52,695 nucleotides of DNA. Source: a virus. This document shows positions 1-52,695 of this stretch, in pieces. The first letter of the stretch is position 1, and the number at the start of each line of letters is the position of its first letter. A program made the position numbers and the translations under genes. The DNA lies in the IMG/VR virus record IMGVR_UViG_3300047994_000145, one strand, 5' to 3'. The notes under the pieces were generated by a model. The model was not told where the DNA came from, did no database searches, and saw only the letters and a list, made by a program, of their open reading frames with translations.

Positions 1-127
1 GACAGCATCAACTCCTTTGTTCTCTTCAGGAGGACTAAATCCTAACTTAACAATTCAAGTTGCTAACACTTCTCAGAGTGGGTATTTGTCTAGTACTGAC
101 TGGAACACTTTCAATAATAAACAAGCA
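1..127. repeat. Terminal overlap, identical to 52569-52695 and to the internal copy 51744-51870
   Basis: Base-by-base comparison: the 127 nt are identical. The copies diverge at base 128 (tcagg, versus agtgg after 51870). Confidence 0.95.
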
Positions 128-1606
128 TCAGGAAATTACATTACTGCTCTAACCGGTGATGCAACTGCTTCTGGACCAGGATCAGCAGCTTTAACACTAG
201 CGACAGTTAATTCTAACACCGGGTCATTTGGCTCTAGCACTTCAATACCAAGTTTCACAGTAAACGCTAAAGGTTTAATTACCGCTGCATCAGGAAATGC
301 CGTTGTTGCACCTGCAGGCACACTGTCAGGAACGACTTTAAACTCATCAGTGGTGTCATCTTCACTAACATCTGTCGGGACCATCACATCCGGTACCTGG
401 AATGGCACAACAATTGCTATAGCTAATGGTGGAACAGGTCAAACTTCTGCTAGCGCTGCTTTTAACGCTTTAAGCCCCATAACCTCCACTGGTGATCTAA
501 TCATAGGGACTGGCACAAACACTGCTTCCAGACTCGCTATAGGATCTAACGGAACAGTTTTAACCTCTAATGGCACAACAGTTAGTTGGCAAAGTGCTGG
601 AACTCCTTCTTTTTCAGGCCTTACAACCAATGGTGTTATGTATGCAACAAGTTCAAGCAACATAACTTCAGCATCAGCAGGTACTTCAGGACAAATACTG
701 ACTAGTAATGGCTCAGGATCAGCTCCTGCTATGACAACTCTACCCGGTAATACCTCAGTGTTAAAGGCTGTAACTACCCAAATTTTCTACCAAAATAACT
801 ATTACACTTTTACTATTACACAAGCCTCTCCTTCATGGGCCGCAGGAGATCAGTATACCAACAACAGCTCAACCTTCACAACGGTGTACGCTGAAACAAT
901 ATCTGGCGCCACTACTCTTGTTGCATACAGAAGCATTGGATCTAATGCTCCCAGCTCGTCAGGGACCCTCACGAGATCCTCTGGTTCAGGATCTGCTACC
1001 CTGACCTACAGCTCAGTTGCTGCCAACGGTACTTATTTCCTCCCTGTCAGCCCATCACCAATCTATCTTAAAGTTACAGCGGTTGGTGGCGGCGGTGGTG
1101 GTGGAAATAACGGAGGTGGTTCATCTTCAGGTGGAGCTGGTGGCGGAGGCGGTGGAGCTACAGCTATTAAGTTTTTATCATCTTTATCCTCCTCATATGT
1201 TTTCTCAGTCGCAGCAGGTGCAGCAGCAAACGGAACTGCTAGTGCTTCGAGCTTTGGCACAAATTTGTGTACAGCCGGCGGCGGAGGCGGTGGGGCTAAC
1301 GCAGGAACTAGCACTAACGGTGCTGCAGGTGGAGTGGGTGGAGTTGCTAACTATGGTGATCTACAGTTTGTAGGTGGAGCAGGTAGCCCTGGTGGGGTAA
1401 CCGTATCAGGTGTTGCATATGGCTGTGGTGGTAATGGAGGCTCAAGCACTTTAGGCGGTGGCAGTATGGGTTCTGCAGCAGCAGGCGGCGGTTCAGGAAC
1501 CGGTGGAGGTAACTACGGTGGTGGTGGCGGCGGCGCTAACGGCAACACAGGCAGTGGCGGTGTGGGTGCCAGCGGTATTGTCATAGTCGAAGAGCATTAT
1601 CAATAA
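2..1606 (+). CDS. Tail fibre protein, 3' part. It continues the ORF 51481..52695 across the circular junction and holds the rest of repeat module B plus a glycine-rich C-terminal domain.
   Basis: Frame 2 is open from the window start. 52695 ends a codon and corresponds to base 127, so the frames join. SGYLSSTDWNTFNNK fibre-type motif; G-rich tail ending GIVIVEE. Confidence 0.85.
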   Translation, partial: TASTPLFSSGGLNPNLTIQVANTSQSGYLSSTDWNTFNNKQASGNYITALTGDATASGPGSAALTLATVNSNTGSFGSSTSIPSFTVNAKGLITAASGNAVVAPAGTLSGTTLNSSVVSSSLTSVGTITSGTWNGTTIAIANGGTGQTSASAAFNALSPITSTGDLIIGTGTNTASRLAIGSNGTVLTSNGTTVSWQSAGTPSFSGLTTNGVMYATSSSNITSASAGTSGQILTSNGSGSAPAMTTLPGNTSVLKAVTTQIFYQNNYYTFTITQASPSWAAGDQYTNNSSTFTTVYAETISGATTLVAYRSIGSNAPSSSGTLTRSSGSGSATLTYSSVAANGTYFLPVSPSPIYLKVTAVGGGGGGGNNGGGSSSGGAGGGGGGATAIKFLSSLSSSYVFSVAAGAAANGTASASSFGTNLCTAGGGGGGANAGTSTNGAAGGVGGVANYGDLQFVGGAGSPGGVTVSGVAYGCGGNGGSSTLGGGSMGSAAAGGGSGTGGGNYGGGGGGANGNTGSGGVGASGIVIVEEHYQ

Positions 1607-1618
1607 GAAAGGTTTAAT

Positions 1619-1783
1619 ATGAACGCAGGAGTAAAAGTTAGCTGGTCAACAGGGATGGGAATACAGACAGGTGTTACTGTGTCTGCCCAGACAGCTGACG
1701 GGCATATTTTAGTTGCTTTAGATAACCCAAATAACATTTGCAGTGTATTTTACGTACTTGTTATTAATTTGACACAGCTTTAA
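1619..1783 (+). CDS. Hypothetical small protein (54 aa)
   Basis: ATG 9 nt after AAGAAAGG; fills the gap between the fibre gene and the next ORF. Below the ORF-track size cutoff. Confidence 0.4.
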   Translation: MNAGVKVSWSTGMGIQTGVTVSAQTADGHILVALDNPNNICSVFYVLVINLTQL

Positions 1784-1792
1784 GGATTTATT

Positions 1793-2158
1793 ATGAGACA
1801 AGTAAACGCACAAATTTTATCAGGAGCGGATACCGGGAATGTAAACGGATCACAGATAGATAGCAATCAGCTAATATCAGCAAGCTTTCAAGCTGTGTTT
1901 GGTGACACATCTGCAGTGGGAACTTTCAAGATTCAAGCATCTAACGACGTAGCAGCGTTACAGATTAGTTCATCATCAACTTATATTGTTACTGATTGGA
2001 GTGATATTCCGAGTGCATCCGTAAGCATAACAGCTGGTGGCTCTGCACTTATAACACTACCAAACCTAAATTACAGATGGATTAGAGCAGTATATGTGAG
2101 TTCAAGTGGCGGATCGTCAACCGTTGTAGTTAACATGTTTGGATTCTCGACTGTCTAA
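1793..2158 (+). CDS. Hypothetical virion or fibre-associated protein (121 aa)
   Basis: AAGGA RBS; Ser/Thr/Val-rich composition; sits in the fibre gene block. Confidence 0.6.
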   Translation: MRQVNAQILSGADTGNVNGSQIDSNQLISASFQAVFGDTSAVGTFKIQASNDVAALQISSSSTYIVTDWSDIPSASVSITAGGSALITLPNLNYRWIRAVYVSSSGGSSTVVVNMFGFSTV

Positions 2159-2166
2159 GGAAAACT

Positions 2167-2529
2167 ATGATAGCAGGATCGCTATTCCCTATCGGTTTTA
2201 TAGATCCCCCAGAGATCCTATATACCAACGTAACACCTATACCAGGCTCAGGTTCGCTTCCACTTCAAGTGGTCGCTAATTCAGGCCCTAAAGCGTCCTA
2301 TGGTGTATCCTGGCTTGACACTACAGGGGATTACATAGGGCTATACACCGGTCCTTCAGGACAAGAGGTGCTCAGATGCATAATTGGAGGCGGTGTCGTA
2401 TCCGCTGCTCCCGTAGTCATAAGTGCTAATAGTAGGGTTTCTTTGAGATCAATGACTGCAACGCCTATTACTAATGGTCAAATAGTAATAACCTTTTTAG
2501 GGCAAGGATGGGCTGGAGGGGCTACGTAA
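2167..2529 (+). CDS. Hypothetical virion or fibre-associated protein (120 aa)
   Basis: AAGGA RBS; tightly packed with its neighbours. Confidence 0.6.
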   Translation: MIAGSLFPIGFIDPPEILYTNVTPIPGSGSLPLQVVANSGPKASYGVSWLDTTGDYIGLYTGPSGQEVLRCIIGGGVVSAAPVVISANSRVSLRSMTATPITNGQIVITFLGQGWAGGAT

Positions 2530-3129
2530 ATGGCTACTACCCAGATCAAGGATGGCTATAACGGCGGTTCTGATAATCAGCTTAAGGTGAATCCAGATGG
2601 ATCAATTAACGTTGACGTCACGGGCTCTATCACAGCAACCAATCCATCAGTTGGAGCAGATGGCTCGGCCGCTCCAGACTATAGTACGCTCATAGGTGGG
2701 ATTAATCCTAGCGGTAAATTGCAAGGACTTTTAGTAGATAGCTCTGGTCTGCTTGAAGTGAATGCTGGACAGATTTTTGGTGTCCAGAATTTAAGAGTAC
2801 TATATAACGAAGTTACCTCAATAGCAGTTGGTGTGGAGACGACGATAAATACCTACACCGCGCCGGTTGGTAAAATAGCGTATTTGTTAACTATTAACTG
2901 TTCTGGAGGTAATAGAGCAGCGTATAGTATATACAACAATGGCACGTTATTTGATAAACAGTATACCCCCGTAACAAATTTAAGTGCTTTGTTTGATTAT
3001 AAAACAGGCTCGAGTAGTGTACCAGGTATGGTAATTGCAGTGGGTAACACGATAACAGTTACAGTGATAAATAATGGATCTGATTCAACAATGTTCAACT
3101 CAAGGCTTATGATTTTGGAGGTGGGGTAA
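2530..3129 (+). CDS. Hypothetical structural protein (199 aa)
   Basis: GGAGGGG RBS; start abuts the upstream stop. Confidence 0.6.
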   Translation: MATTQIKDGYNGGSDNQLKVNPDGSINVDVTGSITATNPSVGADGSAAPDYSTLIGGINPSGKLQGLLVDSSGLLEVNAGQIFGVQNLRVLYNEVTSIAVGVETTINTYTAPVGKIAYLLTINCSGGNRAAYSIYNNGTLFDKQYTPVTNLSALFDYKTGSSSVPGMVIAVGNTITVTVINNGSDSTMFNSRLMILEVG

Positions 3130-3306
3130 ATGCTAGATATTGATAAGAAAAAATTTAAAGCAGAATTGCTGAGAGTGCAAGCAGCTAAGGCGGAGATGGA
3201 ATATATAATTGCGCAAAGAATGGAAGAAGTCGAAAGACTTCAATTGAATATTCAAAAACAAGAAGAATCAGAAAAGAAACTTCTTGAAAAATTAATGGAG
3301 AATTAA
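3130..3306 (+). CDS. Small coiled-coil protein (58 aa)
   Basis: ATG directly follows the upstream TAA. Charged heptad-like sequence (KAEMEYIIAQRMEEVERLQ). Confidence 0.45.
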   Translation: MLDIDKKKFKAELLRVQAAKAEMEYIIAQRMEEVERLQLNIQKQEESEKKLLEKLMEN

Positions 3307-3309
3307 AAA

Positions 3310-4281
3310 ATGGCTGATTACAACAGTTCGTTACCCGTTAGAACACAAAACAACGGCGATGTAGTTATAGAGTTAGCAGACGGCACTACACCGTCTCAGA
3401 AAGCTGCAGTTAATGCCTCAGGCTCGGTACAGATAGCCGGTCAAGGCGTTGCAGGAACACCCGCAGGCGGTGTAGTGTCTGTTCAAGGTGTTAGCGGTGG
3501 GACCACGCTTCCTATTAGTGGTTCGGTTACAGCTAACCAAGGAACAGCAGCTGCTTTGTCAGGTGCATGGCCAGTAGAGATCACAGATGGAACTAACATC
3601 TTAGGCTCTGCTGCTCACCCTGTACGTATTGATCCCACAGGAACAACCACACAGCCAGTTAGCGGTACAGTAGCCGTTAGCTCGGTGTCTGGAACGGTTG
3701 CTGTGACTCAAAGCACATCACCCTGGGTTGACAATATCACACAGATTGGTGGATCTGCAATTGCATTAGGTCAGACTACAATGTCTGCTTCTTTGCCCGT
3801 TGCTATCGCTTCTAACCAATCTAACTTGCCAAACAACATCGTACAGATTAGTGGTGCATCACCAAGTGCATCTAACAGTTTGCCGATCCAGATTAGCACT
3901 GGAGCCGCATTCGTTAGTGCTTCAAACCCCCTTCCTGTCACTATTGACCCTGCTGCCGCTGGAACACCTAAGAACTATTATACAGACTCCGCAGCAGTAG
4001 CTGTAGGCTCTAGTGCTACCCAAAGTACGACTGCTGCCGGTGTTACTGGATTCTACTTGCAATCTGTTATTTTATCAGGTTCAGGTAAATTCAAAGCGGT
4101 TATTCAAATCGGCGGAACGTCATATGCAGCTGTTTTCAACAGCACTGCAACGCCAACTGTTCAGATTAACTTCCCAAACAACACCTTAGTTGCTACGGGA
4201 ACGACAGTTGCTGCAATTATGACCAACAACGATTTGGCTGCCCAGGATTTATACAGTACGTTCATTGGGTTCCAAGTATAA
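3310..4281 (+). CDS. Fibre-like structural protein (323 aa)
   Basis: GGAGA RBS; Gly/Ser/Thr/Ala/Val-rich with repeated SG(T/S)VAV segments. Confidence 0.65.
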   Translation: MADYNSSLPVRTQNNGDVVIELADGTTPSQKAAVNASGSVQIAGQGVAGTPAGGVVSVQGVSGGTTLPISGSVTANQGTAAALSGAWPVEITDGTNILGSAAHPVRIDPTGTTTQPVSGTVAVSSVSGTVAVTQSTSPWVDNITQIGGSAIALGQTTMSASLPVAIASNQSNLPNNIVQISGASPSASNSLPIQISTGAAFVSASNPLPVTIDPAAAGTPKNYYTDSAAVAVGSSATQSTTAAGVTGFYLQSVILSGSGKFKAVIQIGGTSYAAVFNSTATPTVQINFPNNTLVATGTTVAAIMTNNDLAAQDLYSTFIGFQV

Positions 4282-4298
4282 TAACATAAGAGGGTGTC

Positions 4299-5165
4299 AT
4301 GGGCGACATAGTATCACGTTTACCTACACAAGACCAATCAGACGGTGCTACCGGTGCAGCCATACCCTCGGAAGCCATACTAGTAGGTGGCACGGATGGA
4401 ACAAACCTCCGTGCCATTTCCACTAGTTCAACAGGGATTGTTAACGTAGAACAACCTATCCAAACGGTTACAGGCACTTTAACAAATGGATCGTCTGTGG
4501 TCACAATGACCATGCAGGGCGCAGGTGCTGTAAACATAGATGTATCTGGTTCTGGTTTTGTAGGAACCATAACGGTAACTGAAAATACCCCATCGTCTGC
4601 CAGAGTGTTAGGTGTATTTGCATTGAATGGTAGCGCTATTGCATCTAGTATCACTGCAAACGGCACTTATAGGGTAATAGGTGTGCCAGTGGCTCCTACT
4701 ATATCGGTTCAGTTCAGTTCGTATACTTCAGGCTCGGCTACCATTTACATCTATGCTTCAGCCGCAACCTACATTGTTCAGCCTTACAACTCAAATGCAG
4801 CAAATTTACAAACAACTACATACCTAAACGATGGATCAGGCAATTCAATCAGTTCAGTTAACAACGCACTAACCGTTAATACTAAATCACCTTTAACTTT
4901 TTCAGCTCCAACTACTGCCACGGTGAATACAACTTCCACTTTAATATTAGCAGCTAACACGGCTAGAAGAGGGTTGTGTTTAAGCAACACCAGTCCTCAG
5001 CAAATATCACTTGGATTTAATGGAAACGCTGCATCCTACCAAAACGGAATTACACTATTCCCCGGTGAGAAGTTTCTTATGGACGAGTACTCATTCAGCA
5101 CTGGAGCAATATATGCGGTGACTACAGGTGCTACTACCTATATTGGCGTACAGGAGATGACCTAA
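4299..5165 (+). CDS. Fibre-like structural protein (288 aa)
   Basis: AGAGGG RBS; beta-rich Ser/Thr/Asn composition. Confidence 0.65.
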   Translation: MGDIVSRLPTQDQSDGATGAAIPSEAILVGGTDGTNLRAISTSSTGIVNVEQPIQTVTGTLTNGSSVVTMTMQGAGAVNIDVSGSGFVGTITVTENTPSSARVLGVFALNGSAIASSITANGTYRVIGVPVAPTISVQFSSYTSGSATIYIYASAATYIVQPYNSNAANLQTTTYLNDGSGNSISSVNNALTVNTKSPLTFSAPTTATVNTTSTLILAANTARRGLCLSNTSPQQISLGFNGNAASYQNGITLFPGEKFLMDEYSFSTGAIYAVTTGATTYIGVQEMT

Positions 5166-5641
5166 TGGCTTTTAAAGGTTCTATCTTATTTTCAGGTCAG
5201 TACATAAATGCTCCCGGAGTCAATTCAGGTGCTCCTCTCGTGGACAACGGTAACACTTTAGGTTTTGGCTTATACAATAACGAGGTTAGTAGTAGTACTG
5301 CAACCACAGTCAACACTACCAACGGTGTTATAACAAGCTCTACGGTGACACCAGTTGCAGGAACCTACTTGGTCATTTTTAGCTGCAACATAACAGCTTC
5401 TAGCGCTGGAGGTAACATATTAACTGTGCAATTATACGTAGGAGGAACAGCACAAGCAGATACAAAAAGACAAGTAACTCCTTTTAGTTCTGCATTTGGA
5501 GCAACATTTCAATATATGAACGCTGCTTTAAATAAGATAGTCACTGTTAATGGCTCTCAGGCTATAGCAGTGCAGGCTGTGACTAGCGCAGGAACAGTGA
5601 CAATTACAGGGTTAAACTTTGACGTGGTGAGGCTGGCATGA
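5165..5641 (+). CDS. Hypothetical structural protein (158 aa)
   Basis: AGGAGA RBS; start overlaps the upstream stop. Confidence 0.6.
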   Translation: MAFKGSILFSGQYINAPGVNSGAPLVDNGNTLGFGLYNNEVSSSTATTVNTTNGVITSSTVTPVAGTYLVIFSCNITASSAGGNILTVQLYVGGTAQADTKRQVTPFSSAFGATFQYMNAALNKIVTVNGSQAIAVQAVTSAGTVTITGLNFDVVRLA

Positions 5642-5820
5642 CACAGGATCAAATGGTACAAGCTATAGTAACGGCTCTACAGACAGCAGATGCTAATGGT
5701 GAGTTCTCAAACGTGGTACTCCTCATGCAGGCGCAACTTATATCTTGGGTACCAAACGCATCTGTAGATCAGTTGCAATCTATGTGCCAGATATTAAATA
5801 TTAACACCTCAGTAGGTTAA
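5638..5820 (+). CDS. Hypothetical protein (60 aa)
   Basis: ATGA start/stop overlap with the upstream gene. Confidence 0.5.
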   Translation: MTQDQMVQAIVTALQTADANGEFSNVVLLMQAQLISWVPNASVDQLQSMCQILNINTSVG

Positions 5821-5822
5821 TT

Positions 5823-6002
5823 ATGAGATTTTTAAGGAAATTAGTAGCTTTTTTCAGAAGAACCTTCATAACAGACTGCCCCGTGTGTCACAAGCATTTC
5901 TACGGCTTCCACACATACGGTGTACATCATATGATAAATGGTATAAATTACAGAATCGTATGTCATCGTTGTATGGCATCAATAGGAGATAAAAACGTGT
6001 AA
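5823..6002 (+). CDS. Small Cys-rich (CxxC...CxxC) zinc-ribbon-like protein (59 aa)
   Basis: CPVCH and CHRC pairs seen in my translation. Below the ORF-track size cutoff. Confidence 0.45.
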   Translation: MRFLRKLVAFFRRTFITDCPVCHKHFYGFHTYGVHHMINGINYRIVCHRCMASIGDKNV

Positions 6003-6003
6003 A

Positions 6004-6240
6004 ATGAATAGATTTGAAGATAAGATAGATAGAATTACAGATCGGATAGCATCAATAGACAAGACTCTAGGAGAGCAAGCTGTCGAATTAAAAGAACATA
6101 TTCGTAGAACTGATTTATTAGAAAAAAAGGTAGAAAAATCAGAGGAGTTCATTAATCGTCAAATGGGTGCTGTTAAGCTCCTCATGATCATCATTTCAAT
6201 AGTTGCTGCTTGCGAGACTGTTGTTCATTATTTGAAATAA
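6004..6240 (+). CDS. Coiled-coil protein with a C-terminal transmembrane anchor (78 aa)
   Basis: Charged helical N-terminus, then LLMIIISIVAA. Last gene of the plus-strand late block. Confidence 0.55.
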   Translation: MNRFEDKIDRITDRIASIDKTLGEQAVELKEHIRRTDLLEKKVEKSEEFINRQMGAVKLLMIIISIVAACETVVHYLK

Positions 6241-6420
6241 TTACGAGTCTTTATTTTCATAATTTTTTATTATATCTTTAGGTACGATAGGCACAAAAGG
6301 TAGTGATTTCTTATTGTTATAGCAATCATCGCACCAATACTCTGAGTACACCGCTTTATTCTTTATCCCGTGAGCCGCTACAGTGCTTTCTTTTCCACAT
6401 TTACATTTATCATTATTCAT
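6241..6420 (-). CDS. Small Cys-rich protein (59 aa)
   Basis: Minus-strand ATG at 6420. CKC...CDDC motifs. Its stop abuts the stop of 6004..6240. Confidence 0.45.
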   Translation of the reverse strand: MNNDKCKCGKESTVAAHGIKNKAVYSEYWCDDCYNNKKSLPFVPIVPKDIIKNYENKDS

Positions 6421-6655
6421 GTTTTATCTCCGTGTAACCATAGAATTTTGTTATAATATCTATATTCTTTTTTAACCCTTCCGTCATTCCTTCAATCTCA
6501 GCGATCCAATAAGCCACCACAATGCAAGGGCATCCGCTTGCTATGGCCATAATCGCGATGGCTTCGTCTACGCCGGTGTGGTCTCTATTGGTCTCATACC
6601 ATTTCTGAACAAAGCTCTTTCTCTCAGCACTGTATCGACTTAAATCTTCAATCAC
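6413..6655 (-). CDS. Hypothetical protein with one hydrophobic segment (80 aa)
   Basis: ORF track; overlaps the lysozyme stop; AIAIMAIASGCPCIVVAYWI segment. Confidence 0.55.
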   Translation of the reverse strand: MIEDLSRYSAERKSFVQKWYETNRDHTGVDEAIAIMAIASGCPCIVVAYWIAEIEGMTEGLKKNIDIITKFYGYTEIKHE

Positions 6656-7104
6656 GTGATCTCCTCAGTTACAGGTTTTTCAAACAATTCCTTCTCAGCT
6701 TGCCTTCTGGCTACCAACCCCGGTACAATATGAGGTCCAACGTGTACCCACTTTAAAAACTCGCGGGATGCGCCTTCGTAGTCACCTTCTTTAACTTTCT
6801 TAAGCAGTGTTGAATTTTGCAACGTTCCTAACCCTAAGTTATATGCAAAGCATACCAAGGATGAAAATTGGTTGTCATTGCAGATTATGGCAGGACCTAG
6901 TAGCGTCTTAGTTCCATTAGAAAAACTCATCAAATCTGTCATCAGCAGGGTGTCTGCCATTTCTTGGGTTATGGTCTCACCTTCTAACATATCTGTTCGG
7001 TGACCGTATCCTACTGTAGGCAGCCCTCCCACATCTAGGTACACTTGCAGCCTGCACCCTTCAAATTTCTTAATAAGTTCAATACCTTCGTTACTCAATT
7101 CCAT
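6652..7104 (-). CDS. Endolysin, T4-lysozyme-like (glycoside hydrolase family 24)
   Basis: IELIKKFEGCRLQVYLDVGGLPTVGYGH gives the Glu...Asp...Thr catalytic pattern. Start set at the Met preceded by GGAGA (the ORF track extends to 7170). Confidence 0.85.
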   Translation of the reverse strand: MELSNEGIELIKKFEGCRLQVYLDVGGLPTVGYGHRTDMLEGETITQEMADTLLMTDLMSFSNGTKTLLGPAIICNDNQFSSLVCFAYNLGLGTLQNSTLLKKVKEGDYEGASREFLKWVHVGPHIVPGLVARRQAEKELFEKPVTEEIT

Positions 7105-7519
7105 AATTTCTCCATTCACTGTTAAACTTAATATATTCATAGTTTTTAATAAATTCAGGATAATCAGCAAACATAAGAATTTCCTTTGTGTATTGAGGCC
7201 AGTGTCTTAAAGCGATATGATAAGCCCTGCTGTATACGAAACGCCGCCATTTATGCATGATAAATCCTAATAAAAACGTGATTACAGGAGTGAACACTTT
7301 TATATCTAAATATATCAACCAGTTAGGAAAGGCATAGTAATGTAAGTTAGGGTAGATCAGCGAATGTAAACTCAGTTCTGTAAACACAGTGTCTACTATA
7401 ACGATGCCGTATTTTTCTTTGCATTGAGTGTTTATTCTGCCCCACTTGGAACAATAATTTCCTATAAAACTTGCTATCTTATCTAACTCGTAGTAATCAC
7501 AATTACTTAATGCTTTCAT
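7091..7519 (-). CDS. Hypothetical membrane protein (142 aa); possible holin-like partner of the lysozyme
   Basis: TM segment VFTPVITFLLGFIM; lies directly upstream of the endolysin. Start at the Met preceded by GGGAG. Confidence 0.5.
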   Translation of the reverse strand: MKALSNCDYYELDKIASFIGNYCSKWGRINTQCKEKYGIVIVDTVFTELSLHSLIYPNLHYYAFPNWLIYLDIKVFTPVITFLLGFIMHKWRRFVYSRAYHIALRHWPQYTKEILMFADYPEFIKNYEYIKFNSEWRNYGIE

Positions 7520-7542
7520 ATATACTCCCATAAAGCCAAAGG

Positions 7543-7563
7543 AGGGGCCATTCCCTGGCCCCT
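7543..7563 (-). terminator. GC-rich hairpin (8-bp stem AGGGGCCA/TGGCCCCT) between the protease and the downstream genes
   Basis: On the minus strand the hairpin is followed by CCTTTGGCTTT. The U-tract is interrupted, so at best this is a partial terminator. Confidence 0.35.
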
Positions 7564-7580
7564 GTTGCCTATCCCGTTGC

Positions 7581-8516
7581 CTATTTCGAGTAGATTAGGT
7601 CATCTGATTTAAGCAGTTCCAACACTTCTTTACATGCCTGTTTTTGTTTTTCATTTAAGTTAATCGTTTGACAACGTTTTTTAACTTCATCTTTATCGAC
7701 AGTACTTCCTGATGAAGTCTGGAATAAACTGTCAGTATTAGGTTTTTGTTCTTCAACTGTTTTAATTTCATTGTCTAAAAACATATGAATATACTCAAGA
7801 GGGACGATGTAACCAAAAGCCATTTCTCCACTACCAGCAAAAACTACTCCAGCTATGCTTTTATTAACATCAAACACAGGTGACCCTGATGATCCAGGTT
7901 GAATAAGAGCTGATATGGCTTGTGCTTCATAGGCTTGAATCACAGGTACACCTCCAAAAAAAGCACATATGCTCCCTAAAACAGGATCGGTTAATTCTTC
8001 AGGTGTACAAGCCCTTAACCCAGTACCTACATGGATGAGTCGTTTTTCTGAGAATTTACCAGAAGTCAAGATTATAGGCATCAGCATAGGATGACCTATA
8101 ACAGTAGCATCGTCTAAGACTTGTGGGTAGGTATTTGATATAGTCGCTGAAGTTCCTAAGTTGTTGGATACTTTTATCACACATAGATCGTGTAAACTTG
8201 ATTTTTTATAAGATAGTACATATCCGGTGTTGTGAATTGAGGACACGACACCGCCATGTTCTACTACTCTACAAACATGGGCATTAGTGAGTACCTTTGT
8301 AAAATCGTCGGCAGTCTCGATAATAGCCCCACTACCACCTGAATTTTTTGCCAGGTTAGTTACCATCACGGAAGAGTCCGGCGAGTACCCCTTTACAGGC
8401 AATAACAGCCTTACCACAAGCTCAAATACCACTACCACAGTCAATAGGCCTGCTGCCATCAAAAAGCCGTACAGTAGCCTTGTAATTGGTTTTAAAACTC
8501 TATTGTTTTTTTCCAT
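7581..8516 (-). CDS. Membrane-anchored trypsin-like (S1, chymotrypsin-fold) serine protease
   Basis: N-terminal TM segment (LLYGFLMAAGLLTVVVVFELVV). Catalytic-triad contexts TNAHV, HDLCVIKV and GSSGSPVF. Confidence 0.8.
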   Translation of the reverse strand: MEKNNRVLKPITRLLYGFLMAAGLLTVVVVFELVVRLLLPVKGYSPDSSVMVTNLAKNSGGSGAIIETADDFTKVLTNAHVCRVVEHGGVVSSIHNTGYVLSYKKSSLHDLCVIKVSNNLGTSATISNTYPQVLDDATVIGHPMLMPIILTSGKFSEKRLIHVGTGLRACTPEELTDPVLGSICAFFGGVPVIQAYEAQAISALIQPGSSGSPVFDVNKSIAGVVFAGSGEMAFGYIVPLEYIHMFLDNEIKTVEEQKPNTDSLFQTSSGSTVDKDEVKKRCQTINLNEKQKQACKEVLELLKSDDLIYSK

Positions 8517-8534
8517 TCTATACCTCTACTTTCA

Positions 8535-8562
8535 TAGTTACACACTTTTATCAAAAAGTCAA
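8535..8562 (-). promoter_or_regulatory. Possible sigma70-type promoter for the protease gene (TTGACT-16 nt-TAACTA)
   Basis: Read on the minus strand; resembles the plus-strand promoter family. The -10 box is weak. Confidence 0.35.
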
Positions 8563-8723
8563 GCTTTTTGATAAGGCCTTGTGTGTTCTTTACACCTGCT
8601 CGTACCCCCTACTGACTTTACGTTGCAAAGGTAAACATTGCAAAGATAAGTTGGCACTACCACAGGATCCGGTTTTTTCCCTTTCATTTTCATTACATAG
8701 AACTTAATATCTTCAATTTTCAT
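8559..8723 (-). CDS. Small Cys-rich protein (54 aa)
   Basis: GGAGGA RBS 4 nt upstream of the ATG. Translation MKIEDIKFYVMKMKGKKPDP...CKEHTRPYQKA. Confidence 0.5.
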   Translation of the reverse strand: MKIEDIKFYVMKMKGKKPDPVVVPTYLCNVYLCNVKSVGGTSRCKEHTRPYQKA

Positions 8724-8732
8724 ACATCCTCC

Positions 8733-8834
8733 TTATTGTAAATAACCATTAAAATATAAAGTTGCTGCCTTAACAAGTAAACAAAGTAATAACATTACTA
8801 AAAAGTACATGTAACCTGCTTCTATCCTAGTCAT
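8733..8834 (-). CDS. Hydrophobic mini-protein, copy 1 (33 aa, MTRIEAGYMYFLVMLLLCLLVKAATLYFNGYLQ)
   Basis: GAGGGAG RBS; single TM-like core; paralog of 8862..8951. Confidence 0.45.
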   Translation of the reverse strand: MTRIEAGYMYFLVMLLLCLLVKAATLYFNGYLQ

Positions 8835-8861
8835 AAATTCTATCTCCCTCTTATTGTACCA

Positions 8862-8951
8862 CTAAAATATAAAAGTTGCTGCCTTAACAAGTAAACAAAG
8901 TAACAACGTTAGTAAAAAGAATGTGTCTAAACCTGGTTCTATCTTATTCAT
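8862..8951 (-). CDS. Hydrophobic mini-protein, copy 2 (29 aa, MNKIEPGLDTFFLLTLLLCLLVKAATFIF)
   Basis: Same GAGGGAGATAGAATTT leader as copy 1. A 1-nt indel relative to copy 1 shortens the C-terminus. Confidence 0.4.
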   Translation of the reverse strand: MNKIEPGLDTFFLLTLLLCLLVKAATFIF

Positions 8952-9050
8952 AAATTCTATCTCCCTCTCGCCTTATAAGTATTGCATCAGGAGTGCCACA
9001 TAATCATCAATAAAATCAACACCGCTCTCAGTAAAAGCTGTACATGTGCG

Positions 9051-9079
9051 TTGACAGTGTAAAAAGCTTATACTATTTA
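9051..9079 (+). promoter_or_regulatory. Sigma70-type promoter (TTGACA-17 nt-TATTTA)
   Basis: Hexamers and spacer read directly. First of two tandem promoters facing the ORF-free island. Confidence 0.5.
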
Positions 9080-9088
9080 AAATAATGC

Positions 9089-9117
9089 TTGACTTTTCCA
9101 TTCACCTATGCTAGGGT
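9089..9117 (+). promoter_or_regulatory. Sigma70-type promoter (TTGACT-17 nt-TAGGGT, with TGc extended -10)
   Basis: Same architecture as the other ten plus-strand promoters. Confidence 0.5.
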
Positions 9118-9123
9118 AATTAT

Positions 9124-9440
9124 TGACACCGGGGGATACCGGTGACAGTGAGAAGTTGCAGAGTTTGCGCATATACTTCTCATGGGCTGTATAGCCTCCA
9201 GCGCAAGCTGTAGCATAGTCTTGATAGGCACTCTCTAGTCAAGGCATATCCAGTGGAAACCTCAGCATGCCCCGTCTGTTAGGAGCTGCTAGCTGGTAGG
9301 GACACATGGTATGCGTAGTGAATACCTATAGCGCCATGTCTAGATACGGATATAGCCTGTATACCCTAGGCCAGTGTTTTATAAGTAAAAGCTGTAGTAC
9401 TATAACCTACAGGATAATACTTACCTACAGAGGCTATATC
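9124..9440 (+). ncRNA. Candidate structured non-coding RNA (alternatively an origin region)
   Basis: No ORF of 60 aa or more in any frame between 8708 and 9593. GC is visibly higher than in the flanks. Multiple hairpins, including a GCAA tetraloop, and a 10-bp long-range helix 9189-9198/9430-9439. Confidence 0.4.
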
Positions 9441-9543
9441 TTATCTAATAATAATTAATTCAATCTTTAGTGTATTCCTATGCGCCCCCATCTATTGAGA
9501 AAGAAAAAAAAACAACAATAACAACTTAACAGTTAAAAAAAAG

Positions 9544-9572
9544 TTGACTATTAAATTGTTACATGTTATTCT
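9544..9572 (+). promoter_or_regulatory. Early promoter (TTGACT-17 nt-TATTCT, with TGt extended -10)
   Basis: Lies 21 nt upstream of the first early gene, which has an SD. Confidence 0.6.
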
Positions 9573-9593
9573 AATAATAGAAAGAAGGTAGAT

Positions 9594-9965
9594 ATGAAAA
9601 AAAGTATAAGTTTAGAGCAATTTGCAGATGAAGTTAGTAAAGAGTTACATAAAACCTTTAAAAATCAAGCAACTGACTTAGAAGACAAAGATAAAGCCAT
9701 CATGCTGATAGAAGCAGAATTCATAACTGCTTTTGTTAATACCGTCCTGGCAGAAGTGTTAAGAGACAACCCTAAGTATGAACTTGAAACTAGAGACTTA
9801 GTTAGCTACGTGACCGCTCGGTATGCCGCGGTTAAATTTAACATTTTAAATGCAGTGGCTGAAGGTTTCTCAAAAGCACTGTCGCAATTTGCAAATCGTG
9901 ATGCAATGTTTTACTGCAACCTAGAACAGGTAGACGAAAACTTTTTAAGTGAAACGGACCATTAG
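9594..9965 (+). CDS. Hypothetical early protein (123 aa)
   Basis: GAAGG RBS; first gene after the early promoter. Confidence 0.65.
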   Translation: MKKSISLEQFADEVSKELHKTFKNQATDLEDKDKAIMLIEAEFITAFVNTVLAEVLRDNPKYELETRDLVSYVTARYAAVKFNILNAVAEGFSKALSQFANRDAMFYCNLEQVDENFLSETDH

Positions 9966-9977
9966 GAGAGAAAAGCT

Positions 9978-10214
9978 ATGCAGCTATTTTTAAATGATCC
10001 TAAAACAGGCAAACCTGATGAGATGGTGACTCTAACGGTGATTGTCACCTTAGCGGTAGTTTTTAGATTTCTTGTAGATGGGCTAACATTTCATATACTT
10101 GGACAAATAATCACATTTTCTAAACTCGATGCTATGGTGTATATAAGTTTATTAACCCCAGTGTTAGGTACCCACGGCTTTATTAAAGTTAAGAATCAAG
10201 AGGATAAGTTATGA
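9978..10214 (+). CDS. Hypothetical membrane protein (78 aa)
   Basis: AGGAGAG RBS; two hydrophobic segments. Confidence 0.6.
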   Translation: MQLFLNDPKTGKPDEMVTLTVIVTLAVVFRFLVDGLTFHILGQIITFSKLDAMVYISLLTPVLGTHGFIKVKNQEDKL

Positions 10215-10693
10215 CACTAAGAATTAAAGTAATAATCGGGGTAGTGTATACAGCTGCCTGTTTAGCTCTGGGAGCCTACCTGGTACCAGAGAAGACAAAA
10301 ATTGTCACTAAGGTTGCTGAGGCTGAAAAAGTGGTTGATAGAGATGACACCAAGAAAGAGATAAACAGGCACAAGGAAACTAAAATAGTTGCAGTCACGG
10401 AAACAGATGGAAAAAAGGAAGTAACTACCACGATTACTGAAGATACTGGTGTAAACACAGAAAAGAAGACGAATGACACTTTATCAGACAACAAACTAAC
10501 CACGGTGGATAAAGAAATAGTTCGAGGCAGTTCTAAGGTGACGATTTCAGCACTATTTGCAACAAATGCAAGCAGCCCGAATGGTATAAGTTACGGATTG
10601 TCAGTGACGAAACCTATTTTTGGACCAATCACTGTTGGGTTATTTGGGATTGCTAATGGAACCTGTGGTTTAAGCCTAGGTTTGACTTTTTAA
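10211..10693 (+). CDS. Hypothetical membrane protein (160 aa)
   Basis: N-terminal TM; Lys/Thr/Glu-rich middle; Gly-rich hydrophobic C-terminus ending in Phe. Confidence 0.6.
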   Translation: MTLRIKVIIGVVYTAACLALGAYLVPEKTKIVTKVAEAEKVVDRDDTKKEINRHKETKIVAVTETDGKKEVTTTITEDTGVNTEKKTNDTLSDNKLTTVDKEIVRGSSKVTISALFATNASSPNGISYGLSVTKPIFGPITVGLFGIANGTCGLSLGLTF

Positions 10694-10731
10694 GTGAGCT
10701 GTGTTAATTTTATAAATAGGAGGAAGTAAAA

Positions 10732-11010
10732 ATGTTATCAGATAAGAAATTAAAAAGAATATCTAAGGTATTAGGCAAAGAAGAGCTAGAGGATTTTAAT
10801 TCAGCTGAATTTTCAAAATTAGAGGATAGTATCTTACAAGCGGTGTCATCAATTAAGGAGGCAGAAGATGAATTGGAGGCTAATCCTAAGTATCAAGAAT
10901 TAAAAGAAAATCTTAAAGCTTTAAGTGCAGGTCTTAAGGAAGTGAAGAAAAGACAAAATGCTATAATTAGCTTTTGTAGTCATCTGATGGAAGAAAAGGG
11001 AGGGAAGTAA
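10732..11010 (+). CDS. Hypothetical coiled-coil protein (92 aa)
   Basis: AGGAGGAAG RBS; contains copy 1 of the GAGGATAGT motif. Confidence 0.6.
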   Translation: MLSDKKLKRISKVLGKEELEDFNSAEFSKLEDSILQAVSSIKEAEDELEANPKYQELKENLKALSAGLKEVKKRQNAIISFCSHLMEEKGGK

Positions 11011-11012
11011 AA

Positions 11013-11231
11013 ATGGCATCAAAAAAGAAAATTTTATTGCGAGGGCGGATATTCAGCAAAAAAGAGATAGAGGATAGTCTCTTAAAAGCTTTAGCACTAA
11101 TACTGGAGGATAGTACCCTGCCAGTTTTATCATTAATACTAGAGGATAGTACCCTACAAGATTTAATATCAATTAATGATAAAATAATTAAAGCTAAGGC
11201 TCTTAAACTAAAAGGAAAAGCTAAAAAATGA
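11013..11231 (+). CDS. Hypothetical protein with an internal LILEDSTL duplication (72 aa)
   Basis: GGGAGGGAAG RBS; contains three more copies of GAGGATAGT. Confidence 0.55.
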   Translation: MASKKKILLRGRIFSKKEIEDSLLKALALILEDSTLPVLSLILEDSTLQDLISINDKIIKAKALKLKGKAKK

Positions 11232-11323
11232 GTACATACACTAAAGTAATTTTATTTGTGTTATTTATGGTATTCTATACCTTTCTTTTGTATAAGCAAG
11301 GTAGGAGTAAAGATGAGAATTAA
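11228..11323 (+). CDS. Mini membrane peptide (31 aa)
   Basis: ATGA overlap with the upstream stop; hydrophobic core VILFVLFMVFYTFLL. Confidence 0.35.
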   Translation: MSTYTKVILFVLFMVFYTFLLYKQGRSKDEN

Positions 11324-11423
11324 AATCATAGTGACTTTAATAATAGTTTACACAGGTTACGTATATTTAATTCTTGCCTATAGGGCATTAAGGAATAAAC
11401 ATGGACGCTCTGATAAAATCTGA
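11313..11423 (+). CDS. Mini membrane peptide (36 aa)
   Basis: AGGAG RBS; core IIVTLIIVYTGYVYLIL. Confidence 0.35.
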   Translation: MRIKIIVTLIIVYTGYVYLILAYRALRNKHGRSDKI

Positions 11424-11787
11424 AATTGATAAATATGAAGCTTTGTTGCCAATGAACACTTCCGTAAGTTTTACGGAGGCGGAGAAGCGAGCTGCTAGCT
11501 TTTTACTTATAGCTGCACATATCACCAACTGGCGGTATGAACTTAGTCAGCACAAGATCAAGCTCTTATCAGTTCAGACCGCGGTATATGCAGAGCAGCT
11601 GTTTAAAGGCACATCAAAGACTATGACTGAAAATAAAGTGTCTGCAGAAGCTAGTCTAGATTATATGAAGGCCAGGGAAGACCTTGAGATGATAGAGAAC
11701 GATTTAGCATACTTAAAAGCTTATTACGAAGTGTTTAATAATGCTCACATTTTTTACAGAGGCATGGCAAGAGGTATCAGTGTATGA
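11401..11787 (+). CDS. Hypothetical protein (128 aa)
   Basis: AAGGA RBS; ORF track. Confidence 0.6.
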   Translation: MDALIKSEIDKYEALLPMNTSVSFTEAEKRAASFLLIAAHITNWRYELSQHKIKLLSVQTAVYAEQLFKGTSKTMTENKVSAEASLDYMKAREDLEMIENDLAYLKAYYEVFNNAHIFYRGMARGISV

Positions 11788-11848
11788 CTATCTATTTAAT
11801 TTTCTTGTCATTTTTTCTGTGTGCCATAATATTGTCTTGGAAGGTAAT

Positions 11849-12004
11849 ATGATTCCCTTAATACCTGTTATTATTTTTGTTGCATTGCAGACTGGTTTCA
11901 GTGTAGACTGTGATAAGAAAGGGAGCAGTTGTCCAGATGCTCCTAGTAACACCAGGATTCAGAGTCCCATAAAAACTGGTATACCTGGACTAAATGGAGG
12001 GTAA
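11849..12004 (+). CDS. Small membrane or secreted protein (51 aa)
   Basis: Internal Met preceded by GGAAGG. The ORF-track start at 11741 overlaps the upstream gene. Confidence 0.4.
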   Translation: MIPLIPVIIFVALQTGFSVDCDKKGSSCPDAPSNTRIQSPIKTGIPGLNGG

Positions 12005-12127
12005 ATGTTTAGTAAAGCACTAAATACGGTAATGGTTTTTTTACTAGCTCTTTCCTTAGGAGCATTGGCATTTATGTTCGCTTTATCGGTCGTACTTGTA
12101 TGGTCTTTTCTTGCAAGCATGGTATAA
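12005..12127 (+). CDS. Mini membrane peptide (40 aa)
   Basis: Entirely hydrophobic (VMVFLLALSLGALAFMFALSVVLVWSFL). Confidence 0.35.
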   Translation: MFSKALNTVMVFLLALSLGALAFMFALSVVLVWSFLASMV

Positions 12128-12136
12128 GGAGTAATT

Positions 12137-12226
12137 ATGTATTATGATTTAACAATTCCTTTATTTGTTGCTTTTTTAATAACAGGCATGTTTTATATAG
12201 TTGTGAAGGGTAATACAAATGACTAA
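12137..12226 (+). CDS. Mini membrane peptide (29 aa)
   Basis: AAGGAG RBS; core IPLFVAFLITGMFYIVV. Confidence 0.35.
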   Translation: MYYDLTIPLFVAFLITGMFYIVVKGNTND

Positions 12227-13109
12227 ATTTAATATGGATAAGCTCGTCAGCGACGTCAAAAAACAATTTAAAGACGAGAAGTTATCTAACAAATTAGGAA
12301 CTGGTAATAAGTTAAAACAGCTAGGAGAAGGTGATTTTCTTAAGATGCCTCAATGGTGGGTTGAGGCCACTAACACACCAGGGCTGCCGTATGGAGCAGG
12401 TGTTCAGTTTGCTGGTAAAACTGACAGTGGTAAAACTTCGGCCGCCTTAGAAGCAATCAAAGCAGCCCAAGAGCAAGAGCATGCAGTTATTTACATTGAA
12501 ACCGAAAACAAAACATCGGAACGAGATTTGATCAACAAAGGTATAGATCCTAAGCAGATAGCAATTATTCGGACAACAGTGGCAGAAGAAGCATTTGATA
12601 TGTTATTTGAACTTTGGGATGGTGTAAAAAACAGCTACCCCGATGCTCCTATGCTTATCGTGTGGGACTCTTTTGGAAATATGGTATCACAACGAGATTC
12701 TGAGCTCACTATGTTAGACGGTAAACAAAAGCCAGGTGGCAAAGGATCAGCTAACAGATTAGGTCTTAGTAAACTCATTGCTAAAATGGAGCAATCCTCT
12801 AAGGTTGCTTTGTTTCTTGTAAACTATACTTATGCCAATCTTGGTTCACCAGGAAGAACTAATGCAGGCGGTGAAGCCTTAGGAATGCTGTCCTCCCTCA
12901 TATACCAGACAGCTAGAAGAAGCTGGCTTGAGAAGACAGTAAAAGGAGAAAAAGTGAGGATCGGCGCTCAAGTGCAGTGGACCCTGTATAAAAATCACAT
13001 TTATAAAGATAATCCAGGTCCTAAGCAAGTGTTAGTTAATATCACTTCTTCAGGATTAGAAGTTGTTGGAAAAATAAATAGTCCAGATTCAAGCAATGAG
13101 GAGGAATGA
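12219..13109 (+). CDS. RecA-superfamily ATPase; candidate recombinase or annealing-accessory protein
   Basis: GLPYGAGVQFAGKTDSGKTSAALEA (Walker A in a RecA-like context); MLIVWDSFG (Walker B). Confidence 0.6.
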   Translation: MTKFNMDKLVSDVKKQFKDEKLSNKLGTGNKLKQLGEGDFLKMPQWWVEATNTPGLPYGAGVQFAGKTDSGKTSAALEAIKAAQEQEHAVIYIETENKTSERDLINKGIDPKQIAIIRTTVAEEAFDMLFELWDGVKNSYPDAPMLIVWDSFGNMVSQRDSELTMLDGKQKPGGKGSANRLGLSKLIAKMEQSSKVALFLVNYTYANLGSPGRTNAGGEALGMLSSLIYQTARRSWLEKTVKGEKVRIGAQVQWTLYKNHIYKDNPGPKQVLVNITSSGLEVVGKINSPDSSNEEE

Positions 13110-14089
13110 TGAGTATACCTATCGCAGTTTTAATATCAGATATTCACTTTGATCTCAATACGTTAGAAGTGGCTACTGAAGCTTTAAACACTGCTATAGG
13201 AAAAGCCACGACACTAAATGTGCCCTTGATTATAGCCGGTGACCTTCATAACACTAAGGCCATAATCAGGGGAGAAGTCATAAATACTTTGGTGGGTATA
13301 CTGAAAAATAAACACTGCAGTACACACATTCTTGTTGGAAATCATGACTTGTTTAATGAAAAAGGCAAAGATCATGGACTTGAATATCTAAGACCTTATG
13401 CTGAAATAATCGATATTCCTTCTTATTTGGCGGGTACCAACTTATTTTTAATACCCTATCAAACGGATAGCGACGAGTTTTCTAAACATGTTAAAACTGC
13501 TAACAAAGGTAGTATTATCGTTTGTCATCAAGGGGTTAAGGGAGCTTTTATGGGAGATTATGTGCAAGATAAGACTTCCATAGATGTTAAAGAACTTGAT
13601 GGATTTAAGGTCATATCCGGTCATTACCATAGGCACCAGACTGTAGGTCCTTTAACTTACATAGGATCCCCTTTTACTCACTCTTTCGGCGAGGCTAATG
13701 ATGGTCCTAAAGGGTTCTTGATATTAAACGATGATGGATCGTATTCCCGAGAAATTCTAAACCTACGTAAACACATGATTATCACCGGTGAATTAACAGA
13801 ATCAGGACTTATTTTAGAACAGCATCAAAAAGTAAATCAAGGAGATACAGTAAAAGTTAAGGTAAAAGGATCTAGAAGCCTGCTAGCTACTTTCAAGAAA
13901 CAAAAAGTCGCGGAGCTTATTAACCACAACAACTTTAAATTAGAGCTTATACCACAAGATCTTGAAAATATAGAAAAAGTACAGGTATCGGATACTCCTG
14001 AGACTATTTTTGACAAAGTTATTGATTCTTTACCTGATTCTGAAGAGCACAAACAGTTCTTAAAATCATTATGGAGGGATTTGGTATGA
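13106..14089 (+). CDS. Mre11/SbcD-type nuclease (metallophosphoesterase)
   Basis: Motifs SDIHF, GDLHN, GNHD and GHYH; directly precedes the Rad50-like gene. Confidence 0.8.
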   Translation: MMSIPIAVLISDIHFDLNTLEVATEALNTAIGKATTLNVPLIIAGDLHNTKAIIRGEVINTLVGILKNKHCSTHILVGNHDLFNEKGKDHGLEYLRPYAEIIDIPSYLAGTNLFLIPYQTDSDEFSKHVKTANKGSIIVCHQGVKGAFMGDYVQDKTSIDVKELDGFKVISGHYHRHQTVGPLTYIGSPFTHSFGEANDGPKGFLILNDDGSYSREILNLRKHMIITGELTESGLILEQHQKVNQGDTVKVKVKGSRSLLATFKKQKVAELINHNNFKLELIPQDLENIEKVQVSDTPETIFDKVIDSLPDSEEHKQFLKSLWRDLV

Positions 14090-15684
14090 AAATAATCTCT
14101 GTTAAAGCTACTAACTTTGGATCATACAGCTCACTGGACTTTAATTACGAGGATCTTGGATTATGCCTTATAAGTGGTCCCACAGGCTCAGGAAAGAGCA
14201 CTTTTGAAGATGTGGCTACTTGGGTGTTATTCGGAATAACCTCCAAAGGTGGAGCTTCTGACGAGGTTAGACGCTGGAATACCACAGAGCCTACCACTGG
14301 CACAGCCATAGTAAAAACTCTCAAAGGCATTGTAACTATAACCAGAAAACGTGGTGAGTCAAAACACAATGATCTCTACTGGGAAGATGAGTCAGGCATA
14401 CACCGAGGTAAAGACTTAAAAGACACACAAGGACAAATAGAAAAACTTCTAGGAGTTACTAAAGACGAATACATAATAGGTGCTTGCTATAATGAGTTTA
14501 GTGATTCAGGGCATTTTTTCACACTAAACTCAAAAGATAGAAAGAGATTTTTTAAGAAAATAGCATCTTTGGATATACCAAATAAGATTGCAGAAGGCTC
14601 ATCAGAACAACGTAAAGATATGAAACTTGAGCTAGATAAGGTAACTACCCAACATTCAGAGAAATTAAACCTTGATAATGTGTTTCGTAAAAACATTGAA
14701 AAGACCTCTAAATTATTAACTAATTGGAAAGACGATATAACTAAGAAAATAGAGGTTTGTGGTGAAAGAATAAACAATTTTGAAAAAGAGACAACCTCTC
14801 ATTATAACGCTGAAAAAACAAAGTATGAAGCTCACTTGCACACTAAAAAATTACAACTTGAGCACCTTAGAAACAAAATGGAAAAGAAAATAGAGAAAGC
14901 AAAAAAAGGTAATTCTTGCCCTTCTTGTGGTGCTCAAGTTAAGGATATAGTGAAAGAAATTAAAGAGATAGAAGAAGATTTCCACTCGGATGTAAAACAG
15001 CTTGAACAACATAACCTACCTGAGCCTAAACTAGAAGCAAGAGAAAACCCTTATCTTTCTCAATTAGAAGAGTTAAAAACTAGAACTAACCCTTTTATAG
15101 AGATGCTTGAGCATAGTAAAAATCAACTAGATCAGAATAATGAGGATATAAAAAATCTATCAGAAGGCAAAGATAACTTAACTTATTTAGTTGACTGTTA
15201 CTCCACACTTTATGATTTGTCATCCCAGCTCAGAGCTTTTTTGTTAGAAAACACTGTGGTAAACATAAACGATAGCACGAATACCCTACTCTCTAAGTAC
15301 TTTGACACAGAGATCCAAGTAGATTTTAAGCTCAATAATTCAGATGACTTAGATACGAATATTAAGGTGAACGGCAATGCATGCTCCTACTCACAGTTAT
15401 CAAAAGGCCAACGAGGTTTGCTAAAATTATGTTTTGCAATTGCCACCATGCAGGCTGTGGAAAATAAGGTAGGTGCACGATTTGACAGTCTATTTTTTGA
15501 TGAAGCACTTGATGGTCTAGATACCACCTTGAAACTCAAAGCATATAATCTTTTCTGCGAACTAGAGCAGAGTCATTCTACAGTATTTGTGATCGATCAC
15601 TCCAATGAGCTAAAGACTTTCTTTCCCAGAACGTTTTACATCAATGTTACCAATGGTGTTAGTGAAATAAAAGAAATAGATTGA
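14086..15684 (+). CDS. Rad50/SbcC-type SMC-like ATPase
   Basis: Walker A GPTGSGKST; long coiled coil with a CPSCG zinc hook; signature LSKGQRG; Walker B LFFDEALDGLD. Confidence 0.85.
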   Translation: MKIISVKATNFGSYSSLDFNYEDLGLCLISGPTGSGKSTFEDVATWVLFGITSKGGASDEVRRWNTTEPTTGTAIVKTLKGIVTITRKRGESKHNDLYWEDESGIHRGKDLKDTQGQIEKLLGVTKDEYIIGACYNEFSDSGHFFTLNSKDRKRFFKKIASLDIPNKIAEGSSEQRKDMKLELDKVTTQHSEKLNLDNVFRKNIEKTSKLLTNWKDDITKKIEVCGERINNFEKETTSHYNAEKTKYEAHLHTKKLQLEHLRNKMEKKIEKAKKGNSCPSCGAQVKDIVKEIKEIEEDFHSDVKQLEQHNLPEPKLEARENPYLSQLEELKTRTNPFIEMLEHSKNQLDQNNEDIKNLSEGKDNLTYLVDCYSTLYDLSSQLRAFLLENTVVNINDSTNTLLSKYFDTEIQVDFKLNNSDDLDTNIKVNGNACSYSQLSKGQRGLLKLCFAIATMQAVENKVGARFDSLFFDEALDGLDTTLKLKAYNLFCELEQSHSTVFVIDHSNELKTFFPRTFYINVTNGVSEIKEID

Positions 15685-15709
15685 CTTTTGTGCCAATTTG
15701 TAGTAGGTT
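15681..15709 (+). promoter_or_regulatory. Sigma70-type promoter (TTGACT-17 nt-TAGGTT)
   Basis: The -35 hexamer contains the TGA stop of the Rad50-like gene. Confidence 0.5.
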
Positions 15710-15732
15710 TAAATATAGGGAGAGGATTTAAA

Positions 15733-15936
15733 ATGTGTCCAATAAGTCCAGTATTTAAAAATCGAAAAGATAATAAGTACTATCACTGGGATGAGACGGG
15801 CTTAGTAGAAATAGGTCCATTTAGTGATGAGGAGGAAGCCGTAACAGCTTCGTATAAATATTCTGTATCGTTGGATAATGAACGTGTTGATTCTTCTAGC
15901 ATTTACAAAGAAAAGGAAGATAAACGTGGCCTTTAA
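15733..15936 (+). CDS. Hypothetical protein (67 aa)
   Basis: GGGAGAGG RBS before the internal Met. The ORF track starts at an upstream TTG. Confidence 0.5.
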   Translation: MCPISPVFKNRKDNKYYHWDETGLVEIGPFSDEEEAVTASYKYSVSLDNERVDSSSIYKEKEDKRGL

Positions 15937-16309
15937 AAAGGGTATCAAGAATCCTAGGGTAAATAAACGAGAACAAGGGCTTTTAAAAGGAGCTCTAAGG
16001 CGTGTTTTTGCTAGGTCTGAACTGCGTAACAAAGTGTTAAAAGCTGCTATTGTAAAGCACAGTGATAGCAGTAGACCTAGGGTTAAGACTTGGGTTAAAT
16101 GTAAAGAGTGTGGCAAATTAGAGGCTAAAAGTTACATGGTAGTAGATCACATTGATCCTCTTATTCCGCTTAATTCCTCTTTTGAAGAAATGAGTGTTGA
16201 CGAAGTAATTAATAGGCTCTGGTGTGACGAGAAGAACCTACAAGTGCTGTGTAAAGATTGTCATAATATTAAGACTAAACAAGAAACTAAAATAAGGAGG
16301 AAAAAATGA
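15878..16309 (+). CDS. HNH endonuclease
   Basis: CKECG...VVDHIDP...CKDCHNIKT (HNH with flanking Cys pairs). The true start is uncertain; a GTG at 15926 is possible. Confidence 0.75.
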   Translation: MNVLILLAFTKKRKINVAFKKGIKNPRVNKREQGLLKGALRRVFARSELRNKVLKAAIVKHSDSSRPRVKTWVKCKECGKLEAKSYMVVDHIDPLIPLNSSFEEMSVDEVINRLWCDEKNLQVLCKDCHNIKTKQETKIRRKK

Positions 16310-16482
16310 GTAATGTACTAGCTTTTATAGGGTGTCTGGCCGTGGTAGCTGCTATTCTAATAGAAATTGTGAGAAATTTTAAGGAGATATGTCTATTCGT
16401 TATTTCTGTTATAATATTTGTAGGGGTACTTGTATATTTGGTATGGTCTATTAGTGTAGGATTACATTGGTTTTTTAATTAA
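16306..16482 (+). CDS. Two-TM membrane protein (58 aa)
   Basis: AGGAGG RBS; ATGA overlap with the HNH stop. Confidence 0.45.
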   Translation: MSNVLAFIGCLAVVAAILIEIVRNFKEICLFVISVIIFVGVLVYLVWSISVGLHWFFN

Positions 16483-16496
16483 GAAGGAGAAATAAA

Positions 16497-16694
16497 ATGA
16501 GTGAAAAAAACGTGAAAGAGTTAAGGAAGCAGTTAAGAACAATAGTAGCAGAAATGCTGCCTGAGGTTCTTAAATCTGAAATCATGAACGAAATCAATAA
16601 AGAAATAAAAAAGAACGTACAAGAAATAAATAAGAAACATAGTGATACTATGAACTTTTTACTGAGGAACGCGATGCTACCTAAAATTAAATAG
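16497..16694 (+). CDS. Hypothetical protein (65 aa)
   Basis: AAGGAGA RBS. Confidence 0.55.
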   Translation: MSEKNVKELRKQLRTIVAEMLPEVLKSEIMNEINKEIKKNVQEINKKHSDTMNFLLRNAMLPKIK

Positions 16695-16741
16695 GCTCTG
16701 GAGACTTAATAACACTATTAGCATAGAGGGAAGGAATAAAA

Positions 16742-17437
16742 ATGAAAGTTCTAACTATAAGTGATACTCAGATCCCATTCGCTCACCCAGACGCCTTAGA
16801 GTTTTGTAAAGCAGTAGCAAAAAAGGAAAAACCAGACTTAATTATCCAAATAGGGGATTTAATTGATATTCATAGCACAAGTGCATACGATCCTGATCCA
16901 GATGGACTATCAGCCGGCGATGAATTAGCGAAAACAAGAGAAGAGCTAAAAGCATGGGCTAAGGTATTTCCTAATATGATTATACTGTTAGGAAATCATG
17001 ATTTAAGGTATCACAAGGCAGCATTAAGGGCTAGAATACCTAGAGATGTTATAAAATCTTTTAGTGATATACTTCAGACTCCTAAAGGCTGGAAGTATGT
17101 AGAAAGCCACGAAGAGGACGGTGTTTTATATCTGCACGGAGATGAATCCACCGGTGTAACTCCAAACGCGAGTATAGACTTAGCAAAAAACTCAATGCAA
17201 TCAGTTGTACACGGTCACTTTCACGTAAATGCGGGAATACAGTATTTCGCTAATAAGAGGCATTTACTATTCGCATTTAACACTGGCTGTCTGACCGACA
17301 CTAAAGCATATGCGTTTAATTATAGCAAGAAAATGATCAAGAAGCCTATTTTAGGGGTAGGAATTATAGAAGATGGAATCCCTAAGTTTATACCATTGCA
17401 ACTAGATTCTAAAGGAAAATGGACTAAAAAGCTCTAA
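16742..17437 (+). CDS. Calcineurin-like metallophosphoesterase
   Basis: Motifs SDTQ, GDLIDIH, GNHD and GHFH. Confidence 0.7.
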   Translation: MKVLTISDTQIPFAHPDALEFCKAVAKKEKPDLIIQIGDLIDIHSTSAYDPDPDGLSAGDELAKTREELKAWAKVFPNMIILLGNHDLRYHKAALRARIPRDVIKSFSDILQTPKGWKYVESHEEDGVLYLHGDESTGVTPNASIDLAKNSMQSVVHGHFHVNAGIQYFANKRHLLFAFNTGCLTDTKAYAFNYSKKMIKKPILGVGIIEDGIPKFIPLQLDSKGKWTKKL

Positions 17438-17458
17438 GATCATATAGATATACAATAG

Positions 17459-17487
17459 TTGACTTTTTAAAAGAGACGGGGTATATT
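17459..17487 (+). promoter_or_regulatory. Sigma70-type promoter (TTGACT-17 nt-TATATT) giving a leaderless transcript
   Basis: The ATG at 17494 lies exactly 6 nt after the -10 box, with no SD. Confidence 0.55.
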
Positions 17488-17493
17488 TATATT

Positions 17494-18012
17494 ATGAATG
17501 CTTGGATGGTAGCTTTAAGCTTTTTTTTAAGTAGTTGCTCCGCAGGTTCCCCTTCACAAGACATGAGGATGTCTCCGCGACAGATGGTAGAAGGAGCAGA
17601 AGTAAAATACGGGATACCTCACGGCCTTTTATCTGCCTTAATAGAGGTAGAGTCTAAATGGAACGTAAAGGCCAAGGTTTTAAAAGACGGAGTATCAAGG
17701 CACACTTCATTTGGCCTCACCCAAATTCAATTAGATTCAGCTTTGTTTGTTCAACGCAAAAAAGCTGAAAGCAATGGTTATAAGATAACCAGGAAAAACA
17801 AAGTAACCGCTAAAGAATTGATGATCCCTGAGATTAACATAGACTACGGAGCTGCGTACTTAAAATGGCTTTTAGTGAGGCATAAAAACAATGTTGCCTG
17901 GGCACTTAGCTGTTATAATGCAGGACCTGGCAGCGGTATATGCAAAGCTAAAAAGTACAGTAATTACGTAGGTCTTATTCTTAATGCTTATGTCGACAAA
18001 ACAGGTAGATGA
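17494..18012 (+). CDS. Lytic transglycosylase (SLT domain), probably a lipoprotein
   Basis: Signal peptide with an LSSC lipobox; EVESKWN catalytic Glu context; GLTQIQ; YNAGPG. Confidence 0.75.
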   Translation: MNAWMVALSFFLSSCSAGSPSQDMRMSPRQMVEGAEVKYGIPHGLLSALIEVESKWNVKAKVLKDGVSRHTSFGLTQIQLDSALFVQRKKAESNGYKITRKNKVTAKELMIPEINIDYGAAYLKWLLVRHKNNVAWALSCYNAGPGSGICKAKKYSNYVGLILNAYVDKTGR

Positions 18013-18431
18013 ACATGTACAGAGATGAGCTTAAGCACTATACCAGGTATGTAAATTCTTTACATAAATTTGCTTATATGTTAGGAATCAAGATAGTATA
18101 CGAAGGCGATGAAGACGGTGTTTACGTACCTTCTCGTAACCTAATAAGAATAAGCCCTGATTTATCCCAGACAGAAGAAGTGGCATCTTTAATTCATGAA
18201 CTCGGTCACGTAATCGACTTTTTGTTCATGCCTAGGAACATAAACACAGAATTGGCTTATTCAAAAATTTACAAGTACAAAGTATCTAAAAATGAGATAA
18301 AATTAGTGGTGAAGTCAGAAAAGTTAGCTTGGAATTTAGGCAGAATTATTGCACGCATACTAGGCATTCCGTTAGGCAAATGGTACACACTTCAAGAAAA
18401 AGAATCTATCAAAGGGTACAAAAAGTCTTGA
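18009..18431 (+). CDS. ImmA/IrrE-like zinc metallopeptidase
   Basis: HELGHVIDF (HExxH) in a protein of about 140 aa. Confidence 0.55.
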   Translation: MNMYRDELKHYTRYVNSLHKFAYMLGIKIVYEGDEDGVYVPSRNLIRISPDLSQTEEVASLIHELGHVIDFLFMPRNINTELAYSKIYKYKVSKNEIKLVVKSEKLAWNLGRIIARILGIPLGKWYTLQEKESIKGYKKS

Positions 18432-18456
18432 CTTAAAATTTTAGTTGTGGTAATCT
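18428..18456 (+). promoter_or_regulatory. Sigma70-type promoter (TTGACT-17 nt-TAATCT, with TGg extended -10) giving a leaderless transcript
   Basis: The -35 box contains the upstream TGA stop. The ATG at 18463 lies 6 nt after the -10 box. Confidence 0.5.
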
Positions 18457-18462
18457 TAAATT

Positions 18463-18696
18463 ATGAAGACGCCGCTTTATGTAACAATTGAGGACTATGT
18501 ATCACTCCAAAGAAACGGAATAACGATAAACCTTCCTCAAAACTCATTCGTTAGACCAATTAAATACAGCTATGTACCCGAACATGTAAAAGAAAGAGAT
18601 GGATACGATTGGTTTAATCCAGAGGAATACGTTTATGTTTACTGTCACTACGGTATTTTGCCTCTAAGATGGGAAATACTTAGAAAGGATGAGTAA
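18463..18696 (+). CDS. Hypothetical protein (77 aa)
   Basis: ORF track; no SD, consistent with a leaderless start. Confidence 0.5.
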   Translation: MKTPLYVTIEDYVSLQRNGITINLPQNSFVRPIKYSYVPEHVKERDGYDWFNPEEYVYVYCHYGILPLRWEILRKDE

Positions 18697-18697
18697 C

Positions 18698-19267
18698 ATG
18701 CTAAAACGAAGAGAGATGGAGTTTAAATACAGAGCAGTGGTTGATGTTGAGGAATTCAATAAATTCTGCGATGTTATATTTGGAGAATGTAAATCCTATA
18801 CTGTATTTGGAGAGGATAAGTTCTTTTTTGACCCATCTAAACCTGACACGTTCTACCGGTATAGAACAGACAACAATCACACCTCCCAGATGACTTTTAA
18901 GAGAAAAACAACAAGTGATAACAACTATATAAGGGAAGAGCATAATATAGACTTAGCACCAACATGTACTTATGAACAAATCGCAGACTTATTGGAAAGC
19001 CAAGGTTATAAGTACAACACTTCTGTGCATAAAATCTCGTTTGTACATGTTTATGAGTCCTTTGTACTGTCTTATTACTTAGTTATGGATAAAAACTTAA
19101 ATCATTTGGATAAATTCATAGAAATCGAGATGAGAGAGGATATAGCATGGAAAAATGAGAAAGAACCTTGGTATATGCTGGTTACTCTAGAAAAATTATG
19201 TAAAACTATAGGAATCTCTGAAGAGAGCAGACAAAGTAAATCGTTATTTGAAATGTATAAGGAATAG
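18698..19267 (+). CDS. CYTH-domain protein (triphosphate tunnel metalloenzyme, CyaB-like)
   Basis: N-terminal ExExK (EMEFK); YRYR; MTFKRK; IREEHNI; FIEIEM. Start taken at the second ATG, which is preceded by AAGGA. Confidence 0.65.
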   Translation: MLKRREMEFKYRAVVDVEEFNKFCDVIFGECKSYTVFGEDKFFFDPSKPDTFYRYRTDNNHTSQMTFKRKTTSDNNYIREEHNIDLAPTCTYEQIADLLESQGYKYNTSVHKISFVHVYESFVLSYYLVMDKNLNHLDKFIEIEMREDIAWKNEKEPWYMLVTLEKLCKTIGISEESRQSKSLFEMYKE

Positions 19268-19320
19268 ATTCCCAAAAAATGCCTTATAACTGCATTATTC
19301 GAAAAATAGAAGGAGTAAAT

Positions 19321-19881
19321 ATGAAAATAATAGGACTAACTGGAAATATGGGATGTGGCAAAACTACAGTGTGTAATATTATTACTGATTTTTCTCGTAT
19401 CCCTGTAATAAAGACTAAATTTGCTAAGCCTTTGTATGATATGCAAGAAATGCTCTATAACAGCATTAGTTCTGTTTATACCAGGCCTTACACTTTTGTC
19501 AAAGACCGCAAATTATTGCAATTTTTAGGCACCGACTGGGGTAGGGAGGTGTTAGGACCGGATATTTGGGTTAACCTGTGGAAAAATCGGCTCGAAGAAG
19601 TAGAACTAAGCATGGAAGAAATGAACATTTCTAATTATATTGTGCTTGTAGATGATGTTAGATTTGACAATGAAGCGGTAGCGGTTACTGAAAGAAATGG
19701 AATTGTACTGAGCATCAATAGAACAAAAGAAAAAAATGTAGTTGGTGCAGAATTAACTAGACACAAGAGTGAAAATGGTATAGACTTTAAGTATGTTGAT
19801 TATGTTGTTGATAACAACGGCACAATTGACGATTTAGGAGAAGCGATACTCACACTCAACTCTAAATGTTGGTTGTGGTAG
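19321..19881 (+). CDS. P-loop nucleotide kinase (dNMP-kinase or dephospho-CoA-kinase-like)
   Basis: MKIIGLTGNMGCGKTT Walker A at the N-terminus; AAGGAG RBS. Confidence 0.55.
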   Translation: MKIIGLTGNMGCGKTTVCNIITDFSRIPVIKTKFAKPLYDMQEMLYNSISSVYTRPYTFVKDRKLLQFLGTDWGREVLGPDIWVNLWKNRLEEVELSMEEMNISNYIVLVDDVRFDNEAVAVTERNGIVLSINRTKEKNVVGAELTRHKSENGIDFKYVDYVVDNNGTIDDLGEAILTLNSKCWLW

Positions 19882-19905
19882 AAAACTAAGAAAAGGAGAG
19901 ATAAA

Positions 19906-20424
19906 ATGGGTTTTGAATATGATGACGGAAGTACAAGTATTGTAGTGTTAGGTGGGGTAGATAAAAAGACTGGAAAGAAAAATCCCACTGAGCTGATTGG
20001 ATATTTTCTCAAGAGCGAGACGATTAACACTAAGTTTGGCGAAAAGCCTCTGTATGTGTTTAAGACGTCCACAGGCACTAAGGCGATCATTGGAACGGGT
20101 AACCTTAATAAGATTATGGCATCTAAGGTCCCAGGATTACTAACTCACGTTATCGACACCGGTGAAAAAAGGGACGTGGGCAAAGGAAATCCTATGAAGG
20201 TGTTTAGGGTAGGACAAGACCCATCTGACAGCATGGATGCTCCTAGAGCTCAAGAGGCATCATTTGAAGAAGTCGCAGATGAAGAGGTATCGTCCTTAGA
20301 AGAGGAGACGGTAGAAGAGCTGCCTGCTTCCCCTACCCCTCCAGCTCAGCCCGCTAAGACACCAAGTGCAGATAAGCAAGCTCAGCTCCGCGCACTTTTG
20401 AATAAAGCAAAAGCATCTAAGTAG
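19906..20424 (+). CDS. Hypothetical replication-module protein with an acidic, Pro-rich tail; possible ssDNA-binding protein
   Basis: The SSB call rests only on position (before the primase/helicase) and the acidic C-terminal third. No motif was recognised. Confidence 0.3.
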   Translation: MGFEYDDGSTSIVVLGGVDKKTGKKNPTELIGYFLKSETINTKFGEKPLYVFKTSTGTKAIIGTGNLNKIMASKVPGLLTHVIDTGEKRDVGKGNPMKVFRVGQDPSDSMDAPRAQEASFEEVADEEVSSLEEETVEELPASPTPPAQPAKTPSADKQAQLRALLNKAKASK

Positions 20425-20451
20425 TGTAAATCCTTAGTCATTGAACTGAGG

Positions 20452-20482
20452 CGGGGAAGGGATCGCAACTTCCCCGATTTTA
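20452..20482 (+). terminator. Hairpin terminator (CGGGGAAG/CTTCCCCG followed by ATTTTA)
   Basis: 8-bp GC-rich stem, 9-nt loop, short T-tract. Confidence 0.5.
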
Positions 20483-20496
20483 AGGGAGGACTTTTA

Positions 20497-22311
20497 ATGC
20501 TTATTTACAGATGTATTCTTCCTGATTGGAAGCTTAAAGAGAGTCCTGAGCTTAAAAAGGTTGAAGAAGGAGCATTCTCGGAAGAAGATATAAAGAGTTT
20601 AAATGAAAAAGGCTATAATATATACTATCTACCTAATTTTCCTAGCTTATATGAAGGTGGCACCGTTGATGGATTTCACATAGACACCTTTAACTATGTT
20701 TTTGTAGATATGGACCTAAAGGACGGACACTACAAGACAAAAGAGGACTTCTATGAAGCTTTAGGTTCGTTTCCTCTTGAGCCTTCAATGATCGTAGATT
20801 CCGGCAACGGTGTACATGCCTATTGGAAGGTCTTAGATTTAGATGCTATAAGCTATTTAAAGCTCTCTAGACGCCTCATGAGGTGGTTTAACACAGATGA
20901 GGCTGTAGGCCAGATTTATCAGCTAATGAGAGCGCCAGACACTATAAACACCAAGGTAAAAGGGGATTTTAAACTTTGTGAACCTGTTTTTGTATCAAAA
21001 AATGTATATACTTGTGAGGAATTATCAAAGAATCTTCCTTTATTATCGCCACTAGATGAACAGTTTTGTACAACACATTACGAAAAAACCTATAGACTAA
21101 ACAAAGAGATTAAAATTGATGATAAACTGCCCTCAAAGTTCAGTAGAATGCTGTTAGAAAACGAAGAGATAAAAGATATATGGCAAGGTAAATCGGATAA
21201 CAGAAGTAAAGCAGACTTTAGATTAGGGCATTTACTATTCGCTAATGGGTTTAAGAAAGAAGAGGCTGCTAGTGTTTTAGTCAATACAGCAAAAGCACTT
21301 GCAAGAGCACCGATACATCGTCTCAGCTATGCAATGAATATAATTGATAAAATATGGACTTATGAAGACACTAGCAACAAAGTAAAACTGTATGAAGACG
21401 TGGAAGATATTCTAGCAAGAAATGCAGAAGAAAGTACAAGCAAGAAATTCAAATGTCATCCTTTGATAGATGGTGTAAATTCAGGATTCTCGCTAGGGCA
21501 AGTATTAGGGCTGGTGGGAGGTGCAGGTTCGGGTAAAACTACATTTTCTTTAAATTTCTTTAAATGGTTTGTAGAACGTAACCCTGATTATATACATTTT
21601 TATGTGAGTTTGGAGCAACCTGTAGATGAAATAGCCAAGCGGTGGAGAACATTGTGCCAAGATAACACTAATTTAAATCGTAAAGTGAAGATTTTAGGTA
21701 ATTATAATCAGGACGGAACGTATCGTAATCTATCATTATTAGAGATAAAGGTTGCTCTGAAGGAATTTGAAGCGGAGACAGGTAGCAAAGTAGGATGTGT
21801 AGTTTTAGATCACATTGGCATATTAAACAAGAATCTTAAGAATGGAGAAACACAAGGGCTAATCGAGATATGCCAAAATCTCAAATCTTTTGCAATAGAA
21901 ACAAATACTTTCTTTATTATACAATCTCAGACAACTAGAGAGAAGGCAGGTATTGGAGATTTAGAGCTCAACAAAGATGCAGCCTTTGGAACAACTACTT
22001 TCGAATGGTATGTTGACTTTTTGATGACAATATGGCAACCTTTAAAGAGAGTATACGACGTGGCACCCAACATGACAGTAATGGCTTTTAAATACTGCAA
22101 GATTAGGCATAAGAACGTTAAACTGGATAAGGTAAAGGAAGATCAGAGGTATCTGTTAATGTTTGATCCTATGAACGAAAACTTAAGATCTTTAACTAAG
22201 GATGAAAAAACTTCGTTTGAGTTCTTTAATAATCGTGCTACTAACTTAAGGAAACAGGATCGTAAAACTGATGTGTTAGAATACAAAACAACTGATTGGA
22301 CTAAGGAATAA
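20497..22311 (+). CDS. Bifunctional primase-polymerase (AEP) / DnaB-like helicase
   Basis: N-terminus: VFVDMDLKD and DSGNGVHAYW (AEP motifs). C-terminus: GLVGGAGSGKTT (Walker A) and VVLDHIG (Walker B). Confidence 0.8.
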   Translation: MLIYRCILPDWKLKESPELKKVEEGAFSEEDIKSLNEKGYNIYYLPNFPSLYEGGTVDGFHIDTFNYVFVDMDLKDGHYKTKEDFYEALGSFPLEPSMIVDSGNGVHAYWKVLDLDAISYLKLSRRLMRWFNTDEAVGQIYQLMRAPDTINTKVKGDFKLCEPVFVSKNVYTCEELSKNLPLLSPLDEQFCTTHYEKTYRLNKEIKIDDKLPSKFSRMLLENEEIKDIWQGKSDNRSKADFRLGHLLFANGFKKEEAASVLVNTAKALARAPIHRLSYAMNIIDKIWTYEDTSNKVKLYEDVEDILARNAEESTSKKFKCHPLIDGVNSGFSLGQVLGLVGGAGSGKTTFSLNFFKWFVERNPDYIHFYVSLEQPVDEIAKRWRTLCQDNTNLNRKVKILGNYNQDGTYRNLSLLEIKVALKEFEAETGSKVGCVVLDHIGILNKNLKNGETQGLIEICQNLKSFAIETNTFFIIQSQTTREKAGIGDLELNKDAAFGTTTFEWYVDFLMTIWQPLKRVYDVAPNMTVMAFKYCKIRHKNVKLDKVKEDQRYLLMFDPMNENLRSLTKDEKTSFEFFNNRATNLRKQDRKTDVLEYKTTDWTKE

Positions 22312-22312
22312 C

Positions 22313-24418
22313 ATGGAAAATCTTATTCTGATAAAAACTGTTGAAGGCCTAGAACCTTTGATTCGTTATATAAATGATAACGAATACATAGCGTTCGACA
22401 CAGAGACCACAGGAGTACACTCAGAAGCTTCTATAATAGGGTTTTCTGTATCTGCAGACGAAACCACCGGGTATTATGTGGTGCTATCTCAATGGGATAA
22501 GGAACAACAAAAACTAATAGATTTAGAGACCAAAGCCGCATCCTGTGAGGTGTTAAAATTGTTAGTAGGTAAATCCTTAATAATGCACAATGCACCATTT
22601 GACTGTATGATGGTTAAAAGCAACTATGGCATAGAACTCATGGACTCTTTACATACAGACACCATGATACTAGCTCATTTAGTGGATGAAAACAGAATGG
22701 TGGGTTTAAAAGAGCTAGGCGTGAGCATGTTTGGTCAAAGTGCTAAATCTGAGCAGGCGGCAATGAAGCAAAGCGTGGAGGCTAATGGTGGTAAATTAAC
22801 CAAAAAAGATTATGAGATGTATAAGGCTGATGCTGACCTGATGGGGCGATACGGAGCAAAGGATGCCATCTTAACTATAAAGCTATTTTATATCCTCACA
22901 GATAAGCTAATAGAGCAAGGGCTATTTGACTTTTTCTATAAAGAAGAGTCCATGCCTTTACTGAGAGGGCCGACTTATCAGTTAAACACTACCGGCATCA
23001 AAGTGAATATAGATCGATTAAACAAGTTAAAGGCTGATTTAGAGATAGAAAACGCAGAATTGTATCAAAAGATATACGAAGAGATTACACCATTTGTAAT
23101 TGAAAAATACCCAGGAACCAAGAAATCTAACGTTTTTAACATAGGATCATCTAAGCAAATAGCGTGGCTTGTGTTTGAAGTTTTAGGCAGTTTATTCGAT
23201 CACCTCACCGGTGAAGGCAGAAAGGTATGCACTGACACGTTAGGATGTAAAATACCCTACAATAACAAAGCTAAAAGGGATCTTATCGAATTACTTAAAA
23301 GCTACAACGGGCACGTGTACAAACCAGGTGCGCTTAGCAGCAAAACAGGTCGCATGACTGGGGAAAGTAAAATTAGAGACTATTGGAATTATCTAGCATG
23401 CGATGCCTACACTCTTAAGAAACTTTCTAAAAAATACGAATGGGTGGGAAATTTACTTAAGTATAATAAAAACAATAAGTTATTAAGTACCTACATAACA
23501 GGAGTCAAGGATAAGCTTGAATATGGTGTTATTAGATCAAGCTTCTTGCAACATGGAACAACATCCGGACGGTATTCCAGTCGAAATATTAACTTTCAAA
23601 ATTTACCTAGGGATGATAAACGCATTAAGTCCTGCTTTGTATCCCGCCCAGGTAAAGTGTTTGTGGGCGAAGACTATAGTCAACTCGAGCCTAGGGTGTT
23701 TGCATCTGTCAGCCAAGACGAGAAGCTGATGGACTGTTTTAAGAGCGGCGATGATTTCTATTCAACTATTGGTATTAGCGTTTTCGATAAATATGACGCT
23801 TCTCCTAATAAGGAAGCAGATAATGCTTTTGCAAAGAAGTATCCTGAACTTAGACAGATTTCAAAAGTCATTGCATTATCAGCTACTTACGGAACTACAG
23901 CCGGTAAAATGGCACCTTTACTAGATAAAGATATAGAAGAAGCTAAGGAAATTATTGAGAATTACTTTGAACGTTTTCCTAAGGTAAAAAGTTTTATGTT
24001 AAGCTGTCATGCTCAGGCTATGAACGAAGGTATTGTTTATAGCTTATATGGAAGGCCTAGAAGAATGCCAGATGCTAAGAACTTCTATGCCATATACGGG
24101 AAGGCAAGACACGAAGAATTGCCCTATACAGCCCGTAATCTGCTCAACCTTAGTGTAAACCACCGGGTTCAGTCTACTGCGGCAAGCATAGTTAACAGAG
24201 CTATGATTGCATTCTATAATAGGATTCGAGAAGAAAATATTCAAGATTGTCAAATAGTTATGCAAGTGCATGATGAAGTGATTGTAGAATGTTTAGAACA
24301 AGACGCAGAAAGAGTTAAAATAATCTTGCAAGAGTGTATGGCGAACACCACCAAATTACCCGGTGTTGCTTTAACAGGCGAAGCTAAGATCGCCAAAAAC
24401 CTAGGTGACCTAAAATAA
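22313..24418 (+). CDS. Family A DNA polymerase with 3'-5' exonuclease
   Basis: Exo I AFDTETTG; Exo II HNAPFD; Exo III YGAKDA; Pol A DYSQLEPRV; Pol B RQISKVIALSATYG; Pol C QVHDEV. Confidence 0.92.
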   Translation: MENLILIKTVEGLEPLIRYINDNEYIAFDTETTGVHSEASIIGFSVSADETTGYYVVLSQWDKEQQKLIDLETKAASCEVLKLLVGKSLIMHNAPFDCMMVKSNYGIELMDSLHTDTMILAHLVDENRMVGLKELGVSMFGQSAKSEQAAMKQSVEANGGKLTKKDYEMYKADADLMGRYGAKDAILTIKLFYILTDKLIEQGLFDFFYKEESMPLLRGPTYQLNTTGIKVNIDRLNKLKADLEIENAELYQKIYEEITPFVIEKYPGTKKSNVFNIGSSKQIAWLVFEVLGSLFDHLTGEGRKVCTDTLGCKIPYNNKAKRDLIELLKSYNGHVYKPGALSSKTGRMTGESKIRDYWNYLACDAYTLKKLSKKYEWVGNLLKYNKNNKLLSTYITGVKDKLEYGVIRSSFLQHGTTSGRYSSRNINFQNLPRDDKRIKSCFVSRPGKVFVGEDYSQLEPRVFASVSQDEKLMDCFKSGDDFYSTIGISVFDKYDASPNKEADNAFAKKYPELRQISKVIALSATYGTTAGKMAPLLDKDIEEAKEIIENYFERFPKVKSFMLSCHAQAMNEGIVYSLYGRPRRMPDAKNFYAIYGKARHEELPYTARNLLNLSVNHRVQSTAASIVNRAMIAFYNRIREENIQDCQIVMQVHDEVIVECLEQDAERVKIILQECMANTTKLPGVALTGEAKIAKNLGDLK

Positions 24419-24427
24419 GGAGATAAT

Positions 24428-25318
24428 ATGTATTTATATGCACTGTCGATTCTATGGCCAATTGTAAAGAAAAAAAAGAAGCTAACTGCTTATGTGTTAA
24501 TGAGCTTATTGGCTCTAATCGCACTTTCGGTTGCTTTTAACAAATGGCGCGGTTTCTTTTATGATAACATACAGTTATACAACGTTAAGAACGTTTGGAT
24601 TGGGATAGGTGTGTTTATCGTACTAGCATTAATCAACGTGGTTGTTTACGGAATATCTTCTTATTACACAAGATTTTTAGAATTCAGCATCCGAGAATCT
24701 TTGTACCATACGCTATGTGATAAGATAATGGGCTCAGACGTTCCTAATAAAGACCAGCGATTACAAGAAGATACTCTTAGATTTGGACGCACTATTCTTG
24801 CTTTAATTAAAGCGGTAGTAGATTCAGTGGTTAGACTACCTGTATTTTTAATCGTATTATGGTCGGTAGCTCCTTTTTGGATGGTGATCGTGTCCGTTGT
24901 ATATGCTGTAATAGGCACTTTGGGTAGTAGAAAAGTAGCTGCTAGACTAGTGGACTTAGAATACATACAAGAAGCGAAGGAAGCAACTTTGAGAAGAAAT
25001 ATTATTAAGGCTGTGGAGGAAACCACCGCTTTCCCGACTTTGGATGAGATCAAAGAAAACTGGACAGCCTTAGCAGTGAGAAATAAGCTTCTCAGCTATT
25101 ACACTAGCTTTTACGGACAAATAGCTGTTATATTCCCGTACGTTATGTTGTTGCCTATGTACCTACACCACGCAATAATGCTAGGAGTATTGTTTCAGAC
25201 CAGTAGCGCCATCGAACAAGTGTTATCAAGTTTAAGTGTTTTTGTTGATAGCAGGGATCTCGTAGTTGATTTGCAAATGATTACAAAACGTATTAAAGAA
25301 TTAGATAAAAAAGCTTGA
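24428..25318 (+). CDS. SbmA/BacA-like integral membrane protein (ABC-type transmembrane-domain fold, no ATPase domain)
   Basis: Multiple TM segments. NKDQRLQEDTLRFGRT resembles the SbmA_BacA signature as I recall it from E. coli SbmA (QRVQEDTMRF). The C-terminal amphipathic helix is also similar. Confidence 0.5.
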   Translation: MYLYALSILWPIVKKKKKLTAYVLMSLLALIALSVAFNKWRGFFYDNIQLYNVKNVWIGIGVFIVLALINVVVYGISSYYTRFLEFSIRESLYHTLCDKIMGSDVPNKDQRLQEDTLRFGRTILALIKAVVDSVVRLPVFLIVLWSVAPFWMVIVSVVYAVIGTLGSRKVAARLVDLEYIQEAKEATLRRNIIKAVEETTAFPTLDEIKENWTALAVRNKLLSYYTSFYGQIAVIFPYVMLLPMYLHHAIMLGVLFQTSSAIEQVLSSLSVFVDSRDLVVDLQMITKRIKELDKKA

Positions 25319-25343
25319 CTTTTTACATAAACTGTGATATAGA
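25315..25343 (+). promoter_or_regulatory. Sigma70-type promoter (TTGACT-17 nt-TATAGA, with TGa extended -10)
   Basis: The -35 box contains the TGA stop of 24428..25318. Confidence 0.5.
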
Positions 25344-25360
25344 TAATAATAGAGGTTAAA

Positions 25361-25699
25361 ATGAAAAATAAAATTATTAGGTTCTTTAATTTTTGCAGAG
25401 GATTTTTTCCAGCAAAGTTACCTACAGGGGTGGCAGAGTTTCATGCATGGGCTGACAAGTTTATTGCAACTTATAGCCTTCCAACCAAAGATGTTGATTC
25501 TATTAAGTTTATTATGGCTGCTGAACTTATTAATCTCAGACCTACTACTTTTAGGCAGTCGTATAGACACTTTTATAGCATCATTCATACCGCAGCAACT
25601 AAACAGTTAGCTTCTGCAGTATTTACTGAAATTAAAACAAGACAAAAAGAAGCCGCCAAGGCTGCAGAAGAGGCCATTAAAAATGAACAGTCAAAATAA
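25361..25699 (+). CDS. Hypothetical protein (112 aa)
   Basis: AGAGG RBS; ORF track. Confidence 0.6.
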   Translation: MKNKIIRFFNFCRGFFPAKLPTGVAEFHAWADKFIATYSLPTKDVDSIKFIMAAELINLRPTTFRQSYRHFYSIIHTAATKQLASAVFTEIKTRQKEAAKAAEEAIKNEQSK

Positions 25700-26087
25700 A
25701 GAGTTTGTGGAACTCCAAGAACAATGGTATAAAAAATTAAAAGACAGTGGATTCGATGATATAGAAAAGAATGAAACTTATTTGATTGTAAATAGCTCTA
25801 GCAAATTTAATAGCAAGCGAAATCAAGTTGGCTCGATGCAGAACGTGATTGATGGAATCAACAGCAGAACAGAGTACTATAGGATTGCCGGACACTTTCT
25901 TTATGATTATAAATTTGCTAATGATTTAGATAAGTTCATATGGGAGCTACATTCAGAAGGAATAAGTGTTAGGAATATAACTTTAAAACTAAAAGAAAAA
26001 GGTATTGATTTGTGTCGGGCATCCGCTGGAGTTAAACTGTTAGGCTTAAAAAAAGAAATGATAAAACTTTATGGAATCGATAGTTAA
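25683..26087 (+). CDS. Hypothetical protein with a C-terminal helix-turn-helix-like segment; candidate transcription regulator
   Basis: EGISVRNITLKLKEKGI resembles the HTH of sigma region 4 or LuxR proteins. This is a weak, by-eye resemblance. Confidence 0.3.
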   Translation: MNSQNKEFVELQEQWYKKLKDSGFDDIEKNETYLIVNSSSKFNSKRNQVGSMQNVIDGINSRTEYYRIAGHFLYDYKFANDLDKFIWELHSEGISVRNITLKLKEKGIDLCRASAGVKLLGLKKEMIKLYGIDS

Positions 26088-26487
26088 TAAATCAGAGCTC
26101 ATAGACTACAGAAACCATTTGACCGACGACAGAAACTTTATTCTCGCTACTTTCCTACGAGGTCTCTATTACGGAGATTCATGGTTTAGTGAGATAAACA
26201 AGTCAGTATTTATGGAGCATTATCATAAAGTTATCAATTACTTGATTGATAAAAAGACCATCAACATACGTGTGGCCTGTCTGAAAGATGATCCCACGGT
26301 GATATTAGGGTATGCTATTTTTGAAGGGGACACGCTTCACTGGGTTTTTATCAAAAAGAGCTGGCGAAACATAGGATTAGCTAAAGACCTGGTGCCAAAA
26401 GATATTAAAATTGTAACTCACTTGACCTCTGTAGGGTTGAGTATTTCTAAACGAAAAGGGTTTGAGTTTAACCCTTTTAAACTATAA
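26071..26487 (+). CDS. GNAT-like acetyltransferase-fold protein
   Basis: VILGYAIFEGDTLHWVFIKKSWRNIGLAKDL contains an R-x-x-G-x-A motif A-like element. The start is uncertain. Confidence 0.4.
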   Translation: MESIVNKSELIDYRNHLTDDRNFILATFLRGLYYGDSWFSEINKSVFMEHYHKVINYLIDKKTINIRVACLKDDPTVILGYAIFEGDTLHWVFIKKSWRNIGLAKDLVPKDIKIVTHLTSVGLSISKRKGFEFNPFKL

Positions 26488-26502
26488 TCGAAAGGAAGTA
26501 AA

Positions 26503-26691
26503 ATGGAAACCAAGAGAACTATGGAACAACTTAAAGCAGAATATGGTGAGTTGTGTGCAAAAGCAGGACACCTCAATTATCAAATTAGGGCCCTTGAAAA
26601 AGACTTAGAACAAGTATACGAACTGCTTTTCAGTGCAAATTTAGAAGCAGCAGCACTTGCAAGTAAACCAAAGGAAGAGGCTAAATCATGA
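26503..26691 (+). CDS. Small coiled-coil protein (62 aa)
   Basis: AAGGAAG RBS. Confidence 0.55.
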   Translation: METKRTMEQLKAEYGELCAKAGHLNYQIRALEKDLEQVYELLFSANLEAAALASKPKEEAKS

Positions 26692-26927
26692 AAAAAGTAC
26701 TATACGCACGGTTGCACACCGAGGCCTATACTCCCATGGTTGGATCTATCGGCTTAGTGTTGCCCCCGGTGGCCAAAACATTCGCAGACCTAGAGATGAC
26801 TAGCGATGGTCTAAATCTGACGGTGAGGTTTGGGTTTAAAGGATTTCCTGTGGAGTTACTGATTCCACATGGAAATATAAGTATGATGGTAGTGGAACCT
26901 ACTGAATCTAAGAAATCGTCCAAATAG
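26688..26927 (+). CDS. Hypothetical protein (79 aa)
   Basis: ORF track; ATGA overlap with the upstream gene. Confidence 0.55.
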   Translation: MKKVLYARLHTEAYTPMVGSIGLVLPPVAKTFADLEMTSDGLNLTVRFGFKGFPVELLIPHGNISMMVVEPTESKKSSK

Positions 26928-26936
26928 GATAACGAT

Positions 26937-27287
26937 ATGGCACGAAAGCTAGTAAACAATGGAGATGTTAGCGTAAAAGATGAGAATGGAATCTTTACAA
27001 AGGTTAGTAGTGCCGCTCCTAAGCCTCAGGAAGAGGCCGCTAGAGACCCTAGTCCCAAGGATATTATACTCGATGATATGATGGACAACCACATGCTTTT
27101 ACTGTTTAGGGAGACTAGGGCTCTAGTTATGGAGTCTAAAATGGAAGGTAGGTTGAGCAAAGAAAGTGCCTATGCCATGAGAGAAAATCTAAAGCTCTTG
27201 TGTGTACTTAAAAAGGCCGAAAAAGACCTACTTGAAGTTTTACCCAATAAAGAATTAGACAAACTAATCAGTGAGAAGAAAAAATGA
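26937..27287 (+). CDS. Hypothetical protein; possible small terminase subunit, judged by position only
   Basis: Immediately upstream of TerL and overlapping it. Confidence 0.35.
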   Translation: MARKLVNNGDVSVKDENGIFTKVSSAAPKPQEEAARDPSPKDIILDDMMDNHMLLLFRETRALVMESKMEGRLSKESAYAMRENLKLLCVLKKAEKDLLEVLPNKELDKLISEKKK

Positions 27288-28735
27288 GTGTTTTAAGAAC
27301 TCCCGATATAAAAACTCTTCTATTAGAAAAAGCTAAGAGAGAAAAGCAGTTAGCTAAATCAAAACAATTCGATTTAACTGACGGGTTTGATAAACAAAAT
27401 AACTTTATTACCGATAACTCAAGATTCATAGCAGCACAGTGTAGTCGGCGTGCAGGTAAATCAAGTGGATTAGCTATTAAGTTCTTTAAAACATTAGAGA
27501 AACACCCAGGAGCACAGTGTATTTACCTAGCATTGACCCGTGAAGCTGCTTTTTCTATCATGTGGAATCTATTAATAGAATTCAATGAATTTTACAAACT
27601 GGGATGTACTTTCACCGAGTCAAGATTGACCATGAACCATCCTAATGGTTCAAAACTTAGGTTACTCGGAGCCGATGCTAAAAACTTCATCAAAAGGCTG
27701 AGGGGCATTAAAACCCCCGGTGTTGCTATTGATGAGGCTCAGGACTTTGGTCCGCACTTGCAAAGCCTCGTCGACGATATTCTCACTCCTGCAATGGCTG
27801 ACTATGCAGACAGTTGGCTTGCTATCACAGGGACACCAGGGCCAGTTCCTAACGGTTATTTTTTTGAAGTGACACAGCAAAAGAAATATGGGTATTCTTT
27901 ACATAAATGGACCATACTAGACAATCCTCACATGCCCAATGCCTATAATTTTATTGAAGAACTAAAACAAAAAAGAGAGTGGAAAGACAATAATCCTACG
28001 TTGCTCCGAGAATGGTTGAACAACTGGGTACTGGATGTAAGTTCTCTTTGGATAAAATATGATCGAATTGCTTCCAATTATACCTCCCTACCTTCTGTGC
28101 CAGAGCATAAACTTCACTATATACTTGGAGTTGATATAGGTTTTAATGACGCAGATGCTATAGCTGTAGTGTGTTGGGATGAAAAAAGTTCAATTACTTA
28201 TTTGGTAGAAGAAGTAATTAAAACAAAACAAGGAGTTACCGAATTAGCTGACCAGATAAACGCATTAAGAAAGAAATACAATCCAGATCAAATAGTTATG
28301 GACGCCGGTGCTTTGGGTAAAAAGGTTCATGAAGAACTTAGTAGAAGGCACCAAATACCTGTGCAAGCTGCTGATAAGACAAGGAAACAGGAAAACGTTG
28401 AGTTTCTAAATGACGCACTAAGAACAGGAAGGTTCAAGGCAAAAGAAACATCACGGTTTGCACAGGACTCTTATCTAGTACAAATTGACTGGGATAAGAC
28501 CACACCGGATAGAGTCGTAATAAAGAAGCAGCCTCACTCTGATATTATTGACGCGGTGTTATACGCATTTAAGTTAAGCCCTGCCTATACTTATCAAGCT
28601 CCACCAGTTAAACCACCATATGGATCTAAGGCATGGGTACAGGCTGAGGTAGATAAGATGTTTGAAATGGAATTGGAACACTTAAAAGAACAAGAAGAGC
28701 TCTCAAAATGGAGCAAATCAATAGGTTTTGATTAA
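27284..28735 (+). CDS. terL: Terminase large subunit
   Basis: Walker A CSRRAGKSSG; Walker B VAIDEAQD; TGTPGP; nuclease-domain motif GVDIGFNDADAIAV. Confidence 0.88.
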   Translation: MSVLRTPDIKTLLLEKAKREKQLAKSKQFDLTDGFDKQNNFITDNSRFIAAQCSRRAGKSSGLAIKFFKTLEKHPGAQCIYLALTREAAFSIMWNLLIEFNEFYKLGCTFTESRLTMNHPNGSKLRLLGADAKNFIKRLRGIKTPGVAIDEAQDFGPHLQSLVDDILTPAMADYADSWLAITGTPGPVPNGYFFEVTQQKKYGYSLHKWTILDNPHMPNAYNFIEELKQKREWKDNNPTLLREWLNNWVLDVSSLWIKYDRIASNYTSLPSVPEHKLHYILGVDIGFNDADAIAVVCWDEKSSITYLVEEVIKTKQGVTELADQINALRKKYNPDQIVMDAGALGKKVHEELSRRHQIPVQAADKTRKQENVEFLNDALRTGRFKAKETSRFAQDSYLVQIDWDKTTPDRVVIKKQPHSDIIDAVLYAFKLSPAYTYQAPPVKPPYGSKAWVQAEVDKMFEMELEHLKEQEELSKWSKSIGFD

Positions 28736-28769
28736 AAAATCATCAAAAAACCTCAATTTTATCAAATTC

Positions 28770-28786
28770 AAAGACTAAATACCGTA
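28770..28786 (+). promoter_or_regulatory. Conserved 17-mer AAAGACTAAATACCGTA, copy 1 (candidate late promoter or processing site)
   Basis: Identical 17-mers at 45153 and 51011 and a 14/17 copy at 38682. All are intergenic, on the plus strand and ahead of structural genes. Confidence 0.55.
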
Positions 28787-28801
28787 AATGAGAGGTTTTA
28801 T

Positions 28802-29035
28802 ATGCTACCATTCCTATCCCAAAGACGCAAAAGTGACGGCATCGCCATGGAGGTACGCCGCCCAGACAATATGGAAGGTAAAGAACCTAATCAGGATTTA
28901 GATGGGGTTGAAATGGCCATGGATGACCTTTGCAAAGCCCACGATAAAAAAGACTACAAAGGTATGGCTGCAGCATTCAAAGCTGCATTCGATATTCTGG
29001 AATCGCAGCCTCATGAAGAAGCTTCCAACGAATAA
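28802..29035 (+). CDS. Hypothetical head-module protein (77 aa)
   Basis: GAGAGG RBS. Confidence 0.55.
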   Translation: MLPFLSQRRKSDGIAMEVRRPDNMEGKEPNQDLDGVEMAMDDLCKAHDKKDYKGMAAAFKAAFDILESQPHEEASNE

Positions 29036-29060
29036 ATTTAATTAATTTAGGAGACTTAAA

Positions 29061-29933
29061 ATGCCGTTGATACGAGGAAAAAGCCGAAAGGCTGTTGGCC
29101 AAAACATTAAATCTGAGATGGATGCTGGAAAACCACAAAAGCAATCCATAGCAATAGCCCTTGATATGGCTAGAAGAGCAGGCGCCAAGATGCCTATGAA
29201 AAAAGCCATGGGCGGTGAACTGAGTGCAAAAGATGAAATGCGTGCTAATGCCGACAATGCTAAAAGTGACAGAGATGAAAGTATGCTAGATGGCCATCCT
29301 ACCATGGATGGACCTGAAATTGACTTTAGCAGCGAACGACGAGCCTCTGCAGACAACTCTCTTGATGCAAGAGAAATGGCAATGCGAAAAAGAATGATGG
29401 CAATCGGTGGCGAGATCAACTTCCATGATGAGTCAGAAGCAAATGCTGATAACGCCAGAGATATGAGAGAAATGGCAATGCTCGATAGCAAACCCTTAAG
29501 ACACGCTGATGAGCTTAGTGCTAACGACGAAGGTCACGTAGGGGCAGACAGCCGAGATGATATGGAAATGTCCATGATGCGCGATCAACTCCCGTCAGAC
29601 AGCTACTCCAAACGTGGAATTGTTAATTTTGCAGATGGCGGTGAGTTAGATGACAGCCCGGCATCCTTAGCCCAGAGAATTCGATCCAAAAGAAGCATGA
29701 TGACTGTTAAAGACGATAGTCCAGAAGATGCACTGCAAGAGATGAACGGAAACGAGAACTTAAATCAAGAAGATGATATGAGTTTCAACGCAGCTAGGAA
29801 AAAGACCTATTTTGATGACAGTCAGCTCAGCAAACAACCCATGGACTCGAATCTACACGGTGATAATCTATCAGACGAAGACTCTTATGACATGGTAGAT
29901 AGCATTCGAAGAAAGATGAAAAGTAAAAGATAA
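29061..29933 (+). CDS. Highly charged repeat protein (290 aa); probably a virion or assembly protein
   Basis: Four-fold (S/A)ANADNA...REMAM-type repeats and three xGGE(L/I) motifs. Confidence 0.6.
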   Translation: MPLIRGKSRKAVGQNIKSEMDAGKPQKQSIAIALDMARRAGAKMPMKKAMGGELSAKDEMRANADNAKSDRDESMLDGHPTMDGPEIDFSSERRASADNSLDAREMAMRKRMMAIGGEINFHDESEANADNARDMREMAMLDSKPLRHADELSANDEGHVGADSRDDMEMSMMRDQLPSDSYSKRGIVNFADGGELDDSPASLAQRIRSKRSMMTVKDDSPEDALQEMNGNENLNQEDDMSFNAARKKTYFDDSQLSKQPMDSNLHGDNLSDEDSYDMVDSIRRKMKSKR

Positions 29934-29945
29934 CAAGAGGTTGAA

Positions 29946-30182
29946 ATGGATTTCAAACAACTTAAAAAACTTGCTGAAGTCTGCCGCAAAGCAGGCATTA
30001 AGCACTTTAAAAACTCAGAAATAGAATTCACTCTTAATGACTATGTTCCAACAGACACAAAGAGTAAAAAGTCAGTTGCTAGTGGCCCTGTAATAGATGC
30101 AAGCTTCAAATCAGAAGGCTTATCAGATGAAGCTTTGTTATTCTATAGCGCGGTGGATGCTGCTGAAGATATTAAGGTCTAA
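29946..30182 (+). CDS. Hypothetical protein (78 aa)
   Basis: AGAGG RBS. Confidence 0.55.
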   Translation: MDFKQLKKLAEVCRKAGIKHFKNSEIEFTLNDYVPTDTKSKKSVASGPVIDASFKSEGLSDEALLFYSAVDAAEDIKV

Positions 30183-30193
30183 TTGAGGAATAC

Positions 30194-32098
30194 ATGAAAG
30201 TCACCAAAGCAAAAGGTCCATCAGATAGAATAACTTTTAAAACTAAAGATGTTGATTCCATTGTTAAAGGTACGTTCAAATGGTGGAAAGCAGACAACAA
30301 AGCCGCTCTTACCGGGCAAGTACTTCAAACTGCAGCGTATTTAAAAGAATCGCAGAATTATCTATTCAGACAAACCTCTATATACGCAAGATTATATGGT
30401 AATCTGTCTCTGTTCTCATTTATTGGTAGCAACACCAGTAAACTAGATCAACAAACAGGTCTACCGATTGACAGACCTACTTTCAACCTGGTCCAATCCT
30501 GCACAGACACTATTGTATCTAGGATCAGCCAAGCTAAGCCATCACCGGTGTTCTTAACAGACGCAGGGGATGATAAAGAACGTAGGTTATCGAAACAACT
30601 AAATAACTTTGTTCAAGGTGAGTTCTACCAAGCTAAGGTTTATGAAAAAGCTGCTATCATTCTAAGAGACGCATGTGTAACAGGAACAGGCATACTTCAT
30701 ATATACGAAGGTAAAGAACATAAAGTAGCTATAGAGCGTGTTCTAAGAACAGAGCTATTAATAGACCCAAATGATGGAATGTACGGTGAACCAAGACAGC
30801 TATTTAGGATGAAATTAATTGACAGAGACGTTCTAAAAGAAATAGCACCGAGCTTTAAGAGCCTAATAGAAGGTGCTGCAATGGCTTATCCAGATAATTC
30901 AGCAGACTCTTCTAAGACAGTATCTGATCAAGTAATGGTTGTAGAAGCTTGGCATCTACCAAGTGGTCCAGGAGCTAAAGACGGAAGGCACGTAATATCC
31001 TGCTCCTCTGGCACGATACTAGACGAACCCTACAATAAAGAAAAATTTCCTTTTGTTTTCCTACAATACTCACCAAGGCTATTAGGATTCTGGGCACAAG
31101 GGCTAGCAGAACAACTCATGGGAACTCAGATAGAAATTAATTCGCTGCTATTTACCATCTCACGTGCCATTAAGTTAGTAGGTGTACCAAGAATATTTGT
31201 TGAATCAGGCTCTAGAGTCACAAAAGCTAGTTTTAACAATGAGGTAGGCTCCATTATCGAGTATACCGGTATGAAGCCTCAATATGAGATAGCACCTTGT
31301 GTCCCTCAAGAGCTGTACGCCCAATTACAGCGTTTAATCGAGTACGGCTACCAACAATGTGGTGTTTCTGCAATGCAGGCATCAGCTCAGAAACCAGCAG
31401 GACTTAACAGTGGTGAGGCTATTAGATCTTATGACGATATATCTACAGATAGGATGGCATCAATAAGCAAAAGATACGACAACTTATTCATTGACCTTGC
31501 GTATCAAGTTATTGATATTGCAAAAGAAATAGCCGAAAGAGAAGGAAAATATGCCACGGTTTACCCAAACAAAGACGGTACTAAAGAGATCAACCTTCCT
31601 GATTTAGCATTAACAGATGATCCATTTGTTATTCAAGTGTTTAATCAATCTAGTTTACCTAAAGAACCATCAGGCAGAATGCAGAAGGTAGCGGAACTAA
31701 TACAGTCAGGGATGGTGACCATCAAAGAAGGTCGCAGGTTATTAGACTATCCTGACCTTGAACAAATAGAAAAACTTGCCAATGCTTCAGAGGAACGTAT
31801 ATATCGGGTATTAGACAAGATCATCGAAGACGGTGAATACACACCGCCTGATCCTTTTATGGACTTACAGCTGGCTAATGATATTACGGTTCAGTACTAT
31901 AACTGCTACGTACCCGCTAAGTTGGAAGAAGACCGAGCTCAAATGCTAAGGGACTTTTTCACACAGGTACAGACTTTGAAGCAGGCTGCAATGCCTCAGC
32001 AACCAGCACCAGGAGGAGCAATACCTCCTCAGGCACAGCCTCAGCCTCTTCCTCAATCTCCCCTCGTTCCCAATAATAATCCGACGGGAGCCCAATAA
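30194..32098 (+). CDS. Portal protein
   Basis: 634 aa; lies between the terminase and the scaffold/capsid genes; Pro/Gln-rich C-terminal tail. Called from size and synteny, not from a motif. Confidence 0.6.
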   Translation: MKVTKAKGPSDRITFKTKDVDSIVKGTFKWWKADNKAALTGQVLQTAAYLKESQNYLFRQTSIYARLYGNLSLFSFIGSNTSKLDQQTGLPIDRPTFNLVQSCTDTIVSRISQAKPSPVFLTDAGDDKERRLSKQLNNFVQGEFYQAKVYEKAAIILRDACVTGTGILHIYEGKEHKVAIERVLRTELLIDPNDGMYGEPRQLFRMKLIDRDVLKEIAPSFKSLIEGAAMAYPDNSADSSKTVSDQVMVVEAWHLPSGPGAKDGRHVISCSSGTILDEPYNKEKFPFVFLQYSPRLLGFWAQGLAEQLMGTQIEINSLLFTISRAIKLVGVPRIFVESGSRVTKASFNNEVGSIIEYTGMKPQYEIAPCVPQELYAQLQRLIEYGYQQCGVSAMQASAQKPAGLNSGEAIRSYDDISTDRMASISKRYDNLFIDLAYQVIDIAKEIAEREGKYATVYPNKDGTKEINLPDLALTDDPFVIQVFNQSSLPKEPSGRMQKVAELIQSGMVTIKEGRRLLDYPDLEQIEKLANASEERIYRVLDKIIEDGEYTPPDPFMDLQLANDITVQYYNCYVPAKLEEDRAQMLRDFFTQVQTLKQAAMPQQPAPGGAIPPQAQPQPLPQSPLVPNNNPTGAQ

Positions 32099-32150
32099 TT
32101 TAGAGTTACTAAATTAAATCAAGAAGTTACATATAATTAAACCGCGTTGT

Positions 32151-32182
32151 TAGCTATAAGATACAATAAGTACTTATAGCTA
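32151..32182 (+). other. Intergenic hairpin (10-bp stem TAGCTATAAG/CTTATAGCTA, 12-nt loop)
   Basis: Perfect inverted repeat between portal and scaffold with no T-tract. Possibly an RNA processing or stability element. Confidence 0.4.
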
Positions 32183-32237
32183 AAAAATAACGCTGAAGCA
32201 ATAAACCGCAGACAATAAGTTTGCACATGGAGTATAT

Positions 32238-33263
32238 ATGAAATTGACCCCTATCGTAGCCCCAAGCGTAACACCTTTAACCGCTGGAAAACTTAACACA
32301 GCACCAGGTCCTAGCAACCAGCCTTCACCTCGTGAACGAGCAATTGCAAAGATGATGGAAAACACCCCTGCACAGCCTCAGGATACCCCGGTGAAAAACC
32401 CCTCTCAAGTAGCCCCTGAGGAAATGAGTGCTATTAGATCCCCTTCTAAACCTGCTGGACTAAATAACACTATTGAGGATATAGGCAATCAAATGCCGCC
32501 CCAAGAAGCACCTAAGGCAGCAGAAGAACCTTTATCTTCCCAATACGCAGCTTTAGCGCGTAAAGAGAGAGCTTTAAGACAACGAGAACAGCAATTAAAG
32601 ATTAAAGAAGCTCAGCTCCCTAAGGAAGATAAACAACCAGCCCTCCCTCAGACCGACCTTTCTAAGTTCGTTGACCGCGAACGCCTCGTAAAAGATCCAT
32701 TTACAGTTTTAAATGAACTTGGTTTAACTTACGAACAGCTCACAGAGCTTGCCCTTAACGGACCATCTCAAGAAAACATGACGATGAACAACGAACTCAG
32801 GGCACTTAGAGAAGAGCTCAAAGCATTGAAAGGTGATACTGAGAGTACTAAAAAGACAATAGCTGAGCAAAATGAACTGCAACGTAAACAAGCTATTACG
32901 CAGTTAAAAGCTGAAACTGCAAGGCTGGTGAAAGCAAGTCCCGAATTTGAAACGATCAAAGCAACTAACAGCATAAGCGATGTAGTTGAACTGATCGAAA
33001 GAACGTTTGACGAGGACGGTTACCTAATGACAGTAGAGGAAGCCGCCCATGAGGTTGAAGATTTCTTGACCGAGGAGGCCCTTAAACTGGCGCGGTTGAG
33101 TAAGATTCAACAGAAGTTGGCACCGAAAGCAGCGCCGGTGTCTAGCTCTACTGTAGCACCGCAGCAACAAGGGATGAAAACCCTGACAAACAGCGTTAGT
33201 ACAAGCAAGCCCATGAGCGCACGTGAGCGAGCAATACTGGCGATGCAAGGTAAATTACATTAA
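32238..33263 (+). CDS. Scaffolding protein
   Basis: Helical, Glu/Lys/Gln/Pro-rich, 341 aa; lies between the portal and the capsid gene. Confidence 0.55.
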   Translation: MKLTPIVAPSVTPLTAGKLNTAPGPSNQPSPRERAIAKMMENTPAQPQDTPVKNPSQVAPEEMSAIRSPSKPAGLNNTIEDIGNQMPPQEAPKAAEEPLSSQYAALARKERALRQREQQLKIKEAQLPKEDKQPALPQTDLSKFVDRERLVKDPFTVLNELGLTYEQLTELALNGPSQENMTMNNELRALREELKALKGDTESTKKTIAEQNELQRKQAITQLKAETARLVKASPEFETIKATNSISDVVELIERTFDEDGYLMTVEEAAHEVEDFLTEEALKLARLSKIQQKLAPKAAPVSSSTVAPQQQGMKTLTNSVSTSKPMSARERAILAMQGKLH

Positions 33264-33283
33264 CTATAATAAATTTAATAATT

Positions 33284-33320
33284 TACACGTTATCATTAAA
33301 ATAGTTTAAGATAACGTGTA
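33284..33320 (+). other. Hairpin (11-bp stem TACACGTTATC/GATAACGTGTA, 15-nt loop) after the scaffold gene
   Basis: Perfect inverted repeat with no clear U-tract. Confidence 0.4.
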
Positions 33321-33391
33321 GATTATATTAACAATGCCGAGGACCACGAAGGAAGTAATTCCCGACTAACCGAGGTATAAAGGAAATTGCC

Positions 33392-33434
33392 ATGGCCGCA
33401 ATTTATGCAAACCCCCAAAATCAAGTAGCAGCTT
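33392..33434 (+). CDS. Major capsid protein, exon 1 (MAAIYANPQNQVAA + first base of a Leu codon)
   Basis: AAGGA RBS 7 nt upstream. An in-frame TAA begins at the last exon base (33434-33436). CAGCTT pairs with the internal guide GAGCTG at 33893-33898. Confidence 0.55.
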
Positions 33435-33445
33435 AAACTTATTTG

Positions 33446-33474
33446 TTGACTTAAGTAAAATAAAATGGTATATT
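33446..33474 (+). promoter_or_regulatory. Sigma70-type promoter inside the intron (TTGACT-17 nt-TATATT, with TGg extended -10), leaderless for the GIY-YIG ORF
   Basis: The ATG at 33481 lies exactly 6 nt after the -10 box, with no SD. Confidence 0.55.
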
Positions 33475-33480
33475 AAACAT

Positions 33481-33834
33481 ATGTTTAGTGATAAACCCAT
33501 GATCATATATTTTGTCAGATTAAATGATGAAATAGTTTATATAGGGCAGTCGAAACTCTCTTTGGAAGCAAGAAAAAAACAACACGAATACAATGCACAA
33601 AGAGGCAAAGGATATGTGATAGGTGCAGGCTTAAGAAAGCACGGCGCTGATAAATTCACCTGGAACGTACACAGTGTGTACTACAACCAGGTAGACTTAG
33701 ATGCAGCGGAAAAACATTACATGTCTAAATACAAACCTAAGTATAACATTAACTTAGGAGGCGAAGGGCGAGGAGTTAGAAAAAAAGATTCTATAACTCC
33801 TTGGAACAAGGGTAAAAAAGGTATGCTGTCCTAA
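33481..33834 (+). CDS. GIY-YIG homing endonuclease, catalytic domain only (117 aa)
   Basis: IIYFVRLNDEIVYIGQS (GIY...YIG); the conserved Arg; AEKHYMSKYKPKYN. The ORF ends at PWNKGKKGMLS with no DNA-binding domain. Confidence 0.8.
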   Translation: MFSDKPMIIYFVRLNDEIVYIGQSKLSLEARKKQHEYNAQRGKGYVIGAGLRKHGADKFTWNVHSVYYNQVDLDAAEKHYMSKYKPKYNINLGGEGRGVRKKDSITPWNKGKKGMLS

Positions 33835-34071
33835 ACCCTAACAGCAGACTAAAATCTTACAAAAGATTTAGTTTTACTTATGTACAATTTTAGAGCTGGA
33901 TAAATTTTCTCTAATTGACTTGGAAGCCTAGCAGTAGGTGACAAGGCGGAAGGTAAAAACCACCGTGAACGACTAAATGAGATGACGCCGAAAGGCGGTG
34001 TGATAGTCTGAACACTGGTATAACAAAAGAAACCAGTGAGGCAGGGGTTAATAACCTGCGATAACAAATTG

Positions 34072-35318
34072 TAAAAGAGCTTTACACAGATTCAAATGAA
34101 TATATGAAGGATGTCGTTTATAAAGAGAATCCTTTCTTTGCTTTAGTGCCTAAGAATGAGTCTCCGGACGGCTTTGCTGGTAAGTATATACCAGTCCCAA
34201 TCGAATTCGGAGCACCCCAAGGGCGTGACCATACGTTCGCTCTTGCTCAGAGTCAACAGACTCCTACTAACTTAGCGTCTTTCTTCGTGTATGTGGTTCA
34301 GGACTACCAATTAGTCACGATCACCAACTTGTTGATGGAACAGACTAAGTCAAATGCCGGAGCTTTCGTCGATGAAGCTAAATTACAGCTCGACGGTGGA
34401 TTCAGAACTTTGACCAACAATATCGCATTTGAATTGTTCGGAGACGGTTCGGGAACACGTGGTTTCATCGCATCAGCATCTAGCCCATCCGTTGGTGTAT
34501 ACGCTATCGTGTTACAGAACGTTCAACAAATTGTTAACTTCGAACCAGGAATGACGCTGATCAACTACGTGTACGCTGGTGGGGTTATTTCTAATATCAG
34601 TGCTACAACTGGATTTGTCCAGAAAGTTGACCGTGCCAACGGTATCGTTACTATCCTCACTTCAAGTGGCGGTGCTGATTCCTCATGGGCAGCTGCTGGA
34701 AACGCCCTGGGAGTCAATGGTGATATCGTTCTAGGAACAGTGAGCACTGGATCGGCTTTAGCATTGTCAGGACTAGCTGCTTGGATTCCAATAGCAAGTC
34801 CTGCTGCTAACGACAATTTCTGGGGAGTTAACAGAAGCCAAGACCCAACTCGTTTGGCTGGGTTACGCTACAATGCTCAGAACTACACGATTGAAGAAGG
34901 GATTACAAACGCCCTTGCATTCATCAACCGTGAAGGTGGACGACCAGATCTCTGTATCATGGACTTTGCATCTTATGCTGCTCTTGTAAACAGCTTAGGA
35001 GCTAAAGTTCAATATGTTCAAGTAGACCATGACGAAGTTGAAGTTGCCTTCCAAGGTATCACCTTCCAATCGGCATACGGACGTATCACGGTACTTGCTG
35101 ACCGCTCTTGCCCTCCACAGACTGCTTATATCTTAACGATGAGCACCTGGAAACTTCGCTCCTTAGGTAAAATACCGCACATTTTGACCTACGGAATGGA
35201 AGGGTTAGAGGGATTACGAGTTGGAAATGCTGACGCCTTAGAAATTCGCATCGCATACTATGGAAATTTAGTGTGCTCAGCCCCAGGTTGGAATTGCGTA
35301 GTACAATTAAGCGCTTAA
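34072..35318 (+). CDS. Major capsid protein, exon 2. An alternative unspliced start would be the ATG at 34104.
   Basis: The frame is open from 34065. The ATG at 34104 has no SD. The joined product is 429 aa. A strong terminator follows. The capsid call rests on position and size. Confidence 0.65.
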
Positions 35319-35353
35319 GTCATTTTTTCATAAAAAAATACACATAACAATCG

Positions 35354-35391
35354 AGGCCACTTAGTCGAAAGATTAGGTGGCCTTTTTTTTT
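35354..35391 (+). terminator. Rho-independent terminator after the capsid gene
   Basis: 13-bp stem (two G-U pairs), GAAA tetraloop, T9 tract. Confidence 0.85.
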
Positions 35392-35393
35392 AT

Positions 35394-35421
35394 TTGACAC
35401 AATACGATCGTGTTGTGTCAA
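35394..35421. promoter_or_regulatory. 28-bp near-perfect palindrome TTGACACAATACGA|TCGTGTTGTGTCAA (candidate operator)
   Basis: 13 of 14 positions are symmetric. It lies between the terminator and the next promoter. Confidence 0.45.
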
Positions 35422-35431
35422 TAAAATAACA

Positions 35432-35460
35432 TTGACTTAGATATTACACCGGTGTAACCT
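35432..35460 (+). promoter_or_regulatory. Sigma70-type promoter (TTGACT-17 nt-TAACCT)
   Basis: 16 nt upstream of the lipoprotein gene, which has an SD. Confidence 0.5.
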
Positions 35461-35476
35461 GATTGTAGGAGCTTAC

Positions 35477-35947
35477 ATGAAAAAACTATTATTATTGCCT
35501 TTTATTTTTACGGCCTGTGGGACTTATGATGCAAGCATACCGAATAGGCTAATCTCCCCTCACAAGCCTATGCCTTCTCCAAGCCCCGTGGCGCCTCTTT
35601 CTTGCACAGTTAAGCAATTAGCCCAGGGTGCACAAATAATGTGCCCTGACGGCTCTGTGGCCCTTATAACAGATGGTACCAACGGTATAAACGGAACAGA
35701 TGGTATCAACGGTACCAATGGAACAGATGCAACCCCGGTGACGACGGTTCAATTCTGCCCAGGCACCCCTACCTACCCTTCAACCTTCCCTGAGTTTGGA
35801 ATAATCATAAGTGGCGTGATGTACGGTGTGTACAGCCAAAATGGTGGTTTCTTAGCGCAGTTGCCTCCTGGTAAATATTACAGCAATGGTATCGGAAGTA
35901 CCTGTAATTTTACCATAAATCCAGATCTAACTATAACTCAAGATTGA
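35477..35947 (+). CDS. Lipoprotein with a short collagen-like G-x-x repeat
   Basis: MKKLLLLPFIFTAC lipobox; DGTNGINGTDGINGTNGTD. Confidence 0.7.
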   Translation: MKKLLLLPFIFTACGTYDASIPNRLISPHKPMPSPSPVAPLSCTVKQLAQGAQIMCPDGSVALITDGTNGINGTDGINGTNGTDATPVTTVQFCPGTPTYPSTFPEFGIIISGVMYGVYSQNGGFLAQLPPGKYYSNGIGSTCNFTINPDLTITQD

Positions 35948-35952
35948 GAATG

Positions 35953-35981
35953 TTGACAAAAGATTTTTGATGTGGTAGGTT
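35953..35981 (+). promoter_or_regulatory. Sigma70-type promoter (TTGACA-17 nt-TAGGTT, with TGg extended -10)
   Basis: Lies ahead of 36002, which has an AGGAGGAAG SD. Confidence 0.5.
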
Positions 35982-36001
35982 TAATATAGGAGGAAGCTAA
36001 A

Positions 36002-36202
36002 ATGGATTATTTTAAAGGCTCTACCGTGACTTATATGAACGAAACATGCTTGGTATTAGACTATGACGAAAACAGTAAAACATTTGAGCTATTCAACATG
36101 TACACCGGTGAGATGTACAGAAAAATTCCGTCAACCTCAGTAGCATTGTGTACCAAGTTAAAAAAGGAGGAATTAAATGAAAACAGCATTAAATATCAAT
36201 GA
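36002..36202 (+). CDS. Hypothetical protein (66 aa)
   Basis: Strong RBS. Confidence 0.55.
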   Translation: MDYFKGSTVTYMNETCLVLDYDENSKTFELFNMYTGEMYRKIPSTSVALCTKLKKEELNENSIKYQ

Positions 36203-36398
36203 CTTAATAATGTTTGATAAAATAGTCTATAAATTTTATTATGAAGATAATCAAGGTGAAGATTTAGTTTTTAGTATGCCAGCTTATAATGACCAACTTA
36301 TCATGTTGTCTAAGAAGTCTTTTGATATCTTATGCGCTAACGGTAAGATAAACCGTCTTGAGAAAATTGGAGGAGCATATGAATTCAGAACGACCTAA
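36177..36398 (+). CDS. Hypothetical protein (73 aa)
   Basis: AAGGAGGA RBS. Confidence 0.55.
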   Translation: MKTALNINDLIMFDKIVYKFYYEDNQGEDLVFSMPAYNDQLIMLSKKSFDILCANGKINRLEKIGGAYEFRTT

Positions 36399-36657
36399 AG
36401 ATGCAGGACTAGAAGTAACAAAATTCTACAATGTAACTATTTTTGAAAAATCTAAATCTTCTAAAGCATTTGAGAAATGGTTTAAAACTATATTTTCAGT
36501 ACAACATCCTGATATATCTAAAGATTTTTTAGTGTTCTGGGAAGTGGATAAAGAAGATGGAGAAGACTATTTGCACTTTATTTCTAACAACATATTTTTT
36601 AACACACAACAGCTTATCATTCTCTTTGTAGATGATATGAACAGCTCTGCTAATTGA
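36379..36657 (+). CDS. Hypothetical protein (92 aa)
   Basis: GGAGGAG RBS before the internal Met. Confidence 0.5.
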   Translation: MNSERPKDAGLEVTKFYNVTIFEKSKSSKAFEKWFKTIFSVQHPDISKDFLVFWEVDKEDGEDYLHFISNNIFFNTQQLIILFVDDMNSSAN

Positions 36658-36668
36658 AAGGAAGTTAT

Positions 36669-36875
36669 ATGAACGTTCCTCCCATAAGGTCTGGTAGTGA
36701 CTATAGTGCTCAAGATAACGTAGTGATATTGGAAAGCAACCTTAAAGCTATGGCCTTTAAACACAACACCACGGTGAAATCTTTGATAGAAGACGCACAA
36801 GCTGCTACCGACCCTACCCCCGACCAAGCGAGAGTACTCAAGATGGCAGAAAGATTAGCTAGATTAACTAATTAG
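36669..36875 (+). CDS. Hypothetical protein (68 aa)
   Basis: AAGGAAG RBS before the internal Met. Confidence 0.5.
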   Translation: MNVPPIRSGSDYSAQDNVVILESNLKAMAFKHNTTVKSLIEDAQAATDPTPDQARVLKMAERLARLTN

Positions 36876-36883
36876 AGTAAATG

Positions 36884-36912
36884 TTGACTTTACATCTCTA
36901 CTGCGGTATTCT
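36884..36912 (+). promoter_or_regulatory. Sigma70-type promoter (TTGACT-17 nt-TATTCT)
   Basis: Lies ahead of 36936, which has a GGAGTGAGAGG SD. Confidence 0.5.
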
Positions 36913-36935
36913 GTACTTAGGAGTGAGAGGTGTTT

Positions 36936-37121
36936 ATGAACTTTCTAAGAGTGCTTGTAAAAATAGGAATTCATGGGAAGAAACACAAAGAATCCTTGGT
37001 GTTTTTAAACGTCAAAAAATACACAGATAAGAAAGAAAACAGAGAAAAACAACTAATAGCTTTCATGAACGACAATGGCATAGGTGCTCTTAGAATAAAA
37101 GACTGTGAAAGGGGGAGCTGA
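36936..37121 (+). CDS. Hypothetical basic protein (61 aa)
   Basis: RBS plus ATG. Confidence 0.5.
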   Translation: MNFLRVLVKIGIHGKKHKESLVFLNVKKYTDKKENREKQLIAFMNDNGIGALRIKDCERGS

Positions 37122-37122
37122 T

Positions 37123-37203
37123 ATGCATACCATAGTCGTTGTTTATTTAGTTTGGCTGATAGTTTCAACCTATTATAAAAACAAAGGACAGTCAAATCTA
37201 TGA
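37123..37203 (+). CDS. Mini membrane peptide (26 aa)
   Basis: GGGGAG RBS; hydrophobic core VVVYLVWLIV. Confidence 0.3.
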   Translation: MHTIVVVYLVWLIVSTYYKNKGQSNL

Positions 37204-37505
37204 ACAAATATAATGTAGGAGACAAATTTAGATACAAGTCTGAAAAAACCATTGAAATCACTGGTATGGATGACTTGTGTCCAGAAAGTACCTTATATGT
37301 GTTAAATGATTACATAGAAGGTCCGTTCTTTAACTATTATAAGGCATCCCCGGATTACATTAAAGAATTAGTAGACTCCGGTGTTTTAGTGCCAGAGCAA
37401 TCAACTAAAATTGTCAATAAGCACCAAGGGCATGAAATTGTTGATAATGTTGCACTAAACAAAGTTTTTAAATACTGCAGAGACTGCAAGGAAGAAGTAA
37501 CATGA
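37200..37505 (+). CDS. Hypothetical protein (101 aa)
   Basis: ORF track; C-terminal CRDC pair. Confidence 0.55.
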   Translation: MNKYNVGDKFRYKSEKTIEITGMDDLCPESTLYVLNDYIEGPFFNYYKASPDYIKELVDSGVLVPEQSTKIVNKHQGHEIVDNVALNKVFKYCRDCKEEVT

Positions 37506-37702
37506 ACAAGCTTTTTACATTGTCAACGCCTATATACACTCTTTCAATAAGACACACCTTGAAATTGTTAGATTTTGTTTGGCACCTTAAATGCAATAAG
37601 TATAAGTCAAGAGGGGCCACGGGTCATGCCTGGCTTAAATGATGCTTGCGACGACACCCGTCGGCAAGTGAGCACGCCCTCACAGATTAATTAGGAGGAC
37701 TT

Positions 37703-37903
37703 ATGACTTACCGAGTGGATAAGCTTTTAGACAAAAATAAGACAGTGACCATGGGATACATAATAATTAACAACGAGACGAGAGAGATACAATCATGCTG
37801 GAAAACGGTTCAGGAAGCAAATGGCGCCGTAAGTATCCTGAACTCTTATGTGAGGAAACAAAAAGCACCACAGAAGAAATATGTTAATAACCTGAAAGGC
37901 TAA
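37703..37903 (+). CDS. Hypothetical protein (66 aa)
   Basis: AGGAGGA RBS. Confidence 0.55.
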   Translation: MTYRVDKLLDKNKTVTMGYIIINNETREIQSCWKTVQEANGAVSILNSYVRKQKAPQKKYVNNLKG

Positions 37904-37914
37904 AAGGAGGATCT

Positions 37915-38181
37915 ATGTGTGACCGAGAATTCGACTACCACAATTATCCGGTGAATACCAAGGCAGGCGACAAGTGCCATTGCGGGTTGTATACGCTAAG
38001 TCATCAAGGTAAATCAGTACTCAGTTCAGAGTATATAGCACCACCTGTGACAGAACCACAGCAGGTCAAATACCCTATATACGACTCACCAGCTGCCCAG
38101 AAGGCAAGGTTGGCAAACTCAAACTGGCTTGCTGCTGTAAATAGACAGAAATTCAGGTTGATCATAGGAGGTAAGCAATGA
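37915..38181 (+). CDS. Hypothetical protein (88 aa)
   Basis: AAGGAGGA RBS. Confidence 0.55.
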   Translation: MCDREFDYHNYPVNTKAGDKCHCGLYTLSHQGKSVLSSEYIAPPVTEPQQVKYPIYDSPAAQKARLANSNWLAAVNRQKFRLIIGGKQ

Positions 38182-38327
38182 AATTCGTAATGAGGGAATA
38201 CCAAAAAGAAGCGTTTGAGAAGATAATGGATGTATACGAGAAAAATCCCAAGGACATGAGAGCTGTATATCAAGCTCCTACTGGGTCAGGAAAGACACTC
38301 TCAAGTATTAAGGACAAATCATCATGA
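38178..38327 (+). pseudogene. N-terminal stub (49 aa) of a superfamily 2 (DEAD or type III restriction res-like) helicase
   Basis: MKFVMREYQKEAFEKI...YQAPTGSGKTL (Q-motif-like segment plus Walker A), then a stop after 9 more codons. Confidence 0.55.
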
Positions 38328-38361
38328 TGTTGTTTTCCTTGATTATTTCTCGTTTTTCAAT

Positions 38362-38682
38362 ATGAATGTTGTAGGAGATATTGAGGCCTTTATTAATAAT
38401 AACAACATATTACATAAAGGAAAGCCTTTTATATTTGCAATAACGCTGGCTAAAAGCATGAGAGGCCAAACAGAAGATATGTTAAATTACATGAACACCG
38501 TGGTTGCGGATGGCAATCAAAAGCGGGTGGCTAACACTTTAGAAGAAGTAGAGGATGCACTGTGTAGTGTTTTAATTGATGCAAACCCAAGCCTAGGAAT
38601 AGAGTACCTCGTTAAGAAAGAGTATAAAGCTCAAAGAAATTCAATACCTATGTACTTTTTGATGTTTAAGCTCATGAAGTAA
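38362..38682 (+). CDS. Hypothetical protein (106 aa)
   Basis: ORF track only; no SD. Confidence 0.4.
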   Translation: MNVVGDIEAFINNNNILHKGKPFIFAITLAKSMRGQTEDMLNYMNTVVADGNQKRVANTLEEVEDALCSVLIDANPSLGIEYLVKKEYKAQRNSIPMYFLMFKLMK

Positions 38683-38698
38683 AAGACTGTATACCGTG
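38682..38698 (+). promoter_or_regulatory. Degenerate copy of the late 17-mer (AAAGACTGTATACCGTG, 14/17)
   Basis: Starts at the last base of the upstream stop codon; followed by the hairpin 38704-38726; precedes the tail gene block. Confidence 0.45.
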
Positions 38699-38787
38699 TA
38701 CGAGAGACCAATTCGATCTCTCGTCCTGAAGACCTTGCCGATTGCGTGGAACAGGACTATCAAATCGGCGTTAAAGGAAAACGGTAT

Positions 38788-39498
38788 ATGGCTAATCGAA
38801 ACTACCCCTCCAGTAGGGTATTTAGTGGACACATAATGGCAGTTGAACTCGACTGCAACTTTGTTGTGGACAGTGCAAATGGAAACGGCCTTGGGATTCG
38901 TAATCTTAAAGGGCCTTTCATTCAGAACGTGTTCATGCACACTTCAGCATCACCAGGAATCGGGAACTCAAACCCACAGACTCCCGGTCAGATTATAACT
39001 AACCCAAACCCAGCCCCAGGAACAATCATCGTTCAGCTTCAAGATAACTACAATAGAATTTTATCAGGATCAAATTCTATCGTGTCAGCTTTAGGATCAA
39101 ACCTCAAGGTTGATAGCGCTGATGCAGCGTTAACCCCAGGGGTTGGATATGTTATCACCATCCTAGGAGATGCGACAGCCGCTGATTGGATCGCTTTAGG
39201 CGTACCAGCTGGTATAGTGCCCGCTGTAGGCGTTGCTTTCATCGCTAAAGTTTCAGGTTCAGGCATAGCTTCTGTTTCAAGAGTAGCCCCAAGCATTGCT
39301 TCTTCACCAGTAGGGAGCATTGAAATCCTTGGAGATTCTAATCAAGCTTTAGGACCTTCTATCTCTCAGCAAGGGTTTGGAGCTCAAATTATTCTCCAAT
39401 GCCGACAAGGGGGGTCAATCGCAACCCCGTCTGATGGGTCAGTCATCAGTCTGCAATTCTTGCTCAGCAACAGCAGCATTTTGATTCAAGGCGAATAA
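38788..39498 (+). CDS. Virion structural protein (236 aa)
   Basis: AAGGA RBS before the internal Met; Gly/Ser/Ala/Ile-rich; first gene of the tail block. Confidence 0.55.
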   Translation: MANRNYPSSRVFSGHIMAVELDCNFVVDSANGNGLGIRNLKGPFIQNVFMHTSASPGIGNSNPQTPGQIITNPNPAPGTIIVQLQDNYNRILSGSNSIVSALGSNLKVDSADAALTPGVGYVITILGDATAADWIALGVPAGIVPAVGVAFIAKVSGSGIASVSRVAPSIASSPVGSIEILGDSNQALGPSISQQGFGAQIILQCRQGGSIATPSDGSVISLQFLLSNSSILIQGE

Positions 39499-39564
39499 TA
39501 AGCCTATCTAAGGGCAGATTAAGGCTCTGGGCTGTGCGACTCGGTCCTCAATAAAGGATTTAAG

Positions 39565-40626
39565 ATGAGTGTTCCTGGAATCATTCAAAATTTCTATTTG
39601 CAGCAAGGCAACCGGCAAGTTTACTTGTCATGGGACATCCTTGCTGGAGCAACCAGCTATCAGATTCAAAGGTCAACTGACGGAGTTAACTTCTCTAACT
39701 ACGCAACTTCAATCACAAATAACTACTTAGACGCCGTTGTAACCATAGGCGTTCAATATTACTACCAAGTAGCCGGTGTAGATTCCTCAGGAACTGGTTT
39801 ATTTACTCAGTATCAGTCAGTAATACCGACACCAACTGCTGAGATGAGCCTAGGTCAACTGAGATACCTAGCACAGGCCAGAGCAGACCGATTAGGATCA
39901 AATTTCGTAACACTTCCTGAATGGAACCAGTTTATCAATCAGGCAATGTTCGAGTTATACGATATGCTTGTGACTGTAGATGAAGAATACTTCGTTGCAA
40001 CCCCAGCTCAATTTTCGACCAACTCGTCCAATACCAACCAATCCTACTTCTACCCGCTTCCAGATGGGCAAATCTCCTTTAGCAATGGCATCACCGGTTC
40101 AGCTGGTTATATAGCTCCTCCTTTCTATAAACTCAAAGGTGTAGATCTTGCATTAAACACAGCTAACAACGCATGGGTTACAGTAAATAAGTTTAACTTC
40201 ATGGATCGTAACCGATTCGTATACCCAAATACAGCATCAACCATATACGGGGTGTTTAACCTGCAATATAGGCTTCTAGGCAACCAGATAGAATTCATAC
40301 CAACCCCATCGGCTAACCAGAACATAAGAATCTGGTACATCCCTAGGCTAAACCAGCTGTTACAAGACACAGATATAACTTCAGTGGGCATCTCAGGATG
40401 GCTGCAATACGTAATAGTAAGAGCCGCTAAATACGCATTAGACAAAGAAGAATCTGATACAACTAAATTAGACGAAGAGCTGGTGTTCCTTAAACAACGT
40501 ATCGAATCTACATCTGTCAATCGTGACACAGGTATGCCAGACAGAATTACAGATGTTAGGCAGAATGGGGACTGGGGATCTATGAGCGGTGGATATGGCT
40601 GGAACGGACCCGTGGGTGGTTTCTGA
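39565..40626 (+). CDS. Structural protein with an N-terminal fibronectin type III-like domain
   Basis: YLSWDILAGATSYQIQRSTDGVNFSNY...YYYQVAGVDSSGTG is an FN3-like pattern. Confidence 0.6.
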   Translation: MSVPGIIQNFYLQQGNRQVYLSWDILAGATSYQIQRSTDGVNFSNYATSITNNYLDAVVTIGVQYYYQVAGVDSSGTGLFTQYQSVIPTPTAEMSLGQLRYLAQARADRLGSNFVTLPEWNQFINQAMFELYDMLVTVDEEYFVATPAQFSTNSSNTNQSYFYPLPDGQISFSNGITGSAGYIAPPFYKLKGVDLALNTANNAWVTVNKFNFMDRNRFVYPNTASTIYGVFNLQYRLLGNQIEFIPTPSANQNIRIWYIPRLNQLLQDTDITSVGISGWLQYVIVRAAKYALDKEESDTTKLDEELVFLKQRIESTSVNRDTGMPDRITDVRQNGDWGSMSGGYGWNGPVGGF

Positions 40627-40922
40627 TGAGTCTACCGTATTTTCAAAGCACTATCAGAGAATTCACCATGCTAGAGACACAATGGAAATCACAGCTTGAT
40701 CCGATCATTGCTAATCCAATGACCGATCCGTTGATCCTTAAGAACATCAGTGTAACATCTGGAAGTAACGTAATAAATCATAAACTTGGTAAAACACAAC
40801 AAGGTTGGTTTATAGTAGACATAAATGCACCGGTGACCCTATATAGATCCCAACCGTTTAACGACTTGACTTTAACCCTTGTAAGTAGCGGCCCAGCTGT
40901 AATCAGCTTGGCTGTATTTTAG
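40626..40922 (+). CDS. Hypothetical structural protein (98 aa)
   Basis: ATGA overlap with the upstream gene. Confidence 0.5.
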   Translation: MSLPYFQSTIREFTMLETQWKSQLDPIIANPMTDPLILKNISVTSGSNVINHKLGKTQQGWFIVDINAPVTLYRSQPFNDLTLTLVSSGPAVISLAVF

Positions 40923-40929
40923 GTGAAAT

Positions 40930-42042
40930 ATGGCTTATACAACGTCTCCAAACATGAACCTGATAATTCCCGGTGTAGGTACAGAATCAGGACCCCAATA
41001 TGCAACAGAGATTAACAATTCTCTGAGTATCATCGACGGTCACACACATACCGCTGGCTCAGGGGTGCAGATAACACCATCGGCTATCAACATTAACTCT
41101 AACCTAACGATGAACAGTAATGCTTTAACTTCATCATCTTATCTTAATCTAAGTGCTCAATCAGTAGCACCCTCATCATTTCTAAGCCTATATGCATCAG
41201 GTAGAGAACTCTACTTCGAAGATGGAGTAGGCAACCAGGTGCAGATAACCAACGCAGGAACAGTTAACGTTGTCTCCTCCGGTATTTCTAGCGGAACTGC
41301 AACAGCTTCTTTTGTTTCAGGCGTGTTAGTGGTAGATTCTAATACAAACACTCCAGCGAATATCAAAGCGGGTTCAATCCTGATGGGCAACATTGTGGCA
41401 AACTCACCTTATTTGACCCTTCAGCCCCCAACCTTAAGCTCCAACTACACCCTGACACTGCCTACAATACCGGCTCAGACCAACGTAATGACTCTTGACA
41501 GCAGTGGAAACATGGGTAGCACTACCTACGATGCTGTTGGTCAGAATATGACCTCAGTAGGTGCAAACGCAATAGAATCATCCAGAACGATGGCTAACGG
41601 CCCATCCCCCGGTGTAAATGGATTCGCTATAGCAGGACCTTTCACTATTACAGCTAGTAGCAGTACTCCTGTTCAAGTACCTGAATTAACAGTAACTTTA
41701 GTAACTTCAGGGCGACCTGTGTTTGTTGGATTGATCGGACAGAACACGTCAACTGCTTATGTTGAAATTAACACTTCTAATGCTCTTACTACCGTCTACC
41801 CATACATAGAGTTTGTTAGAGATATTACTACTGGATTCTACCAAAATGTAATATCCTTAGCGTTTGCACCATCATTTGCCGCCTCTCCGGGTTATGCAAG
41901 ATTACCAGCATCAGCATTCTCAGTGTTCGATATAGTAAATGCTGGGACACATGTGTACACAGTGACGATAGCCGCATCAAATGCCCCTCCTTCGTCAACA
42001 TTATCCCTGGTGAATTGCTACTTGGTCGCATACGAGCTATAA
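40930..42042 (+). CDS. Tail fibre or spike-like protein (370 aa)
   Basis: N-terminus MAYTTSPNMNLIIPGVG...IDGHTHTAGSG; Ser/Thr/Asn-rich remainder. Confidence 0.55.
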   Translation: MAYTTSPNMNLIIPGVGTESGPQYATEINNSLSIIDGHTHTAGSGVQITPSAININSNLTMNSNALTSSSYLNLSAQSVAPSSFLSLYASGRELYFEDGVGNQVQITNAGTVNVVSSGISSGTATASFVSGVLVVDSNTNTPANIKAGSILMGNIVANSPYLTLQPPTLSSNYTLTLPTIPAQTNVMTLDSSGNMGSTTYDAVGQNMTSVGANAIESSRTMANGPSPGVNGFAIAGPFTITASSSTPVQVPELTVTLVTSGRPVFVGLIGQNTSTAYVEINTSNALTTVYPYIEFVRDITTGFYQNVISLAFAPSFAASPGYARLPASAFSVFDIVNAGTHVYTVTIAASNAPPSSTLSLVNCYLVAYEL

Positions 42043-42051
42043 AAGGACTTT

Positions 42052-45000
42052 ATGCTAAACAAGCAATCTATACCGATAAACTTCTCCATGGGGCTAGATA
42101 CAAAAACTGATAGTTTTCAAGTACCTATTGGTAAATTTGTCTCATTAGAAAACTCCATATTCACCAAGGGGGGGATGCTACAAAAGCGCAATGGCTTTGG
42201 TGCATTAACAACAATACCAAATGCATCTAAGACTAGTAGCGCCTACCTAACAACCTTTGGCGGTGATCTCACAGCGATAGTGAATGATACCCTCTACACT
42301 TATTCTGAACCAAACAGCACCTGGATAAAAAAAGGCAACCTCAATCCTGTTAGTTTAAAAGTATTGCCAGTGGTGAGAAGTGGAACCAACCAGATACAGG
42401 CTGACTCAGCGGTGTCACCTTCAGGAATTGCTTGTATCGTATATGGTGATAACAATGGAACCACAACCACGTTTAAGTACACAGTGGTAGACTCTAGCAC
42501 AGGTCAATGCCTTATTGTACCTACTGCACTACCATCAGCTGATGCAACTTATGGAACTCCAAGGGTATTTATCTTAGGCAGTTACTTCGTGATTGTATAC
42601 ACAACTCGTCCTAGCTCTTATCAATTAAATTATTTAGCATTATCCATCGGAAATCCATCACTTACGAGGGCAGGAGTACTATCAAACTCTTATGTGCCTT
42701 CAGCTTCCTTAAGTTGGGATGCATTAGTCACCAATAACTCTTTATTTTTAGCATACAACACAACTTCGGGAGGGCAGGCGATAAACATTACCGCATTAAA
42801 TCAAAATCTTATACAATCAGCAACTATATCAATCACCGGTGAAACAGCGACAATAATGAACCTGTCAACAGACAACAATAACATATATGCCACCTATTAC
42901 AACAGTGCAACAACTACAGGCAGAATCTTCTCATTTGGCTTATCCCTAGGTATTGCTATGGCACCCACGACCTGGACAACTGTCGGTGTGGTGAATAACA
43001 TAGCAGCGATCCCAGTGAACAACATCACAACCATATTCTCAGAGATACAAAACACATACTCATATGACACTTCGGTACAGACAGATTACATAAACAAGGT
43101 TACAGTGACCAACCCAGCAAGTTTAGGTGGAACCGGAACCGTATCAGCAAGCTCTGTATTCATTAGGGATTTAGGACTCGCATCTAAAGGGTTCACTGTG
43201 GACACTCAATCATATGTATTAACAATTCAATCTTCTGCTTATCAACCAACATACTTTCTACTTAACATGCAAGCGCAAGTGATTGCAAAGATTGCATATT
43301 CCAACGGACCTCAATACTACACCACCGGATTAACTGACGTTACAGTGCTAAATAACACAGCATATTTTGCCACCCTCTACAAAGACAACCTCATACCAAT
43401 AAATAAGACTCAAGGAGCCGCCACTGTAGCCGGTGTATACGCTCAGCTAGGTGTCAATTTAGACAGCGTTAATTTTGCACCAAATTCAATAGACACAACT
43501 GAGATAGGTAATAACTTAAACATATCAGGTGGATTTATTAGTACCTACGATGGGGTGTCAGTTACCGAGCAAAACTTTTTCATATGGCCAGAGTTAGACA
43601 CTAATGTAGATTCCAATGGCACATCTAAAGCAGCTGCTGTTATAAGTGGCGGTGCAATGCTCAAGCAACAATATTACTATGTTGGTGTATATGAATGGAG
43701 CGATAACCAAGGTAACATTTTTAGGTCAGCTCCCTCTATTCCTGTACCAGTAGCAGCCGCTAGTATGGCAGCAGGCAGCGGGAATGGTGTAACCATGGCA
43801 TTTCCAACCCTTAGGATAACCTACAAGCTGCAATCCCCCCCTAAGTTAGTGTTATACAGATGGAGTGCTCAGCAACAGGTATACTACCAAGTAACCTCGG
43901 TGACCTCACCAGTACTTAATGATCCAACAGTAGACTGGCTCACTATTACAGACCTTCAGTCAGATGCTCAGATCATTGGCAATAGCATATTATATACAAC
44001 TGGCGGTGTCATAGAAGACCTATCCCCCCCACCGAGTGATGTTATGACACTATTTGACAACAGAATGTGGGTACTGGACTCTGAAGATAGAAACTTGTTA
44101 TGGTTTTCAAAGCAAGTGATAGAAGCCACACCAGTGGAAATGTCAGACTTATTAACCCTTTACGTTGCTCCTACAATCGGAGCGTCAGGTTCAACAGGGG
44201 ATATAAAAGCCTTATACCCAATGGATGACAAATTAATAATCTTTAAGAAAGACGCCATGTTGTACATCAACGGCTCAGGACCAGACAACACCGGTGCAAA
44301 CAACGGATACTCTCAGCCGGTGCTAATCAGCTCAGTGGTTGGGTGCTCTAATCAACAAAGCCTGGTTGTTATGCCAATGGGCATAATGTTCCAATCAGAT
44401 AAGGGCATATGGCTATTAGGCCGTGATTTAGGCACCAGCTACATTGGAGCGCCAGTTGAGGCATTTACCCAAAACTCAACAGTTCTAAGCGCCTTGACCG
44501 TCCCAGGCACTAATCAGGTTAGATTTACACTGAATACCGGTGTAACCCTGATGTATGATTACTATTATCAGCAATGGGGATCGTTTATTAATATACCAGC
44601 TCAGTCGAGCACTATATACAACAGCCTTCACACATATATAAACAGCTATGGGCAGATATTTCAAGAAACACCCGGTGTATATATAGACAACACTTCTCCT
44701 GTTTTGCTTTCATTTACAACAAGTTGGATAAACTTTGCAGGGCTGCAAGGCTTTGAAAGGTTCTATCAAATGTATGTTTTAGGAACCTACATCACTCCTT
44801 TTAAACTTAACACCCAAATAGCCTATAATTATAACCCTAGTGCCATACAATCGACTATAATAACCCCAAGCAACTATGCAGGTAACTGGGGTAGCGAAAA
44901 CCTATGGGGCAGCAGTGGCACCTGGGGGGGCACTCAAAACGTGGGAACTGAAGGTAGCTCTAACGTGTTTGAGTTTAGACTGTTCCCACAAGTACAAAAA

Positions 45001-45150
45001 TGTGAATCATTTCAACTAACAATCACAGAACAATACGATTCATCCTACGGTGTACCTGCCGGACAAGGATTAACCTTATCCGGTATGAACCTAATCGTCG
45101 GAGCTAAACGTAGCTTCAGAACATCTAAAGCATCAGCTAATTTCGGTTAA
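42052..45150 (+). CDS. Large tail structural protein (1032 aa)
   Basis: Largest ORF in the genome; beta-rich Ser/Thr/Asn/Tyr composition; lies in the tail block. Confidence 0.6.
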   Translation: MLNKQSIPINFSMGLDTKTDSFQVPIGKFVSLENSIFTKGGMLQKRNGFGALTTIPNASKTSSAYLTTFGGDLTAIVNDTLYTYSEPNSTWIKKGNLNPVSLKVLPVVRSGTNQIQADSAVSPSGIACIVYGDNNGTTTTFKYTVVDSSTGQCLIVPTALPSADATYGTPRVFILGSYFVIVYTTRPSSYQLNYLALSIGNPSLTRAGVLSNSYVPSASLSWDALVTNNSLFLAYNTTSGGQAINITALNQNLIQSATISITGETATIMNLSTDNNNIYATYYNSATTTGRIFSFGLSLGIAMAPTTWTTVGVVNNIAAIPVNNITTIFSEIQNTYSYDTSVQTDYINKVTVTNPASLGGTGTVSASSVFIRDLGLASKGFTVDTQSYVLTIQSSAYQPTYFLLNMQAQVIAKIAYSNGPQYYTTGLTDVTVLNNTAYFATLYKDNLIPINKTQGAATVAGVYAQLGVNLDSVNFAPNSIDTTEIGNNLNISGGFISTYDGVSVTEQNFFIWPELDTNVDSNGTSKAAAVISGGAMLKQQYYYVGVYEWSDNQGNIFRSAPSIPVPVAAASMAAGSGNGVTMAFPTLRITYKLQSPPKLVLYRWSAQQQVYYQVTSVTSPVLNDPTVDWLTITDLQSDAQIIGNSILYTTGGVIEDLSPPPSDVMTLFDNRMWVLDSEDRNLLWFSKQVIEATPVEMSDLLTLYVAPTIGASGSTGDIKALYPMDDKLIIFKKDAMLYINGSGPDNTGANNGYSQPVLISSVVGCSNQQSLVVMPMGIMFQSDKGIWLLGRDLGTSYIGAPVEAFTQNSTVLSALTVPGTNQVRFTLNTGVTLMYDYYYQQWGSFINIPAQSSTIYNSLHTYINSYGQIFQETPGVYIDNTSPVLLSFTTSWINFAGLQGFERFYQMYVLGTYITPFKLNTQIAYNYNPSAIQSTIITPSNYAGNWGSENLWGSSGTWGGTQNVGTEGSSNVFEFRLFPQVQKCESFQLTITEQYDSSYGVPAGQGLTLSGMNLIVGAKRSFRTSKASANFG

Positions 45151-45152
45151 TC

Positions 45153-45169
45153 AAAGACTAAATACCGTA
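45153..45169 (+). promoter_or_regulatory. Conserved 17-mer AAAGACTAAATACCGTA, copy 2
   Basis: Exact copy 3 nt after the stop of the 1032-aa gene. Followed by a GTGAA/TTCAC hairpin. Confidence 0.55.
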
Positions 45170-45202
45170 GGTGAACGCTATTTAAGCATTCACAAGGATG
45201 TT

Positions 45203-45529
45203 ATGAGTTTATTTGGGGAATATATAAAAGAACGCCTGAATAAAGATATTGTAGAAGATGAAAAAGGCTTTGCCACCTATTACTTTGTCAAAGACGGTAT
45301 ATACTTAGAAGATATGTATGTGTTACCTGCTCATAGAAAAACATCCTGTTCCAATTACTTAGCTGACAAAGTTGCTAGTATTGGAAAAGAAAAAGGTTTT
45401 GATAAAATGTTCACAACAGTCATACCATCCACAAACAATGCGACAGTGAGCTTAAAAGCTTGTCTATCTTATGGATTCAAGCTACATAGCTGTGAACAAA
45501 ATTTAATCATATTAGTTAAGGGGATTTAA
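45203..45529 (+). CDS. Small GNAT-like acetyltransferase-fold protein (108 aa)
   Basis: GFATYYFVKDGIYLEDMYVLPAHRK... has a GNAT beta4-alpha3-like pattern, but the motif A glycines are not conserved. Confidence 0.4.
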   Translation: MSLFGEYIKERLNKDIVEDEKGFATYYFVKDGIYLEDMYVLPAHRKTSCSNYLADKVASIGKEKGFDKMFTTVIPSTNNATVSLKACLSYGFKLHSCEQNLIILVKGI

Positions 45530-45530
45530 A

Positions 45531-46667
45531 ATGGGCGCCGTCGTAGGAACATTATTTGGCTCAACACCAATACAAAATGAACAACTGCAGAATATTAACC
45601 AAGCTCAATCTGGCCAGGCAAATACTTATAATGGTCAACAAGCTCAATCTCAATTTGACATTCAGCAACAGCAAAATTTAGCAAACCAATTAGCTGTTCA
45701 AAACGGTATTGGTAATCAATCTCAAGTGTACAATCAGCAGCAAGCACTTGCTCAACAGCTAGGACAAATGGCACAAGGCCAAGGTCCTAATCCTGCATTG
45801 GCTCAGCTTGCTCAGACTACAGGACAAAACGTTTCTAACCAGGCAGCATTAATGGCAGGCCAACGCGGTGCATCTCAGAACGCTGGACTAATCGCAAGGC
45901 AAGCAGGTATGCAAGGTGCAGCAGCTCAACAGCAAGCAGCTGGACAGGCAGCAACCCTTCAGGCTCAGCAACAATTAGGTGCTGTCGGTGCATTACAGCA
46001 GCAACAAGGAATGTTAGGCAGTTTAGCAACCCAACAAGTTGGACAGCAACAGGGAGCGTTAAGTCAGGTGTCAGCCCAACAACTCGCTCAACAGCAAGCA
46101 GCAGCTAATCAGCAACAGATGGCAGCTAATATCGCTTATCAGCAAAATCAACAAAATACGGCATTAGCTCAAGCACAGACACAACAAGGTAATCAACAGA
46201 CAGCAATGTGGGGCAGTATTGCTGGTGCTGTAGCAGGTGCAGCAGGCGGTGGAGAAATTCCTGAGTTTGCTACTGGGGGCCCAGTATTTGCTAACTCAAG
46301 CAACCAAGCTGCTAACCTAAAAGCTAACTACAAAGGAAAGTCTAAGATTGGCGCACACTTATTTGCTCATGGTGGCAAACCAAGTCATTTAGTAGATGCA
46401 TTGGTATCCCCCGGTGAAAAGATATTACCCCCTAAAGAAGCCAAAGCAGCTAAAGACGGCAAAGTTAATCCAATGAAAGCAGGCAAAACCGTACCAGGCA
46501 AAGCAGCAGTAGGAGGAGCAATAAACTCCTATTCAAATGACACGGTCCCAGCAAAGCTTAAACCAGGTTCTATCGTACTACCAAGGTCGGTAACTCAAGC
46601 TGCTAATCCAGACGGCAAAGCCAAGCAATTTGTAGAAGCTATAAAGAGCAAAAAAGGAAAGAAATAA
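45531..46667 (+). CDS. Gln/Ala-rich internal virion (ejection) protein candidate (378 aa)
   Basis: About 230 aa of Q/A/G/N low complexity, then a Lys/Pro-rich C-terminus with SPGEKILP and KPGSIVLP motifs. Confidence 0.55.
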   Translation: MGAVVGTLFGSTPIQNEQLQNINQAQSGQANTYNGQQAQSQFDIQQQQNLANQLAVQNGIGNQSQVYNQQQALAQQLGQMAQGQGPNPALAQLAQTTGQNVSNQAALMAGQRGASQNAGLIARQAGMQGAAAQQQAAGQAATLQAQQQLGAVGALQQQQGMLGSLATQQVGQQQGALSQVSAQQLAQQQAAANQQQMAANIAYQQNQQNTALAQAQTQQGNQQTAMWGSIAGAVAGAAGGGEIPEFATGGPVFANSSNQAANLKANYKGKSKIGAHLFAHGGKPSHLVDALVSPGEKILPPKEAKAAKDGKVNPMKAGKTVPGKAAVGGAINSYSNDTVPAKLKPGSIVLPRSVTQAANPDGKAKQFVEAIKSKKGKK

Positions 46668-46668
46668 T

Positions 46669-48543
46669 ATGGCTAAGTTTCCTTTAGATTTCAGCAAGTT
46701 CAAGAAAACAGGTGGAGATCAACATCACACGGTGTTAGAAACCCCAGAAGGCCACTCTATAAAGATTGCTCATAAAGCTCTATCACCTAAGATGCGCCAA
46801 CAACTGCAAAAGCTTGAGTCAGTTCCAAGTGCTGCATCACAAAGCATGCCAGTGCAACAACCAATGGCTAACGGCGGCGACGTAGAAGAGACCAACATGA
46901 GTAAACTATTAGGTGGTATCAGGAAAGCTTTCGGAAACGACGATAACGCTCCAAAAACAGCCCCTGCTTCAGATGATGAATCTCCAGCTCCTATCACCCA
47001 GGCACCTGCCTCTCAGCCACCAGCAAACGGCACTAGGCGAGAAAAAGCATTAGGATCGATTAGAGATGCATTCAAAGCCGATGGCGGTGAGATTCAGAAG
47101 CCTGCAGACGGCGGCAGCACACCTGATGCGCAACCTCAACCTCTTATTAGAAAAGATAGTCCTTCTAACGGCTTTGGTGGCATTAGAGGTGCCAATGGCG
47201 GTGAGATTCAGAAGTATGCAGACGGTACACCTGATGTGCAGCCTCAGCAACCTGCACCGCAAGCTTCCCCTGATTTGTCCCAACTTTCCCAACAGCTGTC
47301 CCAAATGACACCTCAATCTGACTCAACACAACAACCATCCGACCAGCAATCAGCACCTGATCTATCTCAGACAGCACAACAGGTTCAGTCGATGCAACCA
47401 CAAGATCAACAACCAGAACCCCCTAAGGACGAGTTTACTAAGATTGGTGAGAATGCAGAAAAAACCGCATATGAAACATCTACTTATCAACTAGCTAGAG
47501 CAGCAGATGCACAGAAGGCAGCAGATCAGTTCCATGATCATGTAGAGAATCTTAATGACGATTATCAGTCTTTCCTAGATGATGCGCGACAGCAACATGT
47601 TGATCCTAATCGATATATGGCCAACAAATCAACACTAGGCAAGATCGGCACGGTGTTATCTGTGGCACTGGGTGGACTAGGTACCATAAATGGCGGCCGA
47701 AACGTGGCATTAGATATGCTTAATCGCAGCATTGACCAAGATATAGATGCTCAGAAAGCTGAACTAGGTAAGAAAGAGAATCTGCTAGCAGCTAACATGA
47801 GACAATATGGCAACGTGAGAGATGCTGCTGATATGAGTCGTATCATGGCTCAAGGCGTTACCCTACAACATCTTCAAGGATTACAAGCACAAGCAACCTC
47901 TCCAATGGCTAAGATGCAAGCTCAGGCCATGGTAACACAGCTTCAAAACCAAATTAACGCAGGAATGCAACAACTTGGAATGAGACGCATGTTACAATCT
48001 GGCAGTGCAAACCTACAAGGGATGGACCCAGCTCAGTTAGTTCCCTCATTAGTTCCACAAGAACATCAGAAAGAGGTTTTACATGAAATATCACAAGCTC
48101 AAAATGCCGCCCATAACGGTGATATATTGATGCAAAACTTTGACAAAGCTGCTAAAGAGAACACCATAGCAGGTAGAGTTGGCCACTTAGGATTGGCACC
48201 GCCATCTATATTAGCAATGAGATCCCTTTCACTTCCAATGATTCACGATGCAGAAGGCAGAGTTAACGAGTTTGAGCAAAAGACTTTAAGTGATCTAGAA
48301 CCCAAGCCCTTTGATACAGATGCTAGGGTTGCTGAAAAGAGACAAGCATTAAGAGCGTTCTTAGATCAAAAAGCTTCTGCGCCTACAGCTAAAGCTTTTG
48401 GTATTGATTTAAACAGATTCAAATCTACAGGCTCACCTGAAATGAGACTACCTCCACAGCAACAAGCAATGGTACAGTGGGCAAGAGCTAACCCAAATAA
48501 CCCTAACAGTGCAATATTATTGAAAAAATTAGGCATACAATAA
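46669..48543 (+). CDS. Internal virion (ejection) protein candidate (624 aa)
   Basis: Pro/Gln-rich N-terminal half with duplicated xGGEIQK(P/Y)ADG units; helical C-terminal half. Confidence 0.55.
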   Translation: MAKFPLDFSKFKKTGGDQHHTVLETPEGHSIKIAHKALSPKMRQQLQKLESVPSAASQSMPVQQPMANGGDVEETNMSKLLGGIRKAFGNDDNAPKTAPASDDESPAPITQAPASQPPANGTRREKALGSIRDAFKADGGEIQKPADGGSTPDAQPQPLIRKDSPSNGFGGIRGANGGEIQKYADGTPDVQPQQPAPQASPDLSQLSQQLSQMTPQSDSTQQPSDQQSAPDLSQTAQQVQSMQPQDQQPEPPKDEFTKIGENAEKTAYETSTYQLARAADAQKAADQFHDHVENLNDDYQSFLDDARQQHVDPNRYMANKSTLGKIGTVLSVALGGLGTINGGRNVALDMLNRSIDQDIDAQKAELGKKENLLAANMRQYGNVRDAADMSRIMAQGVTLQHLQGLQAQATSPMAKMQAQAMVTQLQNQINAGMQQLGMRRMLQSGSANLQGMDPAQLVPSLVPQEHQKEVLHEISQAQNAAHNGDILMQNFDKAAKENTIAGRVGHLGLAPPSILAMRSLSLPMIHDAEGRVNEFEQKTLSDLEPKPFDTDARVAEKRQALRAFLDQKASAPTAKAFGIDLNRFKSTGSPEMRLPPQQQAMVQWARANPNNPNSAILLKKLGIQ

Positions 48544-48552
48544 GGAGTTGTC

Positions 48553-51012
48553 ATGGCTGACAATGAAACCCCCCCAGAAGTGATGCAGTTCCTGGCTAAT
48601 CCAGAGCCTGCTGCCCCCGAACAATCTACCGCCCCCGAACAATCTACCCCCCCTAGTGAGCAGATGGAAACACCACCTGAAGTACTTAAGTTTATTGAAC
48701 CTGAACTTAAAGAAGCTAAGTACGGCACTATTACACAGATGGCTAAAACGGCCCTGGAAGGCGTAGGACAAGGTTTGTTAGGTCCATTAGCACCAATGGC
48801 TGAGGAAACATTAGGAGTTGACCCTGAGGATATTAGAGCCCGTGCAGAGGTAAATCCAGGAACTCATTTTGCCAGTGAAGCAGCAGGATTAGTCGCTCCA
48901 GCGTTAGTCACTGGTGGTGGAACTGGAGTACTATCTACAGCAGCTAAATTCACACAAGCGGGAGCTATCGACTCCATCGCCGCTAAACTAATTCCAGTAG
49001 CCGGTGAAACACTAGCATCTAAGATTGGCACCGGAGCAGCTAAAGCAGCAGTAGAGAACATGCTCTTCGGTGGATTTGACGAAGCGTCTAAACTAATCCT
49101 TAACGACCCTAATCAGTCGGTACAATCAGCAATCACATCCATCGGGCTAGCCGGTGCAATAGGCGGTGTATTTGGAGCAGGTGCAGCCAAAGTTGCATCG
49201 GCATTAGAGAACTCGTCCTTAGGTAAAGTAGCAGCAGATTTTAAGGCTCGTATCCAAGATCATATTAATAACCCTGACCCTGTGTCATCGATGACAGACG
49301 AACTAAGTAAATACTACGCTGATATAACCAAGCATGCAGATGAGGTGTACGGTACTACAGGACTTAAATCTAAAGCTGTTGAAGCGGCAATGCCTGAGAT
49401 GAGCGAAAAAATTACCGATCAAGCCAACGGAATATATAACAAAGTCAATAGTGCAATTAAGTCAATGATAGAAGACTCGTACCGGTATCCTCCGAGGCTC
49501 GCAATGCGGCTTAAGTCCGATCTTGATAACTTTACATTAGCAGTATCAAAAGATAACATTGTTCCTAAAGATATATTCAATGCTGCTCAAGACTTAAAAC
49601 AAACCCTCCAAGGCTATAGTAAATTTGACAAATTTGTAAAGCCCACCGATGATTCATATGATTTTGTCAATACAGTTAAAGGCTTAGCTCACGATTTAAG
49701 GACAAGCTTAGAAGACCCTGAGATCTGGGGAAAAGCTGCTAATGTTCAACAGGATATCAATAGCGCATTTAAAGCCTACCTACCTACCCTTAAGGACTTC
49801 GAAAAGAAGTTCACCACAGTTGTAGCTGGTGAGAAGCAAATAGATCCAGGCAAAGTAATGACCTACCTCAGACAGGTTGGCAACCCTAGAGCTGAAATCA
49901 AACAGATGATGCTTAAGAACTTTTTAGACACTAGTGAAAATTACAAGAAGGTCATATCTGACACCTATAGTAAATTAGGAGCGGAGAGCCCAGTGTTAGA
50001 GACTCCTCTTAATACCACCATGGCTTCTCTTGAGAAAAAGACCCTAGGTTCTAAATTAGCGGACACATTCATAGATCGTGGATTAACCGAAGTGGGCGGC
50101 AAAACAATAGGTGGAGCTGTAGGAGCAGGAGGGGCTAAACTGTTAGGCCTTCACAGTGAACTAGGAGCTCTGTTAGGTTCCCACGCTTTAGGACCATTCT
50201 TTAGCAGTGTACTGCCCGGTATCGCTAAATCCGTAGTATCAAAGGAAGTTTCTTCTGAAGGATTTAAAGCAGCTTCTGTTTATGGCGCTCAAGTAGCAGA
50301 TGGTGTACGACTGGCGGATAAAGCAGCCTCAGCTATCTTCAAAGAAGGCTCTAAAGTGTTGGCAGATCACATGATACCTAGTGATAAAGATAGAGAAAAT
50401 ATAGTTAAACAACTAAAAGCATTGCAAACTAATCCAGAACAGCAAATTGACAATATTCCTAAGGTAAACGACTATTTACCTGATCATGGCAACCTACTGA
50501 ATAGCACTACGACTTTTGCACTGTCCTACCTCAATAGTTTGAGAGCGGATCAAGATAAGAAGGCACCCTTAGATAGTAAACCGGTGCTGTCTAACACACA
50601 GAAATCTCAGTTTAAAAACGCATTGGATATAGCACAGCAACCTTTGATTGTTCTGGATAAGATTAAGAAAGGTAATCTCACTGCTCAAGATATTACTCAT
50701 ATGAACAGTATGTATCCAAATCTATATAATCAATTAAAACAAAAAGTTACTGAGGAAATGGTTAATCATATAGACAAAGGTAACACCGTCTCTTATAAAA
50801 CTAAGATGGGGCTTTCCTTGTTTCTAGGGCAGCCTCTTGATAGTACCATGACACCTAACGCAATTCAGTCGGCTCAGCCCGCAGCACCACAACCAACACC
50901 TCAACCAACTAGCAAGAAGTCAAGCGGGGTTAAGTCCTCACCAGCATTACAGAAGATGCCAAATCTATATGAGACTGCAGAGCAACAACGTACCTCAAGA
51001 GCACAAAAGTAA
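48553..51012 (+). CDS. Internal virion (ejection) protein candidate (819 aa)
   Basis: Gly/Ala-rich hydrophobic segments (GLVAPALVTGGGTG, GLAGAIGGVFGAGAA). Large size and position before the fibres. Confidence 0.55.
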   Translation: MADNETPPEVMQFLANPEPAAPEQSTAPEQSTPPSEQMETPPEVLKFIEPELKEAKYGTITQMAKTALEGVGQGLLGPLAPMAEETLGVDPEDIRARAEVNPGTHFASEAAGLVAPALVTGGGTGVLSTAAKFTQAGAIDSIAAKLIPVAGETLASKIGTGAAKAAVENMLFGGFDEASKLILNDPNQSVQSAITSIGLAGAIGGVFGAGAAKVASALENSSLGKVAADFKARIQDHINNPDPVSSMTDELSKYYADITKHADEVYGTTGLKSKAVEAAMPEMSEKITDQANGIYNKVNSAIKSMIEDSYRYPPRLAMRLKSDLDNFTLAVSKDNIVPKDIFNAAQDLKQTLQGYSKFDKFVKPTDDSYDFVNTVKGLAHDLRTSLEDPEIWGKAANVQQDINSAFKAYLPTLKDFEKKFTTVVAGEKQIDPGKVMTYLRQVGNPRAEIKQMMLKNFLDTSENYKKVISDTYSKLGAESPVLETPLNTTMASLEKKTLGSKLADTFIDRGLTEVGGKTIGGAVGAGGAKLLGLHSELGALLGSHALGPFFSSVLPGIAKSVVSKEVSSEGFKAASVYGAQVADGVRLADKAASAIFKEGSKVLADHMIPSDKDRENIVKQLKALQTNPEQQIDNIPKVNDYLPDHGNLLNSTTTFALSYLNSLRADQDKKAPLDSKPVLSNTQKSQFKNALDIAQQPLIVLDKIKKGNLTAQDITHMNSMYPNLYNQLKQKVTEEMVNHIDKGNTVSYKTKMGLSLFLGQPLDSTMTPNAIQSAQPAAPQPTPQPTSKKSSGVKSSPALQKMPNLYETAEQQRTSRAQK

Positions 51013-51027
51013 AGACTAAATACCGTA
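51011..51027 (+). promoter_or_regulatory. Conserved 17-mer AAAGACTAAATACCGTA, copy 3
   Basis: Exact copy overlapping the TAA stop of 48553..51012, 50 nt ahead of the fibre block. Confidence 0.55.
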
Positions 51028-51077
51028 ATTGAACCATCCCTAGTAGGATAACCCTACGAGCCTAACCGGAGGAAATA

Positions 51078-51479
51078 ATGTCAGGTCGCAAGAATAATTT
51101 ACTGTTGTTTCAAAATATTACAAATGGCAACATGTCTGGAAATCTCATATCAACGATAACAAACATACAACATTTGGATAACGTAGGTCTTCAACTAAAC
51201 TTCACTGGTTCTCCGTTAGGATCATTTCAAGTTCAAGTATCAGCTGATTACGCTCAAGATTTCAATGGAGCAATATCTAACCCCGGTAATTGGACCCCTC
51301 TCACTTTAAGTTACTTTAACGGAACAGCTTTTACCTCTTCTCAATCTATCCCAACGTCTGTTGGCAGTCCTATTTATTTGGATTTAAACCAACTTTCTGC
51401 GCCTTGGATCAGATTAGCCTACATTTATGGATCTGGTTCAGGTACATTGAATAGTTTTATCACTGCGAAAATGGTATAA
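51078..51479 (+). CDS. Hypothetical virion protein (133 aa)
   Basis: GGAGGAAA RBS. Confidence 0.6.
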   Translation: MSGRKNNLLLFQNITNGNMSGNLISTITNIQHLDNVGLQLNFTGSPLGSFQVQVSADYAQDFNGAISNPGNWTPLTLSYFNGTAFTSSQSIPTSVGSPIYLDLNQLSAPWIRLAYIYGSGSGTLNSFITAKMV

Positions 51480-51480
51480 T

Positions 51481-52695
51481 ATGAGCTTATATATAAGGTA
51501 CCCTTCAAATGGTGGCGGCTCTGGTGGAACAGTTACAAGTGTCGGTCTTGCTGATGGAAGTACAAAACCAATCTTTACAGTTTCAGGTTCACCGGTAACA
51601 GGATCTGGAACCTTAACCCTCACGTTACAAAATCAGAATGCAAACACAGTGTTTGCAGGTCCAGCAAGTGGAAGTGCTGCTCAGCCTACTTTCAGACCAT
51701 TAGTTGCTAATGATATTCCCAGTTTAAGTTATGTGTCATCTGTGACAGCATCAACTCCTTTGTTCTCTTCAGGAGGACTAAATCCTAACTTAACAATTCA
51801 AGTTGCTAACACTTCTCAGAGTGGGTATTTGTCTAGTACTGACTGGAACACTTTCAATAATAAACAAGCAAGTGGAAACTATATCACTGCCTTAACTGGT
51901 GATGCAACTGCTTCTGGACCAGGATCAGCAGCCTTAACACTAGCTACAGTCAATAGCAACATAGGCTCATTTGGCTCTAGCACTTCAATACCAAGTTTCA
52001 CAGTAAACGCTAAAGGTTTAATTACCGCTGCATCAGGAAATGCTGTAATAGCTCCGGCAAGTACATTATCAGGAACTACCCTAAACTCATCTGTGGTGTC
52101 ATCTTCTTTAACCTCCGTAGGAACCATCACATCCGGTACCTGGAATGGCACAACAATTGCTATAGCTAATGGTGGAACAGGTCAAACTTCTGCTAGCGCT
52201 GCTTTCAATGCCCTATCCCCTATAACAAGCACTGGTGATCTCATTGTCGGTAACGGTGTAAATAGTGCTACTCGATTGGGTATTGGATCTTCTAATCAAG
52301 TGCTAACTGTGTCAGGCGGGACAGCGGTATGGGCAAATCCTGCAACTAGTGGAACAGTCACCAGTGTTGCTCTTTCAGATTCTAGCACCTCACCTATCTA
52401 CACCGTCTCAGGATCACCTGTCACATCCTCAGGAACCTTAGCTCTAACGTTAAAAACTCAGAGTGCAAACACAGTGTTTGCAGGACCTTCATCAGGATCA
52501 GCAGCTCAGCCTACTTTCAGACCATTAGTTGCTAATGATATTCCCAGTTTAAGTTATGTGTCATCTGTGACAGCATCAACTCCTTTGTTCTCTTCAGGAG
52601 GACTAAATCCTAACTTAACAATTCAAGTTGCTAACACTTCTCAGAGTGGGTATTTGTCTAGTACTGACTGGAACACTTTCAATAATAAACAAGCA
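51481..52695 (+). CDS. Tail fibre protein, 5' part. It is open at the window end and continues at base 128 (equivalent to 2..1606). The full product is predicted to be 897 aa.
   Basis: ATG at 51481; 405 codons with no stop up to the window edge, by my own translation. Absent from the ORF track because it lacks a stop in the window. Confidence 0.85.
   Translation, partial: MSLYIRYPSNGGGSGGTVTSVGLADGSTKPIFTVSGSPVTGSGTLTLTLQNQNANTVFAGPASGSAAQPTFRPLVANDIPSLSYVSSVTASTPLFSSGGLNPNLTIQVANTSQSGYLSSTDWNTFNNKQASGNYITALTGDATASGPGSAALTLATVNSNIGSFGSSTSIPSFTVNAKGLITAASGNAVIAPASTLSGTTLNSSVVSSSLTSVGTITSGTWNGTTIAIANGGTGQTSASAAFNALSPITSTGDLIVGNGVNSATRLGIGSSNQVLTVSGGTAVWANPATSGTVTSVALSDSSTSPIYTVSGSPVTSSGTLALTLKTQSANTVFAGPSSGSAAQPTFRPLVANDIPSLSYVSSVTASTPLFSSGGLNPNLTIQVANTSQSGYLSSTDWNTFNNKQA
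51526..52695 (+). repeat. Tandem 825-nt (275-aa) fibre modules: A = 51526-52350; B = 52351-52695, continuing to about base 607 after the junction
   Basis: Landmarks recur at an 825-nt offset (ggaacagt 51526/52351; gacagcatca 51744/52569). One stretch of at least 190 nt is identical. Confidence 0.9.
52569..52695. repeat. Terminal overlap, identical to 1-127
   Basis: Direct comparison. Confidence 0.95.

Follow-up and report, generated by a model that had tools for sequence, protein, structure and literature searches.

The window analysed here, a stretch of viral DNA of 52,695 nucleotides (IMG/VR record IMGVR_UViG_3300047994_000145), carries a lysis block on the - strand and an early block on the + strand that diverge from a common intergenic region. 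A preliminary description of this DNA gave the gap as 887 bp; two tandem hydrophobic peptide ORFs of 29-33 aa with strong ribosome-binding sites fill 8733-8951 on the - strand, however, which reduces the non-coding part to ~640 bp (8952-9593). Between 8723 and 9594 there is indeed no ORF of at least 60 aa. Within this region lies an island (9100-9349) with a GC content of 0.47-0.53 in 100-nt windows, compared with ~0.37 in the surroundings, and it stands out, as described before, from AT-rich flanks of 0.25-0.39 on the left and 0.20-0.34 on the right. Its local GC excess of +0.117 is the fourth largest among the 300-nt windows of the genome, and the three windows with a larger excess are all coding DNA. 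We found no ORF with a convincing ribosome-binding site in the island, and tblastx against all collected loci gave no match below E = 0.078 in any frame; on this result the idea of a pseudogene was dropped. The only matches of the exact-protein look-up were identical copies of this phage, in which the break at 8874 is due to an internal repeat of 114 nt and not to a genome end; the samples ERZ12293692, ERR9963789-91 and SRR18649605 contain the phage. The region comprises the following features.

9052-9080, + strand: weaker promoter-like site upstream, TTGACA-17-TATTTA, read from the sequence
9089-9117, + strand: promoter P2, TTGACT, 17 nt, TGC + TAGGGT, which fits the enriched sigma-70-type phage consensus
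9122-9455, + strand: structured non-coding RNA of ~334 nt, with predicted ends taken from conserved sequence and the end-closing helix
9478-9494, + strand: C-rich word CCUAUGCGCCCCCAUCU, unstructured, downstream of the RNA (the 106 nt of 9440-9545 have a folding energy of only -5.5 kcal/mol); L096, the homologous locus introduced below, has TTCCTCCTCACCACCC at ~13039-13054
9497-9543, no strand: A-rich tract, AT-rich overall, that separates the RNA from the early promoter and belongs to the genome's most AT-rich part
9544-9572, + strand: early-operon consensus promoter, 22 nt ahead of the first gene (9594-9965)

The promoter consensus of the phage, TTGACTTTT..TGnTAnnnT, is matched 13 times when 3.0 matches are expected, and none of 100 shuffles reaches 13. 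Most copies on the + strand lie 7-22 nt ahead of an ORF start, while P2 is followed by no ORF for ~470 nt; it is predicted to drive the structured RNA from a start at ~9122-9125. Two promoters of the phage's own consensus had been proposed to point into the island. For the one at 9089 this stands, as the site fits the consensus and has a counterpart in L096 (TTGACA-17-TGG+CAATAT) at an equal distance from the first hairpin, H1. The other, placed at 9051 and corresponding to 9052-9080, is weaker, fails the enriched consensus pattern and is not conserved in L096; its 22-nt core recurs with one mismatch at 37508-37529 on the - strand. No consensus promoter was found on the - strand at the island, where a single promoter-like sequence (9148-9119) matches 9 of 12 positions, and the five promoter-like matches in the region equal the chance level (5.2 in shuffles).

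A covariance model built from the single sequence of 9123-9213 found a match in L013/L096 (27.8 bits, E ~7e-4), a locus in which weak collinear blastn matches had been seen earlier too. The homologue lies at 12580-12929 of locus L096 (IMG/VR 3300045051_000633) and agrees with the island in position, strand and promoter spacing. Synteny leads up to it: the tail genes of the two phages are 39-82% identical at the amino acid level, the lysozyme 50% and the protease 42%, followed by the intergenic region with the RNA. Comparison of the two copies, together with folding, delimits the following parts of the RNA.

9122-9125 with 9452-9455, + strand: closing helix P1, AUUG/UAAU, tentative at just 4 bp (window pairs AU UA UA GU; L096 AU UA UG GC)
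9127-9144, + strand: hairpin H1, CACCGG / CCGGUG, with the conserved loop word GAUACC (L096 stem GUGCGG / CCGCAU); of 6 pairs, L096 has 3 with both sides changed and none broken
9148-9183, + strand: hairpin H2, a 9-bp stem and an inner 4-bp stem, reduced in L096 to 6 bp; both sides changed in 3 pairs, a basal G.U and U-A common to both sequences
9184-9197, + strand: hairpin H3, GGGCU / AGCCU, then the conserved word CCUCCA (L096 stem GGGGAC / GUCCCU); both sides changed in 2 pairs, basal G.U retained
9199-9210, + strand: hairpin H4 with a GNRA tetraloop, CAGC-GCAA-GCUG (L096 CACC-GAAA-GGUG); loop type retained (GCAA to GAAA), one pair changed from G-C to C-G
9211-9217, + strand: single-stranded junction UAGCAUA, identical in the window and L096
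9218-9245, + strand: hairpin H5, GUCUUGA / UCAAGGC, in the MFE fold of each sequence independently; of its 7 pairs, both sides changed in 3 and one side in 2, internal G.U pairs among them
9246-9340, + strand: junction AUAUC and middle domain, with conserved blocks and helices alignable just in part; an irregular hairpin at ~9250-9296 (GUUnnGAGCU conserved), followed by 9300-9340 (GGAC and GAAUrCC conserved)
9341-9447, + strand: 3' domain (P8, P9, inner helix and apical hairpin), from the L096 comparison and folding
9341-9343 with 9445-9447, + strand: P8, A-U replaced by C-G in L096
9349-9357 with 9432-9440, + strand: P9, GAUAUAGCC / GGCUAUAUC, invariant over 9 bp
9382-9387 with 9418-9423, + strand: inner 3' helix
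9392-9397 with 9407-9412, + strand: apical hairpin, stems different in L096, loop word UAAC retained

The six local stems listed in the preliminary description all exist as written, and so does the helix of 9349-9357 with 9432-9440 that it offered as an alternative pairing, our P9. The 10-bp long-range helix of 9189-9198 with 9430-9439, which it had suggested might close the whole domain, can be formed in the window but is not conserved, the H3 sequence being different in L096. Pair-preserving substitutions occur in H1-H5 and in P8, and an anchor-based reading places two further swaps in the inner 3' helix, where the computed table has none. The single-stranded words between the helices are invariant between the window and L096.

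That related phages might carry compensatory changes had been named as a check, and we found such changes most clearly in the 5' domain: across H1-H5 all 28 pairs stay paired in L096, nine of them with both sides changed and none broken, whereas slid alignments gave 0-2 changes on both sides and 2 of 500 shuffles matched the observed values. The comparison covers two sequences, which limits its statistics, and the 5' alignment was fitted to the structure via cmsearch and by hand, which biases it toward pairing. For the whole RNA we used an anchored alignment, because MAFFT alignments misplace the 5' hairpins and GATATAGCC. In the resulting consensus fold of 75 pairs, 48 are unchanged, 8 are changed on one side and 14 on both sides, and 5 are broken or gapped, compared with 0-2 changes on both sides and 55-62 broken pairs in slid controls. 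The consensus energy of the + strand is -66.9, against -11.9 +/- 3.5 for column shuffles (z = -15.9). H1-H5 are also predicted by independent single-sequence folds of both RNAs, and the stability is concentrated at the ends of the element: the 5' 61 nt (H1 + H2) reach z = -3.9 and the 3' hairpin z = -2.7, while the middle third folds no better than shuffles as a single sequence. Taken as a whole, the single-sequence fold of the island is only modestly unusual (z = -1.68 on the + strand), and L096 alone reaches z = -2.4. Corrected for composition, the fold stability of island windows takes the 2nd, 3rd and 7th place among 1048 genome windows. Only the + strand offers GNRA loops and conserved or internal G.U pairs, and these point to it as the strand of the RNA. 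The structured-RNA reading of the earlier description is supported by a homologue behind a like promoter, by the compensatory changes in H1-H5 and by the retained GNRA hairpin, and we conclude that the island is very probably a conserved structured RNA element of the + strand.

As in non-coding RNA genes generally, the element combines a dedicated promoter with a lack of coding potential, and its structure is conserved via compensatory substitutions (n=2, in an alignment partly fitted to the structure). It agrees with no known family. A search of the whole window with the 4227 models of Rfam 15, which cover 6S, tmRNA, RNase P, group I/II introns, riboswitches, GOLLD, ROOL, HEARO, OLE and C4, gave no match at the gathering score; over 8900-9650 at E <= 10 just snoRNA- and plastid-type chance matches of 14-21 bits appeared. 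The homologue (L096 12450-13144) likewise matched no family, so that the earlier failure to place the island in a known RNA class holds for both copies, and ARAGORN found 0 tRNA or tmRNA genes in the window. The island is most likely the gene for a folded non-coding RNA of ~330 nt, expressed from an early promoter of the phage's own and matching no known family.

We then asked how widely the element occurs. Related contigs, ~25 in number, were reached via the RecA-like, e128 and e160 neighbours; they show divergent blocks with long gaps but lack the island, which was found in two contigs, the window and L096. At the same position 13 loci (L068, L071, L073, L074, L078, L081, L082, L085, L087, L092, L103, L106 and L107) have unrelated, mostly AT-rich DNA with no model match. 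The gaps of L071 and L082 were considered as divergent homologues and rejected, as the alignment was unconvincing, the folds were not significant (z = -0.6 to -1.5) and the model gave no match with filters off. A model match in L059 (E = 0.69) lies inside a coding region and was rejected too. L064 has the sole close relative of the first early gene (63% identity), and the 265 nt upstream of it contain no island; the neighbouring protease is widespread, but its neighbourhood often differs. Three DNA patterns made from conserved blocks retrieved L096 only, plus six chance loci, which the covariance model rejected. No INPHARED phage record matched the island, the L096 copy or 25 kb of the window by DNA similarity, and a scan with a 20-mer gave nothing in IMG/VR and only a chance match, within a coding region, in genomes.

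Related phages have at this position a promoter-driven non-coding unit of 70-150 nt that consists of a C/U-rich word and one long terminator hairpin. Like the island RNA, this small C-rich unit is non-coding and promoter-driven and lies on the + strand, with the divergent lysis block on one side and the early promoter on the other, and the window and L096 retain a C-rich word downstream of the big RNA. The island RNA, in contrast, forms a domain of 330 nt with many helices and has no terminator, and the two have no common sequence. The word CCUAUGCGCCCCCAUCU may be a remnant of the C-rich small-RNA seed of the relatives, or else a Rho-loading patch.

The main rival to a separate RNA gene is that the folded domain forms the 5' leader of early-operon transcripts that start at 9089, acting in cis on mRNA stability, nuclease processing or RNA polymerase modification. 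The early genes lie on the same strand, and we found no intrinsic terminator between 9125 and 9594 and no obvious one in L096, whereas the relatives that lack the domain all have a strong terminator ahead of the early promoter; transcripts from P2 may accordingly run on into the early operon. The long imperfect helix P8/P9 would also be the kind of duplex that is cut by RNase III. Such an arrangement recalls phage T7, whose early leader comprises several hundred untranslated nucleotides from the tandem promoters A1-A3 to gene 0.3, with the RNase III site R0.3: in both cases the early region opens with tandem early promoters for the host polymerase, followed by several hundred nucleotides of folded non-coding RNA ahead of the first early gene. 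There is, however, no sequence or structural similarity to the T7 leader by the Rfam comparison, the phage studied here has a separate early-operon promoter after the element, the two ends of the element pair, and most relatives do without it. By layout one may also compare the put RNA of HK022, two stem-loops just after an early promoter, since H1 and H2 directly follow the predicted start; put RNA acts on downstream terminators, though, and here none stands between the element and the early genes. Against a leader speaks the early operon's own consensus promoter, which lies 22 nt ahead of its first gene and has a counterpart in L096, so that a leader would be dispensable for expression. Moreover, the conserved sequence ends at ~9455 and the ends pair, as is typical of a discrete stable RNA, and ~90-200 nt of unconserved, unstructured DNA separate the domain from the early promoter. 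We regard the leader as an unlikely explanation, though ahead of the other rivals.

A replication origin had been put forward as an equally valid reading, in which the promoters would prime or activate replication, the island would supply iterons or hairpins and the A/T-rich stretch 9440-9545 would unwind, by analogy with T7 phi1.1A/B and its AT-rich region, the promoter-plus-DUE origins of T4 or the RNA II primer of ColE1. No 150-nt window of the genome is more AT-rich than the one that starts at 9505 (GC 0.22), the site lies between divergent transcription units near the minimum of the cumulative GC skew (~9 kb), the genes of the phage include those for a T7-like primase-helicase and a family A polymerase, and the relative L073 has three iteron-like repeats of ~20 nt in the equivalent gap. 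The skew is not diagnostic of an origin, because its minimum coincides with the switch in gene strand and the structural genes on the + strand also have negative skew. The repeat words of the island itself are at chance level: against dinucleotide shuffles of 9125-9450, direct repeats of k = 6, 7 and 8 give p = 0.59, 0.28 and 0.12 and inverted repeats p = 0.51, 0.44 and 0.10, and AAAAGCTGTAG, the best of the shared words, shows no enrichment across the genome. The AT-rich window is ~390 nt away from P2 and contains the early-operon promoter itself. Resemblance to ColE1 RNA II extends to a promoter-driven folded RNA of hundreds of nucleotides with an initial series of stem-loops that runs toward an A/T-rich stretch in a genome encoding a family A DNA polymerase; here, however, an antisense RNA I unit is absent, no RNA I-like promoter rises above chance, there is no sign of a persistent hybrid site, and the phage has its own primase-helicase. 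The island is also absent from most relatives with the same replication genes, and its substitutions preserve pairs, G.U pairs and GNRA loops on one strand, which points to RNA folding rather than protein-binding repeats. The two readings are consequently not on a par, and we consider an origin in the island very unlikely; one in the adjoining AT-rich tract may exist as a separate feature.

It would be harder still to see the island as a functionless insert, a decayed gene or mobile-element remnant of foreign, GC-richer origin with chance hairpins. Its presence in only two of the ~25 related contigs, the 13-nt direct repeat AGTAAAAGCTGTA at 9030 and 9384 that brackets much of it, and the ordinary folding of its middle part fit an insert. 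Yet the element is conserved between phages with just 40-50% identity in their proteins, has invariant single-stranded words amid stems with paired substitutions, lacks protein similarity in any frame and stands behind a dedicated conserved promoter, so that we hold this explanation to be highly improbable. Equally improbable is a function of the - strand, as a structured leader or antisense RNA read leftwards to the lysis block: single-sequence folds are better on that strand in both phages (z = -3.40 in the window; -2.95 against -2.43 for the + strand in L096), and the windows at ranks 2 and 3 of composition-corrected stability are on it, but no leftward consensus promoter lies upstream of the island (the 9/12 match inside it being at chance level), both phages have the conserved promoter on the + strand, the H4 loop reads UUGC (window) and UUUC (L096) on the - strand, which lacks the GNRA loops and conserved or internal G.U pairs, and the consensus fold energy is poorer (-59.3, z = -13.1).

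Returning to the RNA gene, we consider it probable that the locus encodes a compact multi-helix non-coding RNA at 9122-9455 on the + strand that is early and stable, receives its 3' end through Rho or a nuclease and acts in trans. Host RNA polymerase would transcribe this RNA once the phage DNA enters the cell, and the 5' hairpin and the pairing of the ends (9122-9125 with 9452-9455) would stabilise it. In the unstructured stretch that follows, rich in C and in AU, Rho-dependent termination or trimming by a nuclease may produce the 3' end, which would account for the lack of an intrinsic terminator, though the phage uses strong ones elsewhere in its genome. As an accessory early RNA it might bind or titrate a protein in host takeover or counter-defence, and not serve core replication or packaging; an accessory rather than a core role is suggested because most relatives lack the RNA and have a different small non-coding unit there. 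A trans-acting, protein-binding role, which we derive from context and distribution, is put forward tentatively, as one possibility and with less than even confidence.

Among phage RNAs with a known task, the pRNA of phi29 resembles the element: it too is a folded RNA encoded by a phage, its early promoter lies at one end of the gene map, and its structure is kept while its sequence drifts. The island RNA, however, is twice as long, close relatives with the same packaging genes lack it, and the phage has a family A polymerase, a T7-like primase-helicase and an SU10-type portal and capsid rather than phi29-type protein priming with a family B polymerase. Similar in general appearance are GOLLD, ROOL, HEARO, OLE and raiA, from a group of large structured RNAs that phages or prophages often carry, which also span several hundred nucleotides with many helices and GNRA-capped hairpins, have no known function and were found by comparative analysis, here likewise applied to uncultured viral sequence. 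They differ in that the island has no Rfam match at the gathering score or at E <= 10, and, compared with GOLLD and ROOL, in that its RNA is smaller and not beside tRNAs, of which the genome has none. On a bolder view, which we think rather unlikely, the window and L096 would be the first two members of a new class of compact phage RNA (~330 nt), a ribozyme, a conformational switch or an RNA-only effector of takeover or counter-defence. Such RNAs would share closed ends, five hairpins in a tight row, a GNRA cap and conserved pairings of AUAUC, GAUAUAGCC and GGCUAUAUC that exclude one another, and the RNA would work alone, made from the first early promoter of the phage.

Virulent phages make non-coding early transcripts, very few of which have a defined fold or function, and large complex orphan RNAs have repeatedly yielded new biochemistry. 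The start of the early region is the usual place in phages for host-takeover and counter-defence functions, and it is at the very start of this region that we find an accessory module with a dedicated promoter and a conserved architecture. The weight of the claim is moderate, as it rests on two sequences and a predicted transcript. If confirmed, the element would provide a well-delimited RNA for structural and functional work, and the locus would be a hot spot of exchangeable RNA effectors in this uncultured phage group.

The first and last 127 bases of the window (1-127 and 52569-52695) are identical, and it therefore represents a complete, closed phage genome of ~52.57 kb, either circularly assembled or terminally redundant. 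No DNA-level resemblance to cultured phages was found for it. Its products include a T7-like primase-helicase, a DNA polymerase of family A, RecA-like and SbcCD-like proteins, a terminase, and portal and capsid proteins of the SU10 type. Nearly all genes are carried on the + strand, and the GC-rich island occupies the gap between a short − strand block and the first + strand early gene:

6241-8951, − strand, lysozyme, trypsin-like protease and small membrane peptides
8733-8834 and 8862-8951, − strand, ORFs for hydrophobic peptides of 29-33 aa with a strong ribosome-binding site, one per repeat unit
8745-8851 and 8858-8968, units of a tandem duplication (114-117 nt, 89-94% identical)
9052-9080, + strand, upstream promoter-like site
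9089-9117, + strand, promoter P2
9122-9455, + strand, predicted structured RNA (the element)
9594, + strand, first early gene

The duplicated peptide ORFs form the head of the lysis block, and Logan contigs from several samples end at 8874, within the tandem repeat. Elsewhere, a gene for an SbmA/BacA-like inner-membrane transporter domain (24428-25318; Pfam PF05992, E = 2e-32), an unusual phage cargo, adjoins the DNA polymerase gene. Free-standing HNH and GIY-YIG endonuclease genes are located at 15878-16309 and 33481-33834; a consensus promoter lies 7 nt ahead of the GIY-YIG gene start, and one lies ~170 nt upstream of the HNH ORF.

GC content reaches 0.47-0.53 across 9100-9349 and is 0.20-0.39 in the flanks, in agreement with the GC-elevated island of the preliminary description. 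The gap holds no ORF of at least 60 aa, as had been stated, but its non-coding part is 8952-9593, with the two peptide ORFs occupying 8733-8951. The promoter pattern TTGAC-N18-TAnnnT occurs 13 times (3.0 expected), 11 of them on the + strand, and alignment of the copies gave the consensus TTGACTTTT...TGnTAnnnT. An ORF starts 7-22 nt past most + strand copies, whereas P2 is followed by ~470 ORF-free nt. Of the two promoters proposed to point into the island, P2 fits this enriched consensus; the site at 9051 (TTGACA-17-TATTTA) is weaker. The core of the latter (GCGTTGACAGTGTAAAAAGCTT, 9049-9070, +) recurs with one mismatch at 37508-37529 (−), within + strand coding sequence and near a − strand consensus promoter (37195-37167), and antisense transcription may occur around 37.5 kb; the downstream 113 nt have no notable fold (z = -1.1). 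An exact 13-nt direct repeat, AGTAAAAGCTGTA, at 9030-9042 and 9384-9396 lies on either side of the promoters and of most of the RNA; it shows no genome-wide enrichment and is matched in reverse orientation in the corresponding gap of the related contig L071 (2944-2956).

All stems and both long-range pairings proposed earlier are present in the window sequence. Folded as a single sequence, the whole island shows a modest excess over shuffles (z = -1.7 on the + and -3.4 on the − strand), and by composition-corrected fold stability its windows take 2nd, 3rd and 7th place among the genome's 1048. The first 61 nt (z = -3.9) and a 3' hairpin (z = -2.7) account for the signal, the middle being unremarkable against shuffles. 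The genome's other strongly folding windows are long hairpins:

35353-35392, after the capsid gene, GAGGCCACCUAAUC-UUUC-GAUUAGGUGGCCUC and a U-run forming a strong intrinsic terminator (z = -8.3), then a second hairpin
32140-32195, after the portal gene, another long hairpin (z = -5.0)

Across the whole window no RNA family of Rfam was matched at gathering score, and over 8900-9650 the matches at E <= 10 were at chance level only, which bears out the earlier failure to assign the island to an RNA class. ARAGORN detected no tRNA or tmRNA in the window, and tblastx of the island against all fetched loci revealed no protein similarity.

A covariance model of the four hairpins in 9123-9213, made from this stretch alone and searched over all loci, returned a single match, on the − strand of locus L013 (27.8 bits, E about 7e-4), to which blastn also gave weak collinear matches. 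The same locus lies on L096, the whole contig IMG/VR 3300045051_000633 (13,144 nt), which is syntenic with the window (amino acid identity 39-82% for tail genes, 50% for lysozyme, 42% for protease). Its tail genes, lysozyme, protease and more − strand genes are followed by an intergenic region with the element (12580-12929, +), and the contig ends right after, at the early promoter. Upstream, a promoter (TTGACA-17-TGG+CAATAT) is spaced from the first hairpin exactly as P2 is. Both elements share the invariant words AUUG, GAUACCG, ACAGU, CCUCCA, UGUAGCAUAG, GCAUAUC, GUUnnGAGCU and GGAC, then GAAUrCC, GAUAUAGCC, CCUAGG, AGUAAAA, UAAC, AUAAUACU and ACAGrGGCUAUAUCyUAyCkAAUAA, and differ in the stems between them. 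A two-sequence model run over 81 sources found no further member, even when the best candidate loci were searched unfiltered, and DNA pattern scans of IMG/VR and of genomes returned L096 or chance matches only; thus two members of the family are known, most relatives being without it.

Five hairpins make up the 5' domain, each predicted by the minimum-energy fold of either RNA on its own:

9127-9144, + strand, H1, CACCGG/CCGGUG in the window and GUGCGG/CCGCAU in L096
9148-9183, + strand, H2, basal G.U pair kept in both
9184-9197, + strand, H3, basal G.U pair kept in both
9199-9210, + strand, H4, CAGC-GCAA-GCUG in the window and CACC-GAAA-GGUG in L096, one stem pair swapped
9218-9245, + strand, H5, internal G.U pairs

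H4 is the GNRA-tetraloop hairpin noted before, and its loop type is retained (GCAA to GAAA). Across two sequences only, in a model-made alignment fitted to the structure, 28/28 pairs of this domain are standard in both; none is broken, and nine carry changes on both sides. With the partners slid by 1-3 columns, 0-2 both-side changes and 33-55% pairing remained. As MAFFT misplaced several anchors, the invariant words served to anchor a new alignment, from which RNAalifold predicted 75 pairs (48 the same in both, 8 with one side changed, 14 with both, 5 broken or gapped), with a consensus energy of -66.9 kcal/mol on the + strand versus -11.9 +/- 3.5 for column shuffles, and -59.3 on the − strand. 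The RNA ends pair (9122-9125 with 9452-9455), and the 3' domain is closed by helix P8 (A-U to C-G) and an invariant 9-bp helix, GAUAUAGCC/GGCUAUAUC (9349-9357 with 9432-9440). The latter had been listed as the alternative pairing; the 10-bp closure through 9189-9198 that had been proposed for the whole domain is not conserved, because the H3 sequence differs in L096. For the middle third (9250-9340), conserved words but no common fold were found.

A further conserved pairing, AUAUCC/GGAUAU in the window and AUAUCG/CGAUAU in L096 (a C-G to G-C swap), competes with GAUAUAGCC/GGCUAUAUC, the two being mutually exclusive. The segments are:

Window: 9246-9251, 9348-9357, 9432-9440 and 9190-9196
L096: 12687-12692, 12795-12805, 12904-12912 and about 12933-12947

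A near-identical copy of the window's H3 hairpin (GGGCUGUAUAGCCU) lies directly 3' of the RNA in L096, and these arrangements could reflect a switch, a pseudoknot or a recombination scar.

Exact-protein look-ups yielded only identical copies from other samples, and the first early protein has one relative (63% identity), on a 1.9-kb contig ending 265 nt upstream. Through the RecA-like, 128-aa early and 160-aa early proteins we gathered ~25 related contigs (protein identities 31-77%), many with the same divergent −/+ layout and a gap of 250-1265 nt. Most of the sequence in the gaps that were read through is AT-rich (GC 0.25-0.39), with no relation to the island. These gaps recurrently carry a small non-coding unit directly before the early promoter and on its strand:

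L078, 3538-3640
L081, 2113-2228
L071, 3236-3358
L082, 2795-2915
L085, 216-332
L073, 4685-4797
L064, about 140-207
L092, 3400-3535
L103, about 3470-3575

The unit comprises a promoter of sigma-70-like type, a word rich in C/U that resembles an anti-Shine-Dalgarno sequence (UCCCUCCUC, CUCCCACCUCC; alternatively, the loop of the hairpin has C-rich words) and a long hairpin of the terminator type (z = -5.8 to -6.7); it resembles a conserved small phage RNA. In the window and in L096 the terminator is missing, and a C-rich word is all that remains (window 9478-9494). In several relatives a promoter of perfect consensus (TTGACA-17-TATAAT/TACAAT) also precedes a conserved T-rich tract (TTAGCCTTTTT..TTTTTTCTTT) in the predicted transcript:

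L068, 3360-3430
L073, 4346-4450
L074, 3318-3410
L087, 1427-1500

L096 has a T-rich tract with TTAGCCTT after its RNA, and the window an oppositely oriented A-rich tract (9497-9543). In the equivalent region of L073 (4440-4530), three copies of a ~20-nt word (gacatattatagtatactta) at ~30-40-nt spacing look like iterons; the island has nothing similar.

The preliminary description, largely right in its observations, had left structured RNA and an iteron-bearing origin as equal readings. Of these, the RNA is supported and the origin is not; the element has a conserved promoter and fold, no coding potential and an accessory distribution. Single-sequence z-scores favour the − strand, whereas the conserved promoter, GNRA loops, conserved G.U pairs and better consensus energy lie on the +. 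Substitutions that keep pairing, set between invariant single-stranded words, mark a folded RNA rather than protein-binding repeats.

We tentatively favour a stable RNA acting in trans by binding a host or phage protein, since relatives can do without it and its position is one that phages use for early accessory functions. Host polymerase would transcribe it straight after infection, and the 5' hairpin and end pairing would protect it. Strong intrinsic terminators occur elsewhere in this phage but none follows the RNA, and either Rho or trimming may produce its 3' end in the downstream stretch, which is unstructured, C-rich and AU-rich (-5.5 kcal/mol over 106 nt). The main rival, by analogy with T7, would be a cis-acting leader of the early operon: the terminator present in all island-less relatives is missing here, but that operon has its own consensus promoter and the conserved region stops ~90 nt short of it; a leader is the less probable reading. 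The adjacent AT-rich tract, the genome's lowest-GC 150 nt, may contain an origin; the GC-skew minimum near 9 kb falls at the strand switch and is not diagnostic. An origin at the island itself is unlikely, its recurring words, once read as iterons, being no more frequent than chance.

The element matches none of the known families in Rfam. Non-coding early transcripts are already known from virulent phages, and here one would come with a large conserved fold, represented by two members.

Follow-up and report, generated by a model that had tools for sequence, protein, structure and literature searches.

The 17-mer AAAGACTAAATACCGTA, which is repeated at the head of the late structural modules in the window (the whole stretch of DNA that was analysed, 52,695 nucleotides), is in our view probably the core of the phage's own late promoter, read by the host RNA polymerase together with a putative phage factor that co-evolves with it. 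Decisive for reading the motif as a late promoter, as judged from the comparison of relatives, is that the positions of the junctions are conserved while the sequence of the block found there diverges. The late-promoter interpretation appears well supported by comparative anatomy; the T4-like flavour given to it in a preliminary description of the window is not supported.

The window is the complete circular genome of an uncultured podovirus. Its ends repeat (1-127 is identical with 52569-52695) and a tail-fibre gene (about 51480 to 1606) crosses the junction, which together imply a complete circular assembly of about 52.6 kb with 40% G+C. The tail-fibre gene has an internal repeat with a period of about 825 nt (51679-51870 is identical with 52504-52695), and the assembly may have collapsed or expanded this repeat. 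The genome encodes a RecA-like protein, SbcCD, a primase-helicase, a family A DNA polymerase, a large terminase, a portal and a major capsid protein, and the portal and capsid show weak SU10-type Pfam matches. The 1032-aa protein (42052-45150) gives an all-beta, propeller-rich model whose best structural match is the SU10 tail nozzle (E 3.8e-16), and its best PDB matches are the tails of phage SU10 and cyanophage A4, the crAss001 muzzle and T7 gp12; it is kept at 41-60% identity across the family, and a PDB profile search with this family returned no match. On the model, the 1032-aa protein is predicted to be the tail nozzle, SU10-like, and nozzle, portal and capsid are all SU10/phiEco32-like. 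The 624-aa and 819-aa proteins are Gly/TM-rich and ejection-protein-like.

Several other features of the gene content were observed. The SbmA/BacA-like transporter gene at 24428-25318 (Pfam E 2e-32) has a homologue in none of about 240 related loci; in phiEco32, too, the terminase genes are directly preceded by an 'ABC transporter' gene. An island of small ORFs (35400-38361), with sigma70-type promoters of their own (35400-35470, 35948 and 36884) and no homologue in relatives, separates the capsid terminator (35353-35392) from the tail genes. A GIY-YIG homing endonuclease gene (33481-33834) with its own promoter is located between the scaffold-like and capsid genes and is found in only three related loci. 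In the early 160-aa protein (10211-10693), an N-terminal transmembrane helix is combined with a Gly-rich C-terminal segment; this segment ends in ...GLTF and resembles an outer-membrane beta-signal, a hint of a diderm host. A 1-kb intergenic region contains, at 8740-8990, two direct repeats of about 114 nt, each with a minus-strand promoter-like site (TTTACT-N17/18-TATATT) and a short hydrophobic ORF. Two small proteins (26071-26487 and 19906-20424) are conserved across the family; inspection of the alignments alone, by eye, reveals a GNAT-acetyltransferase-like motif pattern in one and an OB-fold/SSB-like pattern in the other, which is encoded upstream of the helicase gene.

A search of the whole window found exact copies of the motif at 28770-28786, 45153-45169 and 51011-51027 and a 14/17 variant, AAAGACTGTATACCGTG, at 38682-38698, all on the + strand and all at the positions given in the preliminary description. 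When up to three mismatches were allowed, six matches were observed against 0.21 expected and six were reached in 0 of 100 shuffles, so that the copies exceed chance, as had been claimed. The description also holds for all four copies in that each is on the coding strand, falls between genes or reaches into the stop codon before it, and precedes a structural module, the head, tail, ejection and fibre modules being confirmed from gene content. The exact copy at 28770 (J1) marks the boundary between the terminase large subunit and the head module (the 28802 gene, portal at 30194 and capsid at 34104); a Shine-Dalgarno sequence, GAGAGG, begins 3 nt past the motif, and the ATG of a conserved 'MLPFLK' gene (28802) is 15 nt past it. 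The variant at 38682 (J2) overlaps the stop codon of the gene 38362-38682 and stands before the tail module (from 38788 on, with the nozzle at 42052); it is followed by TACGAGAG and then by a structured leader. The copy at 45153 (J3) lies between the nozzle gene and the ejection-protein genes (45203-51012), and the copy at 51011 (J4) shares bases with the stop codon of the gene for the 819-aa ejection protein, ahead of a 133-aa gene and then the fibre genes, from 51078 on. Just 3' of all three exact copies is NNTGA (AATGA, GGTGA and ATTGA). The two remaining matches within three mismatches were absent from the earlier description. One of them, AAGCACTAAATACGGTA (14/17; 12015-12031, +), is a possible fifth, weaker copy between the early genes and the RecA/SbcCD replication-recombination module, and whether it is a true copy is uncertain because it has three mismatches, lies inside a possible 40-aa ORF (12005-12127) with its own Shine-Dalgarno and is without a counterpart in the replication regions of the relatives, where no block copies were found. 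The other (18649-18665, minus strand, within a gene) is probably a chance match.

The motif is distinct from the host-type promoters of the window. Promoter scans recovered a sigma70-type family, TTGACT-N17-TAnnnT, often with TG, from which we take the host polymerase to be conventional. The preliminary description had separated such a TTGACT-N17 family from the motif, and rightly: in these scans no -35/-10 hexamers 16-18 bp apart were found at the four copies, which thus do not qualify as host sigma70 promoters. Taking AAGACT at J1 as the -35 element of a sigma70 promoter does not fit, because with a -10 element 17 nt on, transcription would start only past the ATG at 28802. Judged by eye, neither sigma54-type nor ECF-type spacings fit the motif. 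At three of the sigma70-type promoters (17459-17496, 18432-18465 and 33446-33483) the -10 element is exactly 6 nt from the ATG and there is no Shine-Dalgarno, which implies leaderless mRNAs.

To find relatives, alignments were needed, because a scan of IMG/VR with the single terminase protein gave nothing. No close relative was found among cultured phages by megablast or tblastn (best terminase identity 25%), and 2673 terminase homologues were found in metagenomes (best 69% identity). We compared 80 IMG/VR loci around terminase, 80 around nozzle and about 34 around helicase homologues, together with two from the closest relatives. No related contig in IMG/VR or the JGI metagenomes contains the exact 17-mer; its one match in IMG/VR and its 33 in JGI metagenomes are all unrelated chance matches. 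Other contigs of the same phage are 99.99-100% identical and so uninformative on strain variation. Every related genome that could be examined over enough sequence bears its own repeated block in place of the window's 17-mer. At least nine related genomes have such blocks, 14-27 nt long and in 2-6 copies, and these occupy the four junction classes of the window: between terminase and the conserved 'MLPFLK' gene (J1), before the first tail gene (J2), between the nozzle gene and a 378-aa gene (J3), and after the last ejection-protein gene, before a gene of about 130 aa that precedes the fibres (J4). A motif search in related genomes, which the preliminary description had proposed, therefore recovers the 17-mer itself in none of them and finds a block of their own at the equivalent junctions.

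The blocks include GAACGAATAGCCTTCTATAG, ACCTAATACGCTATATTAAG, CCAGACATCCGTCCA and AGCGCGnATGACTA (four copies each), GGTCAWTCCGCTAAR (six copies) and ATGGACATTTTGACTAMCCTGAGGC (three copies), and GGGCACTATATCCAT is the own block of one related genome. The block of a relative with 68% terminase identity, AGCACAATATGACATTG, is entirely different from that of the window, and the block of L242, the closest relative by nozzle, AAGGACGAAATACCA, is identical with the window motif at 12 of 15 positions. CTATAG or CTATAT forms the end of several blocks. Both strands were searched in six genomes: all 25 block copies lie on the coding strand, and the opposite strand has none. In a blind test of the regions upstream of J2 and J4, using a 16-nt window, identity of at least 14/16 was reached in 6 of 27 same-genome pairs and 2 of 300 cross-genome pairs; this test replaced one of the exact longest common substring across junctions, which was too strict. 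Near the junctions there are also tRNA-like genes, in L083 just before a block (about 13290-13344) and in L242 just after the nozzle gene (13090-13165).

The surroundings of the blocks suggest where transcription would begin. Of 49 non-redundant relatives, 21 have a canonical GC-rich hairpin with a T-run immediately before the J2 block, and with a terminator in that place a new transcript would have to begin at the block. On the other side, the conserved, Shine-Dalgarno-pairing J2 leader starts 1-14 nt past the block in relatives, and L074 and L083 have Shine-Dalgarno-less start codons 6-7 nt past it. Because the Shine-Dalgarno, structured leader or start codon begins 1-15 nt past the blocks, we infer a transcription start at the 3' end of the motif or no more than a few bases away. 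Sigma70-type promoters occupy J3 in L086-L089 in place of the block, and the site after the capsid terminator carries a sigma70-type promoter in the window and a block of its own in L074. A T-purine element, TAYRAGR (TATGAGG, TACGAGG or TATAGAG), is shared across the family 3' of the genome-specific block, and with the block it makes up a two-part architecture; the corresponding initiation element of the window comprises TGAGA, TGAAC and the sequence that follows J2. Hairpins follow about half of the block copies, with a modest enrichment (mean z -0.63, 44% of copies below -1). From this anatomy it appears that the blocks function as promoters.

The leader of the first tail gene (38699-38787, +) starts right after the J2 motif, and its 5' part pairs with the Shine-Dalgarno region of that gene, whose true ATG is 38788 and not GTG 38746. 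J2 leaders are about 90-110 nt long, with equivalents in L085, L093, L103, L112, L118, L131, L144, L158, L160 and L241. The partner of their 5' arm is the Shine-Dalgarno region, some 90 nt further downstream, and this pairing shows compensatory changes (ATATCCTC/GAGGATAT, TGTCCTTG/CAAGGACA and ATCCTTGG/CCAAGGAT), and the inner stem covaries as well (CCGGTTA/TAACCGG vs CCATTAT/ATAATGG). Rfam gave only a chance match at 38600-38850 (E 2.6), RNAalifold on a MAFFT alignment of the J2 leaders gave no pairs, and a helix test of same- versus cross-genome arms was uninformative, the anti-SD/SD arms being largely shared. The J2 leader looks like a translational control element. At J4, the leader of the 133-aa gene (51028-51077, +) contains a hairpin, GTAGG/CCTAC, with a compensatory change in L242 (GAGG/CCTC).

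We then consider the protein that would read the blocks. Scans of the window's ORFs gave no Pfam or PHROGs match to an RNA polymerase or sigma factor, no match to a single-subunit RNA polymerase (PF00940 or PHROGs) and no DxDGD motif; the clearest pattern of polymerase A/B/C motifs is in the family A DNA polymerase, and there is a lone motif-B-like match in the capsid protein. The statement in the preliminary description that no phage RNA polymerase gene is present thus stands, in the sense that none is detectable by Pfam, PHROGs and motif searches. Genes for gp55, gp33 and a sliding clamp were likewise sought among the ORFs with Pfam and PHROGs, and none was found. For phiEco32 gp36, phmmer gave E>1 with each window ORF and hhalign a probability below 1% with six small conserved-protein alignments. 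All ORFs of at least 500 aa are accounted for (fibre, SbcC, primase-helicase, PolA, portal, nozzle and two ejection proteins), and the products of the early genes are at most 160 aa. Large proteins were considered as a cryptic polymerase and rejected, the 1032-aa protein being the all-beta nozzle and the 819-aa and 624-aa proteins ejection-like; as sigma factors, the early 160-aa protein was set aside as membrane/OMP-like and a 172-aa protein as SSB-like. The only conserved DNA-binding candidate is a 134-aa protein (25683-26087, +) whose C-terminal part bears a LuxR/sigma-region-4-like helix-turn-helix; its gene follows a sigma70-type promoter at 25322 and precedes the terminase genes. The protein is conserved throughout the family, and 82 related loci have a homologue. 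Structural comparison gave nothing significant (best Foldseek E=2), its helix-turn-helix matches are weak and non-significant, and its recognition helix does not obviously track the blocks, since L241 and L007 both have VASTQV and differ in their blocks. That this protein is the promoter specificity factor is speculative.

Under the explanation we prefer, the host sigma70 polymerase would transcribe the early and replication genes from the TTGACT-N17-TAnnnT promoters, and a phage-encoded specificity factor among the products of those genes would direct RNA polymerase to the 17-mer. The polymerase would most probably be the host core enzyme; since a phage polymerase gene is not detectable, host core plus a phage factor is the most economical combination. 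Transcripts would start at or near the 3' end of the motif, in the T-purine-rich initiation element, and would form four units (head, tail, ejection-protein and fibre). The preliminary description had likewise suggested late promoters read by a redirected host polymerase: the conservation of the junctions and the order of terminator and block speak for this proposal, while Pfam and PHROGs yield no gp55- or sigma-like protein that would do the redirecting. Moreover, 14-27 contiguous bases exceed the known single-element sigma promoters and look more like the T7 type, whose enzyme is not visible here. There is a lesser chance that the reader is a promoter-recognition protein of an undescribed kind, either a phage polymerase of unrecognisable fold or a factor outside the sigma70 family; such a factor would give the host core a T7-like specificity for 14-27 contiguous bases and would change its own specificity quickly between related phages.

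That the blocks are promoters for an unrecognised phage-encoded RNA polymerase, of a new fold or diverged beyond detection, is a rival that we take seriously but hold to be improbable. Contiguous blocks of 14-27 nt would fit the promoter of a single-subunit polymerase, as would the two-part architecture of a genome-specific upstream part and a family-wide T-purine initiation part, the block ends CTATAG and CTATAT, which recall T7-group promoters, and the rapid turnover of specificity, with a wholly different block at 68% TerL identity. However, the polymerase motifs, Pfam and PHROGs results described above, the full account of the large ORFs and the small size of the early proteins all count against a hidden enzyme. 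It is less probable still that the blocks act in RNA, as sites where a sequence-specific endoribonuclease or an RNA-binding protein cuts or stabilises long late transcripts at module boundaries. RNA processing had been offered as an alternative in the preliminary description, and the location of the blocks on the coding strand upstream of leaders, with hairpins often after them, is compatible with it, as is the complementarity of the 3' part of the J2 motif, ATACCGT, to ACGGTAT just before the ATG. Yet the efficient-looking terminators immediately upstream in those 21 of 49 relatives would make read-through RNA scarce, and no RNase gene was found in the window. Known RNase sites are short motifs or hairpins, whereas the blocks are long, unstructured and genome-specific.

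The order of terminator and block counts also against sites for loading an antiterminator (nut-, put- or Q-like) that would allow read-through into the next module. In lambdoid phages, nut sites differ from genome to genome, lie between genes on the coding strand and evolve together with a phage protein, a pattern that would suit the blocks too, and terminators are near some junctions. The blocks are, however, downstream of the terminators and not upstream, they contain no boxB-like hairpin, and a number of four to six in each genome, confined to the late region, is unlike nut or Q systems, so that we give antitermination very little probability. Module exchange, the other alternative in the preliminary description, would make the blocks recombination linkers by which phages swap structural modules. 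Their position at module boundaries suits such a role, but a different block in each relative leaves no homology between phages, and the exact 17-mer is in no related contig of IMG/VR or JGI metagenomes; this reading is rejected on these grounds and keeps hardly any probability. Finally, the blocks might be DNA sites at which a phage nickase interrupts one strand, like the localized interruptions of T5, phiKMV-like phages and phage tf, a reading that we hold to be as doubtful as antitermination. Known nick sites have a phage-specific consensus (for example CGACxxxxxCCTA/CTCCGG and TACT/RTGMC) in several copies on one strand only and may co-evolve with the nickase (PMC3517423). The blocks are likewise phage-specific, multi-copy and on one strand, and the window encodes an HNH nuclease (15878-16309) as well as the GIY-YIG nuclease (33481-33834). 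But nick sites have no reported need to be intergenic or to stand at conserved junctions shortly before ribosome-binding sites, those of phiKMV are in the non-coding strand (PMC3517423), the GIY-YIG gene is missing from most relatives, and the arrangement of terminator, block and leader would be left unexplained.

The family to which the window belongs is a large group of uncultured podoviruses (more than 2600 terminase homologues in public data) and offers a natural experiment in the co-evolution of promoters and their readers: the same four late junctions are kept with a different long block in each phage, and there is no recognisable polymerase or sigma gene. Identifying the reader would complete the picture of how a widespread group of environmental phages organises its transcription, and short, orthogonal pairs of promoter and factor could result. 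The blocks are also of use in annotation, as markers of the late transcription units in genomes that consist mostly of genes without known function.

Promoters of the T7 group are contiguous blocks of about 17-23 nt that end at the start, with a phage-specific upstream part and a shared purine-rich initiation part, and exact copies stand at module heads, often with a 5' hairpin. The window family resembles them in block length, in the phage-specific block with a shared purine-rich part, in exact copies at module heads and in the frequent 5' hairpin, and the distances to Shine-Dalgarno, leader and start codon, taken from the sequence alone, would fit a block that ends at the predicted start; it differs in that no single-subunit RNA polymerase gene is detectable in the window. 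The preliminary description had compared the core of the motif, CTAAATAC, with the T4 late promoter TATAAATA, which depends on gp55, gp33 and gp45. The core matches 6/8 of the T4 element, and both systems would have a single AT-rich element near -10, no -35 element, and a host core polymerase redirected by phage proteins, as is proposed for the window phage. However, the relatives keep the position and not the TAAATA core (their blocks at the same junctions include GAACGAATAGCCTTCTATAG, CCAGACATCCGTCCA and ATGGACATTTTGACTAACCTGAGGC), no gp55, gp33 or clamp genes were found in the window, and the T4 late element is 8 bp, so that the blocks of 14-27 nt are twice as long or more; the resemblance to T4 is thus not borne out. 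The nick sites of phiKMV-like, T5-like and tf phages share with the blocks a phage-specific, multi-copy consensus on one strand only (PMC3517423), whereas the sites of the window family keep strictly to intergenic positions on the coding strand, at conserved junctions and ahead of leaders.

By analogy, the closest precedent appears to be the phiEco32 group, whose virions are structurally related. In phiEco32-like phages a phage sigma factor reads single-element promoters with the start 6-8 bp downstream; the middle/late promoters of phiEco32 that depend on gp36 are tAATGTAtA, and phage 7-11, a relative of phiEco32, has a different promoter (GTAAtg-16-aCTA, read with gp47) at the same genome positions (PMC8948821). 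The window differs in that no gp36 or gp47 homologue is detectable, that the blocks of its family are 14-27 nt as compared with 9 nt, and that its genome is 52.6 kb as compared with 77 kb in phiEco32, with nearly all genes on one strand. In both cases the promoter would be phage-specific and without a host-type -35/-10 pair, and the start would be a few bp past a conserved element, as predicted here from the sequence. Furthermore, the few copies stand ahead of the middle/late modules, and relatives keep these positions while the sequence changes, which for the window family is found in at least nine genomes.

Follow-up and report, generated by a model that had tools for sequence, protein, structure and literature searches.

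Group I introns in phage capsid genes have already been documented (PMC3706429). The major capsid genes of mycobacteriophage LittleE and lactococcal phage Tuc2009 are each split by an intron in which, as in the element described below, a U ends exon 1 and a G ends the intron (PMC3706429). The LittleE intron has a homing-endonuclease gene inside it, and its splicing was proved by RT-PCR together with N-terminal sequencing (PMC3706429). The window, by which we mean the whole 52.7-kb stretch of viral DNA analysed, is a further example. Points of reference outside capsid genes are the T4 td intron, whose endonuclease I-TevI likewise has promoters that serve it alone, the T4 nrdB intron, and the introns in orf142 of phage Twort, which we take to belong to subgroup IA2.

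With a probability of about 0.92, a mobile-type group I intron of 637 nt (33435-34071; all features given here are on the plus strand) interrupts an SU10-type major capsid gene of the window after the first 43 nt. A group I intron in this gene was the central proposal of an earlier, sequence-only reading of the same DNA, and the comparative tests, namely alignment with homologues, recurrence of the insert in three other contigs and covariation of the RNA, have been favourable to it.

The interrupted capsid gene

As read from the sequence, a 637-base insert breaks into the major capsid gene once 14 codons have passed. Exon 1 (33392-33434, 43 nt) encodes MAAIYANPQNQVAA and ends on the first nucleotide of a Leu codon, residues that are contiguous in homologues, and the true capsid start, ATG 33392, has an AAGGA Shine-Dalgarno sequence 7 nt upstream (33380-33384). 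Exon 2 (34072-35318, including the stop codon) encodes the SU10-type major capsid protein, identified by Pfam PF17236 and by homologues. A TAA at 33434-33436, conserved in contigs L073, L122 and L123, lies across the 5' splice site; its first base is the last exon base, and it halts ribosomes on unspliced RNA once 14 codons have been read. When 33392-33434 is joined to 34072-35318, the result is a capsid protein of 429 aa (43 + 1247 nt = 430 codons including stop), with the host frame restored exactly on removal of the intron. The sequence-only reading had placed the AAGGA, the ATG, the 14 codons and the TAA at these same positions and had the frames join exactly, and it was right on each.

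Protein homology defines the interruption closely. More than 100 homologues, 425-446 aa long, can be aligned with the spliced product across 100% of that product's length (closest relative P0001, 94% identity), and its residues 1-30 form an unbroken alignment, at about 80% identity, with the N-termini of homologues, again more than 100, whose genes have no interruption. Those N-termini read MAA(V/I)YANSSNQIAALKELYTDDKEYMKDLVYKENPF across the junction, and in the uninterrupted proteins MAAVYANSSNQIAALKELYTDDKEYMKDLVYKENPF is continuous over the junction position. Comparison with intron-less relatives, which had been suggested as a check, gave the same result at the DNA level, where relative L124 is contiguous at the junction point, the allele of this type reading CAGATTGCCGCTCTTAAAGAG. 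The same insert is found at the same capsid site in three other contigs (L073, L122, L123). In exon 1, most codon differences between the four contigs with the intron are synonymous, with AGY/TCN switches at Ser codons included, which argues that exon 1 is under coding selection in intron-bearing genomes.

The ends of the intron were set independently in two ways, by protein homology and by the U|...G| borders with guide-sequence pairing. The internal guide sequence (33888-33898, TTTTAGAGCTG) lies immediately 5' of P3, in the slot expected for a guide, and is complementary, read in reverse, to CAGCTT|TAAAA at the junction in 11/11 positions, one of them a G.U (T33434/G33893). This 11-mer occurs once in the window on both strands taken together, with 0.17 occurrences expected. 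Its 33893-33898 portion pairs with exon CAGCTT (33429-33434) as P1, consisting of the U33434.G33893 wobble at the splice site and five Watson-Crick pairs, and is invariant across the window, L073, L122 and L123. The remaining portion (UUUUA, 33888-33892) pairs with UAAAA (34072-34076) at the start of exon 2 as P10, which is 3 bp in L122 and L073. The terminal guanosine, or omega G (34071), directly precedes exon 2, and the intron family has a conserved 3' end, AACA(A/G)..UG|. The guide pairing, the wobble, P10 and G34071 thus stand as first read. Counting against the intron reading, P1 has no more than 6 bp and would have to bridge a loop of 458 nt.

Core structure and the intron family

The helix order P3-P4-P5-P6-P7-P3'-P8-P7'-P9, with a P3/P7 pseudoknot, is present in the window and supported by covariation. 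Among 87 family members, 94.9% of cells in the core are paired, as compared with 38-43% when partners are slid; 28/40 core pairs and 652 cells are changed on both sides, values reached by 0/500 shuffles. P3 to P6, which the sequence-only reading could draw only tentatively, are now defined by covariation in a large family. The 5' strand of P3 (33905-33911) pairs with 33979-33985, with 7/7 pairs covarying and 97.4% of cells paired. P4 (33919-33922 with 33942-33945) encloses P5 (33926-33930 with 33935-33939), the whole spanning 33919-33945 and appearing in both the covariation alignment and the MFE fold. P6 (33946-33949 with 33963-33966) and P6a (33952-33954 with 33959-33961) occupy 33946-33966, where 6/7 pairs covary and the MFE fold agrees.

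The 5' strand of P7 (33969-33975; A, a bulged C33970, then GACUA) pairs with the 3' strand UAGUCU (34004-34009), seen in the covariation alignment and in family variants, and the surrounding core motifs AACGACTA (33968-33975) and GATAGTCTG (34002-34010) are both present. G33971-C34008 is presumed to be the guanosine-binding pair, and this G-C pair is kept in the family variants that are readable in register. The P7 strands are invariant in the pattern-selected family set and show compensatory changes in the family variants found by the model; this covariation in variant members establishes the P3/P7 pseudoknot. T4 td, T4 nrdB and the Twort introns share these strands, A[C]GACUA and UAGUCU. The P7.1/P7.2 helices that mark subgroup IA2 are absent, the end of P7 (33975) being separated from the P3' region by AA only.

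Nearer the intron's 3' end, P8 (CGCC GAAA GGCG, 33986-33997) has 4/4 pairs covarying, P9 (34013-34038) is a 7-bp hairpin supported by the covariation alignment, and P9.1 (34041-34059) is a 5-bp hairpin, GCAGG/CCUGC, with compensatory differences in the sister introns (GUAGG/CCUAC in L122; GUGGG/CCCAC in L123 and L073). An unconstrained MFE fold (z = -3.35) recovers P8, P9, P9.1 and P4-P6 and agrees with all helices outside the pseudoknot; the three hairpins of the sequence-only reading, P8 with its GAAA cap, P9 of 7 bp and P9.1 of 5 bp, are all found.

The core is that of a conserved RNA family present in at least 120 viral contigs, some of which carry two or three copies within 1-2 kb. Relatives in other genes have guides that match their own exons, for example L001 (CAUGUGGAU|...GUCCACAU), and unannotated copies split genes in cultured phages, as in Roseobacter phage CRP-118, where ribonucleotide reductase (gp44/gp45) is the gene affected. 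Desulfovibrio phage 7757 also has a member of the family. A first automated survey for P1 and restoration of the ORF found a solution in 90/91 elements, and also in 447/455 shuffled controls; a tightened family-wide P1/P10 survey gave 9.06 as compared with 7.14 for shuffled sequences, a weak excess in which many individual pairings are convincing. Viral contigs were also searched for an ORF-less copy at the capsid site with the pattern GCAGCTTAAA-N(3-33)-TAGAGCTG, which returned 20 unrelated coding matches, and blastn against annotated phages turned up five weak matches, not one of which has an intron annotation.

The Rfam group I scan that had been suggested as a check came out negative: RF00028 had no match to the window, whether the gathering score or E <= 10 was taken as the limit, and none to 16 related loci. 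In control runs the model scored T4 td at 40.3 bits (E = 9e-8) and nrdB at 35.7 bits, both below the 50-bit gathering score, and three Twort introns at 64-101 bits; RF00028 therefore has known blind spots, and the negative on the window still stands. Two other Rfam matches, a weak one to RAGATH-7 (19.3 bits, with a gathering score of 111.8 bits; E = 0.085) and one to U7, were set down to chance. A family model built here (R1) was run on the Twort orf142 sequence (AF132670.1), where its top three matches are the three annotated group I introns, at 26.4, 22.4 and 14.7 bits with E-values, rough in so small a database, of 2e-5, 1.5e-4 and 6.5e-3. On T4 it gave no match in td, and one in nrdB only at E = 0.83. 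Given the RF00028 result, class membership rests on anatomy, covariation and the cross-detection of Twort by the family model. Since the Rfam group I model detects no scanned member of the lineage, split genes in viromes and in at least one annotated cultured phage, CRP-118, go unrecognised; the family model could serve to find them.

Predicted splicing, the endonuclease gene and alternative readings

The mechanism is drawn from the anatomy of the intron, after the established group I pathway, and catalysis and splicing in vivo would proceed as follows. The late transcript would comprise exon 1, intron and exon 2, and ribosomes starting at ATG 33392 would stop at the UAA across the 5' splice site. 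The intron would fold to a compact P3-P9 core, and exon-1 CAGCUU would pair with GAGCUG (33893-33898), giving P1, in which the U.G wobble marks the splice site. P1 would bridge the 458-nt endonuclease loop, the ends of which may be held by a 16-bp helix (33446-33461 with 33871-33887). Free guanosine, bound at the P7 pair G33971-C34008, would attack after U33434; the terminal G34071 would then take the guanosine's binding site, P10 would align exon 2, and the exons would be ligated. The predicted product, GCAGCUU|UAAAAGAG, would be translated to the full 429-aa capsid protein. Splicing competence of the window intron we infer solely because the phage needs its capsid protein whole: the intron must presumably still splice if the phage is to make capsids, and the most highly expressed structural gene of the phage would then depend on RNA self-splicing.

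Between the 5' splice site and the guide lies an endonuclease ORF (33481-33834, 117 aa) that contains only the GIY-YIG catalytic domain (Pfam PF01541, 31.8 bits as compared with a 22.6-bit cut-off, residues 8-89); its YIG..R..H region aligns with I-TevI. The three sister contigs have, at the same site, endonuclease ORFs of 211-221 aa as called. Aligned with L122 and L123, the window has gaps of 30 nt between 33799 and 33800 and of about 217 nt between 33821 and 33822, net out of frame, and with some 247 nt fewer than L123 it does not have the C-terminal DNA-binding module. From this comparison of sequences the truncation of the gene is plain. An out-of-frame remnant of the 3' end of the gene (33835-33887) reads YAVLNPNSRLKSYKRFSFTYV in another frame. 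In L122 the C-terminus has a weak I-HmuI NUMOD-like match (E = 0.0017, below cut-off), and a PDB sequence search with the full-length endonuclease returned nothing meaningful. The domain and position proposed in the sequence-only reading thus hold, and what was taken there for an endonuclease ORF is the truncated remnant of a homing endonuclease gene that was once complete. With the C-terminal DNA-binding half lost, this intron copy has probably ceased to be mobile. It appears to have been caught with its endonuclease gene decaying and its ribozyme kept, the course expected under the homing-cycle model when the host gene is essential.

For the promoter proposed in the sequence-only reading for the endonuclease gene there is a candidate. 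A sigma-70-like site at 33446-33474 (-35 TTGACT, 33446-33451; -10 TATATT, 33469-33474) has 10/12 consensus matches, a 17-nt spacer and a TG-extended -10 (TG-n-TATATT), is conserved in L073, L122 and L123, and would be used by the endonuclease gene, with the end of its -10 element 6 nt ahead of ATG 33481. The loop-closing long-range helix begins at the same base: its 5' strand (33446-33461) pairs with 33871-33887, a segment supplied by the out-of-frame remnant. Its 16 pairs are 92% paired in the four contigs, as compared with 32-46% when slid, and 4 pairs are changed on both sides.

These features allow a wider reading that we hold only tentatively and consider rather doubtful. The introns might form a compact lineage without P7.1/P7.2 and often without P2, passed over by Rfam in 17 scanned stretches and abundant in environmental phages, the capsid branch of which would be marked by an endonuclease in the P1 loop and a leaderless-only mRNA. 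The covarying loop helix would then overlap both the -35 element and the last codons of the endonuclease gene, and with the -10 element 5-6 nt from the ATG, the endonuclease might have as its sole source a leaderless transcript started at this promoter, the splicing precursor never serving as its mRNA.

Among alternatives to a splicing group I intron, the best placed, at a small probability, is that the element is a group I intron by descent of which this copy is splicing-incompetent, a defective genome or capsid pseudogene in the metagenome. The endonuclease gene is indeed already degraded, and P3 of the window copy has one U.U mismatch (33907/33983), not found in sister intron L123. Nevertheless, the family model gives the window core 156.7 bits, high in the range (100-170 bits) into which most complete members fall, which indicates that it is not decayed, and the guide, omega G, the frames of both exons and every helix other than P3 are intact. 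Loss of the endonuclease with the ribozyme kept is also the expected course in an essential gene, as in T4 nrdB, where I-TevIII is likewise defective.

Still less probable is a free-standing GIY-YIG gene in a long intergenic spacer, with the capsid protein starting at Met34104 (404 aa) and the 14-codon ORF a leftover or unrelated. Such genes are common between phage genes, SegG in T4 being one, and the endonuclease gene here has a putative promoter of its own. Gene callers, too, report a 404-aa capsid protein without the conserved N-terminus and an orphan 14-codon ORF in place of the true 429-aa product, and give 402-aa products in sister contigs (P0109, P0110), which we regard as mis-called likewise. 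However, the 26 residues lost with a start at Met34104 are conserved in every full-length homologue and are restored exactly by the proposed splice, exon-1 codons evolve synonymously in the four intron-bearing contigs, and the supposed spacer is a covarying structured RNA whose borders coincide with the gap in protein homology. Met34104 also has no Shine-Dalgarno sequence ahead of it, and the exon-2 frame is open back to 34065, the nearest upstream stop being TAA 34062, both features having been correctly noted in the sequence-only reading. Removal of the insert by another route is scarcely credible, with the interruption of the gene as its sole support and with an RNA topology and conserved motifs that are those of group I: stops in all frames and the TAA that ends exon-1 translation at the splice site exclude an intein, Rfam scans found no group II family and there is no reverse-transcriptase ORF, and 637 nt is an order of magnitude above the translational bypass of T4 gene 60 (about 50 nt), the one example considered.

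Comparison with known phage introns

The group I intron favoured here shares several features with the Twort orf142 introns (AF132670.1), which are also located in a phage structural gene. In both, AAUU leads from P3 to P4 (GGAA), the P7 strands are AACGACUA and GAUA(UA)GUCUGAAC, the P9 hairpin is similar in shape and the 3' end reads AACA..UUG. The Twort introns differ in having a P7.1/P7.2 insertion between P7 and P3', a large insert in the model alignment that the window does not have; they and T4 td have roughly 30-50 extra nt in this position. The low cross-scores (15-26 bits) point to kinship at the level of the class, not of a close family.

The T4 td intron is likewise a group I intron bearing a GIY-YIG endonuclease gene, with an early in-frame stop that ends exon-1 translation in unspliced RNA. 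Its P7 motifs had been cited in the sequence-only reading, correctly, as T4 td does contain AACGACUAU and AUAGUCUG; the motifs AACGACUA and AUAGUCUG are identical in the two introns. The resemblance to td drawn there extends to the P7 strands and stops short of the rest: td has P7.1/P7.2, and its ORF is looped out of the P6 region, whereas the window ORF is in the P1 loop, between the 5' splice site and the guide. Similarity between I-TevI and the window endonuclease is marginal (BLASTP E = 0.074), and the td host gene is metabolic, that of the window structural.

LittleE differs from the window in its endonuclease, which is of the HNH type and encoded on the opposite strand, and in insertion site and capsid family; no sequence relationship between its intron and that of the window was found. 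The T4 nrdB intron, finally, offers the parallel for decay, as the intron is kept while its endonuclease gene is internally deleted, I-TevIII being annotated 'defective ... deletion in proximal half'. The two differ in what was lost: I-TevIII is an HNH enzyme with its N-terminal half deleted, whereas the GIY-YIG enzyme of the window has lost its C-terminal DNA-binding half.

The split capsid gene

The ORF downstream of the insert (33435-34071) encodes an SU10-type major capsid protein by Pfam match and follows one portal and one scaffold-like gene. Its frame is open from 34065, with a first ATG at 34104 that lacks a Shine-Dalgarno sequence. Upstream of the insert, a Shine-Dalgarno AAGGA read from the sequence (33380-84) precedes a 14-codon ORF (MAAIYANPQNQVAA) that runs from ATG 33392 to a TAA at 33434-36, and joining exon 1 (33392-33434) to exon 2 (34072-35318) gives 43 + 1247 nt, or 430 codons. 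A protein search with the spliced product returned 2,599 homologues, the best full-length of which (425-446 aa, 73-81% identity, query coverage 100%) have N-termini of the form MAA(V/I)YANSSNQIAALKELYTDDKEYMKDLVYKENPF, unbroken over the proposed AA|LKELY junction. The DNA of an intron-less relative, L124 (JAFMOA010000366.1), is likewise contiguous there (...CAGATTGCCGCTCTTAAAGAGTTG...). The sequence-only reading had proposed the split and this comparison as its check; both held, and all of its coordinates were correct on re-reading. Judged from these sequences, the capsid gene is interrupted, and the junction has a single possible position, since a one-base shift either way would turn its Leu codon into a stop or Val.

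The insertion recurs at an identical position in three further contigs: L122 and L123, which encode homologues P0109 and P0110 (both called as 402 aa, and themselves interrupted copies), and L073 from IMG/VR. Exon-1 codons of the four interrupted genomes differ mostly synonymously (e.g., GCC/GCA, TAT/TAC, AAC/AAT, CAA/CAG, and Ser AGC/AGT/TCA/TCG). On this codon comparison, coding selection still acts on exon 1, a pattern that makes sense only if exon 1 is joined to exon 2. At the junction, L124 (3040-3050) reads GCC GCT CTT and the window (33426-33434 and 34072-34074) GCA GCT T|TA; the differences between L124 and the intron-bearing contigs are synonymous and lie exactly within the P1-forming bases and likely homing site, which are invariant in the four intron-bearing contigs. 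L073 also has a second interruption of the capsid gene (3941-4553), directly after ATGAAGGAT (MKD codons), where the insert is of unrelated sequence and a Cys-rich ORF (NMKTCKRKDC...CKSCQKKY...) comes after it. This capsid gene's 5' end looks like an insertion hot spot.

Splice-site pairing and the RNA core

The guide sequence TTTTAGAGCTG (33888-98) can pair along its whole length with CAGCTT|TAAAA, which joins the final six bases of 33392-33434 to the first five from 34072; one of the pairs, T33434/G33893, is G.U. The base before 34072 is G34071. Counting both strands of the whole window, this 11-mer is found a single time, against 0.17 expected. Searched by blastn against annotated phages, the region had a single match, MW202674.1 (76% identical over window 33902-34041), falling between two CDS fragments each annotated "P22 coat protein"; it is an ORF-less relative in an unrelated coat gene. 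At that locus (L001:2692-4207) a 39-aa "hypothetical protein" is annotated inside the ORF-less intron, in addition to the two coat fragments, with CAUGUGGAU|...G|AUGACACAA as the splice deduced for it. Guide sequences of relatives in other genes match their own exons, as in L001 (CAUGUGGAU|aaagguau-GUCCACAU), with many similar; across the family there are many such individual cases and a weak aggregate statistic, and an earlier, looser version of this survey was uninformative.

A family pattern of two conserved strands, GAACGACTAA...GATAGTCTGAAC, matches in at least 120 viral contigs, several with two or three copies. Two or three family introns lie within 1-2 kb in L016:818-2338, L026:2134-3812, L061:5904-7033 and L082:5994-7685, presumably in one gene or adjacent genes. 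Covariation was scored in 87 distinct aligned cores against a structure drawn only from the window sequence. Standard pairs filled 94.9% of 3,366 cells, versus 38-43% with the 3' partners slid by 1-3 columns; 28 of the 40 pairs (652 cells) had changes on both sides, and none of 500 shuffles reached any observed value. P3, P5, P6, P8 and P9 covary in these cores. P7 was invariant in this set solely because the pattern had selected its strands; members later found by covariance model have compensatory changes there, ACUA/UAGU becoming ACUG/CAGU or ACUU/AAGU, and further A[C]G.../...CU becoming G[A]G.../...CC. The helix order P3-P4-P5-P6-P7-P3'-P8-P7'-P9, with P3 crossing P7, is the group I pseudoknot, and the P7 G-C pair beside the bulged nucleotide is presumed to occupy the guanosine-binding-site position. 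An unconstrained MFE fold of 33899-34071 recovered P4, P5, P6, P6a, P7, P8, P9 and P9.1 (z = -3.35), and in P9.1 the four capsid-gene copies differ from one another by compensatory changes. The P3-P6 helices, previously drawn as tentative, were thus strengthened in P3, P5 and P6 by covariation and in P4, P5 and P6 by the fold. A U.U mismatch in P3 (33907/33983; U-A in sister intron L123) is the sole blemish of the core.

The intact core and reading frames speak against a dead intron or a capsid pseudogene: with R1, a covariance model from the 87 cores, the window scores 156.7 bits, within the 100-170 bits seen for most of the complete members, and the ribozyme part is thus without sign of decay. 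A free-standing endonuclease gene, with the capsid start at 34104, is contradicted by the conserved capsid N-terminus, by selection on exon 1, and by structured RNA in the insert. An intein, group II intron or translational bypass is excluded by stops in all frames of the insert, its size, and the lack of matching features.

The endonuclease gene and proposed splicing

As first described, the endonuclease gene sits between the 5' splice site and the guide, and so inside the P1 loop; the window intron has no P2, and several ORF-less relatives likewise pass directly from guide to P3. A 16-bp long-range helix (33446-61 with 33871-87), found in all four capsid-gene copies, closes the loop, its 5' strand including the -35 hexamer and its 3' strand the original gene's last codons. 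Over the four sequences it is 92% paired versus 32-46% when slid, with four pairs changed on both sides, a suggestive covariation signal. The GIY-YIG assignment stood in part: ORF 33481-33834 matches Pfam GIY-YIG above cut-off, but is a truncated copy that stops at 117 aa with the catalytic domain only, and this domain's alignment with I-TevI is marginal. Called ORFs in the sister copies have 211-221 aa, with a weak NUMOD-like match at the L122 C-terminus. Aligned with L122 and L123, the window has gaps of 30 nt (33799|33800) and ~217 nt (33821|33822), a net out-of-frame loss of ~247 nt, and a remnant of ~50 nt from the original gene's end persists out of frame (33835-33887); mobility has probably been lost in this intron copy. 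The predicted sigma-70-like promoter, also anticipated earlier, is conserved in all four copies, where 5-6 nt separate the end of the -10 element from the endonuclease ATG and the bases between vary (window 33469-33483; L122:2127-2141; L123:2115-2129; L073:3046-3059). The ATG lacks a Shine-Dalgarno sequence. This arrangement suggests a leaderless mRNA, in which case translation of the enzyme would be confined to the promoter-derived transcript.

Modelled on the standard group I pathway, splicing would begin with a late transcript on which exon-1 translation halts at the splice-site UAA. P1 would form across the closed loop, exogenous guanosine bound in P7 would attack after U33434, and omega G34071 would then enter the binding site while P10 aligns exon 2 for ligation, yielding an mRNA for a 429-aa capsid protein.

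Relation to known group I introns

The Rfam scan proposed earlier, with group I model RF00028, gave no match on the window at any threshold tried and detected 0 of 16 related loci. As controls, three Twort orf142 introns scored 64-101 bits, and the T4 td and nrdB loci (L126:11596-11826 and 6509-6749) 40.3 and 35.7 bits, both under the gathering score of 50 bits set for the model; even these classic introns would go unannotated under Rfam defaults. Of modest interest are that an abundant phage intron lineage escapes Rfam, that an endonuclease gene occupies a P1 loop with a loop-closing helix, and that unannotated family members split genes of cultured phages. R1 finds such unannotated matches in Roseobacter phage CRP-118 (L148:2493-2656, OR420741.1; 98.3 bits), flanked by CDS fragments gp44 and gp45, each annotated "ribonucleotide reductase", and in Desulfovibrio phage 7757 (L149:2499-2663, OR395405.1; 114.9 bits).

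The td motifs given in the sequence-only reading, AACGACUAU and AUAGUCUG, are present in T4 td. T4 td and the Twort introns have P7.1/P7.2 between P7 and P3', whereas the window intron has neither helix and is therefore not assigned to subgroup IA2. In the reverse test, R1 was run with filters off on Twort record AF132670.1. Its top three matches, at 26.4, 22.4 and 14.7 bits (E = 2e-5 to 6.5e-3), coincide with the three group I introns annotated there, whose P3, J3/4, P4-P6 and AACGACUA align in register with the family. Phage capsid genes are already known to carry group I introns: for LittleE, RT-PCR and N-terminal sequencing demonstrated that the capsid intron splices, and a capsid-gene group I intron is also cited for Tuc2009 (PMC3706429).
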